A stretch of 64,000 bases of DNA from assembly GCA_016700095.1 (NCBI GenBank), contig CP065002.1, positions 240,463 to 304,462 of the forward strand, read 5' to 3'. Position 1 is the stretch's first letter. Each line of letters opens with the position of its first letter. The position numbers and the translations under genes are program-made. Source of the DNA: Candidatus Woesebacteria bacterium (GTDB lineage: Bacteria; Patescibacteriota; Microgenomatia; UBA8517). The notes under the pieces are model-generated. The model saw only the letters and a program-made list of their open reading frames with translations, was not told the origin of the DNA and did not search any database. This document shows, one piece after another, positions 1-64,000 of this stretch.

Positions 1-41
1 TGAGGATCTGTTGGGAATATACTTAGCGGAGGGAAAACAAA

Positions 42-326
42 ATGGCTGATAAGAAAAATTTTTCGACAATTGGAGATTTACTTCAAGGTTACAAATCGTC
101 GGATGACGATAAATATGTGAGTCGTGAATTTCAAAAATACGGCTATGAGTTGGCCAAGGAATTGGGTGATCTAAAAAACAGGTCGCTTTACATAAAAATT
201 GCCAAAGAGAAAAAACGCGTGCATATTGAAAGCGCGAGAAGTTTTATTAAAGACGCGCAAAACGTCAGAAGTAAGCCCAAACTTTTTATGTGGAAACTTC
301 AACAATTATCGCTAAAGAAGAGTTGA
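42..326 (+). CDS. hypothetical small protein; C-terminal residues encoded by first unit of downstream tandem repeat
   Basis: ORF track; no recognisable motif; 3' end overlaps repeat array. Confidence 0.3.
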   Translation: MADKKNFSTIGDLLQGYKSSDDDKYVSREFQKYGYELAKELGDLKNRSLYIKIAKEKKRVHIESARSFIKDAQNVRSKPKLFMWKLQQLSLKKS

Positions 327-648
327 CACACAAACTTTTTATGTGGAAATTGAAACACTTGAAACTAAAGAAGAGTTGACACACAAACTTTGTTTATGTG
401 GAAACTTCAACAATTATCGCTAAAGAAGAGTTGACACACAAACTTTTTATGTGGAAATTGAAACACTTGAAACTAAAGAAGAGTTGACACACAAACTTTG
501 TTTATGTGGAAACTAAAACACTTGAAACTAAAGAAGAGTTGACACACAAACTTTTTATGTGGAAATTGAAACACTTGAAACTAAAGAAGAGTTGACACAC
601 AAACTTTTTATGTGGAAATTGAAACACCTGGAAACCAAAGGTAATGCC
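279..648. repeat. tandem array of about 7 units of 54-57 bp in two alternating variants; each unit contains ttgaca and tgtggaaat
   Basis: direct reading: aaactttttatgtggaaa[ttgaaacacttgaaac or cttcaacaattatcgc]taaagaagagttgacacac repeated head to tail. Confidence 0.9.
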
Positions 649-999
649 TTGTTAAAAGGTTGGTAAATACCTCATGAAGTGCCACGGGTACACTCGTTAT
701 TTCTTCTACCTTTTTTGGTTTTAAGTGTTGTTTGTCCTTGCATGTTGTGTTCAGTTAATTTATTAATAACGTATCTTTGTTTGTTGCCTTAAGATTTGTT
801 GTGATAAATACAGTTGGTTAGTGTTAACACGCTATTTCCCAATTAGTATTGTGCCGTATTGAAGTGTTAGACAAACTTGTTTGGGCAACTTGGGTTTTTT
901 AAATCACCAGGGGATTATCTGGAATTTGTAATTAGATTATTTTGTTTTAATACGCTATATTTACACTACGCAAATTATCTGTTTGTAGTTTTCATCAAC

Positions 1000-1962
1000 A
1001 TGAACCTTAAATCGATAAACAACACTTCAATTGAAGAAATCGGTATCAAAGCATATTCCCTTGTTTACTTGAAAGATATTGGTTTGATGGAAAACAATTT
1101 GTATGTGTCCTCGGTTTTACCCGAAAAAAGCATATTTATTAAACAACTAACTGAAATAGGCTTCAAAGACAAAAAACTAATTTCTGCTCGCACATCGCAT
1201 CCTCAAAAAGATGTCAAACTACCACGCAAACCTTGCGCCACCTTTGATGAGGCGTATGATTTTTACAAAGAGAATCTGGAAGCGGGAATGGTTATCGTCA
1301 TGCATGATTTCTTTAAGGCAAAATTCGGTGGAATAATTTCTTATTCGAAGGGGGAAATTGTTCTTGAAATTTCCGAGAGCGATTGGAATATTGATTATGT
1401 CCTTAACTCGGATATGGCGGTTTTTAGTCACGGTTTTGCTACTTGGTATTTATATAAAGACGTTCGGAAGATAGCTAGCATTGTCGATGGCGTAGAAAAC
1501 TATATTAACATAAATCCCCTTAACGAAAAAATCGCACAACAAATCACAGATGCCTTTACCCCAAAGCTTGCTAAACTCGAAAAAATACTAAGTGGCGATT
1601 TTAATTCTCTCGAGATACTTATAAGCGATAGATTCAAAATATTTCCACTTCAATTAGCCGGAGTTAAAAATATTAAAAATGGAAATTACGAAAATAATAA
1701 TTTACAGAATGATATTTTTGAAATAAAAACACCTCACGATTTAGTAAAATGGGACAAAAAGACACCACTTCTTATTTCGATTCCGGCAACAGTGGACAGA
1801 GCGGATGCCCTAATGGGAGTGATTCAAGAAATTAAAAAATACACACGTCATGCATATATTTCATATGGCATTTTGTCGCATCCTGCGATTTTACTCAGGG
1901 AAGCGGGTATTGCAGTTGAAAGAAAAATGTCAAATTATAAATTGGTTAAAATTACTTACTAA
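1000..1962 (+). CDS. hypothetical protein; C-terminal segment resembles a PEP-utilising-enzyme mobile domain (SH-AILLREAGI)
   Basis: ORF track 877..1962; the first in-frame ATG after nonsense N-terminal residues is at 1000; weak motif similarity only. Confidence 0.4.
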   Translation: MNLKSINNTSIEEIGIKAYSLVYLKDIGLMENNLYVSSVLPEKSIFIKQLTEIGFKDKKLISARTSHPQKDVKLPRKPCATFDEAYDFYKENLEAGMVIVMHDFFKAKFGGIISYSKGEIVLEISESDWNIDYVLNSDMAVFSHGFATWYLYKDVRKIASIVDGVENYININPLNEKIAQQITDAFTPKLAKLEKILSGDFNSLEILISDRFKIFPLQLAGVKNIKNGNYENNNLQNDIFEIKTPHDLVKWDKKTPLLISIPATVDRADALMGVIQEIKKYTRHAYISYGILSHPAILLREAGIAVERKMSNYKLVKITY

Positions 1963-1981
1963 TTCATTGCAATTTGCAATA

Positions 1982-2320
1982 ATGAAAAAAACTCAAGTTA
2001 ACTCAGGCCTTTTCCAAAATATTTATGAAATCGTAAGATGTATTCCAGTTGGATTTGTAGCAACTTACGGGCAAGTTGCTGAGAAAATAGGCACAAAAGA
2101 CGCCAGGAAAGTCGGTTGGGCGCTTTCTGTAAATAGCGATCCTTCTACTCCTTGCCATAGAGTTATTTATAAAGACGGAAGTTTAGCCAAAAACTACGGT
2201 AAATCCTTAACTGGCAAACCGGGGTGGAGAACACACAAAGATAAATTAATAAAGGAGGGAATTACCTTTACCGCAAGCAATCGGGTTGATCTTACAAAAC
2301 ACTTAGTTCGGGTGCTTTGA
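1982..2320 (+). CDS. ogt: methylated-DNA-protein-cysteine methyltransferase family protein (single MGMT/Ogt DNA-binding domain with PCHRV active-site motif)
   Basis: YGQVA helix-turn-helix region and PCHRV motif in translation; start moved to ATG at 1982 (MKKTQVN). Confidence 0.7.
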   Translation: MKKTQVNSGLFQNIYEIVRCIPVGFVATYGQVAEKIGTKDARKVGWALSVNSDPSTPCHRVIYKDGSLAKNYGKSLTGKPGWRTHKDKLIKEGITFTASNRVDLTKHLVRVL

Positions 2321-2352
2321 TATTTGTTTCAAAAACAGTATTATTAATATAA

Positions 2353-2919
2353 ATGAAAAAAGAAATTATTGTCCATATTGTTTTCCTTCTCGCCTTTTTT
2401 CTATTAATCTCGATTTATAAAACCTTCAGCCTCTCTCTTGAAATAGGAAATTCAAATTGGTTTACAGCTGAGTACTTGATTTTTTGGCTTGGGGGCGTTA
2501 TCGGCATGTTGATGGTTTTTAGTGATCACTTTATCTATACTTATTTCTTACGTCCGGACGAACCTTCTTCACAACAAGCAAAGAGTTTAATATCAGAGAG
2601 AAAATATTTACAGGCAGTTGATTTTCTTGTGAAGAGCCACAAGACATTAGATAATTTGGTTTTCCATAACGCTAATTTCCAATCAATCTTTCTTCTTTTT
2701 GGTTTTTTTGTGATTACTTCGACGGCAAGTATACTTGGGCGGGGTATCGTGCTTGGATTTTTGTTACACCTTATTATTGATATGCTACGCGATTTAATTG
2801 AAACTAAATCAACCGACCGATGGTTTACGAAGTTTCCGGTTAGCTTGACTTTCGAGCAGAAACGTTGGTATTTAGGATTGCATATAGCTCTTACATTAAT
2901 TATCGGAATCTTTTTATAA
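2353..2919 (+). CDS. hypothetical polytopic membrane protein (about 4 TM helices, no cysteines)
   Basis: hydrophobic segments in translation. Confidence 0.45.
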   Translation: MKKEIIVHIVFLLAFFLLISIYKTFSLSLEIGNSNWFTAEYLIFWLGGVIGMLMVFSDHFIYTYFLRPDEPSSQQAKSLISERKYLQAVDFLVKSHKTLDNLVFHNANFQSIFLLFGFFVITSTASILGRGIVLGFLLHLIIDMLRDLIETKSTDRWFTKFPVSLTFEQKRWYLGLHIALTLIIGIFL

Positions 2920-2961
2920 ACCACAGTTGCATCTTTGGCTCAAGATTTGTAAACTACCACA

Positions 2962-3678
2962 ATGGATGATTTGACCAAAAAAGAGAAACGAGAACTTGCG
3001 AAAAAAAGCAAGCACGAGGAGAAGGTAAAATCAAAACTGATGGGCAAAATTATAAAACTGGGTCTCGCAGTTTTAGTACTTTCAATAATTAGCTTCTTTG
3101 GTTACAAGGGAATTAAGTGGATTAATACACCAATTGATATTCCAGCTGATGTGACAATGGTTCAGGATGATGAGTGGGTGAAGGGTCCCAAAGAAGCAAG
3201 TGTAACATTGATTGAATATGCTGATTATCAATGTCCGGCATGTGCGGGGTATCACCCGATAGTCAGGCAGTTGGCCAAAGAATTCCCCGATGATTTACGG
3301 GTGGTCTATAGGCATTTTCCGTTAACTACAATCCATGCGAATGCGTTTTCGGCGGCAAAAGCTGCAGAGGCAGCGGGCAAACAAGGTAAATTCTGGGAGA
3401 TGCACGACATGTTGTACGAGCGCCAAAGTCAGTGGTCGGAAGGTAGTGCAAAAGAAAAATTTGTCGAATTTGCCCAAGAACTTGCTCTTGATGTTGATAA
3501 ATTTAAAGAAGATTTAGACAGTAGCCAGACTGAAGAGAGAGTGAGTGTCGGTATTGCATTGGGCAACAAAACCGGTGTAAACGCAACCCCAACCTTTATA
3601 CTAGACGGGGTAATGATAAGGCCGCCTCAAGACATTGAGCAGTTTAGAGCTCTTATTAACCAAAGATTGGGCAATTGA
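2962..3678 (+). CDS. membrane-anchored DsbA-like thioredoxin-fold protein (CPAC active site)
   Basis: N-terminal TM helix, YADYQCPACAGYHP motif, FPL...H pattern of the DsbA family. Confidence 0.7.
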   Translation: MDDLTKKEKRELAKKSKHEEKVKSKLMGKIIKLGLAVLVLSIISFFGYKGIKWINTPIDIPADVTMVQDDEWVKGPKEASVTLIEYADYQCPACAGYHPIVRQLAKEFPDDLRVVYRHFPLTTIHANAFSAAKAAEAAGKQGKFWEMHDMLYERQSQWSEGSAKEKFVEFAQELALDVDKFKEDLDSSQTEERVSVGIALGNKTGVNATPTFILDGVMIRPPQDIEQFRALINQRLGN

Positions 3679-3729
3679 AATATCTGACACTGCAGTGGTT
3701 AAGTTACGCCCGGCAAATTAGGCAAGTTA

Positions 3730-4287
3730 TCAGAGTTTGTTGAAGTTAACTTCTTCAATAGTAGTATTGTTAATAATTGTAAGCACACCCGGTTCGGGAT
3801 AATCGCCGACTTCTTCCACCGTAAAACTATTTGTGGTTACAAGATGTTTTAGAGCGGCAATTACGATTCCGTGAGTAGCGACAAATACTGTTTTGTACTT
3901 TTTTGTTTTCATCTCATTAATAAAATCAATTACCATATTCTTTTTGTCTTCAAAGTATCCGGAATATGGATATTCCGGTTCCAAATTTCTTTCGTCAAGC
4001 ATCTCGTTTAATCTCGGGTCACTTGTAAACTCTACTCCTGTTATGCGTGTTGCGATTGCTACTGTTTCTTGGACTCTGAGAATTTCACTTGCCGCTGCAT
4101 GATCTGGATGAATGACTTTTAAGTAATTAGCCATTCTAATAATTGCAGGAATTGCTTCTGGAAGAATTTCGGTGGTTAATTGTTTATCGCCGTATCCCGC
4201 ATCGTTTTCCTTGCTGGAAAAAGTCTCACCATGTCTTAAGATATAGAAAATCATTTTCGTTTTTGTTATAGTCGCATATGGACACAA
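3730..4287 (-). CDS. histidine phosphatase (phosphoglycerate-mutase-like) family protein
   Basis: ILRHGET (RHG catalytic motif) near N-terminus. Confidence 0.65.
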   Translation of the reverse strand: MCPYATITKTKMIFYILRHGETFSSKENDAGYGDKQLTTEILPEAIPAIIRMANYLKVIHPDHAAASEILRVQETVAIATRITGVEFTSDPRLNEMLDERNLEPEYPYSGYFEDKKNMVIDFINEMKTKKYKTVFVATHGIVIAALKHLVTTNSFTVEEVGDYPEPGVLTIINNTTIEEVNFNKL

Positions 4288-5774
4288 AAAATAAAAAAGT
4301 TAGATTGCTACTTGATTTCTACAAAGAAATTTCACTCCTTGGTAAAATTAATGCGCTTTTAGGTTATGACACCAATGTTAGTTTACCACCGAAAGGCGTT
4401 GAAGGTAGAGCGGAACAAACTGCTCACATAACGAAATTGATATCCGAAAAATGGCTTGACCCAAAGTTTCGAGCATTATTAGATAGTGTCAAAAATGTCA
4501 CTTCGTTGACACCGGAAGAAAAAGCAATTGTGAGAAATTTAACTTGGGCCGGTAAGTATTATTTTCAAGTTCCGCAAAAAACTGTCGTTGAATTTTCTAG
4601 AATTACCTCACATGCATTTTCTGCTTGGCACAAGGCAAGGACAGATAATAATTTTAAATTTTATTTGCCTCACTTGAAAAACATTATTTCTGTCAGCCGG
4701 GAAATAGCCGGACATTTAGGTTACAAAGACAATCCATACGACGCTTTGCTTGACATGTATGAACCCGAACTTACGGTTCAAAAATTTCAAATGGTTGTCG
4801 ACAAATTGCAGCCTGAGTTAACAGGTTTAGTTGAAAAAATAGCAAATTCCGGCAGGAGCAATTTAGCTGAGCCAAAGAGTGACTATGACATAAAAACCCA
4901 AGAAGAACTGGCAAAATTTGTCTTAACCACGATGGGGTACGATTTTGAAGCCGGCAGACAAGATGTTTCGCCACATCCTTTTACGGAAACGCTTGGAACA
5001 CAAGACGTGAGAATTACGAACAGATATAAAAACGATGCGTTTATAGAGCCGATTATGGTGGCGATGCATGAAGGCGGGCATGCCCTTTATGAGCAGGGAG
5101 TAAATCCCAAGTATGAATACACGCCTTTGTCTGGTGGAGTGTCGCTTGGAATTCACGAAAGCCAAAGCAGATTCTGGGAAAATCAAGTAGGGAGAAGCAA
5201 AGAATTTATAAGCTTCCTTACGCCTTTTATCAAATCCCATTTTCCCCAATTAAAAAATATATCAGCCGATGAGCTTTACAAAATATTTAATATTGTTAAA
5301 CCCGGTCAGATAAGAGTGGAAGCAGACGAAGTGACATACAATTTGCACATTTTTCTTCGATTTGAAATTGAAAATGCACTAATAAATGGCAAGCTTAAAC
5401 CGGAGAACTTACCTGAAATTTGGAATTCCAAAATGGAAAAATATTTGGGTGTAACTCCCGATTGCGATGCAAACGGAGTTCTGCAAGATGTTCATTGGGC
5501 TTACGGGAATTTCGGTTATTTTCCGACTTATACTTTGGGAAATTTGTATGCGGCACAGTTTACGGCTACGTTGAGTAAAAAACTGGATGTCAAAAAACTT
5601 TGCGCCAAGGGTGAGCTAACACCCATATTAATCTGGCTTAGACAACATATCCACACATACGGATCACTGTATTTCCCCGAAGAACTATGCAAAAAGGTTA
5701 CCGGTGAGACGCTTGATGTAAATTATTTCGTGACTTATCTTCACGAAAAATACCGGACGTTGTACTCGATTTAA
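4278..5774 (+). CDS. M32 family carboxypeptidase (carboxypeptidase Taq-like)
   Basis: HEGGHALYE zinc motif, HPF, DVHWAYGNFGYFPTYTLGNLYAAQ signature. Confidence 0.85.
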   Translation: MDTKNKKVRLLLDFYKEISLLGKINALLGYDTNVSLPPKGVEGRAEQTAHITKLISEKWLDPKFRALLDSVKNVTSLTPEEKAIVRNLTWAGKYYFQVPQKTVVEFSRITSHAFSAWHKARTDNNFKFYLPHLKNIISVSREIAGHLGYKDNPYDALLDMYEPELTVQKFQMVVDKLQPELTGLVEKIANSGRSNLAEPKSDYDIKTQEELAKFVLTTMGYDFEAGRQDVSPHPFTETLGTQDVRITNRYKNDAFIEPIMVAMHEGGHALYEQGVNPKYEYTPLSGGVSLGIHESQSRFWENQVGRSKEFISFLTPFIKSHFPQLKNISADELYKIFNIVKPGQIRVEADEVTYNLHIFLRFEIENALINGKLKPENLPEIWNSKMEKYLGVTPDCDANGVLQDVHWAYGNFGYFPTYTLGNLYAAQFTATLSKKLDVKKLCAKGELTPILIWLRQHIHTYGSLYFPEELCKKVTGETLDVNYFVTYLHEKYRTLYSI

Positions 5775-6199
5775 ATATTGCGATATTAATTTTTATGAAG
5801 AAAAGGCTCACTATCCGGAGATTATTAAATAATAACTTATTGAAGATTAGATAATATAATTCTAAAACCGTAAGATTAAGGGCAGTTTGCAATATGGCAG
5901 AACGGGAACCGACAATCAACATAATTGCAGAGATTTCCAAAAAAATTGACGTTGCTGTTATGCTTACGGCTTGGGGGGTGCATTGCTTGGAATAATAACT
6001 CCTTCTGTGGCACTTGCTGCGATAGTCTATAGTATTGCTACCTATATTGGAGCCGACGCGATAAAGAAGAAGTAGAAAAGCTCTCATTAAATCCTTATAA
6101 ATCCGTGATTATTGTTTTCCTAATTTCCGGGTGATTCCTATGAATAGTTGTAACAAAGGTTATTTCTAATGGAAGGTAAAACATCATAAACAAGGAAGG

Positions 6200-6550
6200 T
6201 TACTTTTTGTAGACGACTCCAGAGTTTCCGGCACAGTATGATGCCTGCGAGGAATTAGAGGGTAAATAGGGCGGTAGTTGGTTATTTGCATAAGGATCGT
6301 AGCCGGGACGAATAAATGTGGTCTCTGCTTGTACCCATTCACCTTTTGCGAGATTCCCATCAAGATATATTACGGTATCCTCTTTACCTGATATATCAGG
6401 AGTAGATAGTGTTTGACTACTTAAAACTTCAAGATTTGTATGTTGTCCGCCTGCACACCCGTCTTTATCGCCACCACATGCACTCAGTACACCCAAGGTA
6501 AGTGTAGCTAAAAGTGTTAAGCGTTTTTCACTATCTCTCATAAACGGCAA
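6200..6550 (-). CDS. hypothetical lipoprotein-like secreted protein
   Basis: signal-like N-terminus with LSACGG lipobox-like motif. Confidence 0.35.
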   Translation of the reverse strand: MPFMRDSEKRLTLLATLTLGVLSACGGDKDGCAGGQHTNLEVLSSQTLSTPDISGKEDTVIYLDGNLAKGEWVQAETTFIRPGYDPYANNQLPPYLPSNSSQASYCAGNSGVVYKK

Positions 6551-6633
6551 TTATACCAAATACATGGCTTTATTGCCAGAATATCCAACCTATACAAATT
6601 AACCAAAAAAATACGCTATACTCATATTAGGCT

Positions 6634-7281
6634 ATGGTCGAGAATTATTACGTTTGTCCAAATCATCCTGATGTAAAAAAAGAAAATCCGGGAGAATGTC
6701 CTACGTGTGGTATGCTTTTGCAAGATAGAAAAGGGAATGTGATAGGTTTGAAAATTCATAAAAAAGGACGTAAGTTTAAGGAAAGTTCGATTTTATCCAA
6801 ACAGCAACCGCTGGTTGTGATTTTAACCATAGTTTTTCTTACTACCTTTTTGTTTTCCGCACGTGATTATGCTCGGGGTACATTAATTGAAACTAAAGTT
6901 CTTTCCAGTTTGTTAGGGAGTGCGATGTTGGTTTTTGGTAGTTTAAAAATGTTTGACGTGAAGGGTTTCGCACAAGGTTTTTCGAAATATGACTTGATTG
7001 CGCAAAGATATGAAATATACGGATTTTTATATCCATTTTTACAAGTTGTCCTGGCTCTTGCATTTTTACTGGATTTGGCTCTGGTTTCTGTAGGCTTTAC
7101 AACATTTCTGCTTTTCTCAATTAGCACCACGGGAATCCTGGCAAAACTTATGAAGGGGGAGAACGAAGTAGACGTGGGACTTGGAACTTATATACCCGTA
7201 CCACTTAGTTATTTTTCGCTAATTGAAAGTTTGGGAATTTCTGTAATGGCGTGTGTGATACTTGTGCATTTGTGGCTGTAA
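6634..7281 (+). CDS. fusion of N-terminal heavy-metal-binding domain (YVCPNHP...CPTCGM) with MauE/DoxX-family membrane domain
   Basis: CP-H...CPTC motif typical of the HMBD seen on Cu-ATPases and CusB; C-terminal 4-TM region with FG-LK-F...Y-LIA...Y-FLYPFLQVVLALAF pattern of MauE/DoxX. Confidence 0.55.
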   Translation: MVENYYVCPNHPDVKKENPGECPTCGMLLQDRKGNVIGLKIHKKGRKFKESSILSKQQPLVVILTIVFLTTFLFSARDYARGTLIETKVLSSLLGSAMLVFGSLKMFDVKGFAQGFSKYDLIAQRYEIYGFLYPFLQVVLALAFLLDLALVSVGFTTFLLFSISTTGILAKLMKGENEVDVGLGTYIPVPLSYFSLIESLGISVMACVILVHLWL

Positions 7282-7357
7282 ACGATGATAATTGGGAACT
7301 TGTTAAATGATATAGATTTACTTATTGTAACGAACAATTATTAATGTATTATAAATT

Positions 7358-7678
7358 ATGGCAATTTTAGACGTTGTTGACGCCAACTTTGAAGAAAAAG
7401 TTTTGAAATCCGATAAACCAGTTCTTGTTGATTTTTGGGCTCCTTGGTGTGGTCCTTGCCGAATGGCGGAGCCGATACTGGAAGAATTGTCAGAAGAATA
7501 TAAAGACAAAGTTGAATTTTATAAAGTGAATGTCGACGACAACCATGACTACCCGCAAAAGTATGGAGTCATGTCGATTCCCACGACTGTACTTTTTAAA
7601 GGTGGACAAGAAATCGGTAGACAGGTTGGATTTTCCGGTAAAGATGGTTTTGAGCAACTTGTCAAAAAAGCATTGTAA
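7358..7678 (+). CDS. trxA: thioredoxin
   Basis: WCGPC active site, 106 aa. Confidence 0.9.
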   Translation: MAILDVVDANFEEKVLKSDKPVLVDFWAPWCGPCRMAEPILEELSEEYKDKVEFYKVNVDDNHDYPQKYGVMSIPTTVLFKGGQEIGRQVGFSGKDGFEQLVKKAL

Positions 7679-7782
7679 ACCCCAGTGGTAATTTAGCAAT
7701 ACCTGTTTTACTCTTTGTGAAAATAATGTAGAGTTATATTATAAGATTTTAATCTTGTTTCTATTTAAGGAGGTGATAGAAA

Positions 7783-8142
7783 ATGAACGATAACACAAAT
7801 GATCAAAACAGCACACCAAGTGATCCCATGTCACAGGGTATGGGTGGTGTGGCACCCGCAGCGACAGACGATCTGGGTAGAGTAGATAGCCCGACAACCG
7901 TTACTGAAATGGCAACCAGTGAAGAGCCGCCAGTATCCGATGAACCGCAAGTTGCGGCAGAAAGCGGTGAAGATATGGTAAGTGCTACTCAATCAACGAC
8001 CGCACCCGAACCGCTTGCGAATACGCAATCAGACACATTGTCCGATATGCCCGTAGTTGAGCAAGTTGCACCGATGGGCGTAACACACGATGATTCTGAT
8101 ATGGGTGGAGATTCCACTCCTCCCGTAGCATCGGGGATGTGA
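7783..8142 (+). CDS. highly acidic low-complexity protein with extended Shine-Dalgarno (aaggaggtgata)
   Basis: perfect SD 8 nt upstream of ATG; D/E/S/T/P-rich translation. Confidence 0.5.
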   Translation: MNDNTNDQNSTPSDPMSQGMGGVAPAATDDLGRVDSPTTVTEMATSEEPPVSDEPQVAAESGEDMVSATQSTTAPEPLANTQSDTLSDMPVVEQVAPMGVTHDDSDMGGDSTPPVASGM

Positions 8143-8329
8143 TGAAAACTTTGAACCAAGTTGACTGATTACATCAATCGGTCAGCTTGGTTTGTTTTAT
8201 TTACTGTAAATACGCTGTGTTTAATTTCTAAGTTAGTTTAATTAACCGGGCAGGGGATTAAGAATTAGGGTTTTTCTTGATGAAGACTACATAATAAAAT
8301 ATCGATATTAATAAACTCTTTTATTCACT

Positions 8330-9349
8330 ATGACTAATGTATTAACATTTACCAAAACTCCCAATGCGGGCGAACCGTGGGATGTGGCCATTATCGGATC
8401 CGGACCTTCTGCTTTTACTGCGGCAATTTATACTTCCCGAGGAGCTCTTTCGACGCTAATTTTGGGCGGAGATATGTGGGGTGGACAGTTGATGTTAACG
8501 ACTGAAGTCGATAACTTTCCTGCGCACCCTGGAATTATGGGACCGGAGCTGATGACAAAGATGAAAGATCACGCACTGCTTTTTGGTGCAAAAATGATCG
8601 AAAAAAATGTAACCTCTTTCGAAGTTCCATCTATTAACAATAAATATTTTAAACTCACCACAGCGGATGATTTGTATTTGGCTAAAAGCGTGATAATTGC
8701 AACAGGAGCGGATACGAGTTGGCTTGGGGTGCCGGGTGAAGACAAACTGCGAGGAAGAGGTGTATCCTCGTGTGCGCCATGTGATGCCCCGTTTTTTAAA
8801 GACAAAAAAGTTGCGGTTGTTGGTGGCGGTGATAGTGCGATGGAAGAAGCGCTTGTTCTAACCAAGTATGCGTCTGAAGTAGTACTTATCCATAGACGGG
8901 ATAGTTTCCGGGCAAGTGCGGCAATGCAGAAAAGGGTATTTGAAAACAAAAAAATACAAGTTTTATGGGATAGTAGTGTCGCGGAAATATTGGGTGATGA
9001 AAAAGTAACGGGTTTGAAAATAAAAACAACTGCTGGCACCAAGCAGGCGCAAAAGGTTAAAGGGGAAGAAAAACAAGGGTTTGTATATTGGAATATGGAT
9101 ATCGACGGAATTTTTGTTGCAATTGGACATACACCTTCGACAAAAATATTCAAAGATAAAGTAGAACTTGACACCAAAGGTTTCATTGTCAAAAAAAGTG
9201 CAGACGGTTTTAATACCTTAACCAGTCAAAAAGGAGTGTTTGTAGCGGGGGATGTGCACGACTATCATTACAAACAAGCGATAACCGCAGCGGGGTTTGG
9301 GTGTATGGCGGGAATGGATACGGTTAAATACCTTGCAGATCAGAACTAA
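8330..9349 (+). CDS. trxB: thioredoxin-disulfide reductase
   Basis: GSGPSAFTAAIY FAD motif, CAPCD redox centre, second GGGDSAMEEA NADPH motif. Confidence 0.85.
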   Translation: MTNVLTFTKTPNAGEPWDVAIIGSGPSAFTAAIYTSRGALSTLILGGDMWGGQLMLTTEVDNFPAHPGIMGPELMTKMKDHALLFGAKMIEKNVTSFEVPSINNKYFKLTTADDLYLAKSVIIATGADTSWLGVPGEDKLRGRGVSSCAPCDAPFFKDKKVAVVGGGDSAMEEALVLTKYASEVVLIHRRDSFRASAAMQKRVFENKKIQVLWDSSVAEILGDEKVTGLKIKTTAGTKQAQKVKGEEKQGFVYWNMDIDGIFVAIGHTPSTKIFKDKVELDTKGFIVKKSADGFNTLTSQKGVFVAGDVHDYHYKQAITAAGFGCMAGMDTVKYLADQN

Positions 9350-9394
9350 ATACTATATTGACAGATAGTCTTTGGTAGTCCAAAATAGCAAAAT

Positions 9395-10162
9395 ATGGCT
9401 TTTGAAAAGACGAACCAACTTGGTGTTGAGAAGCTTCTTCCTGTATTTGTTGTCATATCCGTTTTTCTTGCTTTTGCCGTAGGAGTTTTGTGGAACAAAG
9501 TTTCCTATTTGGAAAATGGTACACCAACATCAAAAACGGTTACGCCAACAGCTAACGGTGCTGCAGCAGATGCTGTCGCCAATCAACCAAAGAATGGAAA
9601 ACTCACCGAAGATCAGGCGGCAAAACTCACACCGGTAAACGACAAAGATCATGTCCGTGGAAACAAAAACGCAAAAGTATTTTTGGTTGAGTATTCCGAT
9701 TTACAATGTCCTTATTGTTCAAGTTTTCATCCCACAACTACTCAAATTCTTGAGGAATATGGCGACAAAGTAGCGCTTGTTTATCGACATTTTCCGCTTG
9801 ACCAGATTCACCCGCAGGCACGTCCGGCTGCTGTTGCTTCCGAGTGCATAGCTGATTTGGGCGGTCAAGATGCGTACTGGAAATTTTTAGATGCAGTTTT
9901 TGCCGACCAGAAAGGGTCGCTTGCTGATATGTCAAGTATTGCCGTAAAGGCAGGTGTGAGTAAGGTCGCATTCCAAACCTGTATTGATTCGGGAAAATTT
10001 GATAGCGCTGTAGAGGAGGACTACCAGTCGGGACTAACGGTTGGAATTACAGGAACTCCGGGAAGTTTAGTGGTAAACGAAAAAGGTGAAGTATGGTTGG
10101 TTCCCGGTGCTCTACCTTTTGCCCAACTTAAAACAACCATAGACGAAGCATTAGCCTCATAA
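9395..10162 (+). CDS. membrane-anchored DsbA-like thioredoxin-fold protein (CPYC active site)
   Basis: N-terminal TM helix, YSDLQCPYCSSFHP motif. Confidence 0.7.
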   Translation: MAFEKTNQLGVEKLLPVFVVISVFLAFAVGVLWNKVSYLENGTPTSKTVTPTANGAAADAVANQPKNGKLTEDQAAKLTPVNDKDHVRGNKNAKVFLVEYSDLQCPYCSSFHPTTTQILEEYGDKVALVYRHFPLDQIHPQARPAAVASECIADLGGQDAYWKFLDAVFADQKGSLADMSSIAVKAGVSKVAFQTCIDSGKFDSAVEEDYQSGLTVGITGTPGSLVVNEKGEVWLVPGALPFAQLKTTIDEALAS

Positions 10163-10434
10163 AAGAATTGAGTATTCTCGCTTGTTTACATAGCTGGGGG
10201 TTTAGTTTATGAATATATTCTGCTATAATGTCACCCTATGGCAGTTAGCGAACATAGTTGTAGGGATTTTCGAGGCTCAGTTGGTCAAAAACTTCCAAGT
10301 TGTACCGGGTGTGGTTTGAGAGTAATCTACGATACGGAAGGTGGAGCAAGGTTAGACGGAGAGTGTCCGAAATTAAATAAGAAAGAAGAAAATCAGACTC
10401 CGATTATTCCTAGAGATAGAAACCGGGGAAATGG

Positions 10435-10974
10435 CTAAACTCCCTCCAACACTTTATAAGCAACAACCGCCGCACAACCCCAAGTGTTAAATGAGATGTT
10501 TATTCCGTGCATGGGTAGTTCTACAATAATGTCGCACAGTTTTAGGACATCATTCTCAATTCCATAGCTTTCATTGCCGATAACGATAGCAACTGGGAAT
10601 TTGATGTTTTTTGTAGATAGTAGATGGTAGCTTGTAGATTGAGGAGATTGCTCAATTGCGACAATATAGTAGCCTTCCTTTTTTAGTTTTTGAACCGTTT
10701 CTATGGTTGATGCGGTTTTCTCCCATGGAACCCAGCTTTCGGTTCCCACTGCCGCTTTGTGAATACGCGAATTTGGCGGGTATTCCATATCACCTGCTAA
10801 ATACATCTTTTCTGCAGCAACTGCATCCGCCAATCTAAAAAGTGAGCCTGTATTGTAGGTGTCAATGATTCTGTCCAGTACAAAGACTATTGGATTTCTC
10901 GCTACCTTTGACAGATCTTTGTTGGTGGGATTGGAATTTCGCAAATGTTTGGCGTTTAGTTTCACAATAGACAT
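10435..10974 (-). CDS. SpoU/TrmH-family (SPOUT) RNA 2'-O-methyltransferase
   Basis: SPOUT motifs IVIGNESYGI and ELPMHG-INISFN pattern. Confidence 0.7.
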   Translation of the reverse strand: MSIVKLNAKHLRNSNPTNKDLSKVARNPIVFVLDRIIDTYNTGSLFRLADAVAAEKMYLAGDMEYPPNSRIHKAAVGTESWVPWEKTASTIETVQKLKKEGYYIVAIEQSPQSTSYHLLSTKNIKFPVAIVIGNESYGIENDVLKLCDIIVELPMHGINISFNTWGCAAVVAYKVLEGV

Positions 10975-11044
10975 GACGATAATTATATTTTACCAGTGTT
11001 AGGAGTCTTGTGTGAAGCTGTATTCGTGAACGAAAGCGGGAATA

Positions 11045-11248
11045 TTAATACATATCATCGGGATTGTAATCAAAAGTCTGACCTGGTGTAGGCGCTATCG
11101 TACAATCTCGATACCTTTCTACCCTGTAACCGTAAGGGCATTTTTTCACTCTAGGTTTTTCACTTTTAGTGTAGCAGTTTTTGAAAAATGGACATGTATC
11201 GCAATCTTTTGGCGGTAGGATGATTTCAGACGTCATGGCCACAATCAT
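11045..11248 (-). CDS. small Cys-rich hypothetical protein (6 Cys, zinc-ribbon-like)
   Basis: ORF track only; CDTCP...C...KCPYG. Confidence 0.25.
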   Translation of the reverse strand: MIVAMTSEIILPPKDCDTCPFFKNCYTKSEKPRVKKCPYGYRVERYRDCTIAPTPGQTFDYNPDDMY

Positions 11249-11478
11249 ACAACATTATAAGATTATTGCAAAGGTGTAAGGCAACAAGGTAAAAAAGCTG
11301 GTAAGATGAGGTTTGTATTCGTTTAGACTGTTAAATAGAAGCGTCGAAGAAAAATATCCAGCTTGGATTTAGCTGGCCTAAGATGGTAAAATAGCAGAGC
11401 CTTAAATTGCTTTGTAATTTATCAATTTTTAAAGTACAGGCTCTAATTTACAAAGTGAAATACAACTGAAAGTATTAA

Positions 11479-11550
11479 GGCCCTAACACAAAGTGCTACG
11501 GCCGAAAGAAATGAGGCCCTAACACAAAGTGCTACGGCCGAAAGAAATGA
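11479..11550 (+). repeat. 2 x 36-bp tandem units, each beginning with the first 7 nt of the downstream tRNA-Glu
   Basis: ggccctaacacaaagtgctacggccgaaagaaatga twice, immediately followed by ggccctatcg... of the tRNA. Confidence 0.85.
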
Positions 11551-11622
11551 GGCCCTATCGTCTAACGGCTAGGACGGCACTCTTTCAAGGTGCAAATCAG
11601 AGTTCGATTCTCTGTGGGGTCA
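11551..11622 (+). tRNA. tRNA-Glu (anticodon TTC)
   Basis: cloverleaf folded by hand: acceptor ggcccta/tggggtc, anticodon loop cTTTCaa, T-loop ttcgatt; no encoded CCA. Confidence 0.8.
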
Positions 11623-11835
11623 CTAAGATTTTCCCAAAAAATATTGTTCCTTCAAACTAATTTGAACCATATTTTAAAAAGAAGTCGTTTAAGTTCAAAT
11701 TAACTTATATGATATAGCTTCGAGCGAGTGTAAAATGAAACAGCATGATTTTTCTGAGCAATTAACTTGACTGAGAATTGTGTAGCTGGTGCAATGATTG
11801 TGGTGAAAAATATTAAAATAAACAGGTTGCTGTCA

Positions 11836-12372
11836 ATGAAATTAACTACTATTATTTTTGTTGCACTGGTTTTGGTGTGTTTGGGAATAATTACTTGGCG
11901 ACTGCAAGAAAATAGAAATACAAATAAGATTAATTCTTACGAGGAATGTGTTAAGGCAAGCAACGGTCAGGTAAATCTTATGTATCCACCGCAATGTACG
12001 ACAAAAGATGGACGCACTTTCATTGACCCCTCTGCCAAACCACTGAATTCTGTTGGTAATTTGGATGAAAAGATCTCTAAAGACATTGCACAGGGATTGT
12101 TGTTTGCCGATTTTCCCGAAATATCCAAGGGGTTGGCGGGTGGGCCACCTGCACACATGCTGTACTATTTTGAAAATAATGAAGGTTGGCAAGTCGTATA
12201 TACGACGGAAGGGAGTGGAGTAGACCAGATTTTTGAAGCATCGTGTTTCAAGGTTACACACCAGAGAGTCGTTTATCAGACGGGCAATTACAAATATGAG
12301 AATTTGTCGAGTTATATTCTCAAAGACATCGACAATCTGGATACGGAAACCTGTCGAGTTAAGGGTTGGTAA
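11836..12372 (+). CDS. hypothetical secreted/membrane-anchored protein
   Basis: ORF track 11767..12372; likely start at ATG 11836 (MKLTTIIFVALVLV signal/TM). Confidence 0.45.
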   Translation: MKLTTIIFVALVLVCLGIITWRLQENRNTNKINSYEECVKASNGQVNLMYPPQCTTKDGRTFIDPSAKPLNSVGNLDEKISKDIAQGLLFADFPEISKGLAGGPPAHMLYYFENNEGWQVVYTTEGSGVDQIFEASCFKVTHQRVVYQTGNYKYENLSSYILKDIDNLDTETCRVKGW

Positions 12373-12799
12373 GAAAGCGGCGTTTCGTGAAAAACATTTC
12401 ATGCATTAACCAACTGTGTTTATATATAACATATGTTTTTGTTGGCTAATATATTTTCAGCATTACTACTGCGATTACTATTTTTACTTCAATGACTTGG
12501 ATGATACTTGCCTAAAAATACGTGCCTGATGGTGAAAAACTATTGAATGTGATACAAATTAAACAACGGGAGGTTGCCCTCGTTTTAGTTACATGCAAAG
12601 TTGTGTATCTACGGTGGGGTTTACTAACTTGTTATTTATAAAGAAAACAAGCAGGATTTCTTGTGCCCTTTTTGTAAAAATCTTTACCCTCGCATTATTT
12701 CTACGAAGTTATAAGTCTTAATAAAAACTATGTTTATGATGCGCATCACGAGTTTGATACAAATAAATAAAATACCCACTGATTCTTACCCATGTTTTA

Positions 12800-12910
12800 T
12801 TTAAACTTCCCGAAAACCGTGGACTATTTGTCCACGGATGAAGGGAAGCGGTAAACAAACTATTCGAAGAAAACCGAGAGTTCTCAACCCTCGGTTGTTT
12901 ATTCAAACTT
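12800..12910 (+). promoter_or_regulatory. conserved roughly 112-nt structured leader element, copy 1 (second copy at 59901-60013)
   Basis: about 85 percent nucleotide identity between copies, different reading frames/strands of overlapping ORFs, internal hairpins ccgtgga..tccacgg and aaccgag..ctcggtt. Confidence 0.5.
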
Positions 12911-12994
12911 TATGGAAATCACGTATTTTTTAAGTGTTAGCGAAGCAGTGAACTAACTTTCCTTGGAGAATTATGGCATGTATGACGCGGCGGT

Positions 12995-13411
12995 TTGTCG
13001 GAAAATTTATTACAGCCAATTGTTTTATTTTATATAACTTGGCATAATACACATATGCAAAATACTGAAGTTTTGGAGAAATGTTACAAAGACATTGCAC
13101 GAATTATGCTCGAAAAGGTGGAAGAAGGTTGGAACAAAGCCTGGATTGAAGCTGATTATATAATGTCACCCCAAGGTGATGTGGATAGTTTTATCGCAAG
13201 ACAATCAAAGGAAAATGAAAATAAACTGCATGGTTTACGTGTAGATTTTGGTACAAATAGTCCTCTGAAAATTGCCTTAAACAAAATTCACACTATTGTT
13301 ATTGACAACAACGGCAATCGGTGTAAGTGGTTCAAATTTAAGTTAACCCCAGACGGCTCTTTTAATATCAATTTTGACTATGATAATAATCATAGTTTTA
13401 CTGGGAGATAA
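12995..13411 (+). CDS. hypothetical protein (first gene of a two-gene operon downstream of the conserved leader)
   Basis: ORF track; no confident family assignment. Confidence 0.45.
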   Translation: MSENLLQPIVLFYITWHNTHMQNTEVLEKCYKDIARIMLEKVEEGWNKAWIEADYIMSPQGDVDSFIARQSKENENKLHGLRVDFGTNSPLKIALNKIHTIVIDNNGNRCKWFKFKLTPDGSFNINFDYDNNHSFTGR

Positions 13412-13413
13412 TT

Positions 13414-13749
13414 ATGCAAAGAAAAATAGGCAATGGAGGAACATTTTGGGTTTCGAAAAATATAATGACGAATGAAGGGAAGAGCGTATCTTTTTACTAT
13501 GCATGGGAAAGTGCGACACCTGAGGATGCAGAGAATATTGCTCAGAAGTTTCCAAAGTATTTTGTATTGGAAAACGGAACCGACTTGTGGGTTAGGGGTG
13601 AAGCGGATGGAGTAATAACCCTTGACGAATTAAAGGAAGTAATTTCAATGGATCAAGTGGACAGCATGGTATTAATCGATGACGCAACAAGTGAAGTGAT
13701 AGCGGGGGTAAAAGACTGGGCTGATCCGAACGATCTTGAGGACTGTTAG
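13414..13749 (+). CDS. hypothetical acidic protein, start 2 nt after the preceding stop
   Basis: ORF track; translational coupling geometry. Confidence 0.45.
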   Translation: MQRKIGNGGTFWVSKNIMTNEGKSVSFYYAWESATPEDAENIAQKFPKYFVLENGTDLWVRGEADGVITLDELKEVISMDQVDSMVLIDDATSEVIAGVKDWADPNDLEDC

Positions 13750-13750
13750 G

Positions 13751-14104
13751 TTAAACTTCAGAAGGTTGATTAGTTCTTACCAAGCAAAAATAGCTATGCA
13801 GTTTTTTCTTGTAATATTCCGACATGTCTGATGCCATAACTTTCTCGATAAGACTTGTTAATCTTTTTTCAAACGCGTCTTCAACTTCAAAAAAGTGATC
13901 CTGGTTGTCGGTTTTGGGTCTGAAATCCAAAAACACACCATCTTGTCCACGGAGATACCCGATTGTATTTACCAGCGATATTAAAGTTGGCAGATAACGA
14001 GCGATTGTCTCGGGACTAACATCCGTTTTTTCGTATTTTGCCAATTGCTGATCCACCAAGCTTACCAAATCGTCAAATAGTTTTTTGTAAGTATCTTGAT
14101 CCAT
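13751..14104 (-). CDS. hypothetical protein
   Basis: ORF track. Confidence 0.4.
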   Translation of the reverse strand: MDQDTYKKLFDDLVSLVDQQLAKYEKTDVSPETIARYLPTLISLVNTIGYLRGQDGVFLDFRPKTDNQDHFFEVEDAFEKRLTSLIEKVMASDMSEYYKKKLHSYFCLVRTNQPSEV

Positions 14105-14346
14105 GAGATAAGATTACTATCACAAACGAATTATTGCAACACGTTGACGGATGTTCACAATTGCCATTTCATCCATCTTGTAGGTGTGAACAATGATGGT
14201 TCAATAACCGGATTGTTGGTATTAAGCGGAATGACAGATTGGGAAAAAACATCCTATTTCAAAAGCGAAAGCAACAAAAAAATAATGACGCTACAAGAAA
14301 GGTTTTAAATTTGTTCTATTATTTGTATAATACATATCGAGACAAT

Positions 14347-14418
14347 GGGCCCGTAGCTCAGCGGCAGAGCAACAGCCTTTTAAGCTGATGGTCACAGGTT
14401 CGATCCCTGTCGGGCTCA
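14347..14418 (+). tRNA. tRNA-Lys (anticodon TTT)
   Basis: acceptor gggcccg/cgggctc, anticodon loop cTTTTaa, T-loop ttcgatc. Confidence 0.8.
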
Positions 14419-14646
14419 CAACGTAAAAAGATAAAGGAAGCTGACAACACTAATTGCTAATAACACCAGCGGAAGTTGTAATTAAAAAGTGGCACGTTAT
14501 TAAGGCTTTTCGATTGAGATAGTGATTTGGTTCAAACACAGTGACTTTAGTCGCGCAAGTGGTAGGACATTCCGGTGTAAACCGGAACAAGTTATTAAAA
14601 TTGAAAGATATTTAAAGTAAGTATGTTTTTATTGCGGGATCGTCTT

Positions 14647-14974
14647 CCGAGCCTCCGACCTAAAGTCGAGAGCTCGAGAATACGCGACCAACTTGTTGGG
14701 TCGGTATAATAAGGGATGGGGTATTGTTATGTATTAAGTTGTATCAACGGGAGCTACTATGTGGGTTCAACAAGAAACATTTACGATAGATTGGGTAATC
14801 ACAGAAATGGGCAAGTAAAATATACAAAAAACAATAGACCGCTTAAATTAATTTTTGTAAAAGAATTTGCAAGTTACAACTTAGCTTATAAATTTGAAAT
14901 GAAGGTAAAATCTTGGAAGAAAAGATCATCAATAGAAAAGATGATTGGTAAAAGTGATAATGTATGTTTAAAAT
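14647..14974 (+). mobile_element. 328-bp insertion carrying a GIY-YIG nuclease gene, flanked by the duplicated tRNA-Gln 5' fragment tattgcgggatcgtct
   Basis: insert lies between identical 16-nt copies at 14631-14646 and 14975-14990. Confidence 0.35.
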
Positions 14975-15075
14975 ATTGCGGGATCGTCTCTGCGAAGCAC
15001 AGCGATGAAATCGCGCAATTGGTAGGACATTCCGGTGTAAACCGGAACAAGTTATTAAAATTGAAGATTAATTAA
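14716..15075 (+). CDS. small GIY-YIG nuclease family protein (UPF0213/YhbQ-like); annotated C-terminus reads through into the next repeat unit, so the true end is probably earlier
   Basis: GYCYVLSC...YYVGST..L..RL..H pattern of the GIY-YIG domain; TATAAT-like box at 14705. Confidence 0.65.
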   Translation: MGYCYVLSCINGSYYVGSTRNIYDRLGNHRNGQVKYTKNNRPLKLIFVKEFASYNLAYKFEMKVKSWKKRSSIEKMIGKSDNVCLKYCGIVSAKHSDEIAQLVGHSGVNRNKLLKLKIN

Positions 15076-15321
15076 GTAAGTATGTTTTTATTGCGGGATC
15101 GTCTCTGTATAACACAGCGACAAAGTCGCGCAAGTGGTAGGACATTCCGGTGTAAACCGGAACAAGTTATTAAAATTGAAGATTAATTAAGTAAGTATGT
15201 TTTTATTGCGGGATCGTCTCTGTATAACACAGCGACAAAGTCGCGCAAGTGGTAGGACATTCCGGTGTAAACCGGAACAAGTTATTAAAATTGAAGATTA
15301 ATTAAGTAAGTATGTTTTTAT

Positions 15322-15392
15322 TGCGGGATCGTCTAATGGTAGGACAGCGGCCTTTGGAACCGTCAATCTAGGTTCGAATCCTGGTCCCGCAG
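15322..15392 (+). tRNA. tRNA-Gln (anticodon TTG) with U1:A72 pair
   Basis: acceptor tgcggga/tcccgca (U1:A72, typical of bacterial tRNA-Gln), anticodon loop cTTTGga, T-loop ttcgaat. Confidence 0.75.
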
Positions 15393-15445
15393 CATATTGT
15401 AGAGGGTTAGTAATCTGAAGGCTTAAAACAAAATTATTATCCTAA

Positions 15446-16258
15446 CTACAAAGTTCTTCGTACAAATAAATGTCCAGTAGAAGTTGTGAAGAAAATATTA
15501 AGTTTTATTTTTGATTGTTTATAATTATTGGAATAATATTCGCCAGATTTAACAAATTCAGTCTCGTCAAGTTTTGAATTACTTCCAATAGTTTCATAAG
15601 TTACTTTTACTCCAATCTCTTCCGGTAGGGCGATGGAAACCTTACCGCTTACTGTTTCGATTTCAAATGTTTCTTTGGGAATTGAATTTGAAGAAAATGA
15701 AAAATCAGCAGAGCCGAATGTGTTATTAAATTTAAATTTTCTTAAGTTCAGATTGGTGAAAGAACTTTTAACTGATGCTTTACCTGCATAAAAATCTAAA
15801 TCAACAGGTATAGTTTGACGTCCAAACTCAATGCCATATTTTATGGAGTCAGGAGTAGAAAGAGATTCGGGTTCTCCATCATCTCCTAAATTTATTAGTA
15901 GTTTGTCGGTATTAACTTTGTTGTGGACACTCACACCAAAAGGAGATCGAACACTTTTAGTGGAAACAAAATACGTAGATTCGGAAGTATCGGTAATGTC
16001 AACAGATCCTTGCGAAACAGTGATATTATACTGCACTTCCTGTATGTTCTTATAGTCTGATTGTTTAATGAATTGAGATGTGTTGATTGGGCTAAACGTA
16101 CGATTTTCGGATATGACAAACCGTGCAGTATGGAATATGTATAAAATACGTTGTGCTTTGTAATGAATGTTTAAGAAATTTGTTGCGTATGAGTAAGTAA
16201 AAAACGCAACAAGAGAAGTAAGTAGTATTAGCACATACAACTTCTTGTTTTTATCCAT
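15446..16258 (-). CDS. hypothetical membrane-anchored secreted protein
   Basis: N-terminal TM helix. Confidence 0.45.
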   Translation of the reverse strand: MDKNKKLYVLILLTSLVAFFTYSYATNFLNIHYKAQRILYIFHTARFVISENRTFSPINTSQFIKQSDYKNIQEVQYNITVSQGSVDITDTSESTYFVSTKSVRSPFGVSVHNKVNTDKLLINLGDDGEPESLSTPDSIKYGIEFGRQTIPVDLDFYAGKASVKSSFTNLNLRKFKFNNTFGSADFSFSSNSIPKETFEIETVSGKVSIALPEEIGVKVTYETIGSNSKLDETEFVKSGEYYSNNYKQSKIKLNIFFTTSTGHLFVRRTL

Positions 16259-16511
16259 AAATTATTATCTCACGATATCACGACATTGTCATGATTATGG
16301 CTTTTCATTCTCACTAAGTCTTAAATTACTGATTCCAATCAGTAGAAATAGTTTGAATCCTCAGTGAAAGATGGATTTTTCTATCTTTGGTTGGCAGAAG
16401 TTATCACTAATTTATTCAAACTTTACTAAATCTAAGTGCTACTGGTGTGGCATCAGCGTTGCAGTGATTAACTTTTCCTTAGAAAACCATGACCTATCAG
16501 TGTATGGTTAA

Positions 16512-17618
16512 TTACTCCAAAGTATCCAAGACTTGACTAAGGGTAGTAGGATTTGCGAACTCTATTTGGACCGCTATTCGTTTGCCAATTAAAAAGTCAC
16601 GGTCTTTTAATATCTGATCATCCTCTCGCTCTCCGAGTTGACGATCGGAAAGTAGCGACAAGTCTGCCCTTGGATAAGCTCTTCCTATTCTTTGTAAAAA
16701 TGTTTCGAAATCTGAATTTCGGTGTAGCATTGCAAGCTGCTTTAAATCTAGTGGTGGCTCTTGGCCATTACTGGTCTTTGATTCTTCTTCGTATCTAACA
16801 TCCTCGGCAACTCTAGAAAGCATGCGCACTCTTTCGGCGTAACGGCTTGTGCTCATAATATTTGTTGCAGCATTTTTCAATTCTGGATCATCAAGCGTTT
16901 CATTAATTGCCATACGTGCAATCAAATCCGTCCATGCTTCATCGAAAAGATTGTAACCCATATTGTTTACGGAGTAGACTCTACCGCCAACATATTTTTG
17001 CCATGGCTCTTTTACTTCGGATTCTGTTTCAGATTGATGAATGAAATAATCAACCCCCGATTTCAATATTTCGCCACGGGTGTTTATTGTTGCCAAACAA
17101 TGTGTCCATTCATGAAATAAATTGTAAACCAAACCGACTGCCGTATATCTAGTTGATGTTTTCATGTCTTTTTCCATATCAACTAAATTAATATGTGCAG
17201 TATTTGGGATATCGGGATTATCTGCTCCGAGTGCCTTACCCCAAGGTAAATTATTTCTGTCGGGAGAATAATCAGGATATCCGCTATTTCTCACTCCTTG
17301 GATAAATTCGTCTTCGTTGTTATAAACACTTGTAATACTAACGAGATGTTCTTTATCGACGTCAATTCCGGTCAATTCAGTATATAATTTTGCACTTAAA
17401 TTTACTAAAGCATCAATTTCAGACTTTTCCAACTCGGTTAGTTTTTTACCCCCAGTCTCACGAATTATATCTTGAAGACGATCGGCGTCACGTTTTTCGA
17501 AATTCTGTATAGCTTCAGGTAATAAATGCCCTGCAGCTGCACTAACTAACGCAGCACTACCAAGTTTAATTAAATCCCGTCGTGACACCAATGTGCCTTC
17601 AGTCATTGCGAAAGTCAT
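16512..17618 (-). CDS. hypothetical secreted protein with twin-arginine-like signal (SRRDLIKLGSAAL) and HEWTH (HExxH-like) motif
   Basis: motifs read in translation. Confidence 0.5.
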   Translation of the reverse strand: MTFAMTEGTLVSRRDLIKLGSAALVSAAAGHLLPEAIQNFEKRDADRLQDIIRETGGKKLTELEKSEIDALVNLSAKLYTELTGIDVDKEHLVSITSVYNNEDEFIQGVRNSGYPDYSPDRNNLPWGKALGADNPDIPNTAHINLVDMEKDMKTSTRYTAVGLVYNLFHEWTHCLATINTRGEILKSGVDYFIHQSETESEVKEPWQKYVGGRVYSVNNMGYNLFDEAWTDLIARMAINETLDDPELKNAATNIMSTSRYAERVRMLSRVAEDVRYEEESKTSNGQEPPLDLKQLAMLHRNSDFETFLQRIGRAYPRADLSLLSDRQLGEREDDQILKDRDFLIGKRIAVQIEFANPTTLSQVLDTLE

Positions 17619-17740
17619 TTTATCATAAATGCATACAAAACAGTTTTCTGATATTAATTTCGTCTATTCTGAAAAATACATCACTAAATCAATAACAGCA
17701 AAAAGAGAAAAACATTTTAAATGTTATAATTGGCGTTAAG

Positions 17741-18370
17741 ATGACTATTCGGGAAAAAGTTAGGGGGATTAAACATTTACAAAATAAATATTTTATTTGT
17801 GTTTTGGAGTATCCGAAAGATATCAAAAATATTGCCTCAGCTATTAGAAATATTTCTGCGTTTGGTGTTGAAAAACTGTATGTTATTGGGGGTGCAAAAA
17901 TAGTCCGGGATTTTGAGTCGGCGCGAAAGAACGAACGCTTGAAAAATCTCAGTGCCGGAGCTAGCAAGTGGGTGTTTGTTAAACATTTTAATACAACAGC
18001 AGAGTGTCTTAATCATCTGAAAAAGAATCTGTATACCATTGCCGTCACGTCGTCTCACCAAAAGGGCAAGACAAATATAAATTTGTATGAGGAGACATTT
18101 ACCAATAAACGTCTCTCGGTGTGGTTTGGTAATGAATCTAAAGGAGTTTCCGAAGAAGCCGTCAATGCGGCAGACATGTGTATTCAAATCCCGATGGGTG
18201 GAATTGTAGAAAGTTTAAATTTAGGTACTAGTACGGGAATTATTCTAAGTTATATAAGTTATCAAAGATTAAAGTATGTATATTCTCACGGCAAGGCTCG
18301 GTTCAAATCCAAAGGTCTTGGTAAACTCAAAATGCGTTCATGGGAAGATTTTATTAACCCGCATCGATAG
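17741..18370 (+). CDS. SpoU/TrmH-family (SPOUT) RNA methyltransferase
   Basis: WFGNESKGVS and IPMGGIVESLNL motifs. Confidence 0.65.
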   Translation: MTIREKVRGIKHLQNKYFICVLEYPKDIKNIASAIRNISAFGVEKLYVIGGAKIVRDFESARKNERLKNLSAGASKWVFVKHFNTTAECLNHLKKNLYTIAVTSSHQKGKTNINLYEETFTNKRLSVWFGNESKGVSEEAVNAADMCIQIPMGGIVESLNLGTSTGIILSYISYQRLKYVYSHGKARFKSKGLGKLKMRSWEDFINPHR

Positions 18371-18487
18371 CTGATTAATACATTAGACCCAACCACTCCC
18401 AAGATTTTTTTCGTCGTTACTTACTTTGCGTCTAACTATTTATGAGTTACGACAAGACAAACGGGGAGTATGTAGCAATCAAATACT

Positions 18488-19135
18488 TCACTTCAAATCA
18501 CTAAAGTCCCTTAACTCTTTCCATGTATCACGCATCTTTTTAGGATTTTTTGTTTTGGCGAACTTGTCATACTGGGAATGAGCATGATCAATTCTTCGGT
18601 AATATTTAATCGGACACCAATATCTTTCTGTTCTGCCACCTATTTCCGAGCTATAACGGATCAGATTGTTGATATAACTACAATAAATACAGTTAATTTT
18701 TTCCCATGGGTTTAACCACGAAAGCAGTACTCTATCGTATACAAAGTAGTCTTTGTTTTTCACCAGGGGTATGCCATACAAGCGGAAACATACCTGGTGA
18801 TAGATCTCAATGCATGCATGCCAGACCAACGCCGGAATTATCATGCTATAAATAAATGGCGCACTAACGAAGTATTTCCAATTCACGGGAATTTGAACCT
18901 GGCGGCCCTTGCGCCTCCATAGTTTTATGGGATTTTCTGGTACTTTAATTCTTTTGATAAGTTCGTTTCTCGCCGACAGCGCATTTATATGTTCGTCAAA
19001 ATAAAGTCTGGTTTTATGACCAATTTTTTTTAGATTGGCATGATTGAAATACGCTTTTAATTCTTTGCTATTAATATTACTAACTGTTTTGGTCAATCTA
19101 CTCATGAAGCATATTCTAATACAATTGATAAACAA
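18488..19135 (-). CDS. hypothetical protein
   Basis: ORF track. Confidence 0.4.
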   Translation of the reverse strand: MFINCIRICFMSRLTKTVSNINSKELKAYFNHANLKKIGHKTRLYFDEHINALSARNELIKRIKVPENPIKLWRRKGRQVQIPVNWKYFVSAPFIYSMIIPALVWHACIEIYHQVCFRLYGIPLVKNKDYFVYDRVLLSWLNPWEKINCIYCSYINNLIRYSSEIGGRTERYWCPIKYYRRIDHAHSQYDKFAKTKNPKKMRDTWKELRDFSDLK

Positions 19136-19180
19136 AAGCTCTAACCATATGGAAGTTAGTAAATCTGATAAACTGAATGT

Positions 19181-19558
19181 ATGAGTCAGAAATTCATAAT
19201 GATTGTCGTTTCCTTTACGTTGCTTCTTGGTGTGACTTTGGTTTATTTCAACTTTATCGGAGGTGATATTGTAAATCCCTTAAAGGTTGACAATCTCTAT
19301 CAATCAAATATTGCTACAAAAGTTACACCCGATGCGGTTAAGGGTACATTTGTAAGATTTGAAAATGACTATTTAATTTATTTGGATTTAGGTAAAGAAG
19401 AAAAAATATTAACGCAAATAAACACAATCTATATTGACGGTTCCATGGAAATTACTAAAGCCGAATTAACAAAAGGGGACATATTAATTATCCGAACCGA
19501 CAAAACGGTGGAAGGTGAACTAACGGCAACCGTAGTGACAAGGTACACCAGGCGCTAA
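19181..19558 (+). CDS. hypothetical secreted protein
   Basis: N-terminal TM/signal. Confidence 0.4.
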   Translation: MSQKFIMIVVSFTLLLGVTLVYFNFIGGDIVNPLKVDNLYQSNIATKVTPDAVKGTFVRFENDYLIYLDLGKEEKILTQINTIYIDGSMEITKAELTKGDILIIRTDKTVEGELTATVVTRYTRR

Positions 19559-19656
19559 ATTTTATAACGCAACACTGTCGATTCCTGCAAAACACCCCGA
19601 AGATACAAAAGCTAATTTATATGCATATGAAATAGCAATTAAGCTACACTTAACAC

Positions 19657-19938
19657 ATGACAATTGCCAAGAATCTTAGGGGAATATTTACAAACAAGAA
19701 AGGTGAAATAATAATCGGGCAGTGGCCAAACACACCCCTTATACTTGCTATCGGTAGTTACTTAATTAAATATCTGCCCTTTAGCATTGCAGGACAGTTT
19801 TCATTCTGGGGAGTTTTAATATCGCTTACGTATTGGTCTTACCTTGAAATATTTTATGGTGATAATACATTTAGACGTATCCTTGGAGTTGTGGTCTTGG
19901 TTAGTCAATTGATAAAAGTCTTCAACATTCTTTTCTGA
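19657..19938 (+). CDS. hypothetical small membrane protein
   Basis: ORF track. Confidence 0.35.
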   Translation: MTIAKNLRGIFTNKKGEIIIGQWPNTPLILAIGSYLIKYLPFSIAGQFSFWGVLISLTYWSYLEIFYGDNTFRRILGVVVLVSQLIKVFNILF

Positions 19939-20222
19939 TACAGGAAAGAATTTTCAAAACTTGATTAGCTGGTGATAAACAATAATTTGTTCAGAATTAG
20001 ATTAACTAAGTAAAAGAAATACAGTGAGAACAAATAAAAGTTGCTACAAGCTTTTAAATTTAAACACCGTAAATAAAAAAGGGTCGCAGATTAAACTTTT
20101 ACCAATTTTCTGCTATAATACATAAGTCCTCGATTAAGTGTCGGGATGTTAATTGAAACTTCCAAAAACATTTTTTTCAACTAATTTTTGGTCACTCTAA
20201 AATTGTTTTTGGCTAAAAAAAT

Positions 20223-22040
20223 ATGAATACAAAAATAATAAATGTAGCTGTAATTGCGCACGTTGACCATGGAAAGACGACTTTGGTGGATGCACTTTTG
20301 AAACAAACTCATGTCTTTCGGGAGAATCAAAGCGAAATGCAAGATACGCAAATAATGGATAGTAACGATTTGGAAAAAGAGCGGGGAATTACAATCTTAG
20401 CCAAAAACTGTTCCATTAGCTACAAAGACACAAAGATTAATATCATTGATACGCCGGGACACGCTGATTTTTCGGGTGAAGTAGAGCGAACTCTTGGTAT
20501 GGCAAATGGAGCATTGCTAATCGTTGATGCCCAGGAGGGGCCGATGCCGCAAACAAAAGTGGTATTAAAACGCGCCTTAGAAATGAATTTGAAAATAATC
20601 GTCTGCATAAACAAAATTGACAAAAAACATGCAAATCCAAAAGAAACTTTGGCAAAGATAGAATCGTTGTTTTTGGATCTTGCGACAAACGAAGAGGCTC
20701 TTGATTTTCCCGTTGTTTATACAATTGGGAAATTGGGAACGGCTTATTTGGAAGTACCCGTGAACTACGAAGACAAAGCAGATATCTTTCCGCTACTTGA
20801 TACCATATTAAATACTGTACCGCCATCAAATGTGAGAGACGGAGTGTTTAAAATGCCGGTTTCTTCGATTGACTTTGAAAGTCATTTGGGAAAAATCTCA
20901 ATTGGCAGGATCTATCAAGGGCAGATCAAAGCTAAAGATAAAGTAATTGTCACAAATGATATCAATAAAATTTGGACCGTCGACAAAGTATTCGTATACG
21001 AAGGATTGACAAGAAAAGAAGTTAATGAAGCACCTTGCGGAGAAATCGTTGCTCTGTCGGGGATAGGCCAAGTTGCAATTGGTGACACTTTATCGGATCC
21101 CACTGACATTACGTCGCTTCCTGCAGTTACGATTGGTGAACCAACACTTGCAATTACCATGGGACCAAATACGTCGCCGTTTGCAGGAAGAGAAGGAAAG
21201 TTCACGACAGGTAGACAAATTGAAGAAAGACTTGTCAAAGAACTTGAAAGTAATTTGAGTCTTAGAGTAACAAAGCTCGCAAATGGTAAATTTGCAGTTT
21301 CCGGCAGAGGTGAACTTCACTTATCGATTCTTCTGGAAACCATGCGTAGAGAAGGATTTGAAATGGAGGTAAGCAAGCCTGAGGTGATAATCAAAGAGGT
21401 TGATGGGCAAAAGCAAGAACCTGTTGAGGAAGTATCGATAATCGTACAAAACGAATATGTAGGAGCTGTGTCGGAAGAATTAGGTAGACGCTTGGCGACA
21501 TTAATCAGAATGGAGCCAAATGCAAATGGTGAAATGTTTTTTCTTTACAGCGCACCGACTAGAGTATTGATTGGTTTAAGGAGCGTTTTAACAACTGCAT
21601 CAAAAGGCACATTAGTGTATAGCTCTGTAATAGAAGGCTTCAAACCCTTGGGTAGGCCATTACCCAAACTGCGAAGGGGAGCGCTAATCGCAAGCCAAGA
21701 TGGTGAGACTTTGTCGTATGGATTGGAAAATGCTCAGCAAAGAGGAATTCTGTTTGTAGGATCGGGAGTAAAAATTTACGAAGGCATGATTGTTGGTATA
21801 AACAGCAAAAACGAAGACGTCATGGTGAATGCCTGTAAAGGAAAAAAGTTAACAAACATGAGAAGTAAATCCTCAGATGGTGTTATTCAGTTAACCCCTG
21901 CAACAGTATTGTCGCTTGAACAATCTCTTGATTTTCTCGAAGACGATGAGCTTTTGGAAATTACACCTTTGTCCCTTCGTTTGCGAAAAAAATTCCTGAC
22001 GGATATTGAGAGAAGGCGGCATCAGAGAAAAGCAAACTAG
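20223..22040 (+). CDS. typA: translational GTPase TypA/BipA
   Basis: AHVDHGKTTLVDALL G1 motif, DTPGHADF G3, NKIDK G4, EF-G-like domain architecture, 605 aa. Confidence 0.9.
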   Translation: MNTKIINVAVIAHVDHGKTTLVDALLKQTHVFRENQSEMQDTQIMDSNDLEKERGITILAKNCSISYKDTKINIIDTPGHADFSGEVERTLGMANGALLIVDAQEGPMPQTKVVLKRALEMNLKIIVCINKIDKKHANPKETLAKIESLFLDLATNEEALDFPVVYTIGKLGTAYLEVPVNYEDKADIFPLLDTILNTVPPSNVRDGVFKMPVSSIDFESHLGKISIGRIYQGQIKAKDKVIVTNDINKIWTVDKVFVYEGLTRKEVNEAPCGEIVALSGIGQVAIGDTLSDPTDITSLPAVTIGEPTLAITMGPNTSPFAGREGKFTTGRQIEERLVKELESNLSLRVTKLANGKFAVSGRGELHLSILLETMRREGFEMEVSKPEVIIKEVDGQKQEPVEEVSIIVQNEYVGAVSEELGRRLATLIRMEPNANGEMFFLYSAPTRVLIGLRSVLTTASKGTLVYSSVIEGFKPLGRPLPKLRRGALIASQDGETLSYGLENAQQRGILFVGSGVKIYEGMIVGINSKNEDVMVNACKGKKLTNMRSKSSDGVIQLTPATVLSLEQSLDFLEDDELLEITPLSLRLRKKFLTDIERRRHQRKAN

Positions 22041-22239
22041 CCAGAATTTCTCTTTTAATGGTGTGAATATATCTCCGGTGTTGATCTAAGTGATTCGACG
22101 TTTACTTTCAGATAACCAATAAAGAGTGCGGCAAAAAATGACAATAGATGTTAAACCGCTAGATTAGTTGCTTTAATTCAGTGTCTGACCCCGAACATAT
22201 TTCAAACAAAAAACTTTATTTTGTATTACAATAAGAATT

Positions 22240-22848
22240 ATGTCAGAAAATAGTGATGTCCCAATACCCGAACCTGCTCCTAAATATAAATATTCATATG
22301 CCTTTGGCGGTGATGAAGAGGCGGAGCGTGTTACCGATTTGTTCCCCCCTGGGAAATTAGTTGATACCAGACTAATCGACTCATTGGTGGGTGCGATTGA
22401 GCAACAATTCCCCGAAGATAAAAGGAGGCATACAATAGCTCAATACATAATTTCGATGGCTACTCAAGGTGTAGATGTAGCAGGAGGTGCAGAAAATGTG
22501 GCATACGCCATATCTCCAAAAGATATGGTGTCAGCTTCGGAACCTCCAACGAGAGAACAAAAGGGCATTCTTCAAAGATTATTTCAAAGAAGAGAAAAAC
22601 AAGGCAAAGAAAGCTCACCACCGAATTATGCTTCCTTAGATGAAGTTAAGGGCAATGGATTTGTATATGCACTTGCAGGTGTTTCCGCTTCACTAGAGGG
22701 AGAGGAAAGAGGTGGGTTTGTTAATATATTATCTGATCAATTAAGAGAGCATATAGGCAATGCAGGTGGTGAAGACAAAGTGCGTTTACAGGGTATTCAT
22801 GAGGAGATTACAACTGCAATCTTGCACGGCAAATCGCGTTGGGAATAA
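22240..22848 (+). CDS. hypothetical protein
   Basis: ORF track. Confidence 0.4.
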   Translation: MSENSDVPIPEPAPKYKYSYAFGGDEEAERVTDLFPPGKLVDTRLIDSLVGAIEQQFPEDKRRHTIAQYIISMATQGVDVAGGAENVAYAISPKDMVSASEPPTREQKGILQRLFQRREKQGKESSPPNYASLDEVKGNGFVYALAGVSASLEGEERGGFVNILSDQLREHIGNAGGEDKVRLQGIHEEITTAILHGKSRWE

Positions 22849-23643
22849 TAGTCCACAAAGGTTTTTGCTTCGATAACAGACAAGTGGTCACGACTAAGAT
22901 ATTTCAGATTGTGGTGGGGACGAAGAATGACAGGAAAATTTACAAATCACATAGGTAGTTGCTTTTCAGATAGAAAAGATGCAAAATTGCGCTATGACGG
23001 GTATTATTGAGCGTATATTAGGTACAAAGGCGCCTATTGTGGTTAAGAAACCTGACCCCAATAGATTAGTAGAATGCAAAATACCCTCCCAGCCTGACTC
23101 CTTGGGTGGTCCTGCAAACCAGTCTGCTGCGGAGTGTCCACATGTTTTTGTGAACGAGCATGGTAGACGCTTATGTACAACAAATAACCTAGGTTGCCCA
23201 AGAGTAAAAACAAATTAAGATTAATATTTTCACTATTGAATAACACTTTTCTCTATTGAAAATAGAAACGTACCGTATTTAACTCCTTGTTCATTATTAA
23301 CAAATCTATTGACTTTAGAAATTATGTATAGTGAAATAGACGGGTATGACTGTTGATAACATAGTGGAAAGACCCTGTATCGTTGCGGGACAGGCGGATT
23401 GTGGGGGATCTGTGGATCACCAGACAGCTAGCACGTGCTCCTACAGACGGGGATCAGGACCGATCGGTCCAGGAAGGATATATACATGTTCAGTATATCC
23501 TCCAAGAAAAGATTGCCTTATGGAATTAATGCGTGTAGGGGAAAAAACAGATTAATACTCTCGCTTTTTTGCCCCAGTGCTTAGCTTTAAAGGACAGACC
23601 TTTAAAGGTTACCCAACTTCTTACTTGCTAAACAAAGCTTACC

Positions 23644-24357
23644 TTGTATACAATCAATATCGCTATGGAAATACTTGAAACAGTAATTAGCTTTATTCTT
23701 CACATCGACAAACATTTGGCTGAAATCATTTCAAATTATGGCGCTCTGACATATGGAATACTATTCGTAATTATCTTTATTGAAACTGGCCTTGTGGTAA
23801 CACCTTTTTTACCGGGGGATAGTCTTTTGTTTGCCGCAGGTGCCTTTGCCGCACTGGGAACCCTAAATATTTGGTTACTGCTTCTTTTGCTGATTGTTGC
23901 TGCTGTTTTAGGAGATACGGCAAATTATTGGATCGGACATATCTTTGGTGACCGGATTCTCAAAAATCCAAGAATTCCCATTAATCCCGAACATGTTGAA
24001 AAGACGGAAAACTTTTTTGAGAAACATGGCGGCAAAACTATTATCTTAGCCCGGTTTGTGCCGATTGTCAGAACTTTTGCGCCGTTTGTGGCGGGAATAG
24101 GCAAAATGCATTACGGTAGATTTCTCTCATATAATGTCGTCGGTGGAATTACGTGGATCGTTTTATTTCTTTTTGCCGGCTACTTTTTCGGCAATATTCC
24201 GGCAGTTCAACACAATTTTACACTTGTAATTGTGGCTATTATTTTGCTTTCGGTTTTACCGATGGTTTATCACGCCGTCAAAGAAAAATTAACTAAGTCA
24301 CACATTAGAGACACACGTCTAGATTCCAAGGATACCAAAAAGAAAAAGACAATATAA
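23644..24357 (+). CDS. DedA-family membrane protein
   Basis: FIETGLVVTPFLPGDSLLFAAG signature. Confidence 0.75.
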   Translation: MYTINIAMEILETVISFILHIDKHLAEIISNYGALTYGILFVIIFIETGLVVTPFLPGDSLLFAAGAFAALGTLNIWLLLLLLIVAAVLGDTANYWIGHIFGDRILKNPRIPINPEHVEKTENFFEKHGGKTIILARFVPIVRTFAPFVAGIGKMHYGRFLSYNVVGGITWIVLFLFAGYFFGNIPAVQHNFTLVIVAIILLSVLPMVYHAVKEKLTKSHIRDTRLDSKDTKKKKTI

Positions 24358-24398
24358 ACAATATATTGCACCCCACAAATAAGTGATATAATTTTTAT

Positions 24399-24989
24399 AT
24401 GAAGATTTTCCTCGCCTTGCTTTTTATATTTTTTCCTCTTATTGCTCCGTTATCCGTAAATGCTCAAGCTGTGGGAGATTGTAAATGCTCAAAAGTTGTT
24501 GATGCAATTGAAAATGCCAAAAAGTACGAGTACATATTTTCCGGTTCGGTAGAAAAAATAATTGAATCGGGCAGTGAGCATGTCGTCAGTTTTAAACTTA
24601 TAAAAAGCTATAAAGGATATTTAAATGAGAGTTTTAATGTATATACCTCAAATGAAGAAGCTAAATGTGGTTACAAATTTGTCAAAGGTCGGGAGTATTT
24701 TGTTTTCGCGTCCCTGGATGGCCAGGGGAGAATTGTTACCGGGAAATGTTCGCAAAACGAGTTCCTGGAAGAAGCAGGAGATGATGTTGCTGCAATTGCC
24801 GGTCGAAAAATTGCTTCAGAAACTAAAGACAAATTTACCAAAACCGCTTCGAATTCGATGGGTCCGCTTAGTGAAACAACGCCGGCAATGACAGTCGTTG
24901 TTCTATCGGCTGCTGCTGTTTTGATTCTTGGAGTCGGAGTTGGTATGACTGGAGTCCCCAATGAGCGCAAAAAGAAAAAATCCGATTAA
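24399..24989 (+). CDS. hypothetical secreted protein with C-terminal TM anchor and KKKK tail
   Basis: signal peptide, C-terminal hydrophobic stretch. Confidence 0.45.
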   Translation: MKIFLALLFIFFPLIAPLSVNAQAVGDCKCSKVVDAIENAKKYEYIFSGSVEKIIESGSEHVVSFKLIKSYKGYLNESFNVYTSNEEAKCGYKFVKGREYFVFASLDGQGRIVTGKCSQNEFLEEAGDDVAAIAGRKIASETKDKFTKTASNSMGPLSETTPAMTVVVLSAAAVLILGVGVGMTGVPNERKKKKSD

Positions 24990-25255
24990 AATACTTCCTT
25001 TGTTATATCAGTAAGTAACCCCACCCAAATATTAAAATAGTCAATCTTAGTAAAGTTTGCAACACTTTGCATGCATCGTAATTTTCGCCCAAACATTTAT
25101 TTTCTCTTTTTGACAATTCCACGCGATTTAGTGTTTGGATGGAGAATACGCTCCTCGCCGAAGGCGTAGAAAAGTTATTACGGACTTTGGATCGTAGAGA
25201 ATTGCTGCATGAAACAAATCAAAAATTGAATGTGAAAATTTAAGTATGTGGCGGA

Positions 25256-25894
25256 TTATTTAAGTGTCGGAATATTTGGAGCTTCAGAATTTTTTAAACC
25301 AACGTTAATCATGTATGCCTGACCCGGAAAGAGTTGGAAGTTGTTGTCACTGGGGGTGGTGCAGAAATGATAATCCCATCTTCCATTCTCGAATTGAGAG
25401 ATGGAGTCTACCTTCAGATTATTTGTGGTGTGTAAGTCACAGAGCGTGTTGGCATAAACACTATCGACAATAGTCTGCGAAACACCGGCGAGGTTTAGAC
25501 CTGGGGTTAGTTGATAGGGTGAACCAGCGATAACACCTGCCAGTGACCAAGTTGTGTCTGATGCACTTTTAAGCATATATCCGTGATTGGGTAGTATGTC
25601 GAAGTTTGCTGTGTTTTCTTTGCAATCATAGTATTCCCATGTGTTAGCTGTGATTGTGGCAATTTTTTCACTTTCGGTAACCATTGTACAAATATCGCGA
25701 GCCGTGAAACTTGTCGTAAGCGGAATTGCAAAACTATTCCATCCTTTTTCAAATTGATAAAAAAGACTCGAATCCGGCCCTTTGTTTTCACTTGCCTTTG
25801 AAGCAACCTTAACGTTAGTTGAGATTACAGTAGTTGTTGTAACAAGTGCCGCTGAAGCCACGATAAGAGAAAAAAATTTATTACTTAACGTCAT
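25256..25894 (-). CDS. hypothetical secreted protein, paralog of the adjacent upstream gene
   Basis: shared WN-(F/V)A(I/L)PL core with 25895..26563. Confidence 0.5.
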   Translation of the reverse strand: MTLSNKFFSLIVASAALVTTTTVISTNVKVASKASENKGPDSSLFYQFEKGWNSFAIPLTTSFTARDICTMVTESEKIATITANTWEYYDCKENTANFDILPNHGYMLKSASDTTWSLAGVIAGSPYQLTPGLNLAGVSQTIVDSVYANTLCDLHTTNNLKVDSISQFENGRWDYHFCTTPSDNNFQLFPGQAYMINVGLKNSEAPNIPTLK

Positions 25895-26563
25895 TTATTG
25901 GGTGGGTAGATTTAATTTGCGATTGGTCTTAGCCGGTTTATCCATTTCCTTCAATTGTATGAGGTAGCCGACTCCATAATTCAGCTTAAAATTATTTACG
26001 CTAGGTAAACTGCAGATGTGTGTATCCCAACCATTGTTTTTCATCTGGTAAATTTCAACTGCCTCCAATTTCTTGCGTGGTGTAAATTTTTTGCACACTT
26101 CGTCTGCGAATAAATCCTTCTTTTCATTTTGCACAAAATTAAACATATAAAACCCGGCTCCTGCCAAATCAAAGTTCACAGGAACCTTTGCTCCTTTAAT
26201 TTCCCAATCTCGAGCCTCGGACATGTAAAAAAGATAGCCCAAGTTGGGAATTATTTTGGCATTTTCGATTTCGGGAAATCTGCAGTTGTAAGCAAGATAG
26301 GGGTTTTCGTTGCCATTTTGCCATTTGTAAACGGCAGTGACTTGCAACTGGCTGCATACATCAGAATAAGTTAATCCGGTTTCAAGGGGCAGAGCAACGG
26401 TGTTCCATCCCTTAATTAAATTGTAAACCAAAGTACTTTTACGATTTGCTTTAGCCTGAGCAAACTTAGTATCGATACTTGTCTGAGTTATTATTAAAGT
26501 AAGAGTAACAAGCAATGCTGCTAGGGGAACAATAATCGAGAAAAATTGCTTAGAACCTTTCAT
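25895..26563 (-). CDS. hypothetical secreted protein, paralog of 25256..25894
   Basis: tandem paralog, abutting stop/start. Confidence 0.5.
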   Translation of the reverse strand: MKGSKQFFSIIVPLAALLVTLTLIITQTSIDTKFAQAKANRKSTLVYNLIKGWNTVALPLETGLTYSDVCSQLQVTAVYKWQNGNENPYLAYNCRFPEIENAKIIPNLGYLFYMSEARDWEIKGAKVPVNFDLAGAGFYMFNFVQNEKKDLFADEVCKKFTPRKKLEAVEIYQMKNNGWDTHICSLPSVNNFKLNYGVGYLIQLKEMDKPAKTNRKLNLPTQ

Positions 26564-27019
26564 ACATTCATTATATTTACTATTTTTTGATTAAGTCAAG
26601 CAACTAATCACTTGGGCTTTTATTACTTAACTTTATTTGTTATAATTGCAGTGCGCAATTAATTTTGCATTTAGTATGAGTTAATAGTCAATCAGATGGA
26701 TCTTGGTTTTTCACCAAGATAGATAAACCGCCATCTGGGCGGTTTTCGCATTTTTTAGGCTTTAGCTTACTAGGTACTCTGTACTTTAAAAATTGAAGAT
26801 TAATTAATTTTTTGACCTCACGGGATTTCCATTATTTTTTTGGAATCGCCCATGGGGGCCGAGCAGGAACGTGTTCGGTATTCAAAAAATGACTGGAAAT
26901 GTGTAAGACGAAAATTTTGTTTGTTTTTACACAAGCAGGGTTTCAAATCGTCACAATTTGAGGGTTTGATCCTGGCCCAGGACAAATGCTGGCGGCGTGC
27001 TTTGGTATGCAAGTGGATC

Positions 27020-27455
27020 GGGCGCAGCCCGCAACACCCAGCTAACAACAATCAACAAACAACTTTGATAGAATAAATTAATGAGTTTCAGATTTCTGAA
27101 ATTTAAAGTTTACCAGGATGCAAAAACACTGCATTCAGAAGTTGTTATTATATCGAGAAAATTCCCAAAAGATTTCTATTATCTCAAAGATCAGTTAAGA
27201 AGATGCTCTCTTTCAGTTGTCTTAAATATTGCTGAAGGTTCGGCTAAGACTTCCGACAAAGATTTTAATAGATATATCGAAAATTCACTGGGGTCTGCAA
27301 ATGAGGCAGCTTCTGCATTAGATGTTGCTTACTCCGAAAAAATAATAGAAATACATGATTATCACACTTTGTTAAAGTTAACAGAGGAAATTGTAAATCA
27401 ATTAGGTGGTTTTTCTAAAAAGTTGAAAGTTGGTGGTTGAGTGTTGTGGGTTACG
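27020..27455 (+). other. 16S intervening sequence forming a long hairpin (gcgcagcccgcaacac / gtgttgtgggttacgc) with a protein gene in the loop
   Basis: interrupts conserved 16S sequence between gcaagtggatcgg and gctagacgcgaacggctgagtaacacg. Confidence 0.6.
27081..27440 (+). CDS. four-helix-bundle protein of the rRNA intervening-sequence family (23S rRNA IVS protein-like)
   Basis: 119 aa; LHSEVVIISRKFPKDFYYLKDQLRRCSLSVVLNIAEGSAK pattern characteristic of IVS-encoded 4HB proteins; located inside the 16S IVS. Confidence 0.7.
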   Translation: MSFRFLKFKVYQDAKTLHSEVVIISRKFPKDFYYLKDQLRRCSLSVVLNIAEGSAKTSDKDFNRYIENSLGSANEAASALDVAYSEKIIEIHDYHTLLKLTEEIVNQLGGFSKKLKVGG

Positions 27456-27583
27456 CTAGACGCGAACGGCTGAGTAACACGTAGGAATCTACCTCTTGGC
27501 GGGGAATAGCCATGGGAAACCATGGTTAATACCGCATAAGATCTTCGGATGAAAGGATGTAACTATCCACCGAGAGAGGAGCC

Positions 27584-27626
<43 letters not shown>

Positions 27627-28149
27627 TACAACGGGTAGGGGACGTGAGAGCGTGTACCCCCAGAATGGTACTGAGATACGGACCATACACCTACGGGTGG
27701 CGCAACCAGGAATCGTGCGCAATGGGCGAAAGCCTGACGCCGCGACGCCGCGTGAAGGATTAAGGCCTATGGGTTGTAAACTTCTTTTACTTAAGTGGAG
27801 ACACTTTTGGGAATAAGCACCGGCTAACTTCGTGCCAGCAGCAGCGGTAATACGAAGGGTGCAAGCATTGTCCGGATTTATTGGGCGTAAAGCGTTCCGT
27901 AGGCGCATTGGAAAGTCACATTTCAAAGACCGGGGCTCAACCTCGGAAAGGGATGTGATACTACCTTTGTTGAAATATGTAGGGGCTACTGGAACTTAAC
28001 ATGTAGGAGTGAAATCCGTTGATATGTTAAGGAACACCGAGGGCGTAGGCAGGTAGCTGGACATTATTTGACGCTGATGGACGAAAGCCAGGGTAGCGAA
28101 AGGGATTAGAGACCCCTGTAGTCCTGGCCGTAAACGATGCTCGCTAGGG

Positions 28150-28290
28150 ATGTGGTCTACAAAGCATGTATGCTTTAAGAAACAGCCAACAATTAACAAA
28201 CAACTAACAACGAATTTAAGTTGGTAGTTGAGAGTTGAGGGTTGGGTGTTGTCTACAAAATGTATACATATTTTGTAGACTGCGTTCCGT
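28150..28290 (+). other. second 16S expansion/intervening hairpin (gtctacaaa...tttgtagac) with aacaattaacaaacaac motif
   Basis: replaces the short helix between ccgtaaacgatg and gctaacgcgttaagc. Confidence 0.5.
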
Positions 28291-28338
28291 AAGCTAACGC
28301 GTTAAGCGAGCCGCCTGGGGAGTACGAGCGCAAGCTTA

Positions 28339-28370
<32 letters not shown>

Positions 28371-29375
28371 CCAGTGGAGCATGTGGTTTAATTCGAGACG
28401 AACCGAAGAACCTTACCTGGACTTGACATCCCGACGACCGTTCTAGAGATAGAATTTTCACTATGTGACGTCGGTGACAGGTGCTGCATGGCTATCGTCA
28501 GCTCGTGCCGTAGGGTGTTCCCTTCAGTGGGGTAACGAGCGCAACCCTTGCCGTATGTTAAATTGTTCATACGGGACTGGTCGCCTTTGGCGACAGGAAG
28601 CGGGGACGATGTTAAGTCAGCATGGCCCTTATGTCCAGGGCTACACACATGCTACAATGGAGCCGACAGAGGGTTGCCAAAGAGCAATCTGGAGCTAATC
28701 CCAAAAACGGCTTCTCAGTTGGGATTGAGGGCTGCAATTCGCCCTCATGAACGCGGAATTGGTAGTAATCGCAAATCAGCTAAGTTGCGGTGAATACGTT
28801 CTCGGGTCTTGTACACACCGCCCGTCAAGTCAGAGGAGTTGGGGGCACCCGAACACCGAGAGTCTCGGTGGAAGGTGAAATCAGCAACTAGGATTAAGTC
28901 GTAACAAGGTATCCGTTCTGGAAGGAGCGGATGGATCACCTCCTTTCATGGAGTTGAGGTACGAAAAGTACAATAACACCCAAGTTTTCAGTCAGCGGTT
29001 TCTTTGTCTTTTTTAAGTTTACTTAAGGAAGAATAAAAACCGAGTCCGTATGTAACAACGATAAAGTACCGCTTCCAGTCATTTTTTGAGTGAGAGTATT
29101 AATCTTCAATTTTAAAAGTTTACTTCTAACAGTTTCGGATTTATTTTCGTAAAATCTTTAACCGTAGACTGATACAACCGACTTTAGTTGGTAGAGGATG
29201 TCATTTCGAACCTTATTCCCTTTACTGTAAATTCGTGAGTTAATTACATCAAGCATAGCTTAAATGCTTGACGATATATAAACCAAATGATTAAATGAGT
29301 TATGCCAAAGAGTAGAATAGTCCGCAGTGTATCTTGTGTAAGACTTCCCAACTAGATTTTATTTAATTTATTAAT

Positions 29376-29687
29376 ATGGCACTTACTAAATCAGATTTTA
29401 AAGAAATGAGAAAGGTTGTATCTGAAAGTGTGACCGATATAGTTGTCGATGCATCTCAATTAATTCTTAGTGGTATCCAAAAGATGTTTGATGTGCGGGA
29501 TATTAGATTTGATGTTCATGATAAAAAACTGGATAAATTAACTAAAGATATCCAAAGTATTAAACTAGATACGAGGTTTATAAAAGATGATATTGCAGGT
29601 ATAAATGGTGAGCTTGGACTCAAAGCATCTAAAAAAGATATAATCAAACTTACCCAAAAGGTTGAAAATTATCATCCCTCGAATTAG
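29376..29687 (+). CDS. hypothetical coiled-coil protein, paralog of 37066..37314
   Basis: shared M-LTK-D...R-V termini and ...HPS C-terminus. Confidence 0.4.
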   Translation: MALTKSDFKEMRKVVSESVTDIVVDASQLILSGIQKMFDVRDIRFDVHDKKLDKLTKDIQSIKLDTRFIKDDIAGINGELGLKASKKDIIKLTQKVENYHPSN

Positions 29688-29951
29688 ATTGATATTTATA
29701 ATTCATCCCACTAAAAAACCCGCCGTGAAGCGGGTTAAACTTTTCTCAAATACAAAAGCGTATGGAGGGTAGGTGTGCAAAGAGGTGCTTTGCTGTGTCT
29801 ATTCTTCGTAAGAAGAAAAGGGTACAGCCAGGCATTCTTTGTAAAAGTGCTTTAGAGGTTGTGTAGAAAACCTAACCCTCCACACGTTTTTGTACTTAGC
29901 TATTATAGCATCACTTAAAAATAATTCACGGGTATTTTTCAGGATAACAGA

Positions 29952-31226
29952 TTGATATCACCTCGTACAAAATACATTTTTGAAATCTCAATAGTATGGG
30001 GTAAAATACCTACCATGTGTCGAGAAAGAAACTTGGTGGAAAAAAAGACTAGAGTAAACGGAATTGATGTGCATGGATCAGAAAATCCACTAAATCAGCC
30101 GGAAATAAATGCTTTAGTGGAACAAGTAAATCAGAATCCTGTTTTACACCCAAACATCCTAAAAGCAACACATTTTGCATGGCAAGGTGATACTGATACT
30201 GTACCGCAAATCGTTGGGTATGAGCTAGGGTGGAGAGGGCATTTGCAATTTGTTGATGCACATTACCAGGCACTGTCCCAAATTGTCGGTAAAAGTATAA
30301 AAGGAGTCGATGTTGAATTGACCCGTATGGTCGTTAACGAGAATGAATCGGTAGGTCCCGCATCATACCACTTGGGATATTTAGTTTCGGGTTTCAAAGA
30401 TTCCGCTGGTACTGATGGAAATTGGCACCCATCACCATATAACCCTACAGTGTCAGCCTATTACAATCACGCGCATAAAATTGACTATGGTGAAGTGCAT
30501 GAAATGGGTCACAGAGTGCTGCACCTGCCAGATACTTATTCCATTGATACTGTACTTTCTCCTACCGGAAATGACATACTGGCGAATGTACCACAGCCAT
30601 GGCTTACATATATGACTCACAAAAGAAACGATAGAGGTCCTGATTTGATGAATGGAGGTTTGTATATGGGGGAAGCAAGTTATCGCCTTGATCCATACGC
30701 CACATGGTTACTTCAAAGGCGTTTTGTACAGGGTTGGCAGCATGATTTGGCACGAGCAATCCCAGAAGGCGCGTGGAACTTTCCTCATGAGGTACCAAAT
30801 GAAACTACACTCGAAGCAAAGGGTTGGGAAGGAGCCAGCTTGACAATTTTTAGAACCGATGGCACAGAAATGGAAAAACATCTTGCGGAAGAACCGGTAT
30901 TTTCCGGGCAATTTAATCAAGATGGCAAAATTACCATAGGAGATCCGTTTGAGGGTGTCGACAATAGTGACGGTTTTGTGCCGAATTATCGATCATTGCT
31001 ACTTCTTAAAGCCACAAGACCGGATGGAACCATTGGTGTTCGTTATATGGATATTGGTGATTTTAATATGGCTACGGGTTTAAAAGGGGAGCACTCAAGC
31101 CGTGCGGAAATGCGATTGATTGGTGGCTTTGCGGATGTTTCAGATCCGAATGTCACACCGGAGAATTTCAATTGGACGATATTACGTAATCCGATAGATG
31201 TTTATATGCCAATAGTTGCAAAGTAA
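29952..31226 (+). CDS. hypothetical protein with HEMGH (HExxH) zinc-peptidase-like motif
   Basis: motif only; GC content higher than surrounding genome. Confidence 0.45.
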   Translation: MISPRTKYIFEISIVWGKIPTMCRERNLVEKKTRVNGIDVHGSENPLNQPEINALVEQVNQNPVLHPNILKATHFAWQGDTDTVPQIVGYELGWRGHLQFVDAHYQALSQIVGKSIKGVDVELTRMVVNENESVGPASYHLGYLVSGFKDSAGTDGNWHPSPYNPTVSAYYNHAHKIDYGEVHEMGHRVLHLPDTYSIDTVLSPTGNDILANVPQPWLTYMTHKRNDRGPDLMNGGLYMGEASYRLDPYATWLLQRRFVQGWQHDLARAIPEGAWNFPHEVPNETTLEAKGWEGASLTIFRTDGTEMEKHLAEEPVFSGQFNQDGKITIGDPFEGVDNSDGFVPNYRSLLLLKATRPDGTIGVRYMDIGDFNMATGLKGEHSSRAEMRLIGGFADVSDPNVTPENFNWTILRNPIDVYMPIVAK

Positions 31227-31273
31227 GATTTCTATCAATTCGAGAGGTCCACGGACTATTGGGCACTTACTAA

Positions 31274-33436
31274 TTATTTGGAATTAATTACAAGTGTGTT
31301 TTGAGGATTAAGTAAACCTTTATTGTCATATGCAGTCCTATGCATTCCCACCGACTCCCAGATGTTTTTACCGCGAACTCGACGATATGTGTTATTCATT
31401 ACCTTAACCTTAGCGGGGTCTAGGAAATCTTCTGTTTTGTAAATCTTACCCGTTACCAAGTTTACTTCTTGCACAAGTGCGTCGAATGGTTTGTTTATCG
31501 CTTCTGCGCTGTCCCGTAAACCAAATTCGTTGTGTTTAGTACCATTTACCTCAAATACGTAGGTGTTTCCTCCAACGCCATTTTCTTTTTTATACTTTTG
31601 TTGCACCAGCTCCATAAACGCGCGTAAATTTCCAGACGTAATTTCGCGCATCAGCTTTTCAGGAGAATTGATGCCAACCTCAGCCAAGTAACCAGAGTTG
31701 TAAAGTTCAGCCAAAACATGTTGGTATTGCATTCGTTGAAACCTTTCTTCTGTGATTAATTCGGCACTTGGATTATTCAAACCGGATTTTAAAGCGATGT
31801 TGTCAAATGCAACTATTCCACCGTCCTTCACCACCATAATTGTTGTGCCATCACTTCCTTTTCGTAAGTTCCTCATGTACTCGTCTGAACCATCTCCTTT
31901 TATAACATCAGGCGTTTTATTCTGACCTCCAGTTATCCTTGAGGCATTTTCTAGAAATGCCCCATGTTGTGCATCTGATTGATAAAACATGCCGGCACGC
32001 GTAGTGCTGCTTAAAACTGAGAAACGTCCATTGATATTTGCCCCGTATCTTGAATTATCTGAATTATTTATAATGAATGCTGCCTCAAGCTCGTATCCTG
32101 GATCGATTTCCTTGTTTGCAAAACCATACGTATCTACTGTGGGTTCTTTGACTAAAACAGTTTGGATAACCAACTTTTTTGTTCTGTTTGAACTATTGAG
32201 ATCGTGCGTAGTGGCAAAGAAAAGGTGGTTGCCAGTTTCAGGTACATCAACACCGAGATCATCTAGATCAATATTATTTGTATCAACCGCACCAACCACC
32301 CCACGCATTGCACTTTCAAGATCTCTTGTTTCATAGACTTTTGCATCAACAAATCTGACTTTTTCTTCTACGACTATGCCATTTTGTATTTGCTGAACCT
32401 TAAACTCCATGTCATTAAGCGTGTTCATATTACCGCCTCTTTGGACAAAAACTTCCTCAAAGAAATAAAAGGGTAAAATATCAGTAGTTACTAAACCTGC
32501 GATACTTGTTTGCTGGCCTGAATGGGCAAGTAGAAAATTCGTATTCTTTCTATCGGTTGTTACAACACCTGTTAAATCGGGATGTTGATTATAACTATCA
32601 AATCTTTCGATTTGTTCGTGATCATCAGTTGCTATTCCACCAGATTGTAAGTTAAGACGCATGGAAACTTCACCAGTTTCTGAATTTATGGATGAATAGC
32701 GGGGATCTAAGTGTTTTTCTACCCACCCGGGTGTTTTATAAGTAGCTTCCAATATTTCTTTGGGGAAAACGATAGTAACATCTTCTTCCAGAGATATTTG
32801 TCCAATTCTTTTGTTGGGATTGGTTAACTTCTCCACATACTCTGGAGTGCTAGTTGGCTCTGGTTCATTTGCTGGAGTGCTAGTTGGCTCTGGTTCATTT
32901 GCTGGAGTGCTAGTTGGCTCTGGCTCATCAGTGGAGGTTGCAGTAGGTGTTGATTTATCGATTCCAGCTCCCGAACCGCTTCCTGAAACATGTGAATCGC
33001 GGTTATCGGGTCTATTTATATTTTGCTTTTGTGTATCCCCAAAGATTGCCCTTTTACCTTTTTTTATTTTATCATCAGCTGAGTTTACAATAATACTAGC
33101 TCCCACAAGTCCGGCAATTTTCAAAACATCACGCCTTGTTAACGCAAGTGGTCTATCGGATTGATAATTTTCATTTCGCTTACCTTTTTCGTCTTCTGAA
33201 ATATCAACTGTTACCTCACGTTTGGTGTAGGGAGATTTGTTTATTACAAGTTTATTATTTGGTTCTTCAGGTTTTTCTGCCATAGGAATTAACACCTCGC
33301 GTTGGGTGTATGGTGATAAATTAAGAAAACGTGTTTCATGTTCGCTCATATTAGTATAGCGTAAATAATTTATATGGAGATTTTGAAAGAAAGCAGATTG
33401 CCTAATTACTAACTGCAACCTGCTAACTACCATCAC
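31274..33436 (-). CDS. large secreted hypothetical protein with twin-arginine-like signal (TRRDVLKIAGLVGA) and PTSTPANEPE tandem repeats
   Basis: 36-bp perfect DNA repeats at about 32820-32930; N-terminal duplicated SPYT-REV motif. Confidence 0.55.
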   Translation of the reverse strand: MMVVSRLQLVIRQSAFFQNLHINYLRYTNMSEHETRFLNLSPYTQREVLIPMAEKPEEPNNKLVINKSPYTKREVTVDISEDEKGKRNENYQSDRPLALTRRDVLKIAGLVGASIIVNSADDKIKKGKRAIFGDTQKQNINRPDNRDSHVSGSGSGAGIDKSTPTATSTDEPEPTSTPANEPEPTSTPANEPEPTSTPEYVEKLTNPNKRIGQISLEEDVTIVFPKEILEATYKTPGWVEKHLDPRYSSINSETGEVSMRLNLQSGGIATDDHEQIERFDSYNQHPDLTGVVTTDRKNTNFLLAHSGQQTSIAGLVTTDILPFYFFEEVFVQRGGNMNTLNDMEFKVQQIQNGIVVEEKVRFVDAKVYETRDLESAMRGVVGAVDTNNIDLDDLGVDVPETGNHLFFATTHDLNSSNRTKKLVIQTVLVKEPTVDTYGFANKEIDPGYELEAAFIINNSDNSRYGANINGRFSVLSSTTRAGMFYQSDAQHGAFLENASRITGGQNKTPDVIKGDGSDEYMRNLRKGSDGTTIMVVKDGGIVAFDNIALKSGLNNPSAELITEERFQRMQYQHVLAELYNSGYLAEVGINSPEKLMREITSGNLRAFMELVQQKYKKENGVGGNTYVFEVNGTKHNEFGLRDSAEAINKPFDALVQEVNLVTGKIYKTEDFLDPAKVKVMNNTYRRVRGKNIWESVGMHRTAYDNKGLLNPQNTLVINSK

Positions 33437-33708
33437 CTATCTGCTAATTTCTAGTAATTATTCCCATCCAAGAAGTGAGTGTAAGAGCAGTACTCGTCTT
33501 TTTTGGCAACTAATTGCCAAAAGAGCCAAGTCCTGTTTGCCGGGCCCCACCCGGCACGCTTTAGAGGTTATTTTCTTACACCCACATCTTGAGCGGGAAG
33601 TATCTTTACTTGTGCAGGGTTGGACCCTGCAGACCAATTTTCATTTCCTCAAATAATTCACTTAAGAGATCAAAGTTGGTTAGTTTCCTGGATATAGAGA
33701 AAGGAATA

Positions 33709-33933
33709 CTAGAGGAGTTTTGCGAGTTCTTTGGTTGATATCCCAGCTTGTTTAAGAATCGCTCTTAATGTGCCTTGAGGAATCGGTTTCGCATGTACTG
33801 CTACTTGTGTCCATCTTCCGTCAGGATGTTTTAATCTTATGTGAGATCCTTTGCCGCCGACCTCCACAAAACCCAATTTAATTAATATTTTTATTAATCT
33901 CTTTGGTTTTATATTACGAGGTAGTTTGGGCAT
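33709..33933 (-). CDS. hicA: HicA-family mRNA interferase toxin
   Basis: 74 aa; KxxKRLIKILIKLGFVEV...GKGSHIRLKHP pattern of YcfA/HicA. Confidence 0.75.
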   Translation of the reverse strand: MPKLPRNIKPKRLIKILIKLGFVEVGGKGSHIRLKHPDGRWTQVAVHAKPIPQGTLRAILKQAGISTKELAKLL

Positions 33934-33959
33934 TTATTGACCAGATTATTAAGTTTTAC

Positions 33960-34235
33960 TTATGCGAAGGCGGCTTTGTATTTGGAAGGAATTTTCACCT
34001 TGGCAGAAGTAACTATTTGCTCTTCCACATTATCTATCGGTATTTCTTTTCCTTCTTTACCAAGTGTTTCAATTGCCAACTCTATTCCATCTTTTATGCT
34101 TTGCATAACTTCCTCAATACTATCTCCATAATCAGCTATACCCAAAGTGGGGCAATATGCATTGTAAACCTTATTGCCGTCAGGGTATTTTTCTGGTTCT
34201 ATGATAACTCTATAGTTAAGTACGCTCTTTTGCAT
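33960..34235 (-). CDS. hicB: HicB-family antitoxin (UPF0150-like)
   Basis: YRVIIEPE...GNKVYNAYCPTLG...GDSIEEVMQSIKDGIE pattern; adjacent to hicA. Confidence 0.6.
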   Translation of the reverse strand: MQKSVLNYRVIIEPEKYPDGNKVYNAYCPTLGIADYGDSIEEVMQSIKDGIELAIETLGKEGKEIPIDNVEEQIVTSAKVKIPSKYKAAFA

Positions 34236-35369
34236 ACTTAGGATTATATCATAGAGAATATATTAATTTTTTAACGTGCGATATCTTAAAAACAGCTCCC
34301 GTAATGGGATTAGAAATTAGGTAATTACCTAGTGCCTAGTTCCCATCTACCAACTACCATCTACTATCTACTAATTAGTTCCCATCTACTAACTACAAAC
34401 TACTATCTACTAATTTATAAACCAATTTTCAATTCTCAAACCATTTGCTTAAGAACTCAAAGTTGGTTTGCGCTGTCAATTTGTTGTGTCGTTCTCGAGT
34501 AAGTAGGGGGTCCGGCTTTCGCCGGTCTTCTTTTGCTAGCCGCGTGGCTAGCTACTCGGGAGCGACTGTCAATCGACAGCGCTTAAATAGTTAATCAAGT
34601 GTGTCCCACTTGCGTAATTGCTTAAAATTACGAAGTGAAAAATATCACTTATTAACTATCCCAAGGATAGGATCTTAAAAGATTCAAATAAGGTTACCCT
34701 TACTTAAAAAAATTAAAAATCTTTTCCCTTTCGAATCGGGTCTTAAGTTGTTCCGAAGAACAAGTGACTTAAGTTCCAATTCTTTTGGAGTTGAGATTAA
34801 AAAGTTTGGAGTTTAGGCGAACCTAAATCCTGATTTTCAATTCCCAATTCCGGGTGGTTTTCTAGTCGCCTAAGGCAACAGTCCTCAATAGTGAGAGGTT
34901 TTTCAAAAACCGGTTTTGTTGTTTTTTGTCCTAATGGACCCAGATTTGAACCTTAGTTCAAATTAACAACACTGGTTTCTTCTAGATTCTCTAAAGTGAG
35001 AAACAATTGCTTGTAGTAAGCAACTTTCGAAGAAGGGTAATTAAAAGATTGGTATTTTTTGTAATCGAGATTTCTCTCAACTACCAATACTTTTCTTTCA
35101 ACTACCGTTGATCCCTATCCTGAGACTGATTTATCTCAAGCTTTTAGCAGTGTTTTTCTCAATGCCGTCCGGCATAAGTTGAGAAAAAATAGGGTAGTGA
35201 ATGACAAATATCCGCGTTAGCACGATTAGCTAACCTCGCGTCCAACTAAGCTAGGCTTAGTTTACTGGTCTTTCCAGAAGGCAATAGCCTTAAGAATTAA
35301 CACCCAGAGGGAACGGACAACCTTACGGTCCAACTGTCTCACGACGTGAGACCGTAAGGATTTAAATAC

Positions 35370-36743
35370 CTAGTCTTCTCGGCCGCGCCATGCGCCAAAG
35401 GCCATCCCCAAGAGGATGGCTATGGGCGCGAGTGCGCACAACCATATAAGACTTGGCCCACTGCCGCCGGTCGAGGCACTTTTTAGGGTGCCAGGGGTGG
35501 AAACCAAAGGCGGCCGGCTGGGGGTGATGCTGACGGCGGGGGTGGGAGTGAGTTTGGTATCAGCGCATTGAGCGATGAAAACTACAGCGGGGTTACCCAC
35601 TTTTCCCGAGAATCGGTTGTTTTCGCTCTCAAAAAGAGGCGATAAAAACCAATTTTGAGGGAAGCTGTCACCTCCGCGGAACGCCTGCCCCTGACCAAGG
35701 GTTGACGTAACATTTGTTACAATCACACCCTCAGGGGGCAATTCCCATGTTCCCATGTATCCACTGCCGTCGGCCGTGTGCGGAAAGCCACCGAAATAGC
35801 TTCCAACGCCGATGGTTACGGTCATGGTTTCACCATGACCAGGCGTATATGACCCGTCAGGCCACTCACAGAAGTGATACCCTCTCAGGTACCCCTTAAT
35901 GATTCCCGGCGTGGGGCTGGGGGTGTTGGTGACCCACGGCGTTGCCGTTGTCGTCGGTGTTGGTGTAACCGTGCCAGGGGTGGGGGTGAAGGGCGATGTC
36001 GGTGTTGGCGTCACGGTCAATGTCGGTGTGAACGTTGGCGTCACGGTCAATGTCGGTGTGAACGTTGGCGTCACGGTCAATGTCGGTGTGAACGTTGGCG
36101 TCACGGTCAATGTCGGTGTGAACGTTGGCGTCACGGTCAATGTCGGTGTGAACGTTGGCGTCACGGTCAATGTCGGTGTGAACGTTGGCGTCACGGTCAA
36201 TGTCGGTGTGAACGTTGGCGTCACGGTCAATGTCGGTGTGAACGTTGGCGTCACGGTCAATGTCGGTGTGAACGTTGGTGTCCATGTGGGCGTGGGTTCG
36301 GGACAGTTTCCCTGAACTACTACTTGAACGCTTCCACCTGGGTTGGGAGATGTATCCACGTGATTAAATTCACAATGGACTTCTCCGCCCGGAGGTATTT
36401 GAAATCCAAAACTGTTTTGGTATGGGTCAACTGTTCCCAATAAACCCTCAAAACCGTTCGAGCAGGAGTAAGTTATTAACTCCCATTCGTCTGGTCCCGA
36501 CCATACGCTCTGTGTATTTACGTTTACCTCCATTGTTGATGTGTTGCTATCATTGACGATTGTGACATCGTCCGTGACTTGTTCACACCAATAACTGGGT
36601 GTTGTGTGCTCTGAGCACAGTATTGCACTTATCCAGTAGTAGTTTTGGGCTTGGATATTTGTGGCACTGCCACCTAACAACATTGTTGAAAACAATAGGA
36701 TCCCGAAGATCCATTTCGTGATTTTCGCTGTCTGTTTAGACAT
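35370..36743 (-). CDS. GC-rich secreted surface protein with 9-10 perfect TPTFTPTLTV repeats and C-terminal hydrophobic anchor plus RGRED tail
   Basis: signal peptide, 30-bp perfect DNA repeats, C-terminal TM. Confidence 0.6.
   Translation of the reverse strand: MSKQTAKITKWIFGILLFSTMLLGGSATNIQAQNYYWISAILCSEHTTPSYWCEQVTDDVTIVNDSNTSTMEVNVNTQSVWSGPDEWELITYSCSNGFEGLLGTVDPYQNSFGFQIPPGGEVHCEFNHVDTSPNPGGSVQVVVQGNCPEPTPTWTPTFTPTLTVTPTFTPTLTVTPTFTPTLTVTPTFTPTLTVTPTFTPTLTVTPTFTPTLTVTPTFTPTLTVTPTFTPTLTVTPTFTPTLTVTPTPTSPFTPTPGTVTPTPTTTATPWVTNTPSPTPGIIKGYLRGYHFCEWPDGSYTPGHGETMTVTIGVGSYFGGFPHTADGSGYMGTWELPPEGVIVTNVTSTLGQGQAFRGGDSFPQNWFLSPLFESENNRFSGKVGNPAVVFIAQCADTKLTPTPAVSITPSRPPLVSTPGTLKSASTGGSGPSLIWLCALAPIAILLGMAFGAWRGRED
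35995..36290. repeat. about 10 perfect tandem copies of a 30-bp unit (gtcaatgtcggtgtgaacgttggcgtcacg) inside the surface-protein gene
   Basis: direct reading. Confidence 0.9.
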
Positions 36744-37065
36744 GTTTAACCTCCGTTAAATGTTGCGAAATAAGAAAGAACTACTTCACTTACTTTTCCA
36801 AGCTCTTTACAAGCTAGGCGAGGGGAAGATCAAAACCCTCGGTGATTTCCGTTCACCCAGTCCCTTTAAGGACTCGAAGTAAAATTACTTTAGCTGGTGC
36901 ACTTATCATTCTCTTGATTAGTAAAGTATCAGACGCGTTTTTACGCTGACACATCAAGAGGCTTGGGCTGAGACCCAAACTTACAAACCAACTGTCCCTA
37001 TATTGAGGGAAATATGCAGTCAAGCGTTTGCTTGACGGTTAACTTTTCAAGTGTTTAAATGAACT

Positions 37066-37314
37066 ATGTCACTTACTAAAAAAGATTTAGATCTAATAAG
37101 ACAAGTTATTGACGATTCGATGAGAGATACGAATAATCCTCTCAAACTTGAACTTAAAGCCGATATACTTGATTTCAAACTTGAAATCTTGAAAGAAATC
37201 AAAGCACTTCGTGAAGAAGTGGCGGTGACAATTTCATATCGGGACATGATTGCTAAAAACGAGGAAGATATAAAGAAACTAATCAATATCCATCCTTCAT
37301 TTTCGCACACCTAA
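37066..37314 (+). CDS. hypothetical coiled-coil protein, paralog of 29376..29687
   Basis: see 29376. Confidence 0.4.
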   Translation: MSLTKKDLDLIRQVIDDSMRDTNNPLKLELKADILDFKLEILKEIKALREEVAVTISYRDMIAKNEEDIKKLINIHPSFSHT

Positions 37315-37570
37315 AATTTTGCATATTTCCCCCAATAAGGGTAAGTAGTAACTTTCTTAAGTTACACCCTTTTGCCTTAACCCTCGATTTATTAATCGGG
37401 GTTTGCCGTATGTCCATCCACAACTAATGCAATTTGGATAAATCCAATAAAGGATTTGTCCTCCTACGCAATGAGCTACGGAAGGACTGCACTCCGATTA
37501 TTATCGGAGTTTGCCATTCACTAAGTTTTTAAAGAGCTAGCGGTAACTTGTACCTTTCTCTATTAGTAAT

Positions 37571-37624
37571 CTGTAATTGGCAGCTCGCGTTGGTTAAATT
37601 TAACTTTGGCCAACTGCCACTTAC
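37571..37624 (+). repeat. exact 54-bp direct repeat, copy 1 (ctgtaattggcagctcgcgttggttaaatttaactttggccaactgccacttac)
   Basis: identical copy at 38151-38204. Confidence 0.9.
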
Positions 37625-37802
37625 TGATTACTAATGTCAGGAATTAGGCACTAGGTAGTTAGATAATTACCTAATTCCTAAACTGATCCAGTATCCTATA
37701 TTGCGTACCTGCACAAATGTCGTTTGAGCGTTAGTTGTCTGCCAGTTATGTGACCTTCTGACGCAACAAACAACAAACAACAAACAACAATCAACTGTCA
37801 AC

Positions 37803-37935
37803 TTGTAACAAGTAACCTGTAACAAATAGTAAATAACCTGTAACAAGTAACTAGTAACAAGTAACTAGTAACAAGTAACTAGTAACAAATAACTAGTAAC
37901 AAATAACCTGTAACAAATAACCTGTAACCATTAAC
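37803..37935. repeat. about 9 tandem 14-bp units (taacaagtaactag / taacaaataacctg) preceded by an aacaaac microsatellite
   Basis: direct reading. Confidence 0.85.
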
Positions 37936-38150
37936 CGATAACTGGTAACTTGTTACCATTAATTATTAGTTTTTCGAACCTTATGAGTTTCGGTGATACA
38001 CCCATCAAGACTGTTGTCATGCACGCTTCCTTGTCATTCCCGCGGAAGCGGGAATCCAGCCTAGATCCCATAGATCCCCGATCAGGTCGGGGATGACAAA
38101 ATATGAAACTTGTGTACCCGATACTTTTTTACTTTTGCACTTTTAGCACC

Positions 38151-38204
38151 CTGTAATTGGCAGCTCGCGTTGGTTAAATTTAACTTTGGCCAACTGCCAC
38201 TTAC
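38151..38204 (+). repeat. exact 54-bp direct repeat, copy 2
   Basis: identical to 37571-37624. Confidence 0.9.
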
Positions 38205-38974
38205 AGACGGCTAATATCCTAACAAGATATCGAATATCGAATATCGAATATCTAACACCTGCTATAGACATATGCTACTTGCTTTTCAATTACCCCAAAT
38301 GTCTTTTGGTTGCCAATTGCTCGACAAATAGGTGACAGACGGGCTCTATCGGGCTTTTATTGCCTTTGTTTGATTTGCATACCCAGCTTACGGCTAAGTA
38401 TCAAATTCAATTTCTTGGCTTCTTGGCAGACAGGTCAGTCGAACTCACAAGTCGTGTTTCAACCAATCTGCCTGCCCAAAAGCCAAGGCTGTAGTTAGTG
38501 ATATTTTTCGACCTTCAAACGCAAAAAACCACACCTTAGAGTGTGGTTAAACTATATGCAAACTATTAAAGCCAAACCCGAGTACCTACCCGCAGTTTAA
38601 GCAGTATTCTCCCTTTAGCTTTTTTTCCTTCTAATAAATAAAAAGTATTAAGGCTTAAAAAGCTTATAAAGGAGTAAAAAAATAGTTTGCACAAGATCTG
38701 CCGTTTGACAAGATCAATTAATTTCCTCTAAAGCTACCTAGATTTCTCTAAGTGTTGGCAGTCTATCAAAGAGAGTGATAATTGTCAAGAGGGGAAATAA
38801 AGTAGCAAGTAGCAAGTAGCAAGTAGGTGGTAGATGGGTAGGAATTGAGTAAATACTAATTCCTAAACTCTAATTTCCTAAAAACAACCCCGGGGGTTGG
38901 AATAGCCTCAATCTAACCCCCGGGGTTGGAATTTGAAAACTTGGAAACTAATTCATTGCCTCTGTGAGGTATGG

Positions 38975-41959
38975 CTATTTTCCAATTTTTGCAAGCTCGG
39001 CTTTGAGGATGGATAGCTTATCTGCGTCGTTTTTCATTTTTTCCTTAATTTTTTTGTTTTCTGCTTCCTGGTCAAACGCCGGTCTTACCGGTGGATACTG
39101 TGGCGGATATTGATTCGTTGGGTAGAAGGGTGCGTTGGGATACTGTGTTGGTGGATAATTTGTATTTGGATAGTTCTGCGGTTCCATCAACGGATTTTGT
39201 TCTTGAGGCGGGTAATACTGAGGATTAGGATTGTTTGTATTTTTCACGGCTTTATTTTCACTCCTAAACTGAGGCTGTTTTGGCCTGGCGTGGTGACCGG
39301 CTTTCGGATTCGAGTATGATTTTGCTTGAGGTTTGGGAAGGGTGGAATTTGGACTTTGGACAACATTTTGTCCAGAATCGTAGAGCTGTTGTTTTTGAGT
39401 GTTTGGATTTTTATTAAATGGTTTGTTATTTTCTTTTAGCCACGGAAACTGGGGAACATCACTTGCTGCCTGGGCGTTGGGGTTGGGATGTGATTTAGTG
39501 TGTTTCGGCCTTCCTTCTTTCACTTCAGGACTTTTTTCACTCAATATATCTTTTTCACCTTGCACCAAAGGAATGGCGTGGCTTGTTTGTTGGGGAACAG
39601 CAATAGGTGCCGGAATAATTCTATTTGCCAAATCATTAAATTGGCTTGGTTCGGGAGCGGTGTTATTTACTGCCTGACCCGGATTGAGTATTGGGAGTGT
39701 TTCACCCATAGTTGCATTTTGAATTGGTATTGATCCAAGTGGCATGCCGGAAGGGATGATTTCTTGTGAGTCGACATCATAAGTTTCGTTTTCTGAAACT
39801 TCTGCCAACGACGGTTCTTTTGCCGATCGCGACCATCTTTCGCGGCTGACTTTGATAACCTTTTCTCGATTGCTGTTTATACTTTCCGGAAGTGAAAGCG
39901 TGGTTGCCAAAAATGGACGGGTCGAGTGCGCATCGATCATGAGTTTTATCGCAATTTGATAATTTGCCAAATTAACCATATCGTTTTCGCTAAATACCTC
40001 GGCAAATTCTTTATTAAATACCCTCGCGTCATCAGCTCCTACGGAAAAAGAAATCATCGTACCCGCATTTCCCAAAATTGCCTTTTGAACAGTATCGGGA
40101 ATTTGAGCCATATACTGATTTGCAAGAAGTAGGGCTAAGCCGTATTTGCGCGCTTCAGACAAAATTTTCACAAAGCTGTCTGTTGCGAAATTCTGAAACT
40201 CGTCAACATACAGGTAAAAAGGAACTCGATCTTCTTTGGGTGTGTCGACTCGGTGCATAGCCGCGAGTTGGAATTTCGTAATTAGCATTGCACCAAGAAG
40301 CGAAGCGTTGTCTTCACCAAGTCTACCTTGCGACAAATTCACCAAGAGTATTTTTTTCTGATTCATAATGTCATCAATCGAGATTGAACTTTTGGGTGTG
40401 CCGATTATTCGCCGTATCATTGGTGAAGTCACGAACTGTCCAACTTTGTTTTGGATTGGTGCTATAGCTTCTTTCTGTAATTTCTCAGGCATTGCATCAA
40501 ATTCGTCTTGCCAGAAATGAACCAAGGCTTCGTCTTTAAGTTTAGATACGACACGGTTTCTGTACGACTGGTTAGCTAAAATTCTCAAAACATCAGCCAG
40601 TGTGGAATTGGGAATTTCTGTCAGCGTGAGGAAAGAGTTTCTTAAAATGTATTCCATCCGTGCGGACCAGACATTTGACCAGACTTTAGTAAAAATGCTC
40701 ATAAGGCCTGCTACAACAAGTTCGGCTTCTTCGCGGTTGGTTACCTCTAATGGATTAAGAATGATCGGGTATTCTTTATCTGCCGGATTAAAGTAAATAG
40801 TGTCGTTGATCCTGGAGCTTGGAATGTAGTTTAATAAGTCCTCGCATAAATCTCCGTGAGGATCGATAACGGCGATACCGCGATCTTTCTTCAAATCATC
40901 GACACCCATGTTTGCTATCATTGTCGATTTACCGGTTCCGGTTTTTCCTACCACCCAGACATGCCTGAGGCGATCTTTGTCTTTGATGCCAAAAACTGTG
41001 TCTTTGTTTTGATAACGTGTTTTTGCAAAGAAATTTATCCTTGATTTTTCGGCAGGGGACTTGTCGGTTGCAATCGGTAAGTTTTGCGGAGGTTCAGTGA
41101 GAACCGAATTTCCCCAAGCAATTGTCGGAGTTTTTATCAAAGAGCTGGGAAGATGCCAAAGCGTTGCGATTTCCTGAATATTTAATATATGTTTGTCAGC
41201 AACCCTTCTTTCTTTAAGATATTCGATTTCTTCGGCAAGTTTTCCCTTTTTGGGAATCTTGACTACGAAGGCGTTACCGTCGGCTCGGGTATAAATTTCA
41301 AAAGTATTAATCAGATCTCCAAGTGTTTCTTCACTTGGTGCAAGAATTCTCAGAGAAGTTTTGAAGCCGGGATAAGATATTTTTTCTTTGATTATTGAAG
41401 CATCAGGTCTGGGTTTATATGTACCGTCCTCGTTTTTGGTGCCAAACTCAGCGTATTTCTGACCGTTTGCTTGCCAATTGCTGTTGACGGTTTCAAGAGC
41501 GATCTGAAACATTATAAAATCATCGGCAGGAGCTTTCGACAAAACACTCAAAATTGACGACATCGGATCGACATCTTTGAACGACGGATATACTGTTAGT
41601 GGGTAATAATCACCTTGTTTAAGTTTGAAATATGCCACTACATAATTTGTAAGGTCGACATGAGAGATGGGATCGTTAACCTTATCAATGGTTGTAAGGG
41701 GATAGCTGGAGTGGATCTGAGTTTCGATAAAAGGAATAAGGTTGATGTCGCAAGTTAGCTGAAAATGAACTTGCCCGGCAAAGTGAATAATTTCAAGCGC
41801 AAGAGGTTGGGTATTTGTAGTCGATTTCAGAAAACCAAAAAGTGACCCCCCTGAACCCGGATTGATTTGGGTAAGTGCCGTCAAAAAAGTTTGCGCCGCC
41901 TCTGGAGTAACTTCAGTGTTACGGGGAACTTTGAGTAAAAGTGTGGTTAAGTTGGACAT
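38975..41959 (-). CDS. P-loop ATPase of the VirB4/VirD4/TraD/HerA (type IV secretion-like) superfamily with a roughly 300-aa Q/N/P/Y-rich disordered C-terminal tail
   Basis: Walker A VVGKTGTGKST, Walker B LYVDEFQNF, ARKYGLALLLANQYMAQI...AILGNAGTMISF motif typical of T4SS ATPases/coupling proteins; no N-terminal TM helices. Confidence 0.6.
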   Translation of the reverse strand: MSNLTTLLLKVPRNTEVTPEAAQTFLTALTQINPGSGGSLFGFLKSTTNTQPLALEIIHFAGQVHFQLTCDINLIPFIETQIHSSYPLTTIDKVNDPISHVDLTNYVVAYFKLKQGDYYPLTVYPSFKDVDPMSSILSVLSKAPADDFIMFQIALETVNSNWQANGQKYAEFGTKNEDGTYKPRPDASIIKEKISYPGFKTSLRILAPSEETLGDLINTFEIYTRADGNAFVVKIPKKGKLAEEIEYLKERRVADKHILNIQEIATLWHLPSSLIKTPTIAWGNSVLTEPPQNLPIATDKSPAEKSRINFFAKTRYQNKDTVFGIKDKDRLRHVWVVGKTGTGKSTMIANMGVDDLKKDRGIAVIDPHGDLCEDLLNYIPSSRINDTIYFNPADKEYPIILNPLEVTNREEAELVVAGLMSIFTKVWSNVWSARMEYILRNSFLTLTEIPNSTLADVLRILANQSYRNRVVSKLKDEALVHFWQDEFDAMPEKLQKEAIAPIQNKVGQFVTSPMIRRIIGTPKSSISIDDIMNQKKILLVNLSQGRLGEDNASLLGAMLITKFQLAAMHRVDTPKEDRVPFYLYVDEFQNFATDSFVKILSEARKYGLALLLANQYMAQIPDTVQKAILGNAGTMISFSVGADDARVFNKEFAEVFSENDMVNLANYQIAIKLMIDAHSTRPFLATTLSLPESINSNREKVIKVSRERWSRSAKEPSLAEVSENETYDVDSQEIIPSGMPLGSIPIQNATMGETLPILNPGQAVNNTAPEPSQFNDLANRIIPAPIAVPQQTSHAIPLVQGEKDILSEKSPEVKEGRPKHTKSHPNPNAQAASDVPQFPWLKENNKPFNKNPNTQKQQLYDSGQNVVQSPNSTLPKPQAKSYSNPKAGHHARPKQPQFRSENKAVKNTNNPNPQYYPPQEQNPLMEPQNYPNTNYPPTQYPNAPFYPTNQYPPQYPPVRPAFDQEAENKKIKEKMKNDADKLSILKAELAKIGK

Positions 41960-42129
41960 GGTATTTATAGTATAACAGGAGAAGAAAGGTGTGATAAATA
42001 TAGATAATAGAAAACGTTTTCAAATATTTTAGGTAAAGCTATACGGGCTATACAGGGTCCAGCCCTGGAAGGGCTGGACCCTGTAATATCCATTTGTGTT
42101 ATAATAGCCACGCAAAGGAGGTGATATTA

Positions 42130-42288
42130 ATGAGAGAATCTGGAGATCCACTAACACCATTACAGACACAAGACGAGTTTGAAAGTACACACAAACCGGA
42201 AGTTTCAGGCACTGCTTCTGATGAACCAGAAACAGAAAATACACAGACACCTGTACCTGCTAGTGACAACACAGCACAACAAAGCTAA
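42130..42288 (+). CDS. small highly acidic S/T/P/E-rich protein with extended SD (aaggaggtgata)
   Basis: ATG 8 nt after perfect anti-SD complement; divergent from the ATPase gene. Confidence 0.4.
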   Translation: MRESGDPLTPLQTQDEFESTHKPEVSGTASDEPETENTQTPVPASDNTAQQS

Positions 42289-42485
42289 ACCGTAGCTATT
42301 TACGAAATTTCGTATTTATAGGTGTTTAGGGTTGGATTGGGGATGCATTCATAAAATACTCGAGTAAAGACACTGAGGGGATTGTTATTGTGTATTAAGA
42401 AATTATTATTTATTAAAAGTAGCTTTAACTTTATGACTATGCACGAGGTAATTATTTATAGATTAAGATTAAGGAGGTGATATAT

Positions 42486-42698
42486 ATGAAAGATAGAATA
42501 CAAAGAGTAGTGGATATTGAAACAGGAAAGCTGCAGGCAAATTCAAGAAAACCTGGAGGAAAAAAAGATCGAAAAATTGCAATAAAGGCCGCGGAGCTGA
42601 TGTTAGAAAATCCTGATATGACTCCAGAAATAGCACTTAACAAACTTGATCCTGAAAGTGCAAGGCTTTTGGGTGAACTTAGGGAGAAGGAAATTTAA
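42486..42698 (+). CDS. small basic/acidic hypothetical protein with the same extended SD
   Basis: aaggaggtgatatat-ATG. Confidence 0.4.
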   Translation: MKDRIQRVVDIETGKLQANSRKPGGKKDRKIAIKAAELMLENPDMTPEIALNKLDPESARLLGELREKEI

Positions 42699-42955
42699 AA
42701 GGGTTTATATGACTAATAGAATTTTATTGATGGTTGTAGTTTGACCAATTATTTTTTGTCTACTCCTAAAGATTAAACTCCCTCGTTATTGGGAGCCGCG
42801 CATAGTAATTTGTATTTAGAAGTAGATTGCGATAGGGAAACTGACGATGAGAAAGTTGAGTTTCTTATTTCAGCTATAAATATAATCACAAATCTCAACT
42901 AATATTTACGCACTAAGTTTCTGAATCAGAAATCTTAACTCTAAATATATATTAG

Positions 42956-43029
42956 TGGGCGCGCATGGACTCGAACCATGGACCTCCAAATTATCAGTTT
43001 GGCGCTCTAACCAACTGAGCTACGCGCCC
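42956..43029 (-). tRNA. tRNA-Ile (anticodon GAT), inverted relative to the rRNA genes
   Basis: reverse complement gives gggcgcgtagctcagttggttagagcgccaaacTGATaatttgg...ggttcgagtccatgcgcgccca. Confidence 0.8.
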
Positions 43030-43432
43030 TCGTCAGAGCAAGTTCCGCTTTCCGCCAAGCAAACTTGGCTTATCGCTCCACTTGTCTTCCTCTTCACTTT
43101 TACAGTTGTAAAAGTGGAAAAATGTGTTGCTTCACTTTTTGCAAACCACATATCGTTTATTGCAAAGCGTTACGTAATTTCTCCTTATCAATTTTGTACA
43201 AAAAAATTGGGAAAGATATTATTCCGCTTACTACTATGTAAACGCTTTTTTTAATACAAAACCCAAAACCAGATTCAAATAAACGAAAATCAATTTTGAG
43301 TTTATCGATACATAATTTATCATATATATGGGATTTAAACAATTGTTTAGTGGCGAAGAAATATAAACTTCAAAAATATAAATTTCACGCGCATTGACGG
43401 GAAATAGTTGACCCGTTTGGTATAATTAATAT

Positions 43433-43663
43433 GTGGGTATAATTAAAAAACTGTTTGGCGGAGATGATGAGACTTATGTTGTGCATGGAACTCCAGACGG
43501 AACGATGACTGATGTTGAACCAAATGATATCATACTAAAGGGTAAGGAGATACGTGAATATCATGAAAGATCAGGGAAACACCCTGAGCATTGTGGTGCC
43601 GAAATTGCGGCGGATATTGTTAGTCGAAGACCACGTGTGTTTAATACAAAAGAAAGAAATTAA
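43433..43663 (+). CDS. hypothetical small protein
   Basis: ORF track. Confidence 0.3.
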   Translation: MGIIKKLFGGDDETYVVHGTPDGTMTDVEPNDIILKGKEIREYHERSGKHPEHCGAEIAADIVSRRPRVFNTKERN

Positions 43664-43906
43664 TTACCTTATCCTCGTTGACTTCAATTTAAATAAGCCT
43701 TATAATAGCTTCTAGCTTTTGAGTCGGAATAAACAGTTGGGATGAATAGTCCCGACTTTCGAACTAATAAGTTTGAATTCGTTCAATCATCAGCCAGCTT
43801 ACGCTAGCTAGATTCTTGAACTAATATAAATGATAAGCCTATTTGTAACAAATAAATTTAGAGCGCTTATTTTGCGCTTCTAGACAGGGCTTATATTTAG
43901 TTATTT

Positions 43907-43931
43907 ACCGGCTTTTAAGCCGGTTTTTTTG
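43907..43931 (+). terminator. rho-independent terminator-like hairpin (accggctt ttaa gccggt) followed by a T7 run
   Basis: direct reading. Confidence 0.5.
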
Positions 43932-44084
43932 TTTCTAGTATAAATACTAGATATAATTCGCACATTAAATTTTACTTGCCCTACATTCATCTAAAATTCG
44001 AAAAACGAATTTATAAGAGGAAGAACAATGGAGCGTTGAAAGCAAGCTTTCTGCCTGCTTAATTTAGTGGACTCGTTCCGACGC

Positions 44085-44308
44085 GGGCCGTTAGCTCAGT
44101 TGGATAAGCAAAGCTTGGCCACTTGATCTAACCACCTTACGGGTTGTTAGCTCAGTTGGATAAGCAAAGCTTGGCCACTTGATCTAACCACCTTACGGGT
44201 TGTTAGCTCAGTTGGATAAGCAAAGCTTGGCCACTTGATCTAACCACCTTACGGGCCGTTAGCTCAGTTGGATAAGCAAAGCTTGGCCACTTGATCTAAT
44301 CGCCTTAC
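44085..44308 (+). repeat. 4 x 56-bp tandem units, each starting with tRNA-Ala nt 1-19 (gggccgttagctcagttgg) followed by ataagcaaagcttggccacttgatctaaccaccttac
   Basis: unit starts 44085, 44141, 44197, 44253; tRNA starts 44309. Confidence 0.9.
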
Positions 44309-44385
44309 GGGCCGTTAGCTCAGTTGGCTAGAGCGCTACATTTGCAATGTAGAGGTCGTGGGTTCGAATCCCACACGGTCCACCA
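44309..44385 (+). tRNA. tRNA-Ala (anticodon TGC) with G3:U70 and encoded CCA
   Basis: acceptor gggccgt/acggtcc, anticodon loop tTTGCaa, T-loop ttcgaat, CCA present. Confidence 0.85.
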
Positions 44386-45034
44386 ATGAGTACATTGATG
44401 AACCATGTGGTTTTCGAGGAATGCAACCAAGTAGGGAAAGTGCATGGCGAATCCCACACGGTCCACTCATTAGGAATTGGGAATTAAGTAGTTAGTAGTT
44501 AGTAGATGGTAGATTGGTAATAGAAATTTGGATTTTTAACATTAGTATTTAGTTTTAAGTTTCAAGTACCAACAATTAAGAATTGCGGAATACTTGACAC
44601 TAAATACTTATTAGTAGGTAATAACAACGCAGAAAAATTTTGTTGTGAGTTGTGAGAACCGGTTAGACTTAACCAGTTTTACAGAACACACCAACAGATT
44701 TGTACTTTAACAACTAAGAGAATGAAGTCACTTTAAGTGTACTTCATGGAAAAGGCCGTGAACCATCATTTATTTGATGATTCACAACACAAAAGCAATT
44801 TTGCAAAGCATGATGCTTTGCATTGAGAAAAATCCCGTACTTGATACGGGATGAAACGCTAAGTTTAAGTTTACTTAACGCAGACAGTGGATGCCTTGGT
44901 CTAGATTACCGAAGAAGGACGTGCAAGACTGCGAAAAGCGTCGGTGAGTTGTCAAGAAACATTACAGCCGGCGATGTCCGAATGGGGAAACCCGCACTGC
45001 TTCACCGCAGTGAACTCGTGCTCCAAGGGGCACT

Positions 45035-45141
45035 CTAAACAGGTAACAATTAACTACCAACTAGAATTAGTAATTGACTTTTAACTATAAGTTAACAGTT
45101 GAAAACTCATTGGTGTGTTGATTGTTGTTTGTTTGGAGTGC
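45035..45141 (+). other. 23S intervening hairpin 1 (helix 9/10 region)
   Basis: extra sequence between ggggcactc and ggagtgcc relative to conserved 23S; aacaattaac...gttgattgttg arms. Confidence 0.5.
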
Positions 45142-45254
45142 CTATTAAGGCGCGTAGAGGGAACCGCCCGAACTGAAACATCTAAGTAGGGCGAGGAAGA
45201 GAAATCAACGAGATTGCCTAAGTAGCGGCGAGCGAAACGGCAAGAGCCCAAAGG

Positions 45255-45355
45255 TGTGCGTAGCACACAACAGTTAACAATTAACATTCAACTACCAACT
45301 TTAAATTAAAGTGTTGGCAATTGATTGTTGTAAGTTGAAAGTTGTGTGCTATGCG
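45255..45355 (+). other. 23S intervening hairpin 2
   Basis: cacaacagttaacaattaac ... gttgtaagttgaaagttgtgtg arms. Confidence 0.45.
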
Positions 45356-45652
45356 CACCGGTTGTGGGACCGCAACGTGGTAGTTTTTTTGATAGCAGAA
45401 TGACATGGAATAGTCAGCCATAGAACGTGATAGACGTGTATGCGAAATCAAAAGGACGCCTAGCGGTATCCCGAGTACGACGATGCATCTACATCGTCGG
45501 AATCTGGGGGAACCATCCTCCAAGGCTAAATATGATCTAGAACCGATAGTGGACAAGTACCGTGAGGGAAAGGTGAAAAGAAGGGCGGAACGCCCAGTGA
45601 AATAGAACCTGAAACTGTTTGCGAACAATCCGATAGAGCCAGTGCATAGCAC

Positions 45653-45742
45653 TGAACTATTAACTTCCAACACACAACAATTGACATTTGGTTAATTGTT
45701 GGGAGCTTGTATAGAAGCGTGTTGATTTGTTGATGGTTCCGC
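45653..45742 (+). other. 23S intervening hairpin 3 (helix 25 region, a classical IVS site)
   Basis: aacacacaacaattgac ... gcgtgttgatttgttgatgg arms. Confidence 0.5.
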
Positions 45743-46369
45743 GCTGTGCGCGGGTAATATCGTGCCTATTGAAGAATGAGCCAGTGAGTTTTCGTGTTTT
45801 TTAAGTTTAAGCCGTAATTACGGCGAAGGCGTAGGGAAACCAAGTGTGATAAGCGCGAATAAAAAAACGCGGAAGACCCGAAACCAGGTGAGCTATCCAT
45901 GAGCAGGGTGAAGCCCATAGAAATATGGTGTGGAAGCCCGAACTCGTATCAGATGCAATTGATTGGGATGACTTGTGGATAGGGGTAATATGCTAATCGT
46001 ACCTGGAGATAGCTGGTTCTCCCCGAAAGGTGTTTAGGCACCGTGGCATCGAAAAACTACAGGGTGGTAGAGCTACTGAATGGGATAATGAGGGTAATCT
46101 GAGTTATCTCAACCAAACTCCGAATAACTTGTAGTATGCGTTGCTAGACAGCCACACGGGGCTAAGCTCGTGTGACAAAAGGGAAACAACCCGGACTCTC
46201 GGCTAAGGTCTCTAATGTATCTTAAGTTTTTAAGGAAGTTTTTTATCATAGACAGCTAGGAGGTTGGCTTAGAAGCAGCCATCCTTTAAAGAAAGCGTAA
46301 CAGCTCACTAGTCGATGATAAGAAGCGCCGAAGATGTATCGAGGATTAAAGATACTACCGAAGCTAGAG

Positions 46370-46462
46370 GTGTCGTGCTTTGCACGCAACAACCAACAAA
46401 AACAGCCAACAGTCAACAATTAAGTTGGAAATTGGAAGTTGATTGCTGCGTGCAGAGTGCGG
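46370..46462 (+). other. 23S intervening hairpin 4 (helix 45 region, a classical IVS site)
   Basis: gcacgcaacaaccaacaaaaacagccaac ... ggaagttgattgctgcgtgc arms. Confidence 0.5.
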
Positions 46463-48293
46463 CGCGGTAGGGGAGCGTTCCAAGGGCTTTGAAGGTGTGC
46501 TGTAAGGCATGCTGGAGCGCTTGGAAGTGAGAATGCTGGCATAAGTAGCTTACAAGCTAGGTGAGAATCCTAGCCGCCGAATGTCCAAGGTTTCCGTCGC
46601 GAGGATCGTCCCCGACGGGTTAGTCGGCTCCTAAGGCGAGGCCATAAAGGCGTAGTCGATGGACAACTAGTTAATATTCTAGTACTTTTCTTGTGTTGTT
46701 TGACCTGGGGATCAACTGGATTGGAGGACCGAAGCCGGTTCGCGAAGTCCGGTGCAAGCTGTAAGGTAGTTCATATTGGAAAATCCGTATGAATGATTAA
46801 TCGAGCAGTTATGCAGAGTCTGGTGAGAGCCGGACGATTTTGAATAATTCAATCTACCAGAAACAATTCGCAGTTAGACACAAGGAGAGCTGTACCGCAA
46901 ACCAACACAGGTGGACTGGTCGAGAAGACTAAGGCGAGCGAGAGAAGGGGGCTCAAGGAACTCGGCAAAAAAACTACCCGTAACTTCGGGAGATGGGTTG
47001 CCCCAATTCTATTTTATTATTGGGGTCGCAGCGAAAGTTTGTTAATCGACTGTTTACCAAAAACACAGGTCCGTGCAAACTCGTAAGAGGACGTATACGG
47101 GCTGACGCCTGCCCAGTGCCGGTAAGTTAAACGGCGGGGTGCCCCGAGCTTGTCTCGGGATGCTCCAAAGCGAAGCTCCGGTAAACGGCAGCAGTAACTA
47201 TAACTGTTCTACGGTAGCGAAATTCCTTGTCGTGTAAGTTACGACCCGCACGAAAGGCGTAACGAGTTAACAACTGTCTCGAGCCTCTACTCGGCGAAAT
47301 TGCGATGGCTGTGAAGACGCGGCCTACTTCCACCAGGACAAGAAGACCCCGTGGAGCTTTACTATAGCTTGACATTGATATGTGCATTTTAATTGTCTAG
47401 TGTAGGAGGGAGTTCCGACCTTGTGTCGGAACAACAATGTAACACCTCTCTTTGAAGTGTGGCATATCTTACTTACGTCGCCTGGAAACGGCGACAGGGA
47501 CAGTGTTAGGTGGGTAGTTTGTCTGGGGCGGATCCCTGCCAAAGTGTAACGCAGGGGTACAAAGGTTAGCTTGGCACGGATGGACATCGTGCTGTAAGTA
47601 TAAAGGCATAAGCTAGCTTGACTGCGACAGTGACGGCTGGAGCAGGTGCGAAAGCAGGTCTTAGTGATCCTCCGATCCACCATGGGTGTGGACGGAGCTT
47701 ATCGGATAAAAGCTACCCCGGGGATAACAGAGTGGTCGCACCCGAGCGTCCTTAGCGACGGTGCGGTTCGCTACCTCGATGTCGGCTCAAGGTATCCTGG
47801 GGCTGGAGAAGGTCCCAAGGGTTGGTCTGTTCGCCCATTAAAACCTTACGCGAGCTGGGTTCAAACCGTCGTAAGACAGGTTGGACTGTATCCGGTGGGA
47901 GCGTTAGAATCTTGAGGAGAGCTCACCTCAGTACGAGAGGACCAGGTGGGGGGAATCCCTAGTGTGCCGGTTGTGGCGTCAGCTGCAAAGCCGGGTAGCT
48001 ACATTCCTTGTTGGATAACCGCTGAAAGCATCTTAAGTGGGAAGCCCACTCCAAGATGAGGATTCTTTTAGACTCCTGGTAGAACACCAGGTAAACGACA
48101 GGCAGTGGAAGCCCCGTGAGGGGTTAAGCTAACCTGAAGCGAATCAGTCGAAAAACTTAAACTAACGTTTCTCTCAGTGTAAAGCATTGGGCTTTACACA
48201 ACAAATATAGGGTCTTTAGAAAGATATTTGGAAGCCATTTCCATGAGTACACTTAAAGTCACTTCATCTCTTAGTAATTTTTCAGGATAATGT

Positions 48294-48408
48294 CCTGGTA
48301 ATTGGTGCGTCGTCGTACCACCTGATCCATTCCGAACTCAGAAGTGAAAGGCGACAGCGCGGACGATAGTTGTGGGGCAACCCACCGCGAAAATACGTCA
48401 TTGCCAGG
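48294..48408 (+). rRNA. rrf: 5S rRNA
   Basis: cctggtaattggtgcg...ccgaactcagaagtgaaa...ttgccagg; flanked by processing stem caggata/tatcctg. Confidence 0.8.
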
Positions 48409-48529
48409 ACAGTATCCTGAAAAAGTTAAAGTCAACATAAAACAAATATTGTTTAATTACATGAATAACGCTAAAATATTTAAAATGAAAGGTGGTCAAG
48501 GAAGACTTGGCTAAATCGCGTTAGGCGCG

Positions 48530-49675
48530 ATGGACTATACATTGGCAGGACAAACTAAAACTTCAAAAACTAAAAGTGTGAATTCAGCAAAAAGTGGCGG
48601 TAGTTTGACTATGGACGATTTGCTTAAGTCGTTTAGCGACAAGGTTCATGGGTACAAACGAGGAGACCGCGTTGAGGGTATTGTCACAGGTATATCTTCT
48701 AAACAAGTAACGGTCGACATTGGTGGAAAAAGTGAAGCAATGGTGGCCGAAAAAGCATATATTGAGGCCAAGGATTTTATAAGAAAGTTGAAAGTAGGCG
48801 ATAAGGTAACTGCAAACGTAATTATTCCTGAAACTTACGACGGCGTCACCATTCTTTCTTTTCGTCATACAGCCCAAAACGCATCTTGGAATCTGCTTGA
48901 AAGTGCAATGAAAAATGATACACCGATTAATGTAACGGGAAGAAATGTTAATCAGTCTGGAGTAATGGTCGACATTGAGGGACTAACCGGTTTTGTCCCC
49001 ATATCGCAATTGGGAAGGGAAGCGGCGAAAAATCCACAAGGCCTTATTAATGCCCAGTTTAAAGTTTTACCAATCGACATAGATCGGGAAATGAACAAAA
49101 TTGTCTTGTCCGAGAAAGCGGTTTCCGATGCCGAGGAAATTAAGCAAATCAGAAAAGCTATCGAGACAATAAAAATAGGTGAAATCTATGACGGTACCGT
49201 GTCGGCGATAACCAATTTCGGATGTTTTGTAACTATTCAAAAAGAACTTTCCAAAAAAGAAGTCATAAGCGTTGACGGTCTGGTACATATTTCCGAACTT
49301 TCTTGGGATAAGGTATCAAGTGCAAGTGAGATTGTTGATGAAGGTGATAAAGTCAAAGTCAAAATAATTGGCAAAGACCACAATAAACTATCCTTCTCCA
49401 CAAAACAGGTCGACAAGGATCCGTGGGAAAAAGTGGCACAAAAATACCAGAAGGATGCGAAAGTTAAAGGAACAGCTACAAAGATTACGGATTATGGCGT
49501 GTTTGTTCAACTTGAAGAAGGCGTCGAAGGATTGGTACATATGACCAAAATTCCACCCGGCAAAAAATACGAGAAGGGAGATCCCGTTAGTGTGTATGTC
49601 GAAGAAGTGGATCTGGACAATCGAAAAATCTCTTTGGGACTAGTTCTTACCGCAAAGCCGGTAGGGTATAGGTAA
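48530..49675 (+). CDS. rpsA: 30S ribosomal protein S1 (short form with about 4 S1 domains)
   Basis: repeated S1-domain motifs GDRVEGIVTG, GEIYDGTVSAITNFGCFV, GLVHISELSWDKV; true start may be the internal ATG (MDDLLKSF). Confidence 0.75.
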   Translation: MDYTLAGQTKTSKTKSVNSAKSGGSLTMDDLLKSFSDKVHGYKRGDRVEGIVTGISSKQVTVDIGGKSEAMVAEKAYIEAKDFIRKLKVGDKVTANVIIPETYDGVTILSFRHTAQNASWNLLESAMKNDTPINVTGRNVNQSGVMVDIEGLTGFVPISQLGREAAKNPQGLINAQFKVLPIDIDREMNKIVLSEKAVSDAEEIKQIRKAIETIKIGEIYDGTVSAITNFGCFVTIQKELSKKEVISVDGLVHISELSWDKVSSASEIVDEGDKVKVKIIGKDHNKLSFSTKQVDKDPWEKVAQKYQKDAKVKGTATKITDYGVFVQLEEGVEGLVHMTKIPPGKKYEKGDPVSVYVEEVDLDNRKISLGLVLTAKPVGYR

Positions 49676-50400
49676 ACCAGACTTGTCTTCTCTTTAAAGA
49701 TAATTCCTCCAGTAACCTTGGTATATAAAGATCAGGAATTACCCAAATACATACATCTACATTAGAGTTAAATGGGAAATGTTACTCCATGCGAGTGGAC
49801 TGAAAAACTAACAAGAAAGTACTCATTAATACGTAAATATGTAGCAATGTCTTAACTTGTTGTGGTATATAAATATTTATTATTTGGGACAAATATTCCT
49901 TGCGAAAATAAGCGGGGAAAAAATATTGCAATCTAATTCACAGCAACTAAGTTGTTTGTTCTTCGCTATCGCGTAGACCTAGGGTTTCGTCATGTATTAT
50001 GGATATATTAGGCATACCGGGTTGAGTAGATTGTTGGCGTCCACTTGTAGGTGTTAAATCAATCAATGAACCATGACCTTGAGAACCTCCATTAGCTTTA
50101 AACCATTCTTCCATTTGTTCACGGGTAAGTGGTTTCACTGCCTCTTTTTTAGACATGTGAGGATTCTATCATATTTCATAAACATACCAAAGTAGTAAAT
50201 CTTAGGGTGTTATAAGTTTTAGTATTGTGTACGTTTGATTGAATTAAGAAAAGCTAGCAGTCAAAGTTTATATAATATCTTTTCCGAAATATAAATTTCT
50301 AGCTGCCAATCACAACTGGGTTGAGTCGGAGTTTGAACACCTGATGATTTGAGAAGTGTATGAAACAAGACTTGAAAAAAGGTGATTTTGTGACGAAGAG

Positions 50401-51222
50401 TTGCTGAATTGGAGTTTCTTGACTATAGTTCAACTGTATATGGATGATGAAGAAATAGTACAAGTGTTCGTGCAACAAGAAAGACCATTTAGAGCTGAAG
50501 AAATTAATTGGGAAAAAGGTGTTTTTATCCCAGCTGGAGAAGAAGGGCGTAAACCCGTGAAGATTTTGCCGAAACCCCATTATATCAAGATAAGCCATGG
50601 TTTTAGAGTATGGGACTTCAAAGACACTGGGTTTAATAACCCTCGAACTCCTGATAATTATTATGCAATATATATGTTTGGAGTTTTTAATGACGAAACA
50701 TCCAATAAACCAGATCAGATTAGGTTTTTACGATTTCCAGTTGTAAATGATGATAGTGATGTTTCCGGTGTTGATCAAAAAATATTTGAAGAGTTAAGTC
50801 AACAAACAGGTGAGGAAGAATCACAATTGCGTCGGTCTGCAAAGCCTCGAGATATTCAGGCAATTGTTCGCAATACTGCTCATAGAATTCACAGATCATT
50901 GCGTTGGATTATGGATCCTAGAACTAATATGCAAACAAATGGAATCAATGGAGATTGTTTGAGGGATGATCCCAACAAATCCGCAACAATTTATTCGGGG
51001 TGGAAAGATGGTAAAGATTTGTTTCAGCCAAACACTAATTTTGTGGCAATAGCCAGAGCACCGGGTGGTGCTGATTGGTATGTTGATATTAGCTGTCATG
51101 ATGAAATAGGAAACCGTGAAACAACAGGATATATGATTTCACCTCCATTACCAGACGATTTAAGTGGTTTGTCGGAAGAAGATAAACGATTGATTAACGG
51201 CTTAATAAGCGCGAATAAATAA
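50401..51222 (+). CDS. hypothetical protein
   Basis: ORF track; likely start at an internal ATG. Confidence 0.4.
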   Translation: MLNWSFLTIVQLYMDDEEIVQVFVQQERPFRAEEINWEKGVFIPAGEEGRKPVKILPKPHYIKISHGFRVWDFKDTGFNNPRTPDNYYAIYMFGVFNDETSNKPDQIRFLRFPVVNDDSDVSGVDQKIFEELSQQTGEEESQLRRSAKPRDIQAIVRNTAHRIHRSLRWIMDPRTNMQTNGINGDCLRDDPNKSATIYSGWKDGKDLFQPNTNFVAIARAPGGADWYVDISCHDEIGNRETTGYMISPPLPDDLSGLSEEDKRLINGLISANK

Positions 51223-51506
51223 TACTATTTAAATTAATTCTTCGATCTTAAATTATTCCACCTTACATAAACATACGGATTTATACGTTAAGATCATATG
51301 TATTATAAAAGGAGAATAAAATATCACAACTTAAAAGGTCGTCAGATAGTGTATTCAAACATCGCGAAAAGTATGCGCTTGAAAGCGTAGCTCATGCAAA
51401 GTAGCTTATACTTTATAGAAAAATCTTTTAACAAATTACAGCTTTTTTTGACTGTGGTTGTTTATTTGCTTGACTATTTAAATAGCTATAGTGATACTTA
51501 CAACTA

Positions 51507-52832
51507 ATGAAAATTAAAAAATCAGTTTATATTTGCCAGACATGTGGATTTGAATCGCTTGGATGGTTGGGTAAATGCACAGAGTGTGGAAGTTGGGGGA
51601 GTTTAGTAGAGACTGTTGTTTCTCGCAATTCCGGAGGAAAAAACCAAAATTCAAAAATCACTAAAAGCAACATTGTTAACTTGTCGAATGTAGAGACCAA
51701 AAGCTCTACACGAATATCAACCAAAATAAGCGAACTTGATAGGGTATTAGGGGGTGGAATCGTCCCCGGCCAGGTAATATTAATTGCAGGTGAACCAGGG
51801 ATAGGAAAGTCTACAATACTAATGCAATTGTCCGAAACATTGGGAAATATATTGTATGTATCGGGAGAGGAATCTGCTCATCAAATAGCTTTGCGCGGCA
51901 AAAGATTGGGGGTCAAAAATACAAACGACATATTGATACTGGAGGACACCGATATCGATGCAATTATAGATAATGTAATGGAAATAATTGACGCTAAGAG
52001 AAATTTATCCGCGGTTATAATCGATTCCATACAAACAATGCAAACATCCGATTTGTCGGGTATGGCAGGTGCCGCAGGACAGGTTAGAGAGTGTACTTAT
52101 AGATTGGTGCGTTTGGCGAAATCTACAAGTGTGCCTGTAATTATCGTTGGGCATGTAACCAAACAAGGATCGGTAGCCGGACCGGCACTACTCATGCATT
52201 TGGTTGACACAGTATTATGGTTTGAAGGAAGCCGTGATTTATCATTTCGTTTACTTAGGGCTCGAAAAAATAGATTTGGAGCAACCGATGAAGTTGGAAT
52301 TTTTACCATGGAAGACAAGGGTTTAATTTCGGTTGATGACACTTCACATTTGTTTCTCACAGAACTAGATAAAATGATTGCAGGAAGCGCAGTGACCTCC
52401 GTAATGGAAGGAACACGGCCATTGTTGGTGGAAATACAGTCACTAGTAATTCCCACAAAGATGGCATTTCCAAAAAGAGTTGCACAAGGAATTGATGCAA
52501 AAAGACTAGAGCTACTTCTTGCAGTATTGCAACGAAGAGCACAAGTTCCGGTTAATGATTTTGATGTTTTTGTGAATGTTGTCGGGGGAATAAAAGTCAA
52601 GGAAACCGGTGCGGACCTTGCGATCTGTTTGTCTGTAGCTTCAGCGTATTACGACAAACCGATTCCCAAAAAACTTGTATCAATCGGTGAAGTCGGACTT
52701 CTCGGTGAAGTAAGAAAAGTTACCTCCGAGGATAGGCGTATAAAAGAAACGAAAAGATTAGGATACAAACAAATTGTGACACACACCGATTTTGGTTATC
52801 TAAAAGACGCAGTAAAAAAAATTGTAAAGTAA
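51507..52832 (+). CDS. radA: DNA repair protein RadA/Sms
   Basis: N-terminal C4 zinc finger (CQTCGF...CTECGSWGS), Walker A GEPGIGKST, Lon-like C-terminal domain. Confidence 0.9.
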   Translation: MKIKKSVYICQTCGFESLGWLGKCTECGSWGSLVETVVSRNSGGKNQNSKITKSNIVNLSNVETKSSTRISTKISELDRVLGGGIVPGQVILIAGEPGIGKSTILMQLSETLGNILYVSGEESAHQIALRGKRLGVKNTNDILILEDTDIDAIIDNVMEIIDAKRNLSAVIIDSIQTMQTSDLSGMAGAAGQVRECTYRLVRLAKSTSVPVIIVGHVTKQGSVAGPALLMHLVDTVLWFEGSRDLSFRLLRARKNRFGATDEVGIFTMEDKGLISVDDTSHLFLTELDKMIAGSAVTSVMEGTRPLLVEIQSLVIPTKMAFPKRVAQGIDAKRLELLLAVLQRRAQVPVNDFDVFVNVVGGIKVKETGADLAICLSVASAYYDKPIPKKLVSIGEVGLLGEVRKVTSEDRRIKETKRLGYKQIVTHTDFGYLKDAVKKIVK

Positions 52833-53694
52833 CTCTCAGGCTAAAAAAATTGCAATTTCTGCAATACCGTGAGGCCGAAAACTTCTTATTTTAAATTTAA
52901 GGTACCTTGCTTAGTTTTTGCCATCTATTTATATTCTGACTTATGTTTTATTAATCTTATCGTGTGGAATCACCGAAAAAAATTAAGGATAGAGTCGGTC
53001 GATGATAGTAATCGAAAGTAATTTAGGAAATTGTGACGAGATGGGAATAGATTACAAAACCAAGAGCGATTGCGAACATGTATATCAATTGATATTACTT
53101 GCGGGCACGGCGTTCATGTAAATATAACCATAATTTTAGCTTCAACCCGTCTTTGCCAATAATTAAGCGGTAATTGGGCATACTATCCTTTGGAGAATAG
53201 TGTGTAAAATCTTTAGTGGTTTCGATTACGGGAAGTAATTTTTTACAAACTTATCCCAAAGTTATCCACAATAATTTATCGACCCAGAAAGAATACGAAT
53301 GTATGCTACGAAATAACATAGATTGTATTATGGGTATAGTATAATATTAGACGCACTATCATTATAGGCTTTGACAAAGTTGACAGCGTGTGTTAGAGTA
53401 TTTTCATAGCTCTTTTAAGCGTTTTTGGAAGTAGCGTAAGTTATTGCGAGGCTTAGAAAATGAAAAAGAGCATCGCTATCGTTGGGATATTGCTAACAAT
53501 TAAAACTGTAAGCAACCTTTCCACGTATAGTAATGCCCTTATTCATAAATTTGTCTTGAGAACAGGCTAGCTCCAAGACAAATCATAGTCAGATTAATCA
53601 ATAAGTTAGGTCGCTGTCAAGAGGATTTTTGATTATTAAGGCTAAATTGAGCAAAAAAGAGAAATATTAATCGCGCAAGTTGTCGCTTGTGGGG

Positions 53695-53895
53695 ACGGGT
53701 GGTATGTAGGGCAGGCGTACTACCCGTTCCTAGAGGTGAAAACAAGCGCGATTTTTTGTGTTTAGATTAGGTCAACTTGCAGTTGACACGGGTGGCATGT
53801 ATGAATCTTTCAGATTCATATCATTTCGGTTTACCTCATGTTAGGGCAGGCGTACTACCCGTTCCTAGAGGTGAAAACATGCGCGATTTTTTGTG
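53695..53895 (+). ncRNA. two tandem copies of a stem-loop element (acgggtgg..loop tagggcaggcg..tactacccgt) each followed by gcgcgattttttgtg; the second copy has an extra perfect hairpin inserted in its loop
   Basis: direct reading; lies in a 1.5-kb gene-free gap. Confidence 0.35.
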
Positions 53896-54334
53896 ACTCA
53901 ACCCAACTGGCGATCCAAGCCGAGTATGTATTTTCTCCTTTTGTACTTCCACACATTTATCGCATGGATGGAGAATAGTCTTACAGCCGAAGGCGGAAAA
54001 GTAATCTTAGATTTGAGTCTGAAGTAATATTAGATTTTGTCTCATATGCGTTTTCATTAGTTCGTTGGGTTATTGGCAAGCAATCTGATATTAACTATTG
54101 CAGTGCTATGTAAGTAGTTCCGATATGCCTAATCCATAAGAAATGGTAATGTATCAAACATTAACTTCGAACGTACTTTCTAACCTTGGTCATTTAATTT
54201 TGTAAATCATAATTGATGTTGGTGGATACAAGAAAACGGAAGTATCACCAAGAACCAACAAATACCAGAAGCTTATAGTACATAGTTGGAGTGTTTGACT
54301 TGCCAATAGTATTATCTTATAATATGGACGTCAA

Positions 54335-55255
54335 TTGGTAATGATATCTATGTTTTATAAAAATGCAATACTTCTTGCAGTAACCGCACTAACTCTAACT
54401 GCGCTTCCCATGTCAACGGTATTTGCGACAAACACACAAGTTCCAAGTTTTCCCTCATGTCCGATAGGAAATACCGGTGATTGGGTGCATTCGGATCATG
54501 GTTTTCATCATATTCCGGGTCAGGAAGCTACGATTGAAGGAAGTGATGACGTTTACCAGCTTGAAAATTCCAATTTTATCCAATGCCTTTGCGCAATCGA
54601 CGATTCAAAATCAACACAAACAATCTGGTGGAATATTACAAATTCAGATCTTAGTGATCAAGAAATTCAAAATTACCTGAGTGATGGTTGGTACTTGGAA
54701 AACGGTGGCTCGTGGAATCTAATCCAAGGAAATACATATCTTGCCAAGAATTCGAGTCGTTTATGTGCCGAGCCAACACCGACAATTACACCAGTTCCAA
54801 CGATCACGCTAACACCAACGCCCGGAAAAGAATTAGCAAGATGTACAGGCATCGAAGCAAATCCCAGAGAAGGAACCGCGGCGCTGTATGTTAAATTTGC
54901 CGGAGCAGGAATAGATTATCAAGGCCAAATCAAAGAATATCATTGGGATTTTGGTGACAACTCCAACAATCAACCCGAAAGAATAAATACTAAAAATCCT
55001 GAAGCAATTCATATCTACAACAATAAAGGAACTTACAAAGCTAAGCTTCAAGTGATGGATAGTCGTGGAGTATGGCATGGTGGAAATAGTGAATGTGAAT
55101 TGGAAGTAGTCGTGAAAGAAGAACCGACTCCGCAAGTAGCAGGTGCCGCCACAGAGCTTCCAAGTACTGGTTTCTCAGCCCCTAACGTTATTGTTGCTGG
55201 TCTTGGATTGACCGCACTTGGTGCAATCATTAAAAGACGCTTCAAATTGATTTAA
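54335..55255 (+). CDS. LPXTG-anchored surface protein with PKD-like domain
   Basis: signal peptide; WDFGDNSN...Y...GTYKAKLQV PKD-like pattern; C-terminal LPSTG + hydrophobic helix + KRRFK tail. Confidence 0.7.
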   Translation: MVMISMFYKNAILLAVTALTLTALPMSTVFATNTQVPSFPSCPIGNTGDWVHSDHGFHHIPGQEATIEGSDDVYQLENSNFIQCLCAIDDSKSTQTIWWNITNSDLSDQEIQNYLSDGWYLENGGSWNLIQGNTYLAKNSSRLCAEPTPTITPVPTITLTPTPGKELARCTGIEANPREGTAALYVKFAGAGIDYQGQIKEYHWDFGDNSNNQPERINTKNPEAIHIYNNKGTYKAKLQVMDSRGVWHGGNSECELEVVVKEEPTPQVAGAATELPSTGFSAPNVIVAGLGLTALGAIIKRRFKLI

Positions 55256-55297
55256 TAAAACGAAGGCACGTATTTTAGTTAAGCAGATTGTAAATAT

Positions 55298-56041
55298 ATG
55301 GGAACAATGTATCCTCACAAGATTATCTATGACGCAGACACTCACGTAATTCACAGCGAAGTATCTTTACATGCGGGAAAATTTGCGCGATTCATGTACA
55401 ATTTTTTGCGTGGAGCGGGAATTGGCTTGATTATCTTTGTTGTCTTGTCTTTTGTTGTCAGTATCGAACCGATAATCAGAGAAGAAATAGTTTATTACAT
55501 TAAAAATACGAGTGAGAATAATTCTCTCCAAGAAACACACTTAACAAATTTACCAATTGTTGAACAGACAATTGCTGTGCAAAACGAGGCTAAGTCATAC
55601 GGGGTAGATCCGCATTTTTCCATTGTTATTCCCAAAATTGACGCGAGGGCAAATATCATACCAAACGTAAGTGCGGTTAATGCCCCGGAATACTCCCAAG
55701 CGCTCCAAAAGGGAATTGCACATGCCGCGGGAACATATTTCCCGGGTCAGGGAAAAAATATCTATCTTTTTTCGCACTCTACCGATTTCGAATATAATGT
55801 GGCCAGATATAATGCGGTATTTTACCTTTTGAGAAAACTGGAACGAGGCGATAGAATTATTGTTTATTTTTCCGATGAGCGCTTTATTTATGAAGTGCAA
55901 GATAAATTTATTGTTAACGCAGTTGACACAAAGTGGCTTACGGAAGAAACCGAAACGGAAACATTGTATTTACAAACGTGTGATCCGCCGGGAACTACTT
56001 GGAAGAGACTGATTGTGAAGGCAGTGCCTGTTGAAAGTTAA
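55298..56041 (+). CDS. sortase family transpeptidase
   Basis: N-terminal TM, conserved His region (LFSHS) and TLYLQTCD catalytic-Cys motif; directly downstream of the LPXTG substrate. Confidence 0.7.
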   Translation: MGTMYPHKIIYDADTHVIHSEVSLHAGKFARFMYNFLRGAGIGLIIFVVLSFVVSIEPIIREEIVYYIKNTSENNSLQETHLTNLPIVEQTIAVQNEAKSYGVDPHFSIVIPKIDARANIIPNVSAVNAPEYSQALQKGIAHAAGTYFPGQGKNIYLFSHSTDFEYNVARYNAVFYLLRKLERGDRIIVYFSDERFIYEVQDKFIVNAVDTKWLTEETETETLYLQTCDPPGTTWKRLIVKAVPVES

Positions 56042-56133
56042 ATTTATAATTGTATGGCAAGATCCCAGCATTAAGCTCATGGGATCAATTTATTATCACT
56101 TCTTAATATCACTTCAACTTCAGAATCGTGATT

Positions 56134-56751
56134 TTATCCTCTTGTGAAATTACGATTGCGGAGAGCTTGGTTAATTTGTCGATTTTTGACTCCTGTTTCT
56201 TCATTTGTAATACATCTTAATTCTTCCGCAGTCGGTTTACCGAGGAATTTGTCGGGTTCTTGTTGTAATAACTTTCGTGTTGCAGGTTTGCCATTTACGA
56301 TACAAATTCGGTCTTTGGGATGAAGTACCGTACCACTTGGTCCAAAATTAAAATCACCTGCGTGAAGTGGTATTGCTTTTTCGTAGTTACCAGAACGATC
56401 TACTGCCTCATATAAAACAGCGGTTTTAAGAGTTGGATCTGCTGTTATTCGTCTTAAAGCAGCTAAAGCACCTTCGCCATCTCTTACATATGTGCATTCA
56501 TAATCTCCTTGGTGTTGTTGTGGGATAGGTTGTTCACTTGCAGGTGTTGCAATGCTGGGTAAGGTCTGACTGCCTTCAGGATTGTATTCGGGGTTGGTAG
56601 TAGGGTAGGGATTTTCTTGTGTTAACAATTGTCTATTCACGTTGTTTTGATGTGTCAAATAGCCGGCACCGACGGAAAGACCAACTACGCTAAGACCGCC
56701 AACGACCCGTGGTACCCATTTTCTGGTTTCTTGAGCTATTCCCATATACAA
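56134..56751 (-). CDS. hypothetical membrane-anchored protein
   Basis: N-terminal TM helix. Confidence 0.4.
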   Translation of the reverse strand: MYMGIAQETRKWVPRVVGGLSVVGLSVGAGYLTHQNNVNRQLLTQENPYPTTNPEYNPEGSQTLPSIATPASEQPIPQQHQGDYECTYVRDGEGALAALRRITADPTLKTAVLYEAVDRSGNYEKAIPLHAGDFNFGPSGTVLHPKDRICIVNGKPATRKLLQQEPDKFLGKPTAEELRCITNEETGVKNRQINQALRNRNFTRG

Positions 56752-57077
56752 AAGGCAGCACTTCTATAAAGTAACGCAATTATACACCTAAATGCCATAT
56801 TGTTTCAAAAATATGGGAAATATTTACTAGTAGGGACAATTGATAGTGGAGTAGATTTGCCGTTTGGAAAGGTATGATGACACGAGTTATTCTCAGAGTT
56901 AGCTAATCTTACATTGAGTACATTGTGGTAGCTTTTGCATTTGACAAACACCCAGAGTATCTCATACAATACAAATGCACCTGATTACTTCCGGTGATTT
57001 TAGAGATTTTATCTCCCAAACTAATATATACATGTTGGTTATTTGAATATCAAACCAAGCTGCTTAATTAATATATA

Positions 57078-58430
57078 ATGGCTACAAAAGCAAAGGATGA
57101 GGACTTAACAAGCGCCAAAAGCGCGGTAGATTTTATTGGAAAACCCGAAGGAAACGACAAAGTGGTTGAAAAAATTGAAGCACCAAAAAATACGGGTGAA
57201 TTAACTAAGGGAGAAGTTGAAATTACTGTAACCGAGAAACCGTCTCTTGTTGTTGATGAACGTGTGATACCTGATTCAAATTTACCCACAGAACACGTTG
57301 ATGGTATTTTGGATATTGCCAATGAAGGATCTGGACTTTTGCGGCCCAAACTTGCTCCAAGCGATCAAGACATTTATATATCAAGTAGTCAAATTCGTAG
57401 ATTTAACTTACGCGTTGGTGATAAAGTTGGCGGGCAAGCCAGGCGTCCGAAAGAAAATGAGCGTTATTGGGGTCTTTTGAAAGTCGAAACCGTAAATGGA
57501 ATAGAGATTGACAAACAAGGTGATAGACCTGATTTTGAAGATATGACCGCTATTTATCCTGATGCCGGATTTGAGTTGGCAACAGGCGAAGAACCAATGA
57601 CAACACGTATGATTGACCTGATTTCACCGATCGGCTTTGGTCAACGAGCTTTAGTTGTTTCTCCACCAAAGGCAGGAAAAACGTGGCTAATTAAAGATAT
57701 TATCTCCGGAATTGCAGCTAATTATCCCGAGGGAAAGGCTACTAAAACCAAAAAGAGTGTTCATATCATGGCTGTGTTAATAGGCGAAAGACCGGAAGAA
57801 GTTACAGATTTAACCAGGCACATCGAGAAAGTTACGAATGGCTTAGGTGAAGTGGCTTCTTCGAATTTCGATGAGGCACCTAGAAATCAAACACGGGTCG
57901 GTGAGCTTGCCTTAGAGCGCGCTAAAAGACTTGTTGAGATAGGACATGATGTGGTTATCGTTCTTGATAGTATTACGAGAATGGCAAGAGCTTATAATTT
58001 AGCGCTACCGACATCGGGTAGAACGCTAACGGGAGGATTTGATCCGGTTGCACTTTTCCCCGCAAAGAAATTTTTTGGGGCAGCAAGAAAGATTGAAAAC
58101 GCAGGGTCGTTGACAATTATCGGAACCTGTCTGGTTGATACGGGAAGCAGAATGGATGACCTTATTTACGAGGAATTTAAAGGTACTGGGAATATGGAAC
58201 TTCATCTTACCCGCAAGCTTGCAGAGAAGAGAGTTTTTCCGGCAATTGATGTAACCAGGTCGGGGACTAGGCAGGAAGAACTACTTTACGGAAATAATTT
58301 GCAAAAAGTACACACTCTTCGTCGAATGCTAGAGATGATGCATGACGATGAAAGAACCGAGACTCTACTTGACCGTTTGAGACATACAAAAACAAATCAG
58401 GAATTTCTTGACTCCTTAAAAACAGTATAA
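57078..58430 (+). CDS. rho: transcription termination factor Rho
   Basis: Walker A PPKAGKT, LIGERPEEVTD signature, RVFPAIDV..SGTR motif. Confidence 0.9.
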   Translation: MATKAKDEDLTSAKSAVDFIGKPEGNDKVVEKIEAPKNTGELTKGEVEITVTEKPSLVVDERVIPDSNLPTEHVDGILDIANEGSGLLRPKLAPSDQDIYISSSQIRRFNLRVGDKVGGQARRPKENERYWGLLKVETVNGIEIDKQGDRPDFEDMTAIYPDAGFELATGEEPMTTRMIDLISPIGFGQRALVVSPPKAGKTWLIKDIISGIAANYPEGKATKTKKSVHIMAVLIGERPEEVTDLTRHIEKVTNGLGEVASSNFDEAPRNQTRVGELALERAKRLVEIGHDVVIVLDSITRMARAYNLALPTSGRTLTGGFDPVALFPAKKFFGAARKIENAGSLTIIGTCLVDTGSRMDDLIYEEFKGTGNMELHLTRKLAEKRVFPAIDVTRSGTRQEELLYGNNLQKVHTLRRMLEMMHDDERTETLLDRLRHTKTNQEFLDSLKTV

Positions 58431-58896
58431 GAAACATTAATTATTGGCTTTTTAATATAGCGTTCTGATTAATTATTGCTCATCGATTCATACCACAACA
58501 AATATCGATAAAGAGTTAAAGATTATAATAGGAATTTTTTGAGTTTGTTTGGAAGAATTAATAATTAAAATTATATCTATCATTTTAAGGTGCATCACAC
58601 CGAATTAATCCTGCTTCAATAAATTTGTGATTATAGAGAAATGGATTTAGTCCGAATAACAATCTCACATGGTCGTACACTTAATGGTATCTCCTCCCTC
58701 GAATTACATCTCGTCTGAGTATGTCGGATAATAGATGTTTTACGAGTTAAAATTTAAGAGACTTATAAAATAAGAAGCGGTAAAACTGATACTAAGTCGG
58801 CTTAAAATGGATTCTGCCCATAAAGGTCAATAACTGAGACTGCAGAATAAAATTAAGCATAAATCGGAATCGCTAAAATAGGGATACCATATGTTT

Positions 58897-59685
58897 TTAT
58901 GGGTTATTTGGGGGTGGGTATTGACAGGATCCTTCATTCATGTTTATACGTGCATAAAGATATGGAGCAGTAAAACTTGATCTTTGTCCTGAATAAATTA
59001 CACCTGCAGTATCTGTATAACAGCTATATACCCAATAGCTTTGACCGATTTCAATATTGTCAATGAAAGAGTAATAACCAACACCATCCGATATGGTTGT
59101 GCTAATAATATTATTGCTGGAATTCAGTAATGTTACATGAGCATTTGAGCGAGGTATGTAATCCTGAGAAAGAAAGTATCTCACAGTTCCAGCAATAAGT
59201 GGCGCCTCTGGTGTAAGTGTTGGTGTCGGTTCTCCTGGTGGTGAAGTCGGAATTCCACTGGGCCAAACAGGATCGGTAGGTTCAGGTCCTGGGGGAACAG
59301 TTGGTCTAGGCCCCCCAGGATTACCGGGCGATCCTCCCCAATCCTTGCAAAGTGATGACCCTGAGAATTGTATATTGAATTCTGATATTTCAAATGAAGT
59401 AAAACCAATCCCCAATATACATCCAACCAAATTTACAATGAAAAATATGCTTAAAATTACGGTCATTCCTGCAATGCCTTGAGCGATTTTCTTTTTAGCT
59501 TGCTCAATTTGATTTACATTGCCACCCGAGGATATCCAAGATATCGCGCCGGTTATTATCATGAAAACAAGAATAATTACACCGGCAAGTATCACTAGTC
59601 CGACAAAAGATTTGAAAATTGAGCTGAAATAATCAGTGCCATTCATGCTGGCGAGTTCGGGAGTAAAGACTGGATTATTTATCAT
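58897..59685 (-). CDS. TrbC/VirB2-like pilin-domain protein with Pro-rich linker and Cys-containing C-terminal domain
   Basis: two hydrophobic helices around SSGGN...AKKKIAQGIAGMTVILSIFFIV, pattern common in CPR T4SS-type pilins. Confidence 0.4.
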   Translation of the reverse strand: MINNPVFTPELASMNGTDYFSSIFKSFVGLVILAGVIILVFMIITGAISWISSGGNVNQIEQAKKKIAQGIAGMTVILSIFFIVNLVGCILGIGFTSFEISEFNIQFSGSSLCKDWGGSPGNPGGPRPTVPPGPEPTDPVWPSGIPTSPPGEPTPTLTPEAPLIAGTVRYFLSQDYIPRSNAHVTLLNSSNNIISTTISDGVGYYSFIDNIEIGQSYWVYSCYTDTAGVIYSGQRSSFTAPYLYARINMNEGSCQYPPPNNP

Positions 59686-59900
59686 ATCGGTTAAATAGTA
59701 TTATATACACAAAATAAGTTGGATTGGAATACCATTAATTCCAGATTAATCTTAAAAACCGTGAGCGTAAGCTTGTGTGGTGAATAGAACAATTTTAATC
59801 TTGTAAAAACGTAAATCCTTAAGTGCCCGTATGGAGATTGTGAGGTGTTTATTGCTTCTTTACGTAACGACCTTCAAGTGGCAAGCTCATGAGAGATTTA

Positions 59901-60013
59901 TTTAAACTTTCCGAAAGCCGTGGACTATATTATTGCACGAATGAAGGGAAGCCGTAAACAAACTCTTCGAAGAGAACCGAGGGTTCTCAATCCTGGGTTT
60001 TCTATTCAGACTT
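59901..60013 (+). promoter_or_regulatory. conserved roughly 112-nt structured leader element, copy 2 (upstream of LysM-M23 peptidase)
   Basis: see 12800-12910. Confidence 0.5.
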
Positions 60014-60182
60014 CGCGAAAACCATGTACCAGTAAGCGTGGCTCAAGCACAGAAGCGAAAATACTCTTTTCAAATAATCTGTTAGTAAACCAAGATCTTT
60101 TAGATTGTGGATGTTTGTTAACGAGGTAATTTAAACTATGCAACATTGACCGTAAAGGCTTCACGGGTTAATATACCATTGC

Positions 60183-61322
60183 ATGAGAAAAAAGCGCTAT
60201 TTGTTTGTGTTTAGTGTATTAAATATAAGCAAGAAAAACTTGATTATCCTTGGACGTGATCTAAGAGAGTTCTCAGTTGAATTTTCCCAATTTTTAATCA
60301 AGCATGTAAATTTGTCATTTATCAAATTTGAATCGGTTAAGGGAATATTTGTAGCTGTGCTATATAAAAAACGAGGCAAACATACACGTGCCTTTATGCA
60401 CTCGGGGATGGCATCACTTGCTATGGTTGGCATTATGATTGCACCTGTTATCGCTGAAGAGTTCCCCGGTACAAGTGTAGATCCTTGGGGCATTCCTACG
60501 GCTTCGACTATTCTATCTGCAACGAGCCAAGACCCGGCAACGGGAACTCTTGTATCCGATAAAGTACGCGACGGAATAATCGATTATAGCGTTCAGGATG
60601 GCGATACTGTAAGTAGCGTTGCGAATAAGTTTGGTATAGATATAAATACGATATTATGGCAAAACGATTTAACTTCAAAAAGTACAATAAAACCAGGACA
60701 AACATTGCAAATTCTTCCTGTTTCCGGAGTTTCTCATAAGGTCATAAAAGGTGACACGATCTATTCGATTGCCAAAAAATACGATGCAGATGCTCAGCCG
60801 ATTGTTAATTTTCCCTTTAATACATTTACAAATGACGAAACTTTCGAGCTTGCAATCGGTCAAATAATAATTGTTCCTGAGGGTATTAGGAAATCCTCAG
60901 GAGTTCCGGCAATTCCTAGAATTCGCCAACTCACACCTGATGCCGGAACGGTTGTTGCGTCTGGGCGATTTGTGTGGCCCGCTTCAGGATCGATTACTCA
61001 GAATTTCGCTTGGTATCATAAGGGTTTGGATATAGCCAATAGAGCAGCTCCAAATATATTGGCTGCAGACGCTGGAGTCGTAGTTGTAGCCGGATGGCCG
61101 GATTCATATGGATATGGTAACCGAGTTGTTGTTGACCATCAAAATGGATATAAAACTCTCTATGCGCATCTGTCGCAAATTTTTGTGCAAGTTGGACAAA
61201 GGGTAAACACAGGTGATGCAGTCGGGAGAATGGGGAGTACGGGAAGATCAACAGGAACACATCTGCATTTCGAAGTGATACAAAGTGGCGTTCAAATAAA
61301 TCCCTTGAACGTACTTCGCTAG
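60183..61322 (+). CDS. LysM-domain M23 family metallopeptidase (cell-wall hydrolase)
   Basis: two LysM motifs (GDTVSSVANKFGI, GDTIYSIAKKY) and M23 motifs HKGLDIA, GYGNRVVVDH, GSTGRSTGTHLHFEV; true start probably the internal ATG near 60399. Confidence 0.8.
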   Translation: MRKKRYLFVFSVLNISKKNLIILGRDLREFSVEFSQFLIKHVNLSFIKFESVKGIFVAVLYKKRGKHTRAFMHSGMASLAMVGIMIAPVIAEEFPGTSVDPWGIPTASTILSATSQDPATGTLVSDKVRDGIIDYSVQDGDTVSSVANKFGIDINTILWQNDLTSKSTIKPGQTLQILPVSGVSHKVIKGDTIYSIAKKYDADAQPIVNFPFNTFTNDETFELAIGQIIIVPEGIRKSSGVPAIPRIRQLTPDAGTVVASGRFVWPASGSITQNFAWYHKGLDIANRAAPNILAADAGVVVVAGWPDSYGYGNRVVVDHQNGYKTLYAHLSQIFVQVGQRVNTGDAVGRMGSTGRSTGTHLHFEVIQSGVQINPLNVLR

Positions 61323-61575
61323 ATGATGTTTAAGTATTCATATTAATTTAAAGGCAAACCACGTGATTTAGTTGATCGCAACTAATTAAAATGAACCATA
61401 GAAACGAGATTTTGAAATTCTAAGACCGTTGGGTCGAGGATGGTTTATAATTGTTCCAGAAAGCCTAAGAGCGATAAGCTTGTTAGGTGAATTGAACATT
61501 TCAAATCTTGTTAAAGGGACAAGCCTTGACAGTCCCGACTAAAAGGTCGTGAGTAGTTTATAATACAAAATACAA

Positions 61576-61648
61576 GGGCCGTTAGCTCAGTTGGTAGAGC
61601 GTACGCTTCGCATGCGTAAGATCACCGGTTCGATTCCGGTACGGTCCA
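61576..61648 (+). tRNA. tRNA-Ala (anticodon CGC) with G3:U70
   Basis: acceptor gggccgt/acggtcc, anticodon loop tTCGCat, T-loop ttcgatt. Confidence 0.75.
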
Positions 61649-61870
61649 CACCTTGACTTAGCAGTTGTTTTATACGAAACTGCGAATAGATATTCTTTGC
61701 AAATTACTGCCTCAAAGAAATTCGAAAGAGTGTAAGTTTATCATTTTTAAATCATACCGCCTTAGCGTTGATACGAGAAAAAGTTATATGTCAAGAAATC
61801 TTTAACAAAGTATGAAATGACAAGATTCCTCGCACAATAACTTGCGGGATATACTCTGCCCATATTTATT

Positions 61871-62098
61871 ATGTTGTATTGGGCGATGTTTACAGCAGGT
61901 TATATTATTGGAGCATTTTTTGTTCTATATTTATTTCTGCGGAAAGAAAAAACCGAAAGTATTGATTTGAAGCTTCACGGTAATAATAAATCAGACAATG
62001 CATGGAAAATGCACGCAAAACTTGTACGAATAAATACTTATACACATAGAACTAAAGATAGGGCAGAGGATTACTATTCTGTTAGTACTTTGGATTAA
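61871..62098 (+). CDS. hypothetical small membrane protein
   Basis: ORF track. Confidence 0.3.
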   Translation: MLYWAMFTAGYIIGAFFVLYLFLRKEKTESIDLKLHGNNKSDNAWKMHAKLVRINTYTHRTKDRAEDYYSVSTLD

Positions 62099-62372
62099 CA
62101 GTAATTAGATAAGCTTCATTATAAATATCTTTCAAATTTATCACTTTTTATTTAGCCACTTAAGCGACAAGCTTGTGAGATGAAGAAATTTACGACGCAG
62201 TCTCAAAAGAACGAGGTAAGCTAGAAGACGTTCGCTTATGGGTGATTTTGATCACGGTTATCTTGAATACATATAATTTCCACCTCCTCACGTTTAATCG
62301 TGGATTATTAGATTTATTAAATTAAGCAACCGCAACTTGCAAAAGGTCGGCTAATTGTTAACAATTAGCCCA

Positions 62373-64000
62373 ATGTACTTTCCACAAACATCCCTCCTTC
62401 CGGCAACAATAACTATTGCCAATTTTGTTAAATCACATGGACTTGAAGCATTTGGTATGTGGTACAAAAATTGGTATTTAGGTGTTCCTTTTAGAAATAT
62501 TGCCGATCCATTATTGCCCATAATTACTGTTGGCATACAAAAACTGATATCTTACTTTACTATAAGTGATATTACGATATATATAATCATATTAGCATAT
62601 ATCGGATCAATAATAGGGTGGGTGATGTTTACTTACTATATTTCAAAAAACAAACTGCTACCAGTTTTGGTTTTTCTATTCCTTGTATTATTACCTTGGC
62701 GGATTTTTTCTACTATTTATTTCATGGATGGGGCAAGTAGTGTTGCAAAAAGTTTTATCCCCTTGGTGTTTTTAAGCGTTTGGTTTGCATTATCAAAAAA
62801 GGGAATGCAACATATCGTGTTTTCACTTATTTCCTTGATTACAATACTTCTTATTAGTACTTCTATAATCCCGGGATTGTTAGTTGGTTTAATATCTCTG
62901 TCGGCAGTGAGCGCTTATAAAAAGGGTAAATTGGTAAATTTGAAGACCAACATTGTTTTCGTAGTGAAACTCTTGATTGTTTCGCTTGTGATTGTAACGT
63001 TGTGGTATAAGCCCTTGTATTGGATAACTTTATTGTCAAATCCTTCTTTGGGTGGTAATTCTTTCGTTAAAGTAATTGCAGGGATATTTAGTTTAACAAA
63101 ATCCATATTACCCGCAACACTTGCGGTATTTATGGTTCATCATGCGAAACGAGTAAGAAACCGCCTAACTATCTTTTTTCTAATTTGGATAGCTGCGTTT
63201 TCGATACTTTTTTCCTATAGATTTTTCGCAGATTATGATTTCTGGCAAGATTGGTCAGGGTGGATTTATGAAATTGAAATAGGCATAGCGGGTCTTTGTG
63301 CAATTATTCTCAATTCGATAATTACAGATATTAGGAAAGGAGGACGCATAAGTGGTATCGGGAAAATAGTACTAACAGTAGTTTTGCTTGCCTTGATACC
63401 ATATGCACTTGTCTGGAGGTTTAATAGTGCGTTGGCGTCGGGTTTGTCATCCAAACAGGGGTTAAATATAAACAACTTTTCAAAAGAATTAAACACACAG
63501 ATACCAAGCAGAGTCTTTGTGTCGGGGACAAACACCTTCGTCCTAAACACCCTAATTGACATGGAGCAGGTAAGAGGGGGCAAAGATCAAGCTGCTACTC
63601 ATCCTTACTGGAATCATGCAGCATATCAATTAAGAGAAGGTAGTGATCCCGAATTGTCGAGATTGTGGCTTCAGGCACTGGGTGTAAGTTTTGTGATTGT
63701 AAATACGGGTGAGTCTGATGATTTTTACAAAGATTTTAAGTATTTACATAAGTGGGAAAAAATTGGCAATCTGGTAAGAGAAGGAAACGGAGATAAATTG
63801 TATTTTATCAAAGATGCCGACATCGCTTGGTCGATAAATCCCCAAAAAACAATTAAGCCTGAGAGAGATAATTACGAAATTGCTCTGAGAGAGTATCTCT
63901 TGCAGAGGATTGAGCCGCTTGTGGTTACCGATTTGGATAATGGATATGCGATTCAAGTTCACACCGGCACTAAAGCAGTACAACTTGCGGTAAGTTATAA
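62373..64000 (+). CDS. large polytopic membrane protein, possibly GT-C-like glycosyltransferase/YfhO-like (partial, continues beyond window)
   Basis: ORF open from ATG 62373 to window end with no in-frame stop (hand-translated); more than 10 hydrophobic segments; not in the ORF track because no stop within the window. Confidence 0.55.
   Translation, partial: MYFPQTSLLPATITIANFVKSHGLEAFGMWYKNWYLGVPFRNIADPLLPIITVGIQKLISYFTISDITIYIIILAYIGSIIGWVMFTYYISKNKLLPVLVFLFLVLLPWRIFSTIYFMDGASSVAKSFIPLVFLSVWFALSKKGMQHIVFSLISLITILLISTSIIPGLLVGLISLSAVSAYKKGKLVNLKTNIVFVVKLLIVSLVIVTLWYKPLYWITLLSNPSLGGNSFVKVIAGIFSLTKSILPATLAVFMVHHAKRVRNRLTIFFLIWIAAFSILFSYRFFADYDFWQDWSGWIYEIEIGIAGLCAIILNSIITDIRKGGRISGIGKIVLTVVLLALIPYALVWRFNSALASGLSSKQGLNINNFSKELNTQIPSRVFVSGTNTFVLNTLIDMEQVRGGKDQAATHPYWNHAAYQLREGSDPELSRLWLQALGVSFVIVNTGESDDFYKDFKYLHKWEKIGNLVREGNGDKLYFIKDADIAWSINPQKTIKPERDNYEIALREYLLQRIEPLVVTDLDNGYAIQVHTGTKAVQLAVSY

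Follow-up and report, generated by a model that had tools for sequence, protein, structure and literature searches.

The window (the whole stretch of DNA analysed, 64,000 nucleotides from Candidatus Woesebacteria) encodes a 994-aa ATPase that, judged by its sequence, is the Woesebacterial member of a family combining a DUF8128 domain with a type IV coupling protein (T4CP)-class motor, spread throughout Patescibacteria. The best overall explanation, which we hold to be moderately probable, is that the protein is the Woesebacterial orthologue of a Patescibacterial chromosomal ATPase that would act as a coupling-protein-like translocase or receptor at the membrane. The locus is neither a mobile DNA-transfer island nor an anti-restriction pair, and is therefore not to be counted as a conjugative element. 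In NCBI the protein is QQS39270.1 (Candidatus Woesebacteria MAG), annotated as ‘type IV secretion system DNA-binding domain-containing protein’; the gene and its parts are laid out as follows.

38975..41959, minus strand: CDS of the DUF8128/T4CP-like ATPase, 994 aa, ATG start
41060..41959, minus strand: N-terminal domain, residues 1-300 (Pfam PF26449 = DUF8128, from a precomputed domain listing)
39815..41059, minus strand: motor domain, residues 301-715 (RecA-like NTPase with inserted all-alpha domain)
40925-40948, minus strand: Walker A, GKTGTGKS, residues 338-345
40187-40219, minus strand: Walker B, FYLYVDEFQNF, residues 581-591
40046-40150, minus strand: RKYG...ANQ...GNxGT motif, RKYGLALLLANQYMAQIPDTVQKAILGNAGTMISF, residues 604-638
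38978..39814, minus strand: C-terminal tail, residues 716-994 (from composition and alignment of long-tailed relatives)
39506-39574, minus strand: tail island 1, IPLVQGEKDILSEKSPEVKEGRP (QGEKD island; alignment of P0001-P0006)
39089-39232, minus strand: YP-rich tail core
38978-39088, minus strand: C-terminal module, YPP(V/P)RPAFD plus a putative charged helix of ~30 aa, ...KLSILKAELAKIGK (alignment of P0001-P0006)
38885..38930, minus strand: intrinsic-terminator-like hairpin with U5 (dG -30.7 kcal/mol, z -4.3)

The gene appears to be monocistronic because the terminator-like hairpin and its U5 tract lie ~45 nt past the stop codon. The length of the protein, Walker A and B and the RKYG...ANQ...GN.GT motif are all as an earlier note on this DNA had described them. 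Catalytic residues of the motor are intact and invariant, with K344, D586, E587, R604, K605, Q615, Q619 and N631 among the positions invariant across the family alignment, and the DUF8128 domain ends in an invariant WHLP motif (H269, P271). Absence of N-terminal TM helices, also claimed earlier, is borne out: no TM helix was found in the ATPase (the Kyte-Doolittle 19-residue mean peaks at 1.19), and residues 1-300 are modelled by AF2 as a soluble alpha/beta domain (pLDDT 92.9). In the AF2 model of the motor (pLDDT 92.6), residues ~409-533 form an inserted helical region.

By sequence, the motor is of the T4CP (TrwB/VirD4) class, with type IV coupling proteins as its closest relatives. PF10412 (TrwB_AAD_bind) matches residues 331-641 with 47.7 bits (cutoff 20.5) and PF12696 (TraG-D_C) matches residues 580-661 above its cutoff; PF01935 (DUF87) is also above cutoff (residues 331-544; 34.4 bits, cutoff 23.2), overlapping the T4CP models and weaker than them. 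In hhalign the family profile aligns with R388 TrwB (probability 97%, E 4.7e-11, 281 columns) across TrwB 120-408, from Walker A through the motif after Walker B and including the all-alpha insertion, but reaches a probability of 2% against R388 VirB4, aligning with TrwK at the P-loop only. Foldseek matches for the motor are TrwB (TMt 0.6-0.67, ~405 columns of ~420 TrwB residues), DotL (structure 6sz9) and HerA, and a profile search of the PDB ranks TrwB and DotL above HerA. The best NCBIfam match is the VirD4-like CD1115 family, and no curated NCBIfam T4CP cutoff is reached (conju_CD1115, 45.7 bits vs 250; SXT_TraD, 40.3 vs 366; TraD_Ftype, 17.1 vs 521). No VirB4-type ATPase signature was found, PF03135 giving no match and TIGR00929 scoring 17.8 bits vs a cutoff of 643. 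Of the VirB4, VirD4 and TraD classes that the earlier note named, that of the T4CPs is supported for the ATPase.

The fold of DUF8128, as modelled, resembles the N-terminal domain of VirB4: the best nine PDB matches of the AF2 model in Foldseek are all TrwK/VirB4 (E 5e-6 to 1.6e-4), a likeness that is structural only, with TM <0.5 (TMq 0.40-0.49). The full-length model aligns with VirB4 (TrwK) over ~850 columns and, as regards a HerA-type N-terminal barrel, no HerA chain is among the Foldseek matches listed for the N-domain model. An N-terminal TM helix is present in about half of diverse relatives, and of 40 diverse members with an N-terminal extension, 35 have a hydrophobic helix ahead of DUF8128. 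At locus L075, DUF8128 and the motor are encoded by two separate, abutting genes.

The combination of PF26449, PF10412, PF01935 and PF12696 is common to nearly all of the 120 homologues listed, and diverse representatives align over residues 1-715. Overall, the architecture of the family is an optional single TM helix, DUF8128, a TrwB/VirD4-type motor with all-alpha domain, a disordered tail and a short conserved C-terminal motif. In full-length alignments the protein is 63-80% identical to hundreds of orthologues from Woesebacteria; at E<=1e-30 the family comprises 6299 clusters (50% identity), and at least 593 loci are distributed across Microgenomates, Saccharibacteria, Dojkabacteria and Parcubacteria. 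The family has been described before, as orphan T4CP homologues (Quinonero-Coronel et al. 2025, PMC12102498); that study gives 5,713 VirD4-type T4CP homologues in 2,918 Patescibacteria genomes, only 148 of them near virB4, and its authors raise exaptation as a possibility.

Residues 716-994 do form a long, low-complexity P/N/Q/Y-rich tail of ~280 aa (P 15%, N 11%, Q 9%; in the core, residues 851-960, P 22%, N 14.5%, Q 13.6%, Y 9%), and this composition predicts disorder. Two islands, the QGEKD island and the C-terminal module, are conserved among six long-tailed relatives (P0001-P0006, where P0001 is the window protein in the homologue set), while the remaining tail is unalignable; the charged helix of the C-terminal module is predicted from composition and this alignment. 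The earlier note had called such a tail unusual for the family, but long low-complexity tails are the rule in DUF8128 ATPases (median 166 aa; 250 aa or more in 41 of 134 representatives), and recurring C-terminal motifs close the tails family-wide. The tail of the ATPase is 285 aa long, against a median of 36 aa among close relatives in Woesebacteria; it is an expansion specific to this clade, in which two motifs are conserved. Nor does the description ‘prion-like’ hold: the classical criterion asks for at least 30 Q+N among 80 residues, with prolines and charges scarce, and the maximum here is 25 per 80 aa, in a window that also has 13 P and 14 charged residues.

The gene lies within a ~16-kb interval between 16S and 23S rRNA genes, bounded as follows.

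27394..28946, plus strand: 16S rRNA gene, left boundary of the interval
42955..43029, minus strand: tRNA-Ile(GAT), conserved neighbour of the ATPase gene in Woesebacteria
44309..48164, plus strand: tRNA-Ala(TGC) and 23S rRNA gene, right boundary of the interval

In Woesebacteria the position of the ATPase gene, between 16S and tRNA-Ile/tRNA-Ala/23S, is fixed and variable genes flank it. It lies beside rRNA genes and adjoins tRNA-Ile in seven related contigs (six distinct), with rRNA-side synteny seen in L001/L002, L003/L004, L009, L010, L013 and L014, and the order after 23S (5S, S1, RadA, sortase) is the same in related contigs. The tRNA-Ile gene is inverted relative to tRNA-Ala and 23S in the window and in L002. 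Phylum-wide, immediate neighbours (56-61 loci) are housekeeping genes, e.g. those for topoisomerase I, RuvX, Rho and ribosomal proteins, and the co-oriented upstream gene encodes a DNA-binding protein with Sigma70_r4 and HARE-HTH domains in 20 of 56 loci. Genes for VirB6 and relaxase, for which the earlier note had proposed a search, were not found in the 64-kb window, nor was VirB4, and all three are absent among the immediate neighbours in the 56-61 loci across the phylum; a T4SS_pilin match at 58897-59685 is sub-threshold, with no other T4SS gene in the window. The conserved rRNA-side position and the housekeeping neighbours are at odds with the island, or remnant DNA-transfer module, that had been suggested for this locus. 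Close relatives carry toxin-antitoxin genes in the variable flanks of the ATPase gene.

Divergent from the ATPase gene, across a 170-nt intergenic region, are two small ORFs, s1 and s2.

42052..42084, no strand: perfect 16-bp palindrome (loop of 3 nt) within the divergent intergenic region (dG -35.5/-36.8, z -6.4/-7.0)
42115..42288, plus strand: s1 with SD, 52 aa (SD AAGGAGGTGA, 42115-42124; ATG at 42130; QQS39271.1, hypothetical)
42471..42698, plus strand: s2 with SD, 70 aa (SD AAGGAGGTGA, 42471-42480; ATG at 42486; QQS39272.1, hypothetical)

Both have the perfect extended SD attributed to them, a 10-mer complementary to the 16S 3′ end and separated from each ATG by a 5-nt spacer; it is found four times in the window (0.17 expected), before s1, s2 and the gene at 7783 and, as the complement, at the 16S 3′ end itself. 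Both s1 and s2 are probably translated. One of the two, s1, is strongly acidic and S/T/P-rich (D+E 11, K+R 2, net charge about -9; S+T+P 20/52, 38%), but the plural ‘hyper-acidic proteins’ in the title of the earlier note is wrong because s2 is non-acidic (D+E 13, K+R 15; net charge about +2); the body of that note does attribute acidity to just one of them. Neither has any match but itself among 5.8 billion proteins, a Pfam match (E<=0.1 for s1), a PHROG or plasmid match (for s1, PHROGs at E<=1 and plasmid tblastn) or a copy in 10 related loci. These ORFans give no footing to the Ocr/ArdA-like anti-restriction role proposed for them, and none of these searches links s1 to Ocr, to ArdA or to another family from phages or plasmids. 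Ocr and ArdA are roughly 117-170 aa, whereas s1 has just 52 aa, lies outside any conjugative leading region and shares only their net negative charge; its richness in S/T/P suggests a disordered protein, not a folded DNA mimic. Both ORFs are insertions specific to the strain; the variable slot they occupy carries toxin-antitoxin genes in relatives, and neither ORF belongs to the ATPase system. The palindrome, with no U-tract and no counterpart in related loci, is a candidate operator or insulator hairpin.

As a coupling-protein-like protein, the ATPase would form hexamers that, driven by NTP, work at the membrane as a translocase or as a substrate receptor, as coupling proteins do. Through DUF8128 it would dock onto a partner, of which the most plausible is the inner-membrane complex, containing VirB4, of a Patescibacterial T4SS encoded elsewhere. 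VirB4 N-domains contact VirB3 and VirB8, and docking of a similar kind by DUF8128 may replace the membrane anchor in the TM-less subfamily. The flexible 280-aa tail, carrying the QGEKD island and the PRPAFD-plus-charged-helix module, would be a tether for recruiting a partner or a substrate, analogous to the TraD C-terminus with TraM or the DotL tail with adaptors; two conserved islands in an otherwise unalignable tail point to a functional linker. In Southlakia epibionticum ML1, according to the part of PMC12102498 that cites Wang 2023, the t4cp homologue is non-essential and the T4SS genes are essential, evidence against the idea that the T4SS there cannot work without it.

Non-essentiality in ML1 also counts against an exapted housekeeping DNA translocase, which we regard as rather unlikely. 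Here a T4CP-derived motor would act on the chromosome in an FtsK/HerA-like manner (segregation, dimer resolution, repair or recombination), with the tail binding a divisome or nucleoid partner. Its attraction lies in a near-universal chromosomal gene with housekeeping neighbours, among them the co-oriented Sigma70_r4/HARE-HTH gene, in a DUF87/HerA domain above cutoff and HerA among the Foldseek matches, and in the scarcity of virB4 near the homologues for which exaptation was floated (PMC12102498). However, sequence and profile clearly place the motor nearer to TrwB and DotL than to HerA, and PF12696 is present; the N-terminal helix that anchors half of diverse members, together with the resemblance of the modelled N-domain to VirB4, points to a membrane machine.

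Import of environmental or host DNA by nucleotide-auxotrophic epibionts, with the ATPase as uptake motor like those of the archaeal Ced system or ComFA, seems improbable. Patescibacteria are naturally competent and dependent on scavenged nucleotides (PMC12857230, PMC10633639), and there are weak NCBIfam matches to CedD (E 1e-9) and CedB, but the Ced matches are far under cutoff (37.7 vs 600 bits) and confined to the P-loop region, no com genes are adjacent in the window or the neighbour loci, and competence of ML1 has been attributed to type IV pili and ComEC (PMC12857230). Very improbable is the reading of the earlier note, in which an island carries a conjugative DNA-transfer module, remnant or novel, and divergent genes encode leading-region DNA-mimic anti-restriction proteins. 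The T4CP-class motor, the adjacent acidic ORF s1 with its strong SD and the variable, toxin-antitoxin-bearing flanks would fit it; against it are the conserved position beside rRNA genes, the presence of the family throughout the phylum, the lack of relaxase, VirB4 and VirB6 in the window or the 56-61 other loci, and small ORFs of which neither has a homologue, plasmids and phage families included, and one is not acidic.

Patescibacteria need a T4SS for epibiotic growth, and no coupling protein or substrate has been recognised for it; the essential Saccharibacterial T4SS cluster is without a recognisable coupling protein (PMC10633639). The DUF8128-T4CP family, still uncharacterised, is the obvious coupling-protein candidate, and the present analysis adds as handles the VirB4-like fold modelled for the N-domain, a membrane anchor that is optional across lineages and conserved terminal motifs in the tails. 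It is conceivable, if unlikely, that DUF8128 ATPases are a third, hybrid T4SS ATPase lineage (VirB4-type N-domain plus VirD4-type motor, sometimes as two genes) and the ‘missing’ coupling protein of the Patescibacterial T4SS, which is essential and relaxase-less. If so, the VirB4-like domain, not TM helices, would dock the ATPases onto the VirB4 hexamer, the disordered tails would select substrates, and embedding in the rRNA operon of Woesebacteria would tie ATPase expression to growth.

Compared with known systems, the ATPase shares with TrwB, VirD4, TraD and TraG the RecA-like nucleotide-binding domain and the all-alpha domain, with Walker A/B and the RK(Y/A)G...Q motif aligning, but has a 300-aa soluble domain in place of their N-terminal transmembrane domain, is not linked to a relaxase gene and scores below every NCBIfam T4CP cutoff. 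VirB4 (TrwK of R388) has the same two-domain soluble layout, with an alpha/beta domain on the N-terminal side of the ATPase, but the motor sequence here is not of VirB4 type. HerA and FtsK belong to the same ATPase superfamily (PF01935 above cutoff, HerA structures among the matches), with a weaker likeness than the T4CPs, and no nuclease that could be a HerA-type partner adjoins the gene (Pfam search of the 64-kb window; 56-61 loci phylum-wide). In DotL (IcmO, Legionella) and F-plasmid TraD, too, the T4CP motor continues into a long C-terminal extension, which is a platform for adaptors or substrates: the DotL tail binds adaptors and the TraD C-terminus binds TraM. Extensions of this kind thus have precedents among T4CPs, although that of the ATPase is of low complexity (P/Q/N/Y), with only two short conserved modules. 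Closest are the orphan T4CP homologues of Patescibacteria, which have the same domain architecture and are chromosomal and away from virB4 and relaxase; the ATPase differs in lacking the TM helix found in about half of diverse lineages, and in its own lineage the gene sits inside a split rRNA operon.

The ATPase is a DUF8128/T4CP-like protein (T4CP, type IV coupling protein) identical to NCBI QQS39270.1 ('type IV secretion system DNA-binding domain-containing protein'; Candidatus Woesebacteria MAG of activated-sludge type, 1.27-Mb contig). Its ATG lies directly 3′ of a -10-like box, without an SD sequence, and the gene has its own terminator.

Features of the split rRNA operon and adjacent genes (window positions, strand where noted, feature)
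27394-28946, 16S rRNA gene
37764-37936, 38227-38252 and 38800-38826, 7-nt microsatellites
38885-38930, terminator of the ATPase gene
38975-41959, minus strand, ATPase CDS, 994 aa
42130-42288, plus strand, s1, 52 aa, hypothetical protein QQS39271.1
42486-42698, plus strand, s2, 70 aa, hypothetical protein QQS39272.1
42955-43029, minus strand, tRNA-Ile
44309-44385, tRNA-Ala(TGC)
44863-48164, 23S rRNA gene, followed by 5S, S1, RadA and sortase
54335-55255, PKD-domain protein gene
55298-56041, sortase gene

The ORF and motifs described in the earlier note were all confirmed: Walker A (GKTGTGKS, residues 338-345), Walker B (FYLYVDEFQNF, 581-591) and the RKYGLALLLANQYMAQIPDTVQKAILGNAGTMISF block (604-638). 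No 19-residue segment exceeds a Kyte-Doolittle mean of 1.19, and the protein therefore lacks a TM helix. The note had also correctly placed it among T4SS ATPases, more specifically those of the T4CP class. TrwB_AAD_bind (331-641, 47.7 bits), DUF87 (331-544) and TraG-D_C (580-661) all match above Pfam cutoffs, and the top NCBIfam match is the VirD4-like CD1115 family, although curated NCBIfam T4CP, VirB4, Ced and HerA models score far below cutoff in every case. When a profile of 99 family members was compared by hhalign with R388 sequences (from NC_028464), TrwB aligned over 281 columns (probability 97%, E 4.7e-11) that begin at Walker A, cross the all-alpha domain and end at the motif following Walker B; VirB4 (TrwK) aligned at the P-loop only (probability 2%). 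Among PDB sequences searched by profile, TrwB (2.6e-6) and DotL (7e-5) both ranked above HerA (4.5e-3). AF2 modelled residues 1-720 with confidence (pLDDT 92.6), and Foldseek matched the model to TrwB (TM 0.6-0.67, ~405 columns), as well as to DotL and HerA. Catalytic residues invariant across the family include K344, D586, E587, R604, K605, Q615 and Q619. By profile, model and invariant residues, the motor (the RecA-like NTPase part) is therefore a T4CP-type ATPase, one that, from its sequence, is probably active.

The rRNA operon is split (27394-48409), in the order 16S, ~16 kb of genes, tRNA-Ile, tRNA-Ala, 23S, 5S, S1, RadA and sortase, compared with 16S-23S gaps of ~8.5-14 kb in relatives. 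The ATPase gene adjoins tRNA-Ile and is transcribed away from 23S, an arrangement common to the related loci L001/L002, L009 and L010, for which both rRNA genes were fetched; the same ATPase/tRNA-Ile order is found in L003/L004, L013 and L014, with one rRNA gene on the contig. Throughout this Woesebacteria lineage (L002, L003, L009, L010, L013, L014) the gene beside tRNA-Ile is always a DUF8128 ATPase. In the window and L002, tRNA-Ile itself has the opposite orientation to tRNA-Ala and 23S, an inversion not seen in L003, L009, L010 or L014. Proteins of the 16S-23S interval (424, 720, 457, 112 and 103 aa) showed no conservation in related loci at E<=0.1, with S1 and RadA, as positive controls, matched at E<=1e-90. 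Genes of 713-721 aa downstream in L003 and L010 were considered as orthologues of the 720-aa gene; they gave no match at this threshold with the controls positive, and are therefore not orthologous. Toxin-antitoxin genes (AbiEii/DUF6922, Fic/MazE, PhdYeFM) fill the slots beside the ATPase in close relatives; in the window, s1 and s2 take the upstream slot.

Toxin-antitoxin modules directly beside the ATPase gene in related loci (positions within each locus)
L005, 3763-4014, PhdYeFM
L006, 369-1216, DUF6922/AbiEii
L007, 305-969, MazE/Fic

VirB4, VirB6, VirB8 and relaxase genes were absent from the 64-kb window, including the VirB6 and relaxase genes that the earlier note had suggested looking for. 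The conserved position of the ATPase in all of the L001/L002, L003/L004, L009, L010, L013 and L014 loci, the unconserved interval genes and the lack of transfer genes thus indicate that what had been read as an island is a variable region round a fixed core gene and no mobile element. Besides the ATPase, the window has a single gene with a T4SS flavour, 17 kb away, encoding a 262-aa protein (58897-59685, minus strand) with a sub-threshold match to T4SS_pilin (PF18895; 23.6 bits, cutoff 26.6).

Phylum-wide, an rRNA gene was found in the flanks of 2/80 loci, both from close relatives, so rRNA linkage is specific to the Woesebacteria-like lineage and was rejected as a property of the family. Immediate neighbours of family ATPase genes are housekeeping genes, with no VirB4, VirB6, VirB8 or relaxase among them. 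The sole recurrent partner (20/56 loci, mostly Saccharibacteria, L037-L091) is a co-oriented upstream Sigma70_r4 plus HARE-HTH protein of ~345-365 aa, encoded 13-55 nt from the ATPase gene and absent from the window; it is perhaps a functional partner conserved within that mostly Saccharibacterial lineage.

Both s1 and s2 are preceded, at a 5-nt spacer, by the perfect extended SD sequence AAGGAGGTGA, as the earlier note had it. Four copies of this 10-mer were counted in the window where 0.17 would be expected; of the other two, one precedes the gene at 7783 and one is the complement of the 16S 3′ end. The annotated frame was the best of six by codon-usage log-odds against shuffles (z 3.0 for s1, 3.9 for s2), in a test that is weak at 52-70 codons and inflated because shuffles can hold stop codons; the improbable SD pair and, weakly, the frame-specific codon usage suggest translation of both. 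'Hyper-acidic' applies to s1, which is strongly acidic and S/T/P-rich (D+E 11, K+R 2), but not to s2 (D+E 13, K+R 15), so that the plural was wrong. In a database of 5.8 billion proteins each matches itself only; neither has a match in PHROGs, Pfam, NCBIfam or plasmids, or was found in related loci by tblastn. Given this lack of homologues and a tRNA-Ile to ATPase spacer of 996 nt, versus 47-494 nt in relatives, the pair is a strain-specific insertion. The proposed DNA-mimic, anti-restriction role is unsupported, with no homologue in any database searched. Between the ATPase and s1 starts, in the divergent promoter region, lies a perfect 16-bp palindrome with a 3-nt loop (42052-42084; dG about -36 kcal/mol, z about -6.4 to -7.0), one arm of which has a one-mismatch copy at 33617-33629; it is not conserved in related loci.

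On the 3′ side of the ATPase gene, 1.6 kb (37315-38974) contain no ORF of >=60 aa. A ~92-nt palindromic element is present there twice (37548-37638 and 38127-38218; 86% identical), both copies matching their own reverse complement, and Rfam searches of this segment at permissive E-values gave chance-level matches only. A candidate small RNA, with no Rfam match, lies just 3′ of the gene (~38675-38790 with its promoter, ~38675-38753 for the RNA; minus strand) and is also found in relatives.

Candidate small RNA in related loci (positions within each locus)
L005, 4093-4190
L008, 3674-3800
L009, 12894-13060

Its promoter is conserved (CTTGACAA..TG.TA.A.T; -35/-10 at 38788-38760), and a 5′ hairpin, in which loci differ by compensatory changes, is followed by an invariant single-stranded GCUUUAGAGG.A and, in the window and L005, by a terminator hairpin and U-run. 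Convergent with the ATPase gene, 37066-37314 (plus strand) encodes an 82-aa coiled-coil-like protein (QQS39269.1; weak PHROG match, phrog_33872, E 1e-3). Weak conservation (41-45% identity) links its first ~40 residues to the products of small genes that occupy the corresponding downstream site in L003, L006 and L010.

Elsewhere in the interval, a 457-aa protein (35370-36743, minus strand) carries a hydrophobic, signal-like segment at its N terminus and a hydrophobic anchor at its C terminus, its gene containing 9.3 near-perfect 30-nt repeats (36004-36282) coding TPTFTPTLTV. A 56-nt tandem repeat (44084-44327; 4.4 copies, 96% identical) lies directly upstream of, and extends into, tRNA-Ala(TGC). 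Each unit starts by repeating the initial ~20 nt of the tRNA (GGGCCGTTAGCTCAGTTGG) before departing from it. Candidate origins are slippage or a recurrent partial duplication of the 5′ end of the tRNA; no match was found in L003, the related locus compared. At 3302 nt, compared with 2925 nt for the model, the 23S gene has ~375 nt of insertions; in relatives, LAGLIDADG and GIY-YIG homing-endonuclease genes interrupt 23S and 16S (L009 2975-7582; L010 3400-8925 and 18966-20804).

Thousands of homologues have the common architecture PF26449 (DUF8128), PF10412, PF01935 and PF12696. An exhaustive HMMER scan gave 6299 clusters (50% identity) at E<=1e-30 and 22,930 at E<=1e-3, and GTDB species genomes yielded at least 593 loci spanning Microgenomates, Saccharibacteria, Dojkabacteria, Parcubacteria, Doudnabacteria and Peribacteria. 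DUF8128 and motor are separable modules, since in L075 DUF8128 is its own 448-aa gene (4078-5424; hhalign 99.9%, E 9e-33) abutting a motor-only gene (5430-6656), and 61/149 diverse representatives start at the motor. Among 40 diverse members with an N-terminal extension of >=18 aa, 35 have a strongly hydrophobic helix, then basic residues, before DUF8128; of the diverse members that have the N-domain, about half possess one TM helix at the N terminus, and the Woesebacteria proteins have none. Membrane anchoring is therefore widespread in the family, and the Woesebacteria subfamily, which includes the window ATPase, is its variant without a TM helix.

Residues 716-994 form a low-complexity tail (P 15%, N 11%, Q 9%), with a core at 851-960 (P 22%, N 14.5%, Q 13.6%, Y 9%). 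Measured from the conserved ...VSRERW end of the core, tails have a median of 36 aa in close Woesebacteria relatives, among which lengths of 266-520 aa occur only in the window protein and its close homologues (P0001-P0006; 73-80% identity). A long tail, though rare among close relatives, is, contrary to the earlier note, not unusual for the family: across diverse representatives the median is 166 aa, 41/134 reach at least 250 aa, low-complexity P/S/E/K/Q/A tails are normal and short terminal motifs recur in many (e.g. L.PGQ.V.F or IPEDVLK..L). Within the long-tailed clade, tails are unalignable apart from two islands: IPLVQGEKDILSEKSPEVKEGRP (796-818) and, at the C terminus, YPP.RPAFD plus a putative charged helix of ~30 residues that ends KLSILKAELAKIGK. 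The description 'prion-like' is not supported, as Q/N peaks at 25 per 80 residues, below the classical 30 per 80, with 13 prolines and 14 charges in the same 80. The terminal helix, with a hydrophobic moment of ~0.3 and negative mean hydrophobicity, is therefore unlikely to be membrane-targeting and amphipathic; it more probably forms a coiled coil or binds a partner.

This family is already in the literature as an uncharacterised population, of which the window ATPase is an ordinary member with a clade-specific long tail: 5,713 VirD4-type T4CP homologues were reported from 2,918 Patescibacteria genomes, only 148 of them near virB4, the ML1 homologue was not essential, and exaptation was considered possible by the authors (PMC12102498). 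The essential Saccharibacterial T4SS cluster has no recognisable coupling protein and no relaxase (PMC10633639; PMC12857230). A translocase exapted for chromosome handling, favoured by the housekeeping neighbours but not by the closeness of the motor to TrwB, is a possible but less likely explanation. The same motor could serve DNA uptake, which we consider improbable. A conjugative remnant with anti-restriction genes, as first proposed, shares the T4CP assignment and the small divergent genes; with its anti-restriction and island components unsupported, it is very unlikely.

The ATPase has an intact T4CP-type motor, occupies a fixed chromosomal locus and belongs to a phylum-wide family, and modelling suggests a VirB4-like N-terminal DUF8128 domain. 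We lean, with restrained confidence, towards a hexameric coupling-protein-like ATPase at the membrane, in which DUF8128 would dock the ATPase to a VirB4-containing complex and the tail would recruit partners or substrates. The tail can be read as a tether, disordered to judge from its composition, bearing short binding modules, and by analogy with what is generally known of coupling proteins it may be likened to the C-terminus of TraD and the DotL tail that binds adaptors.
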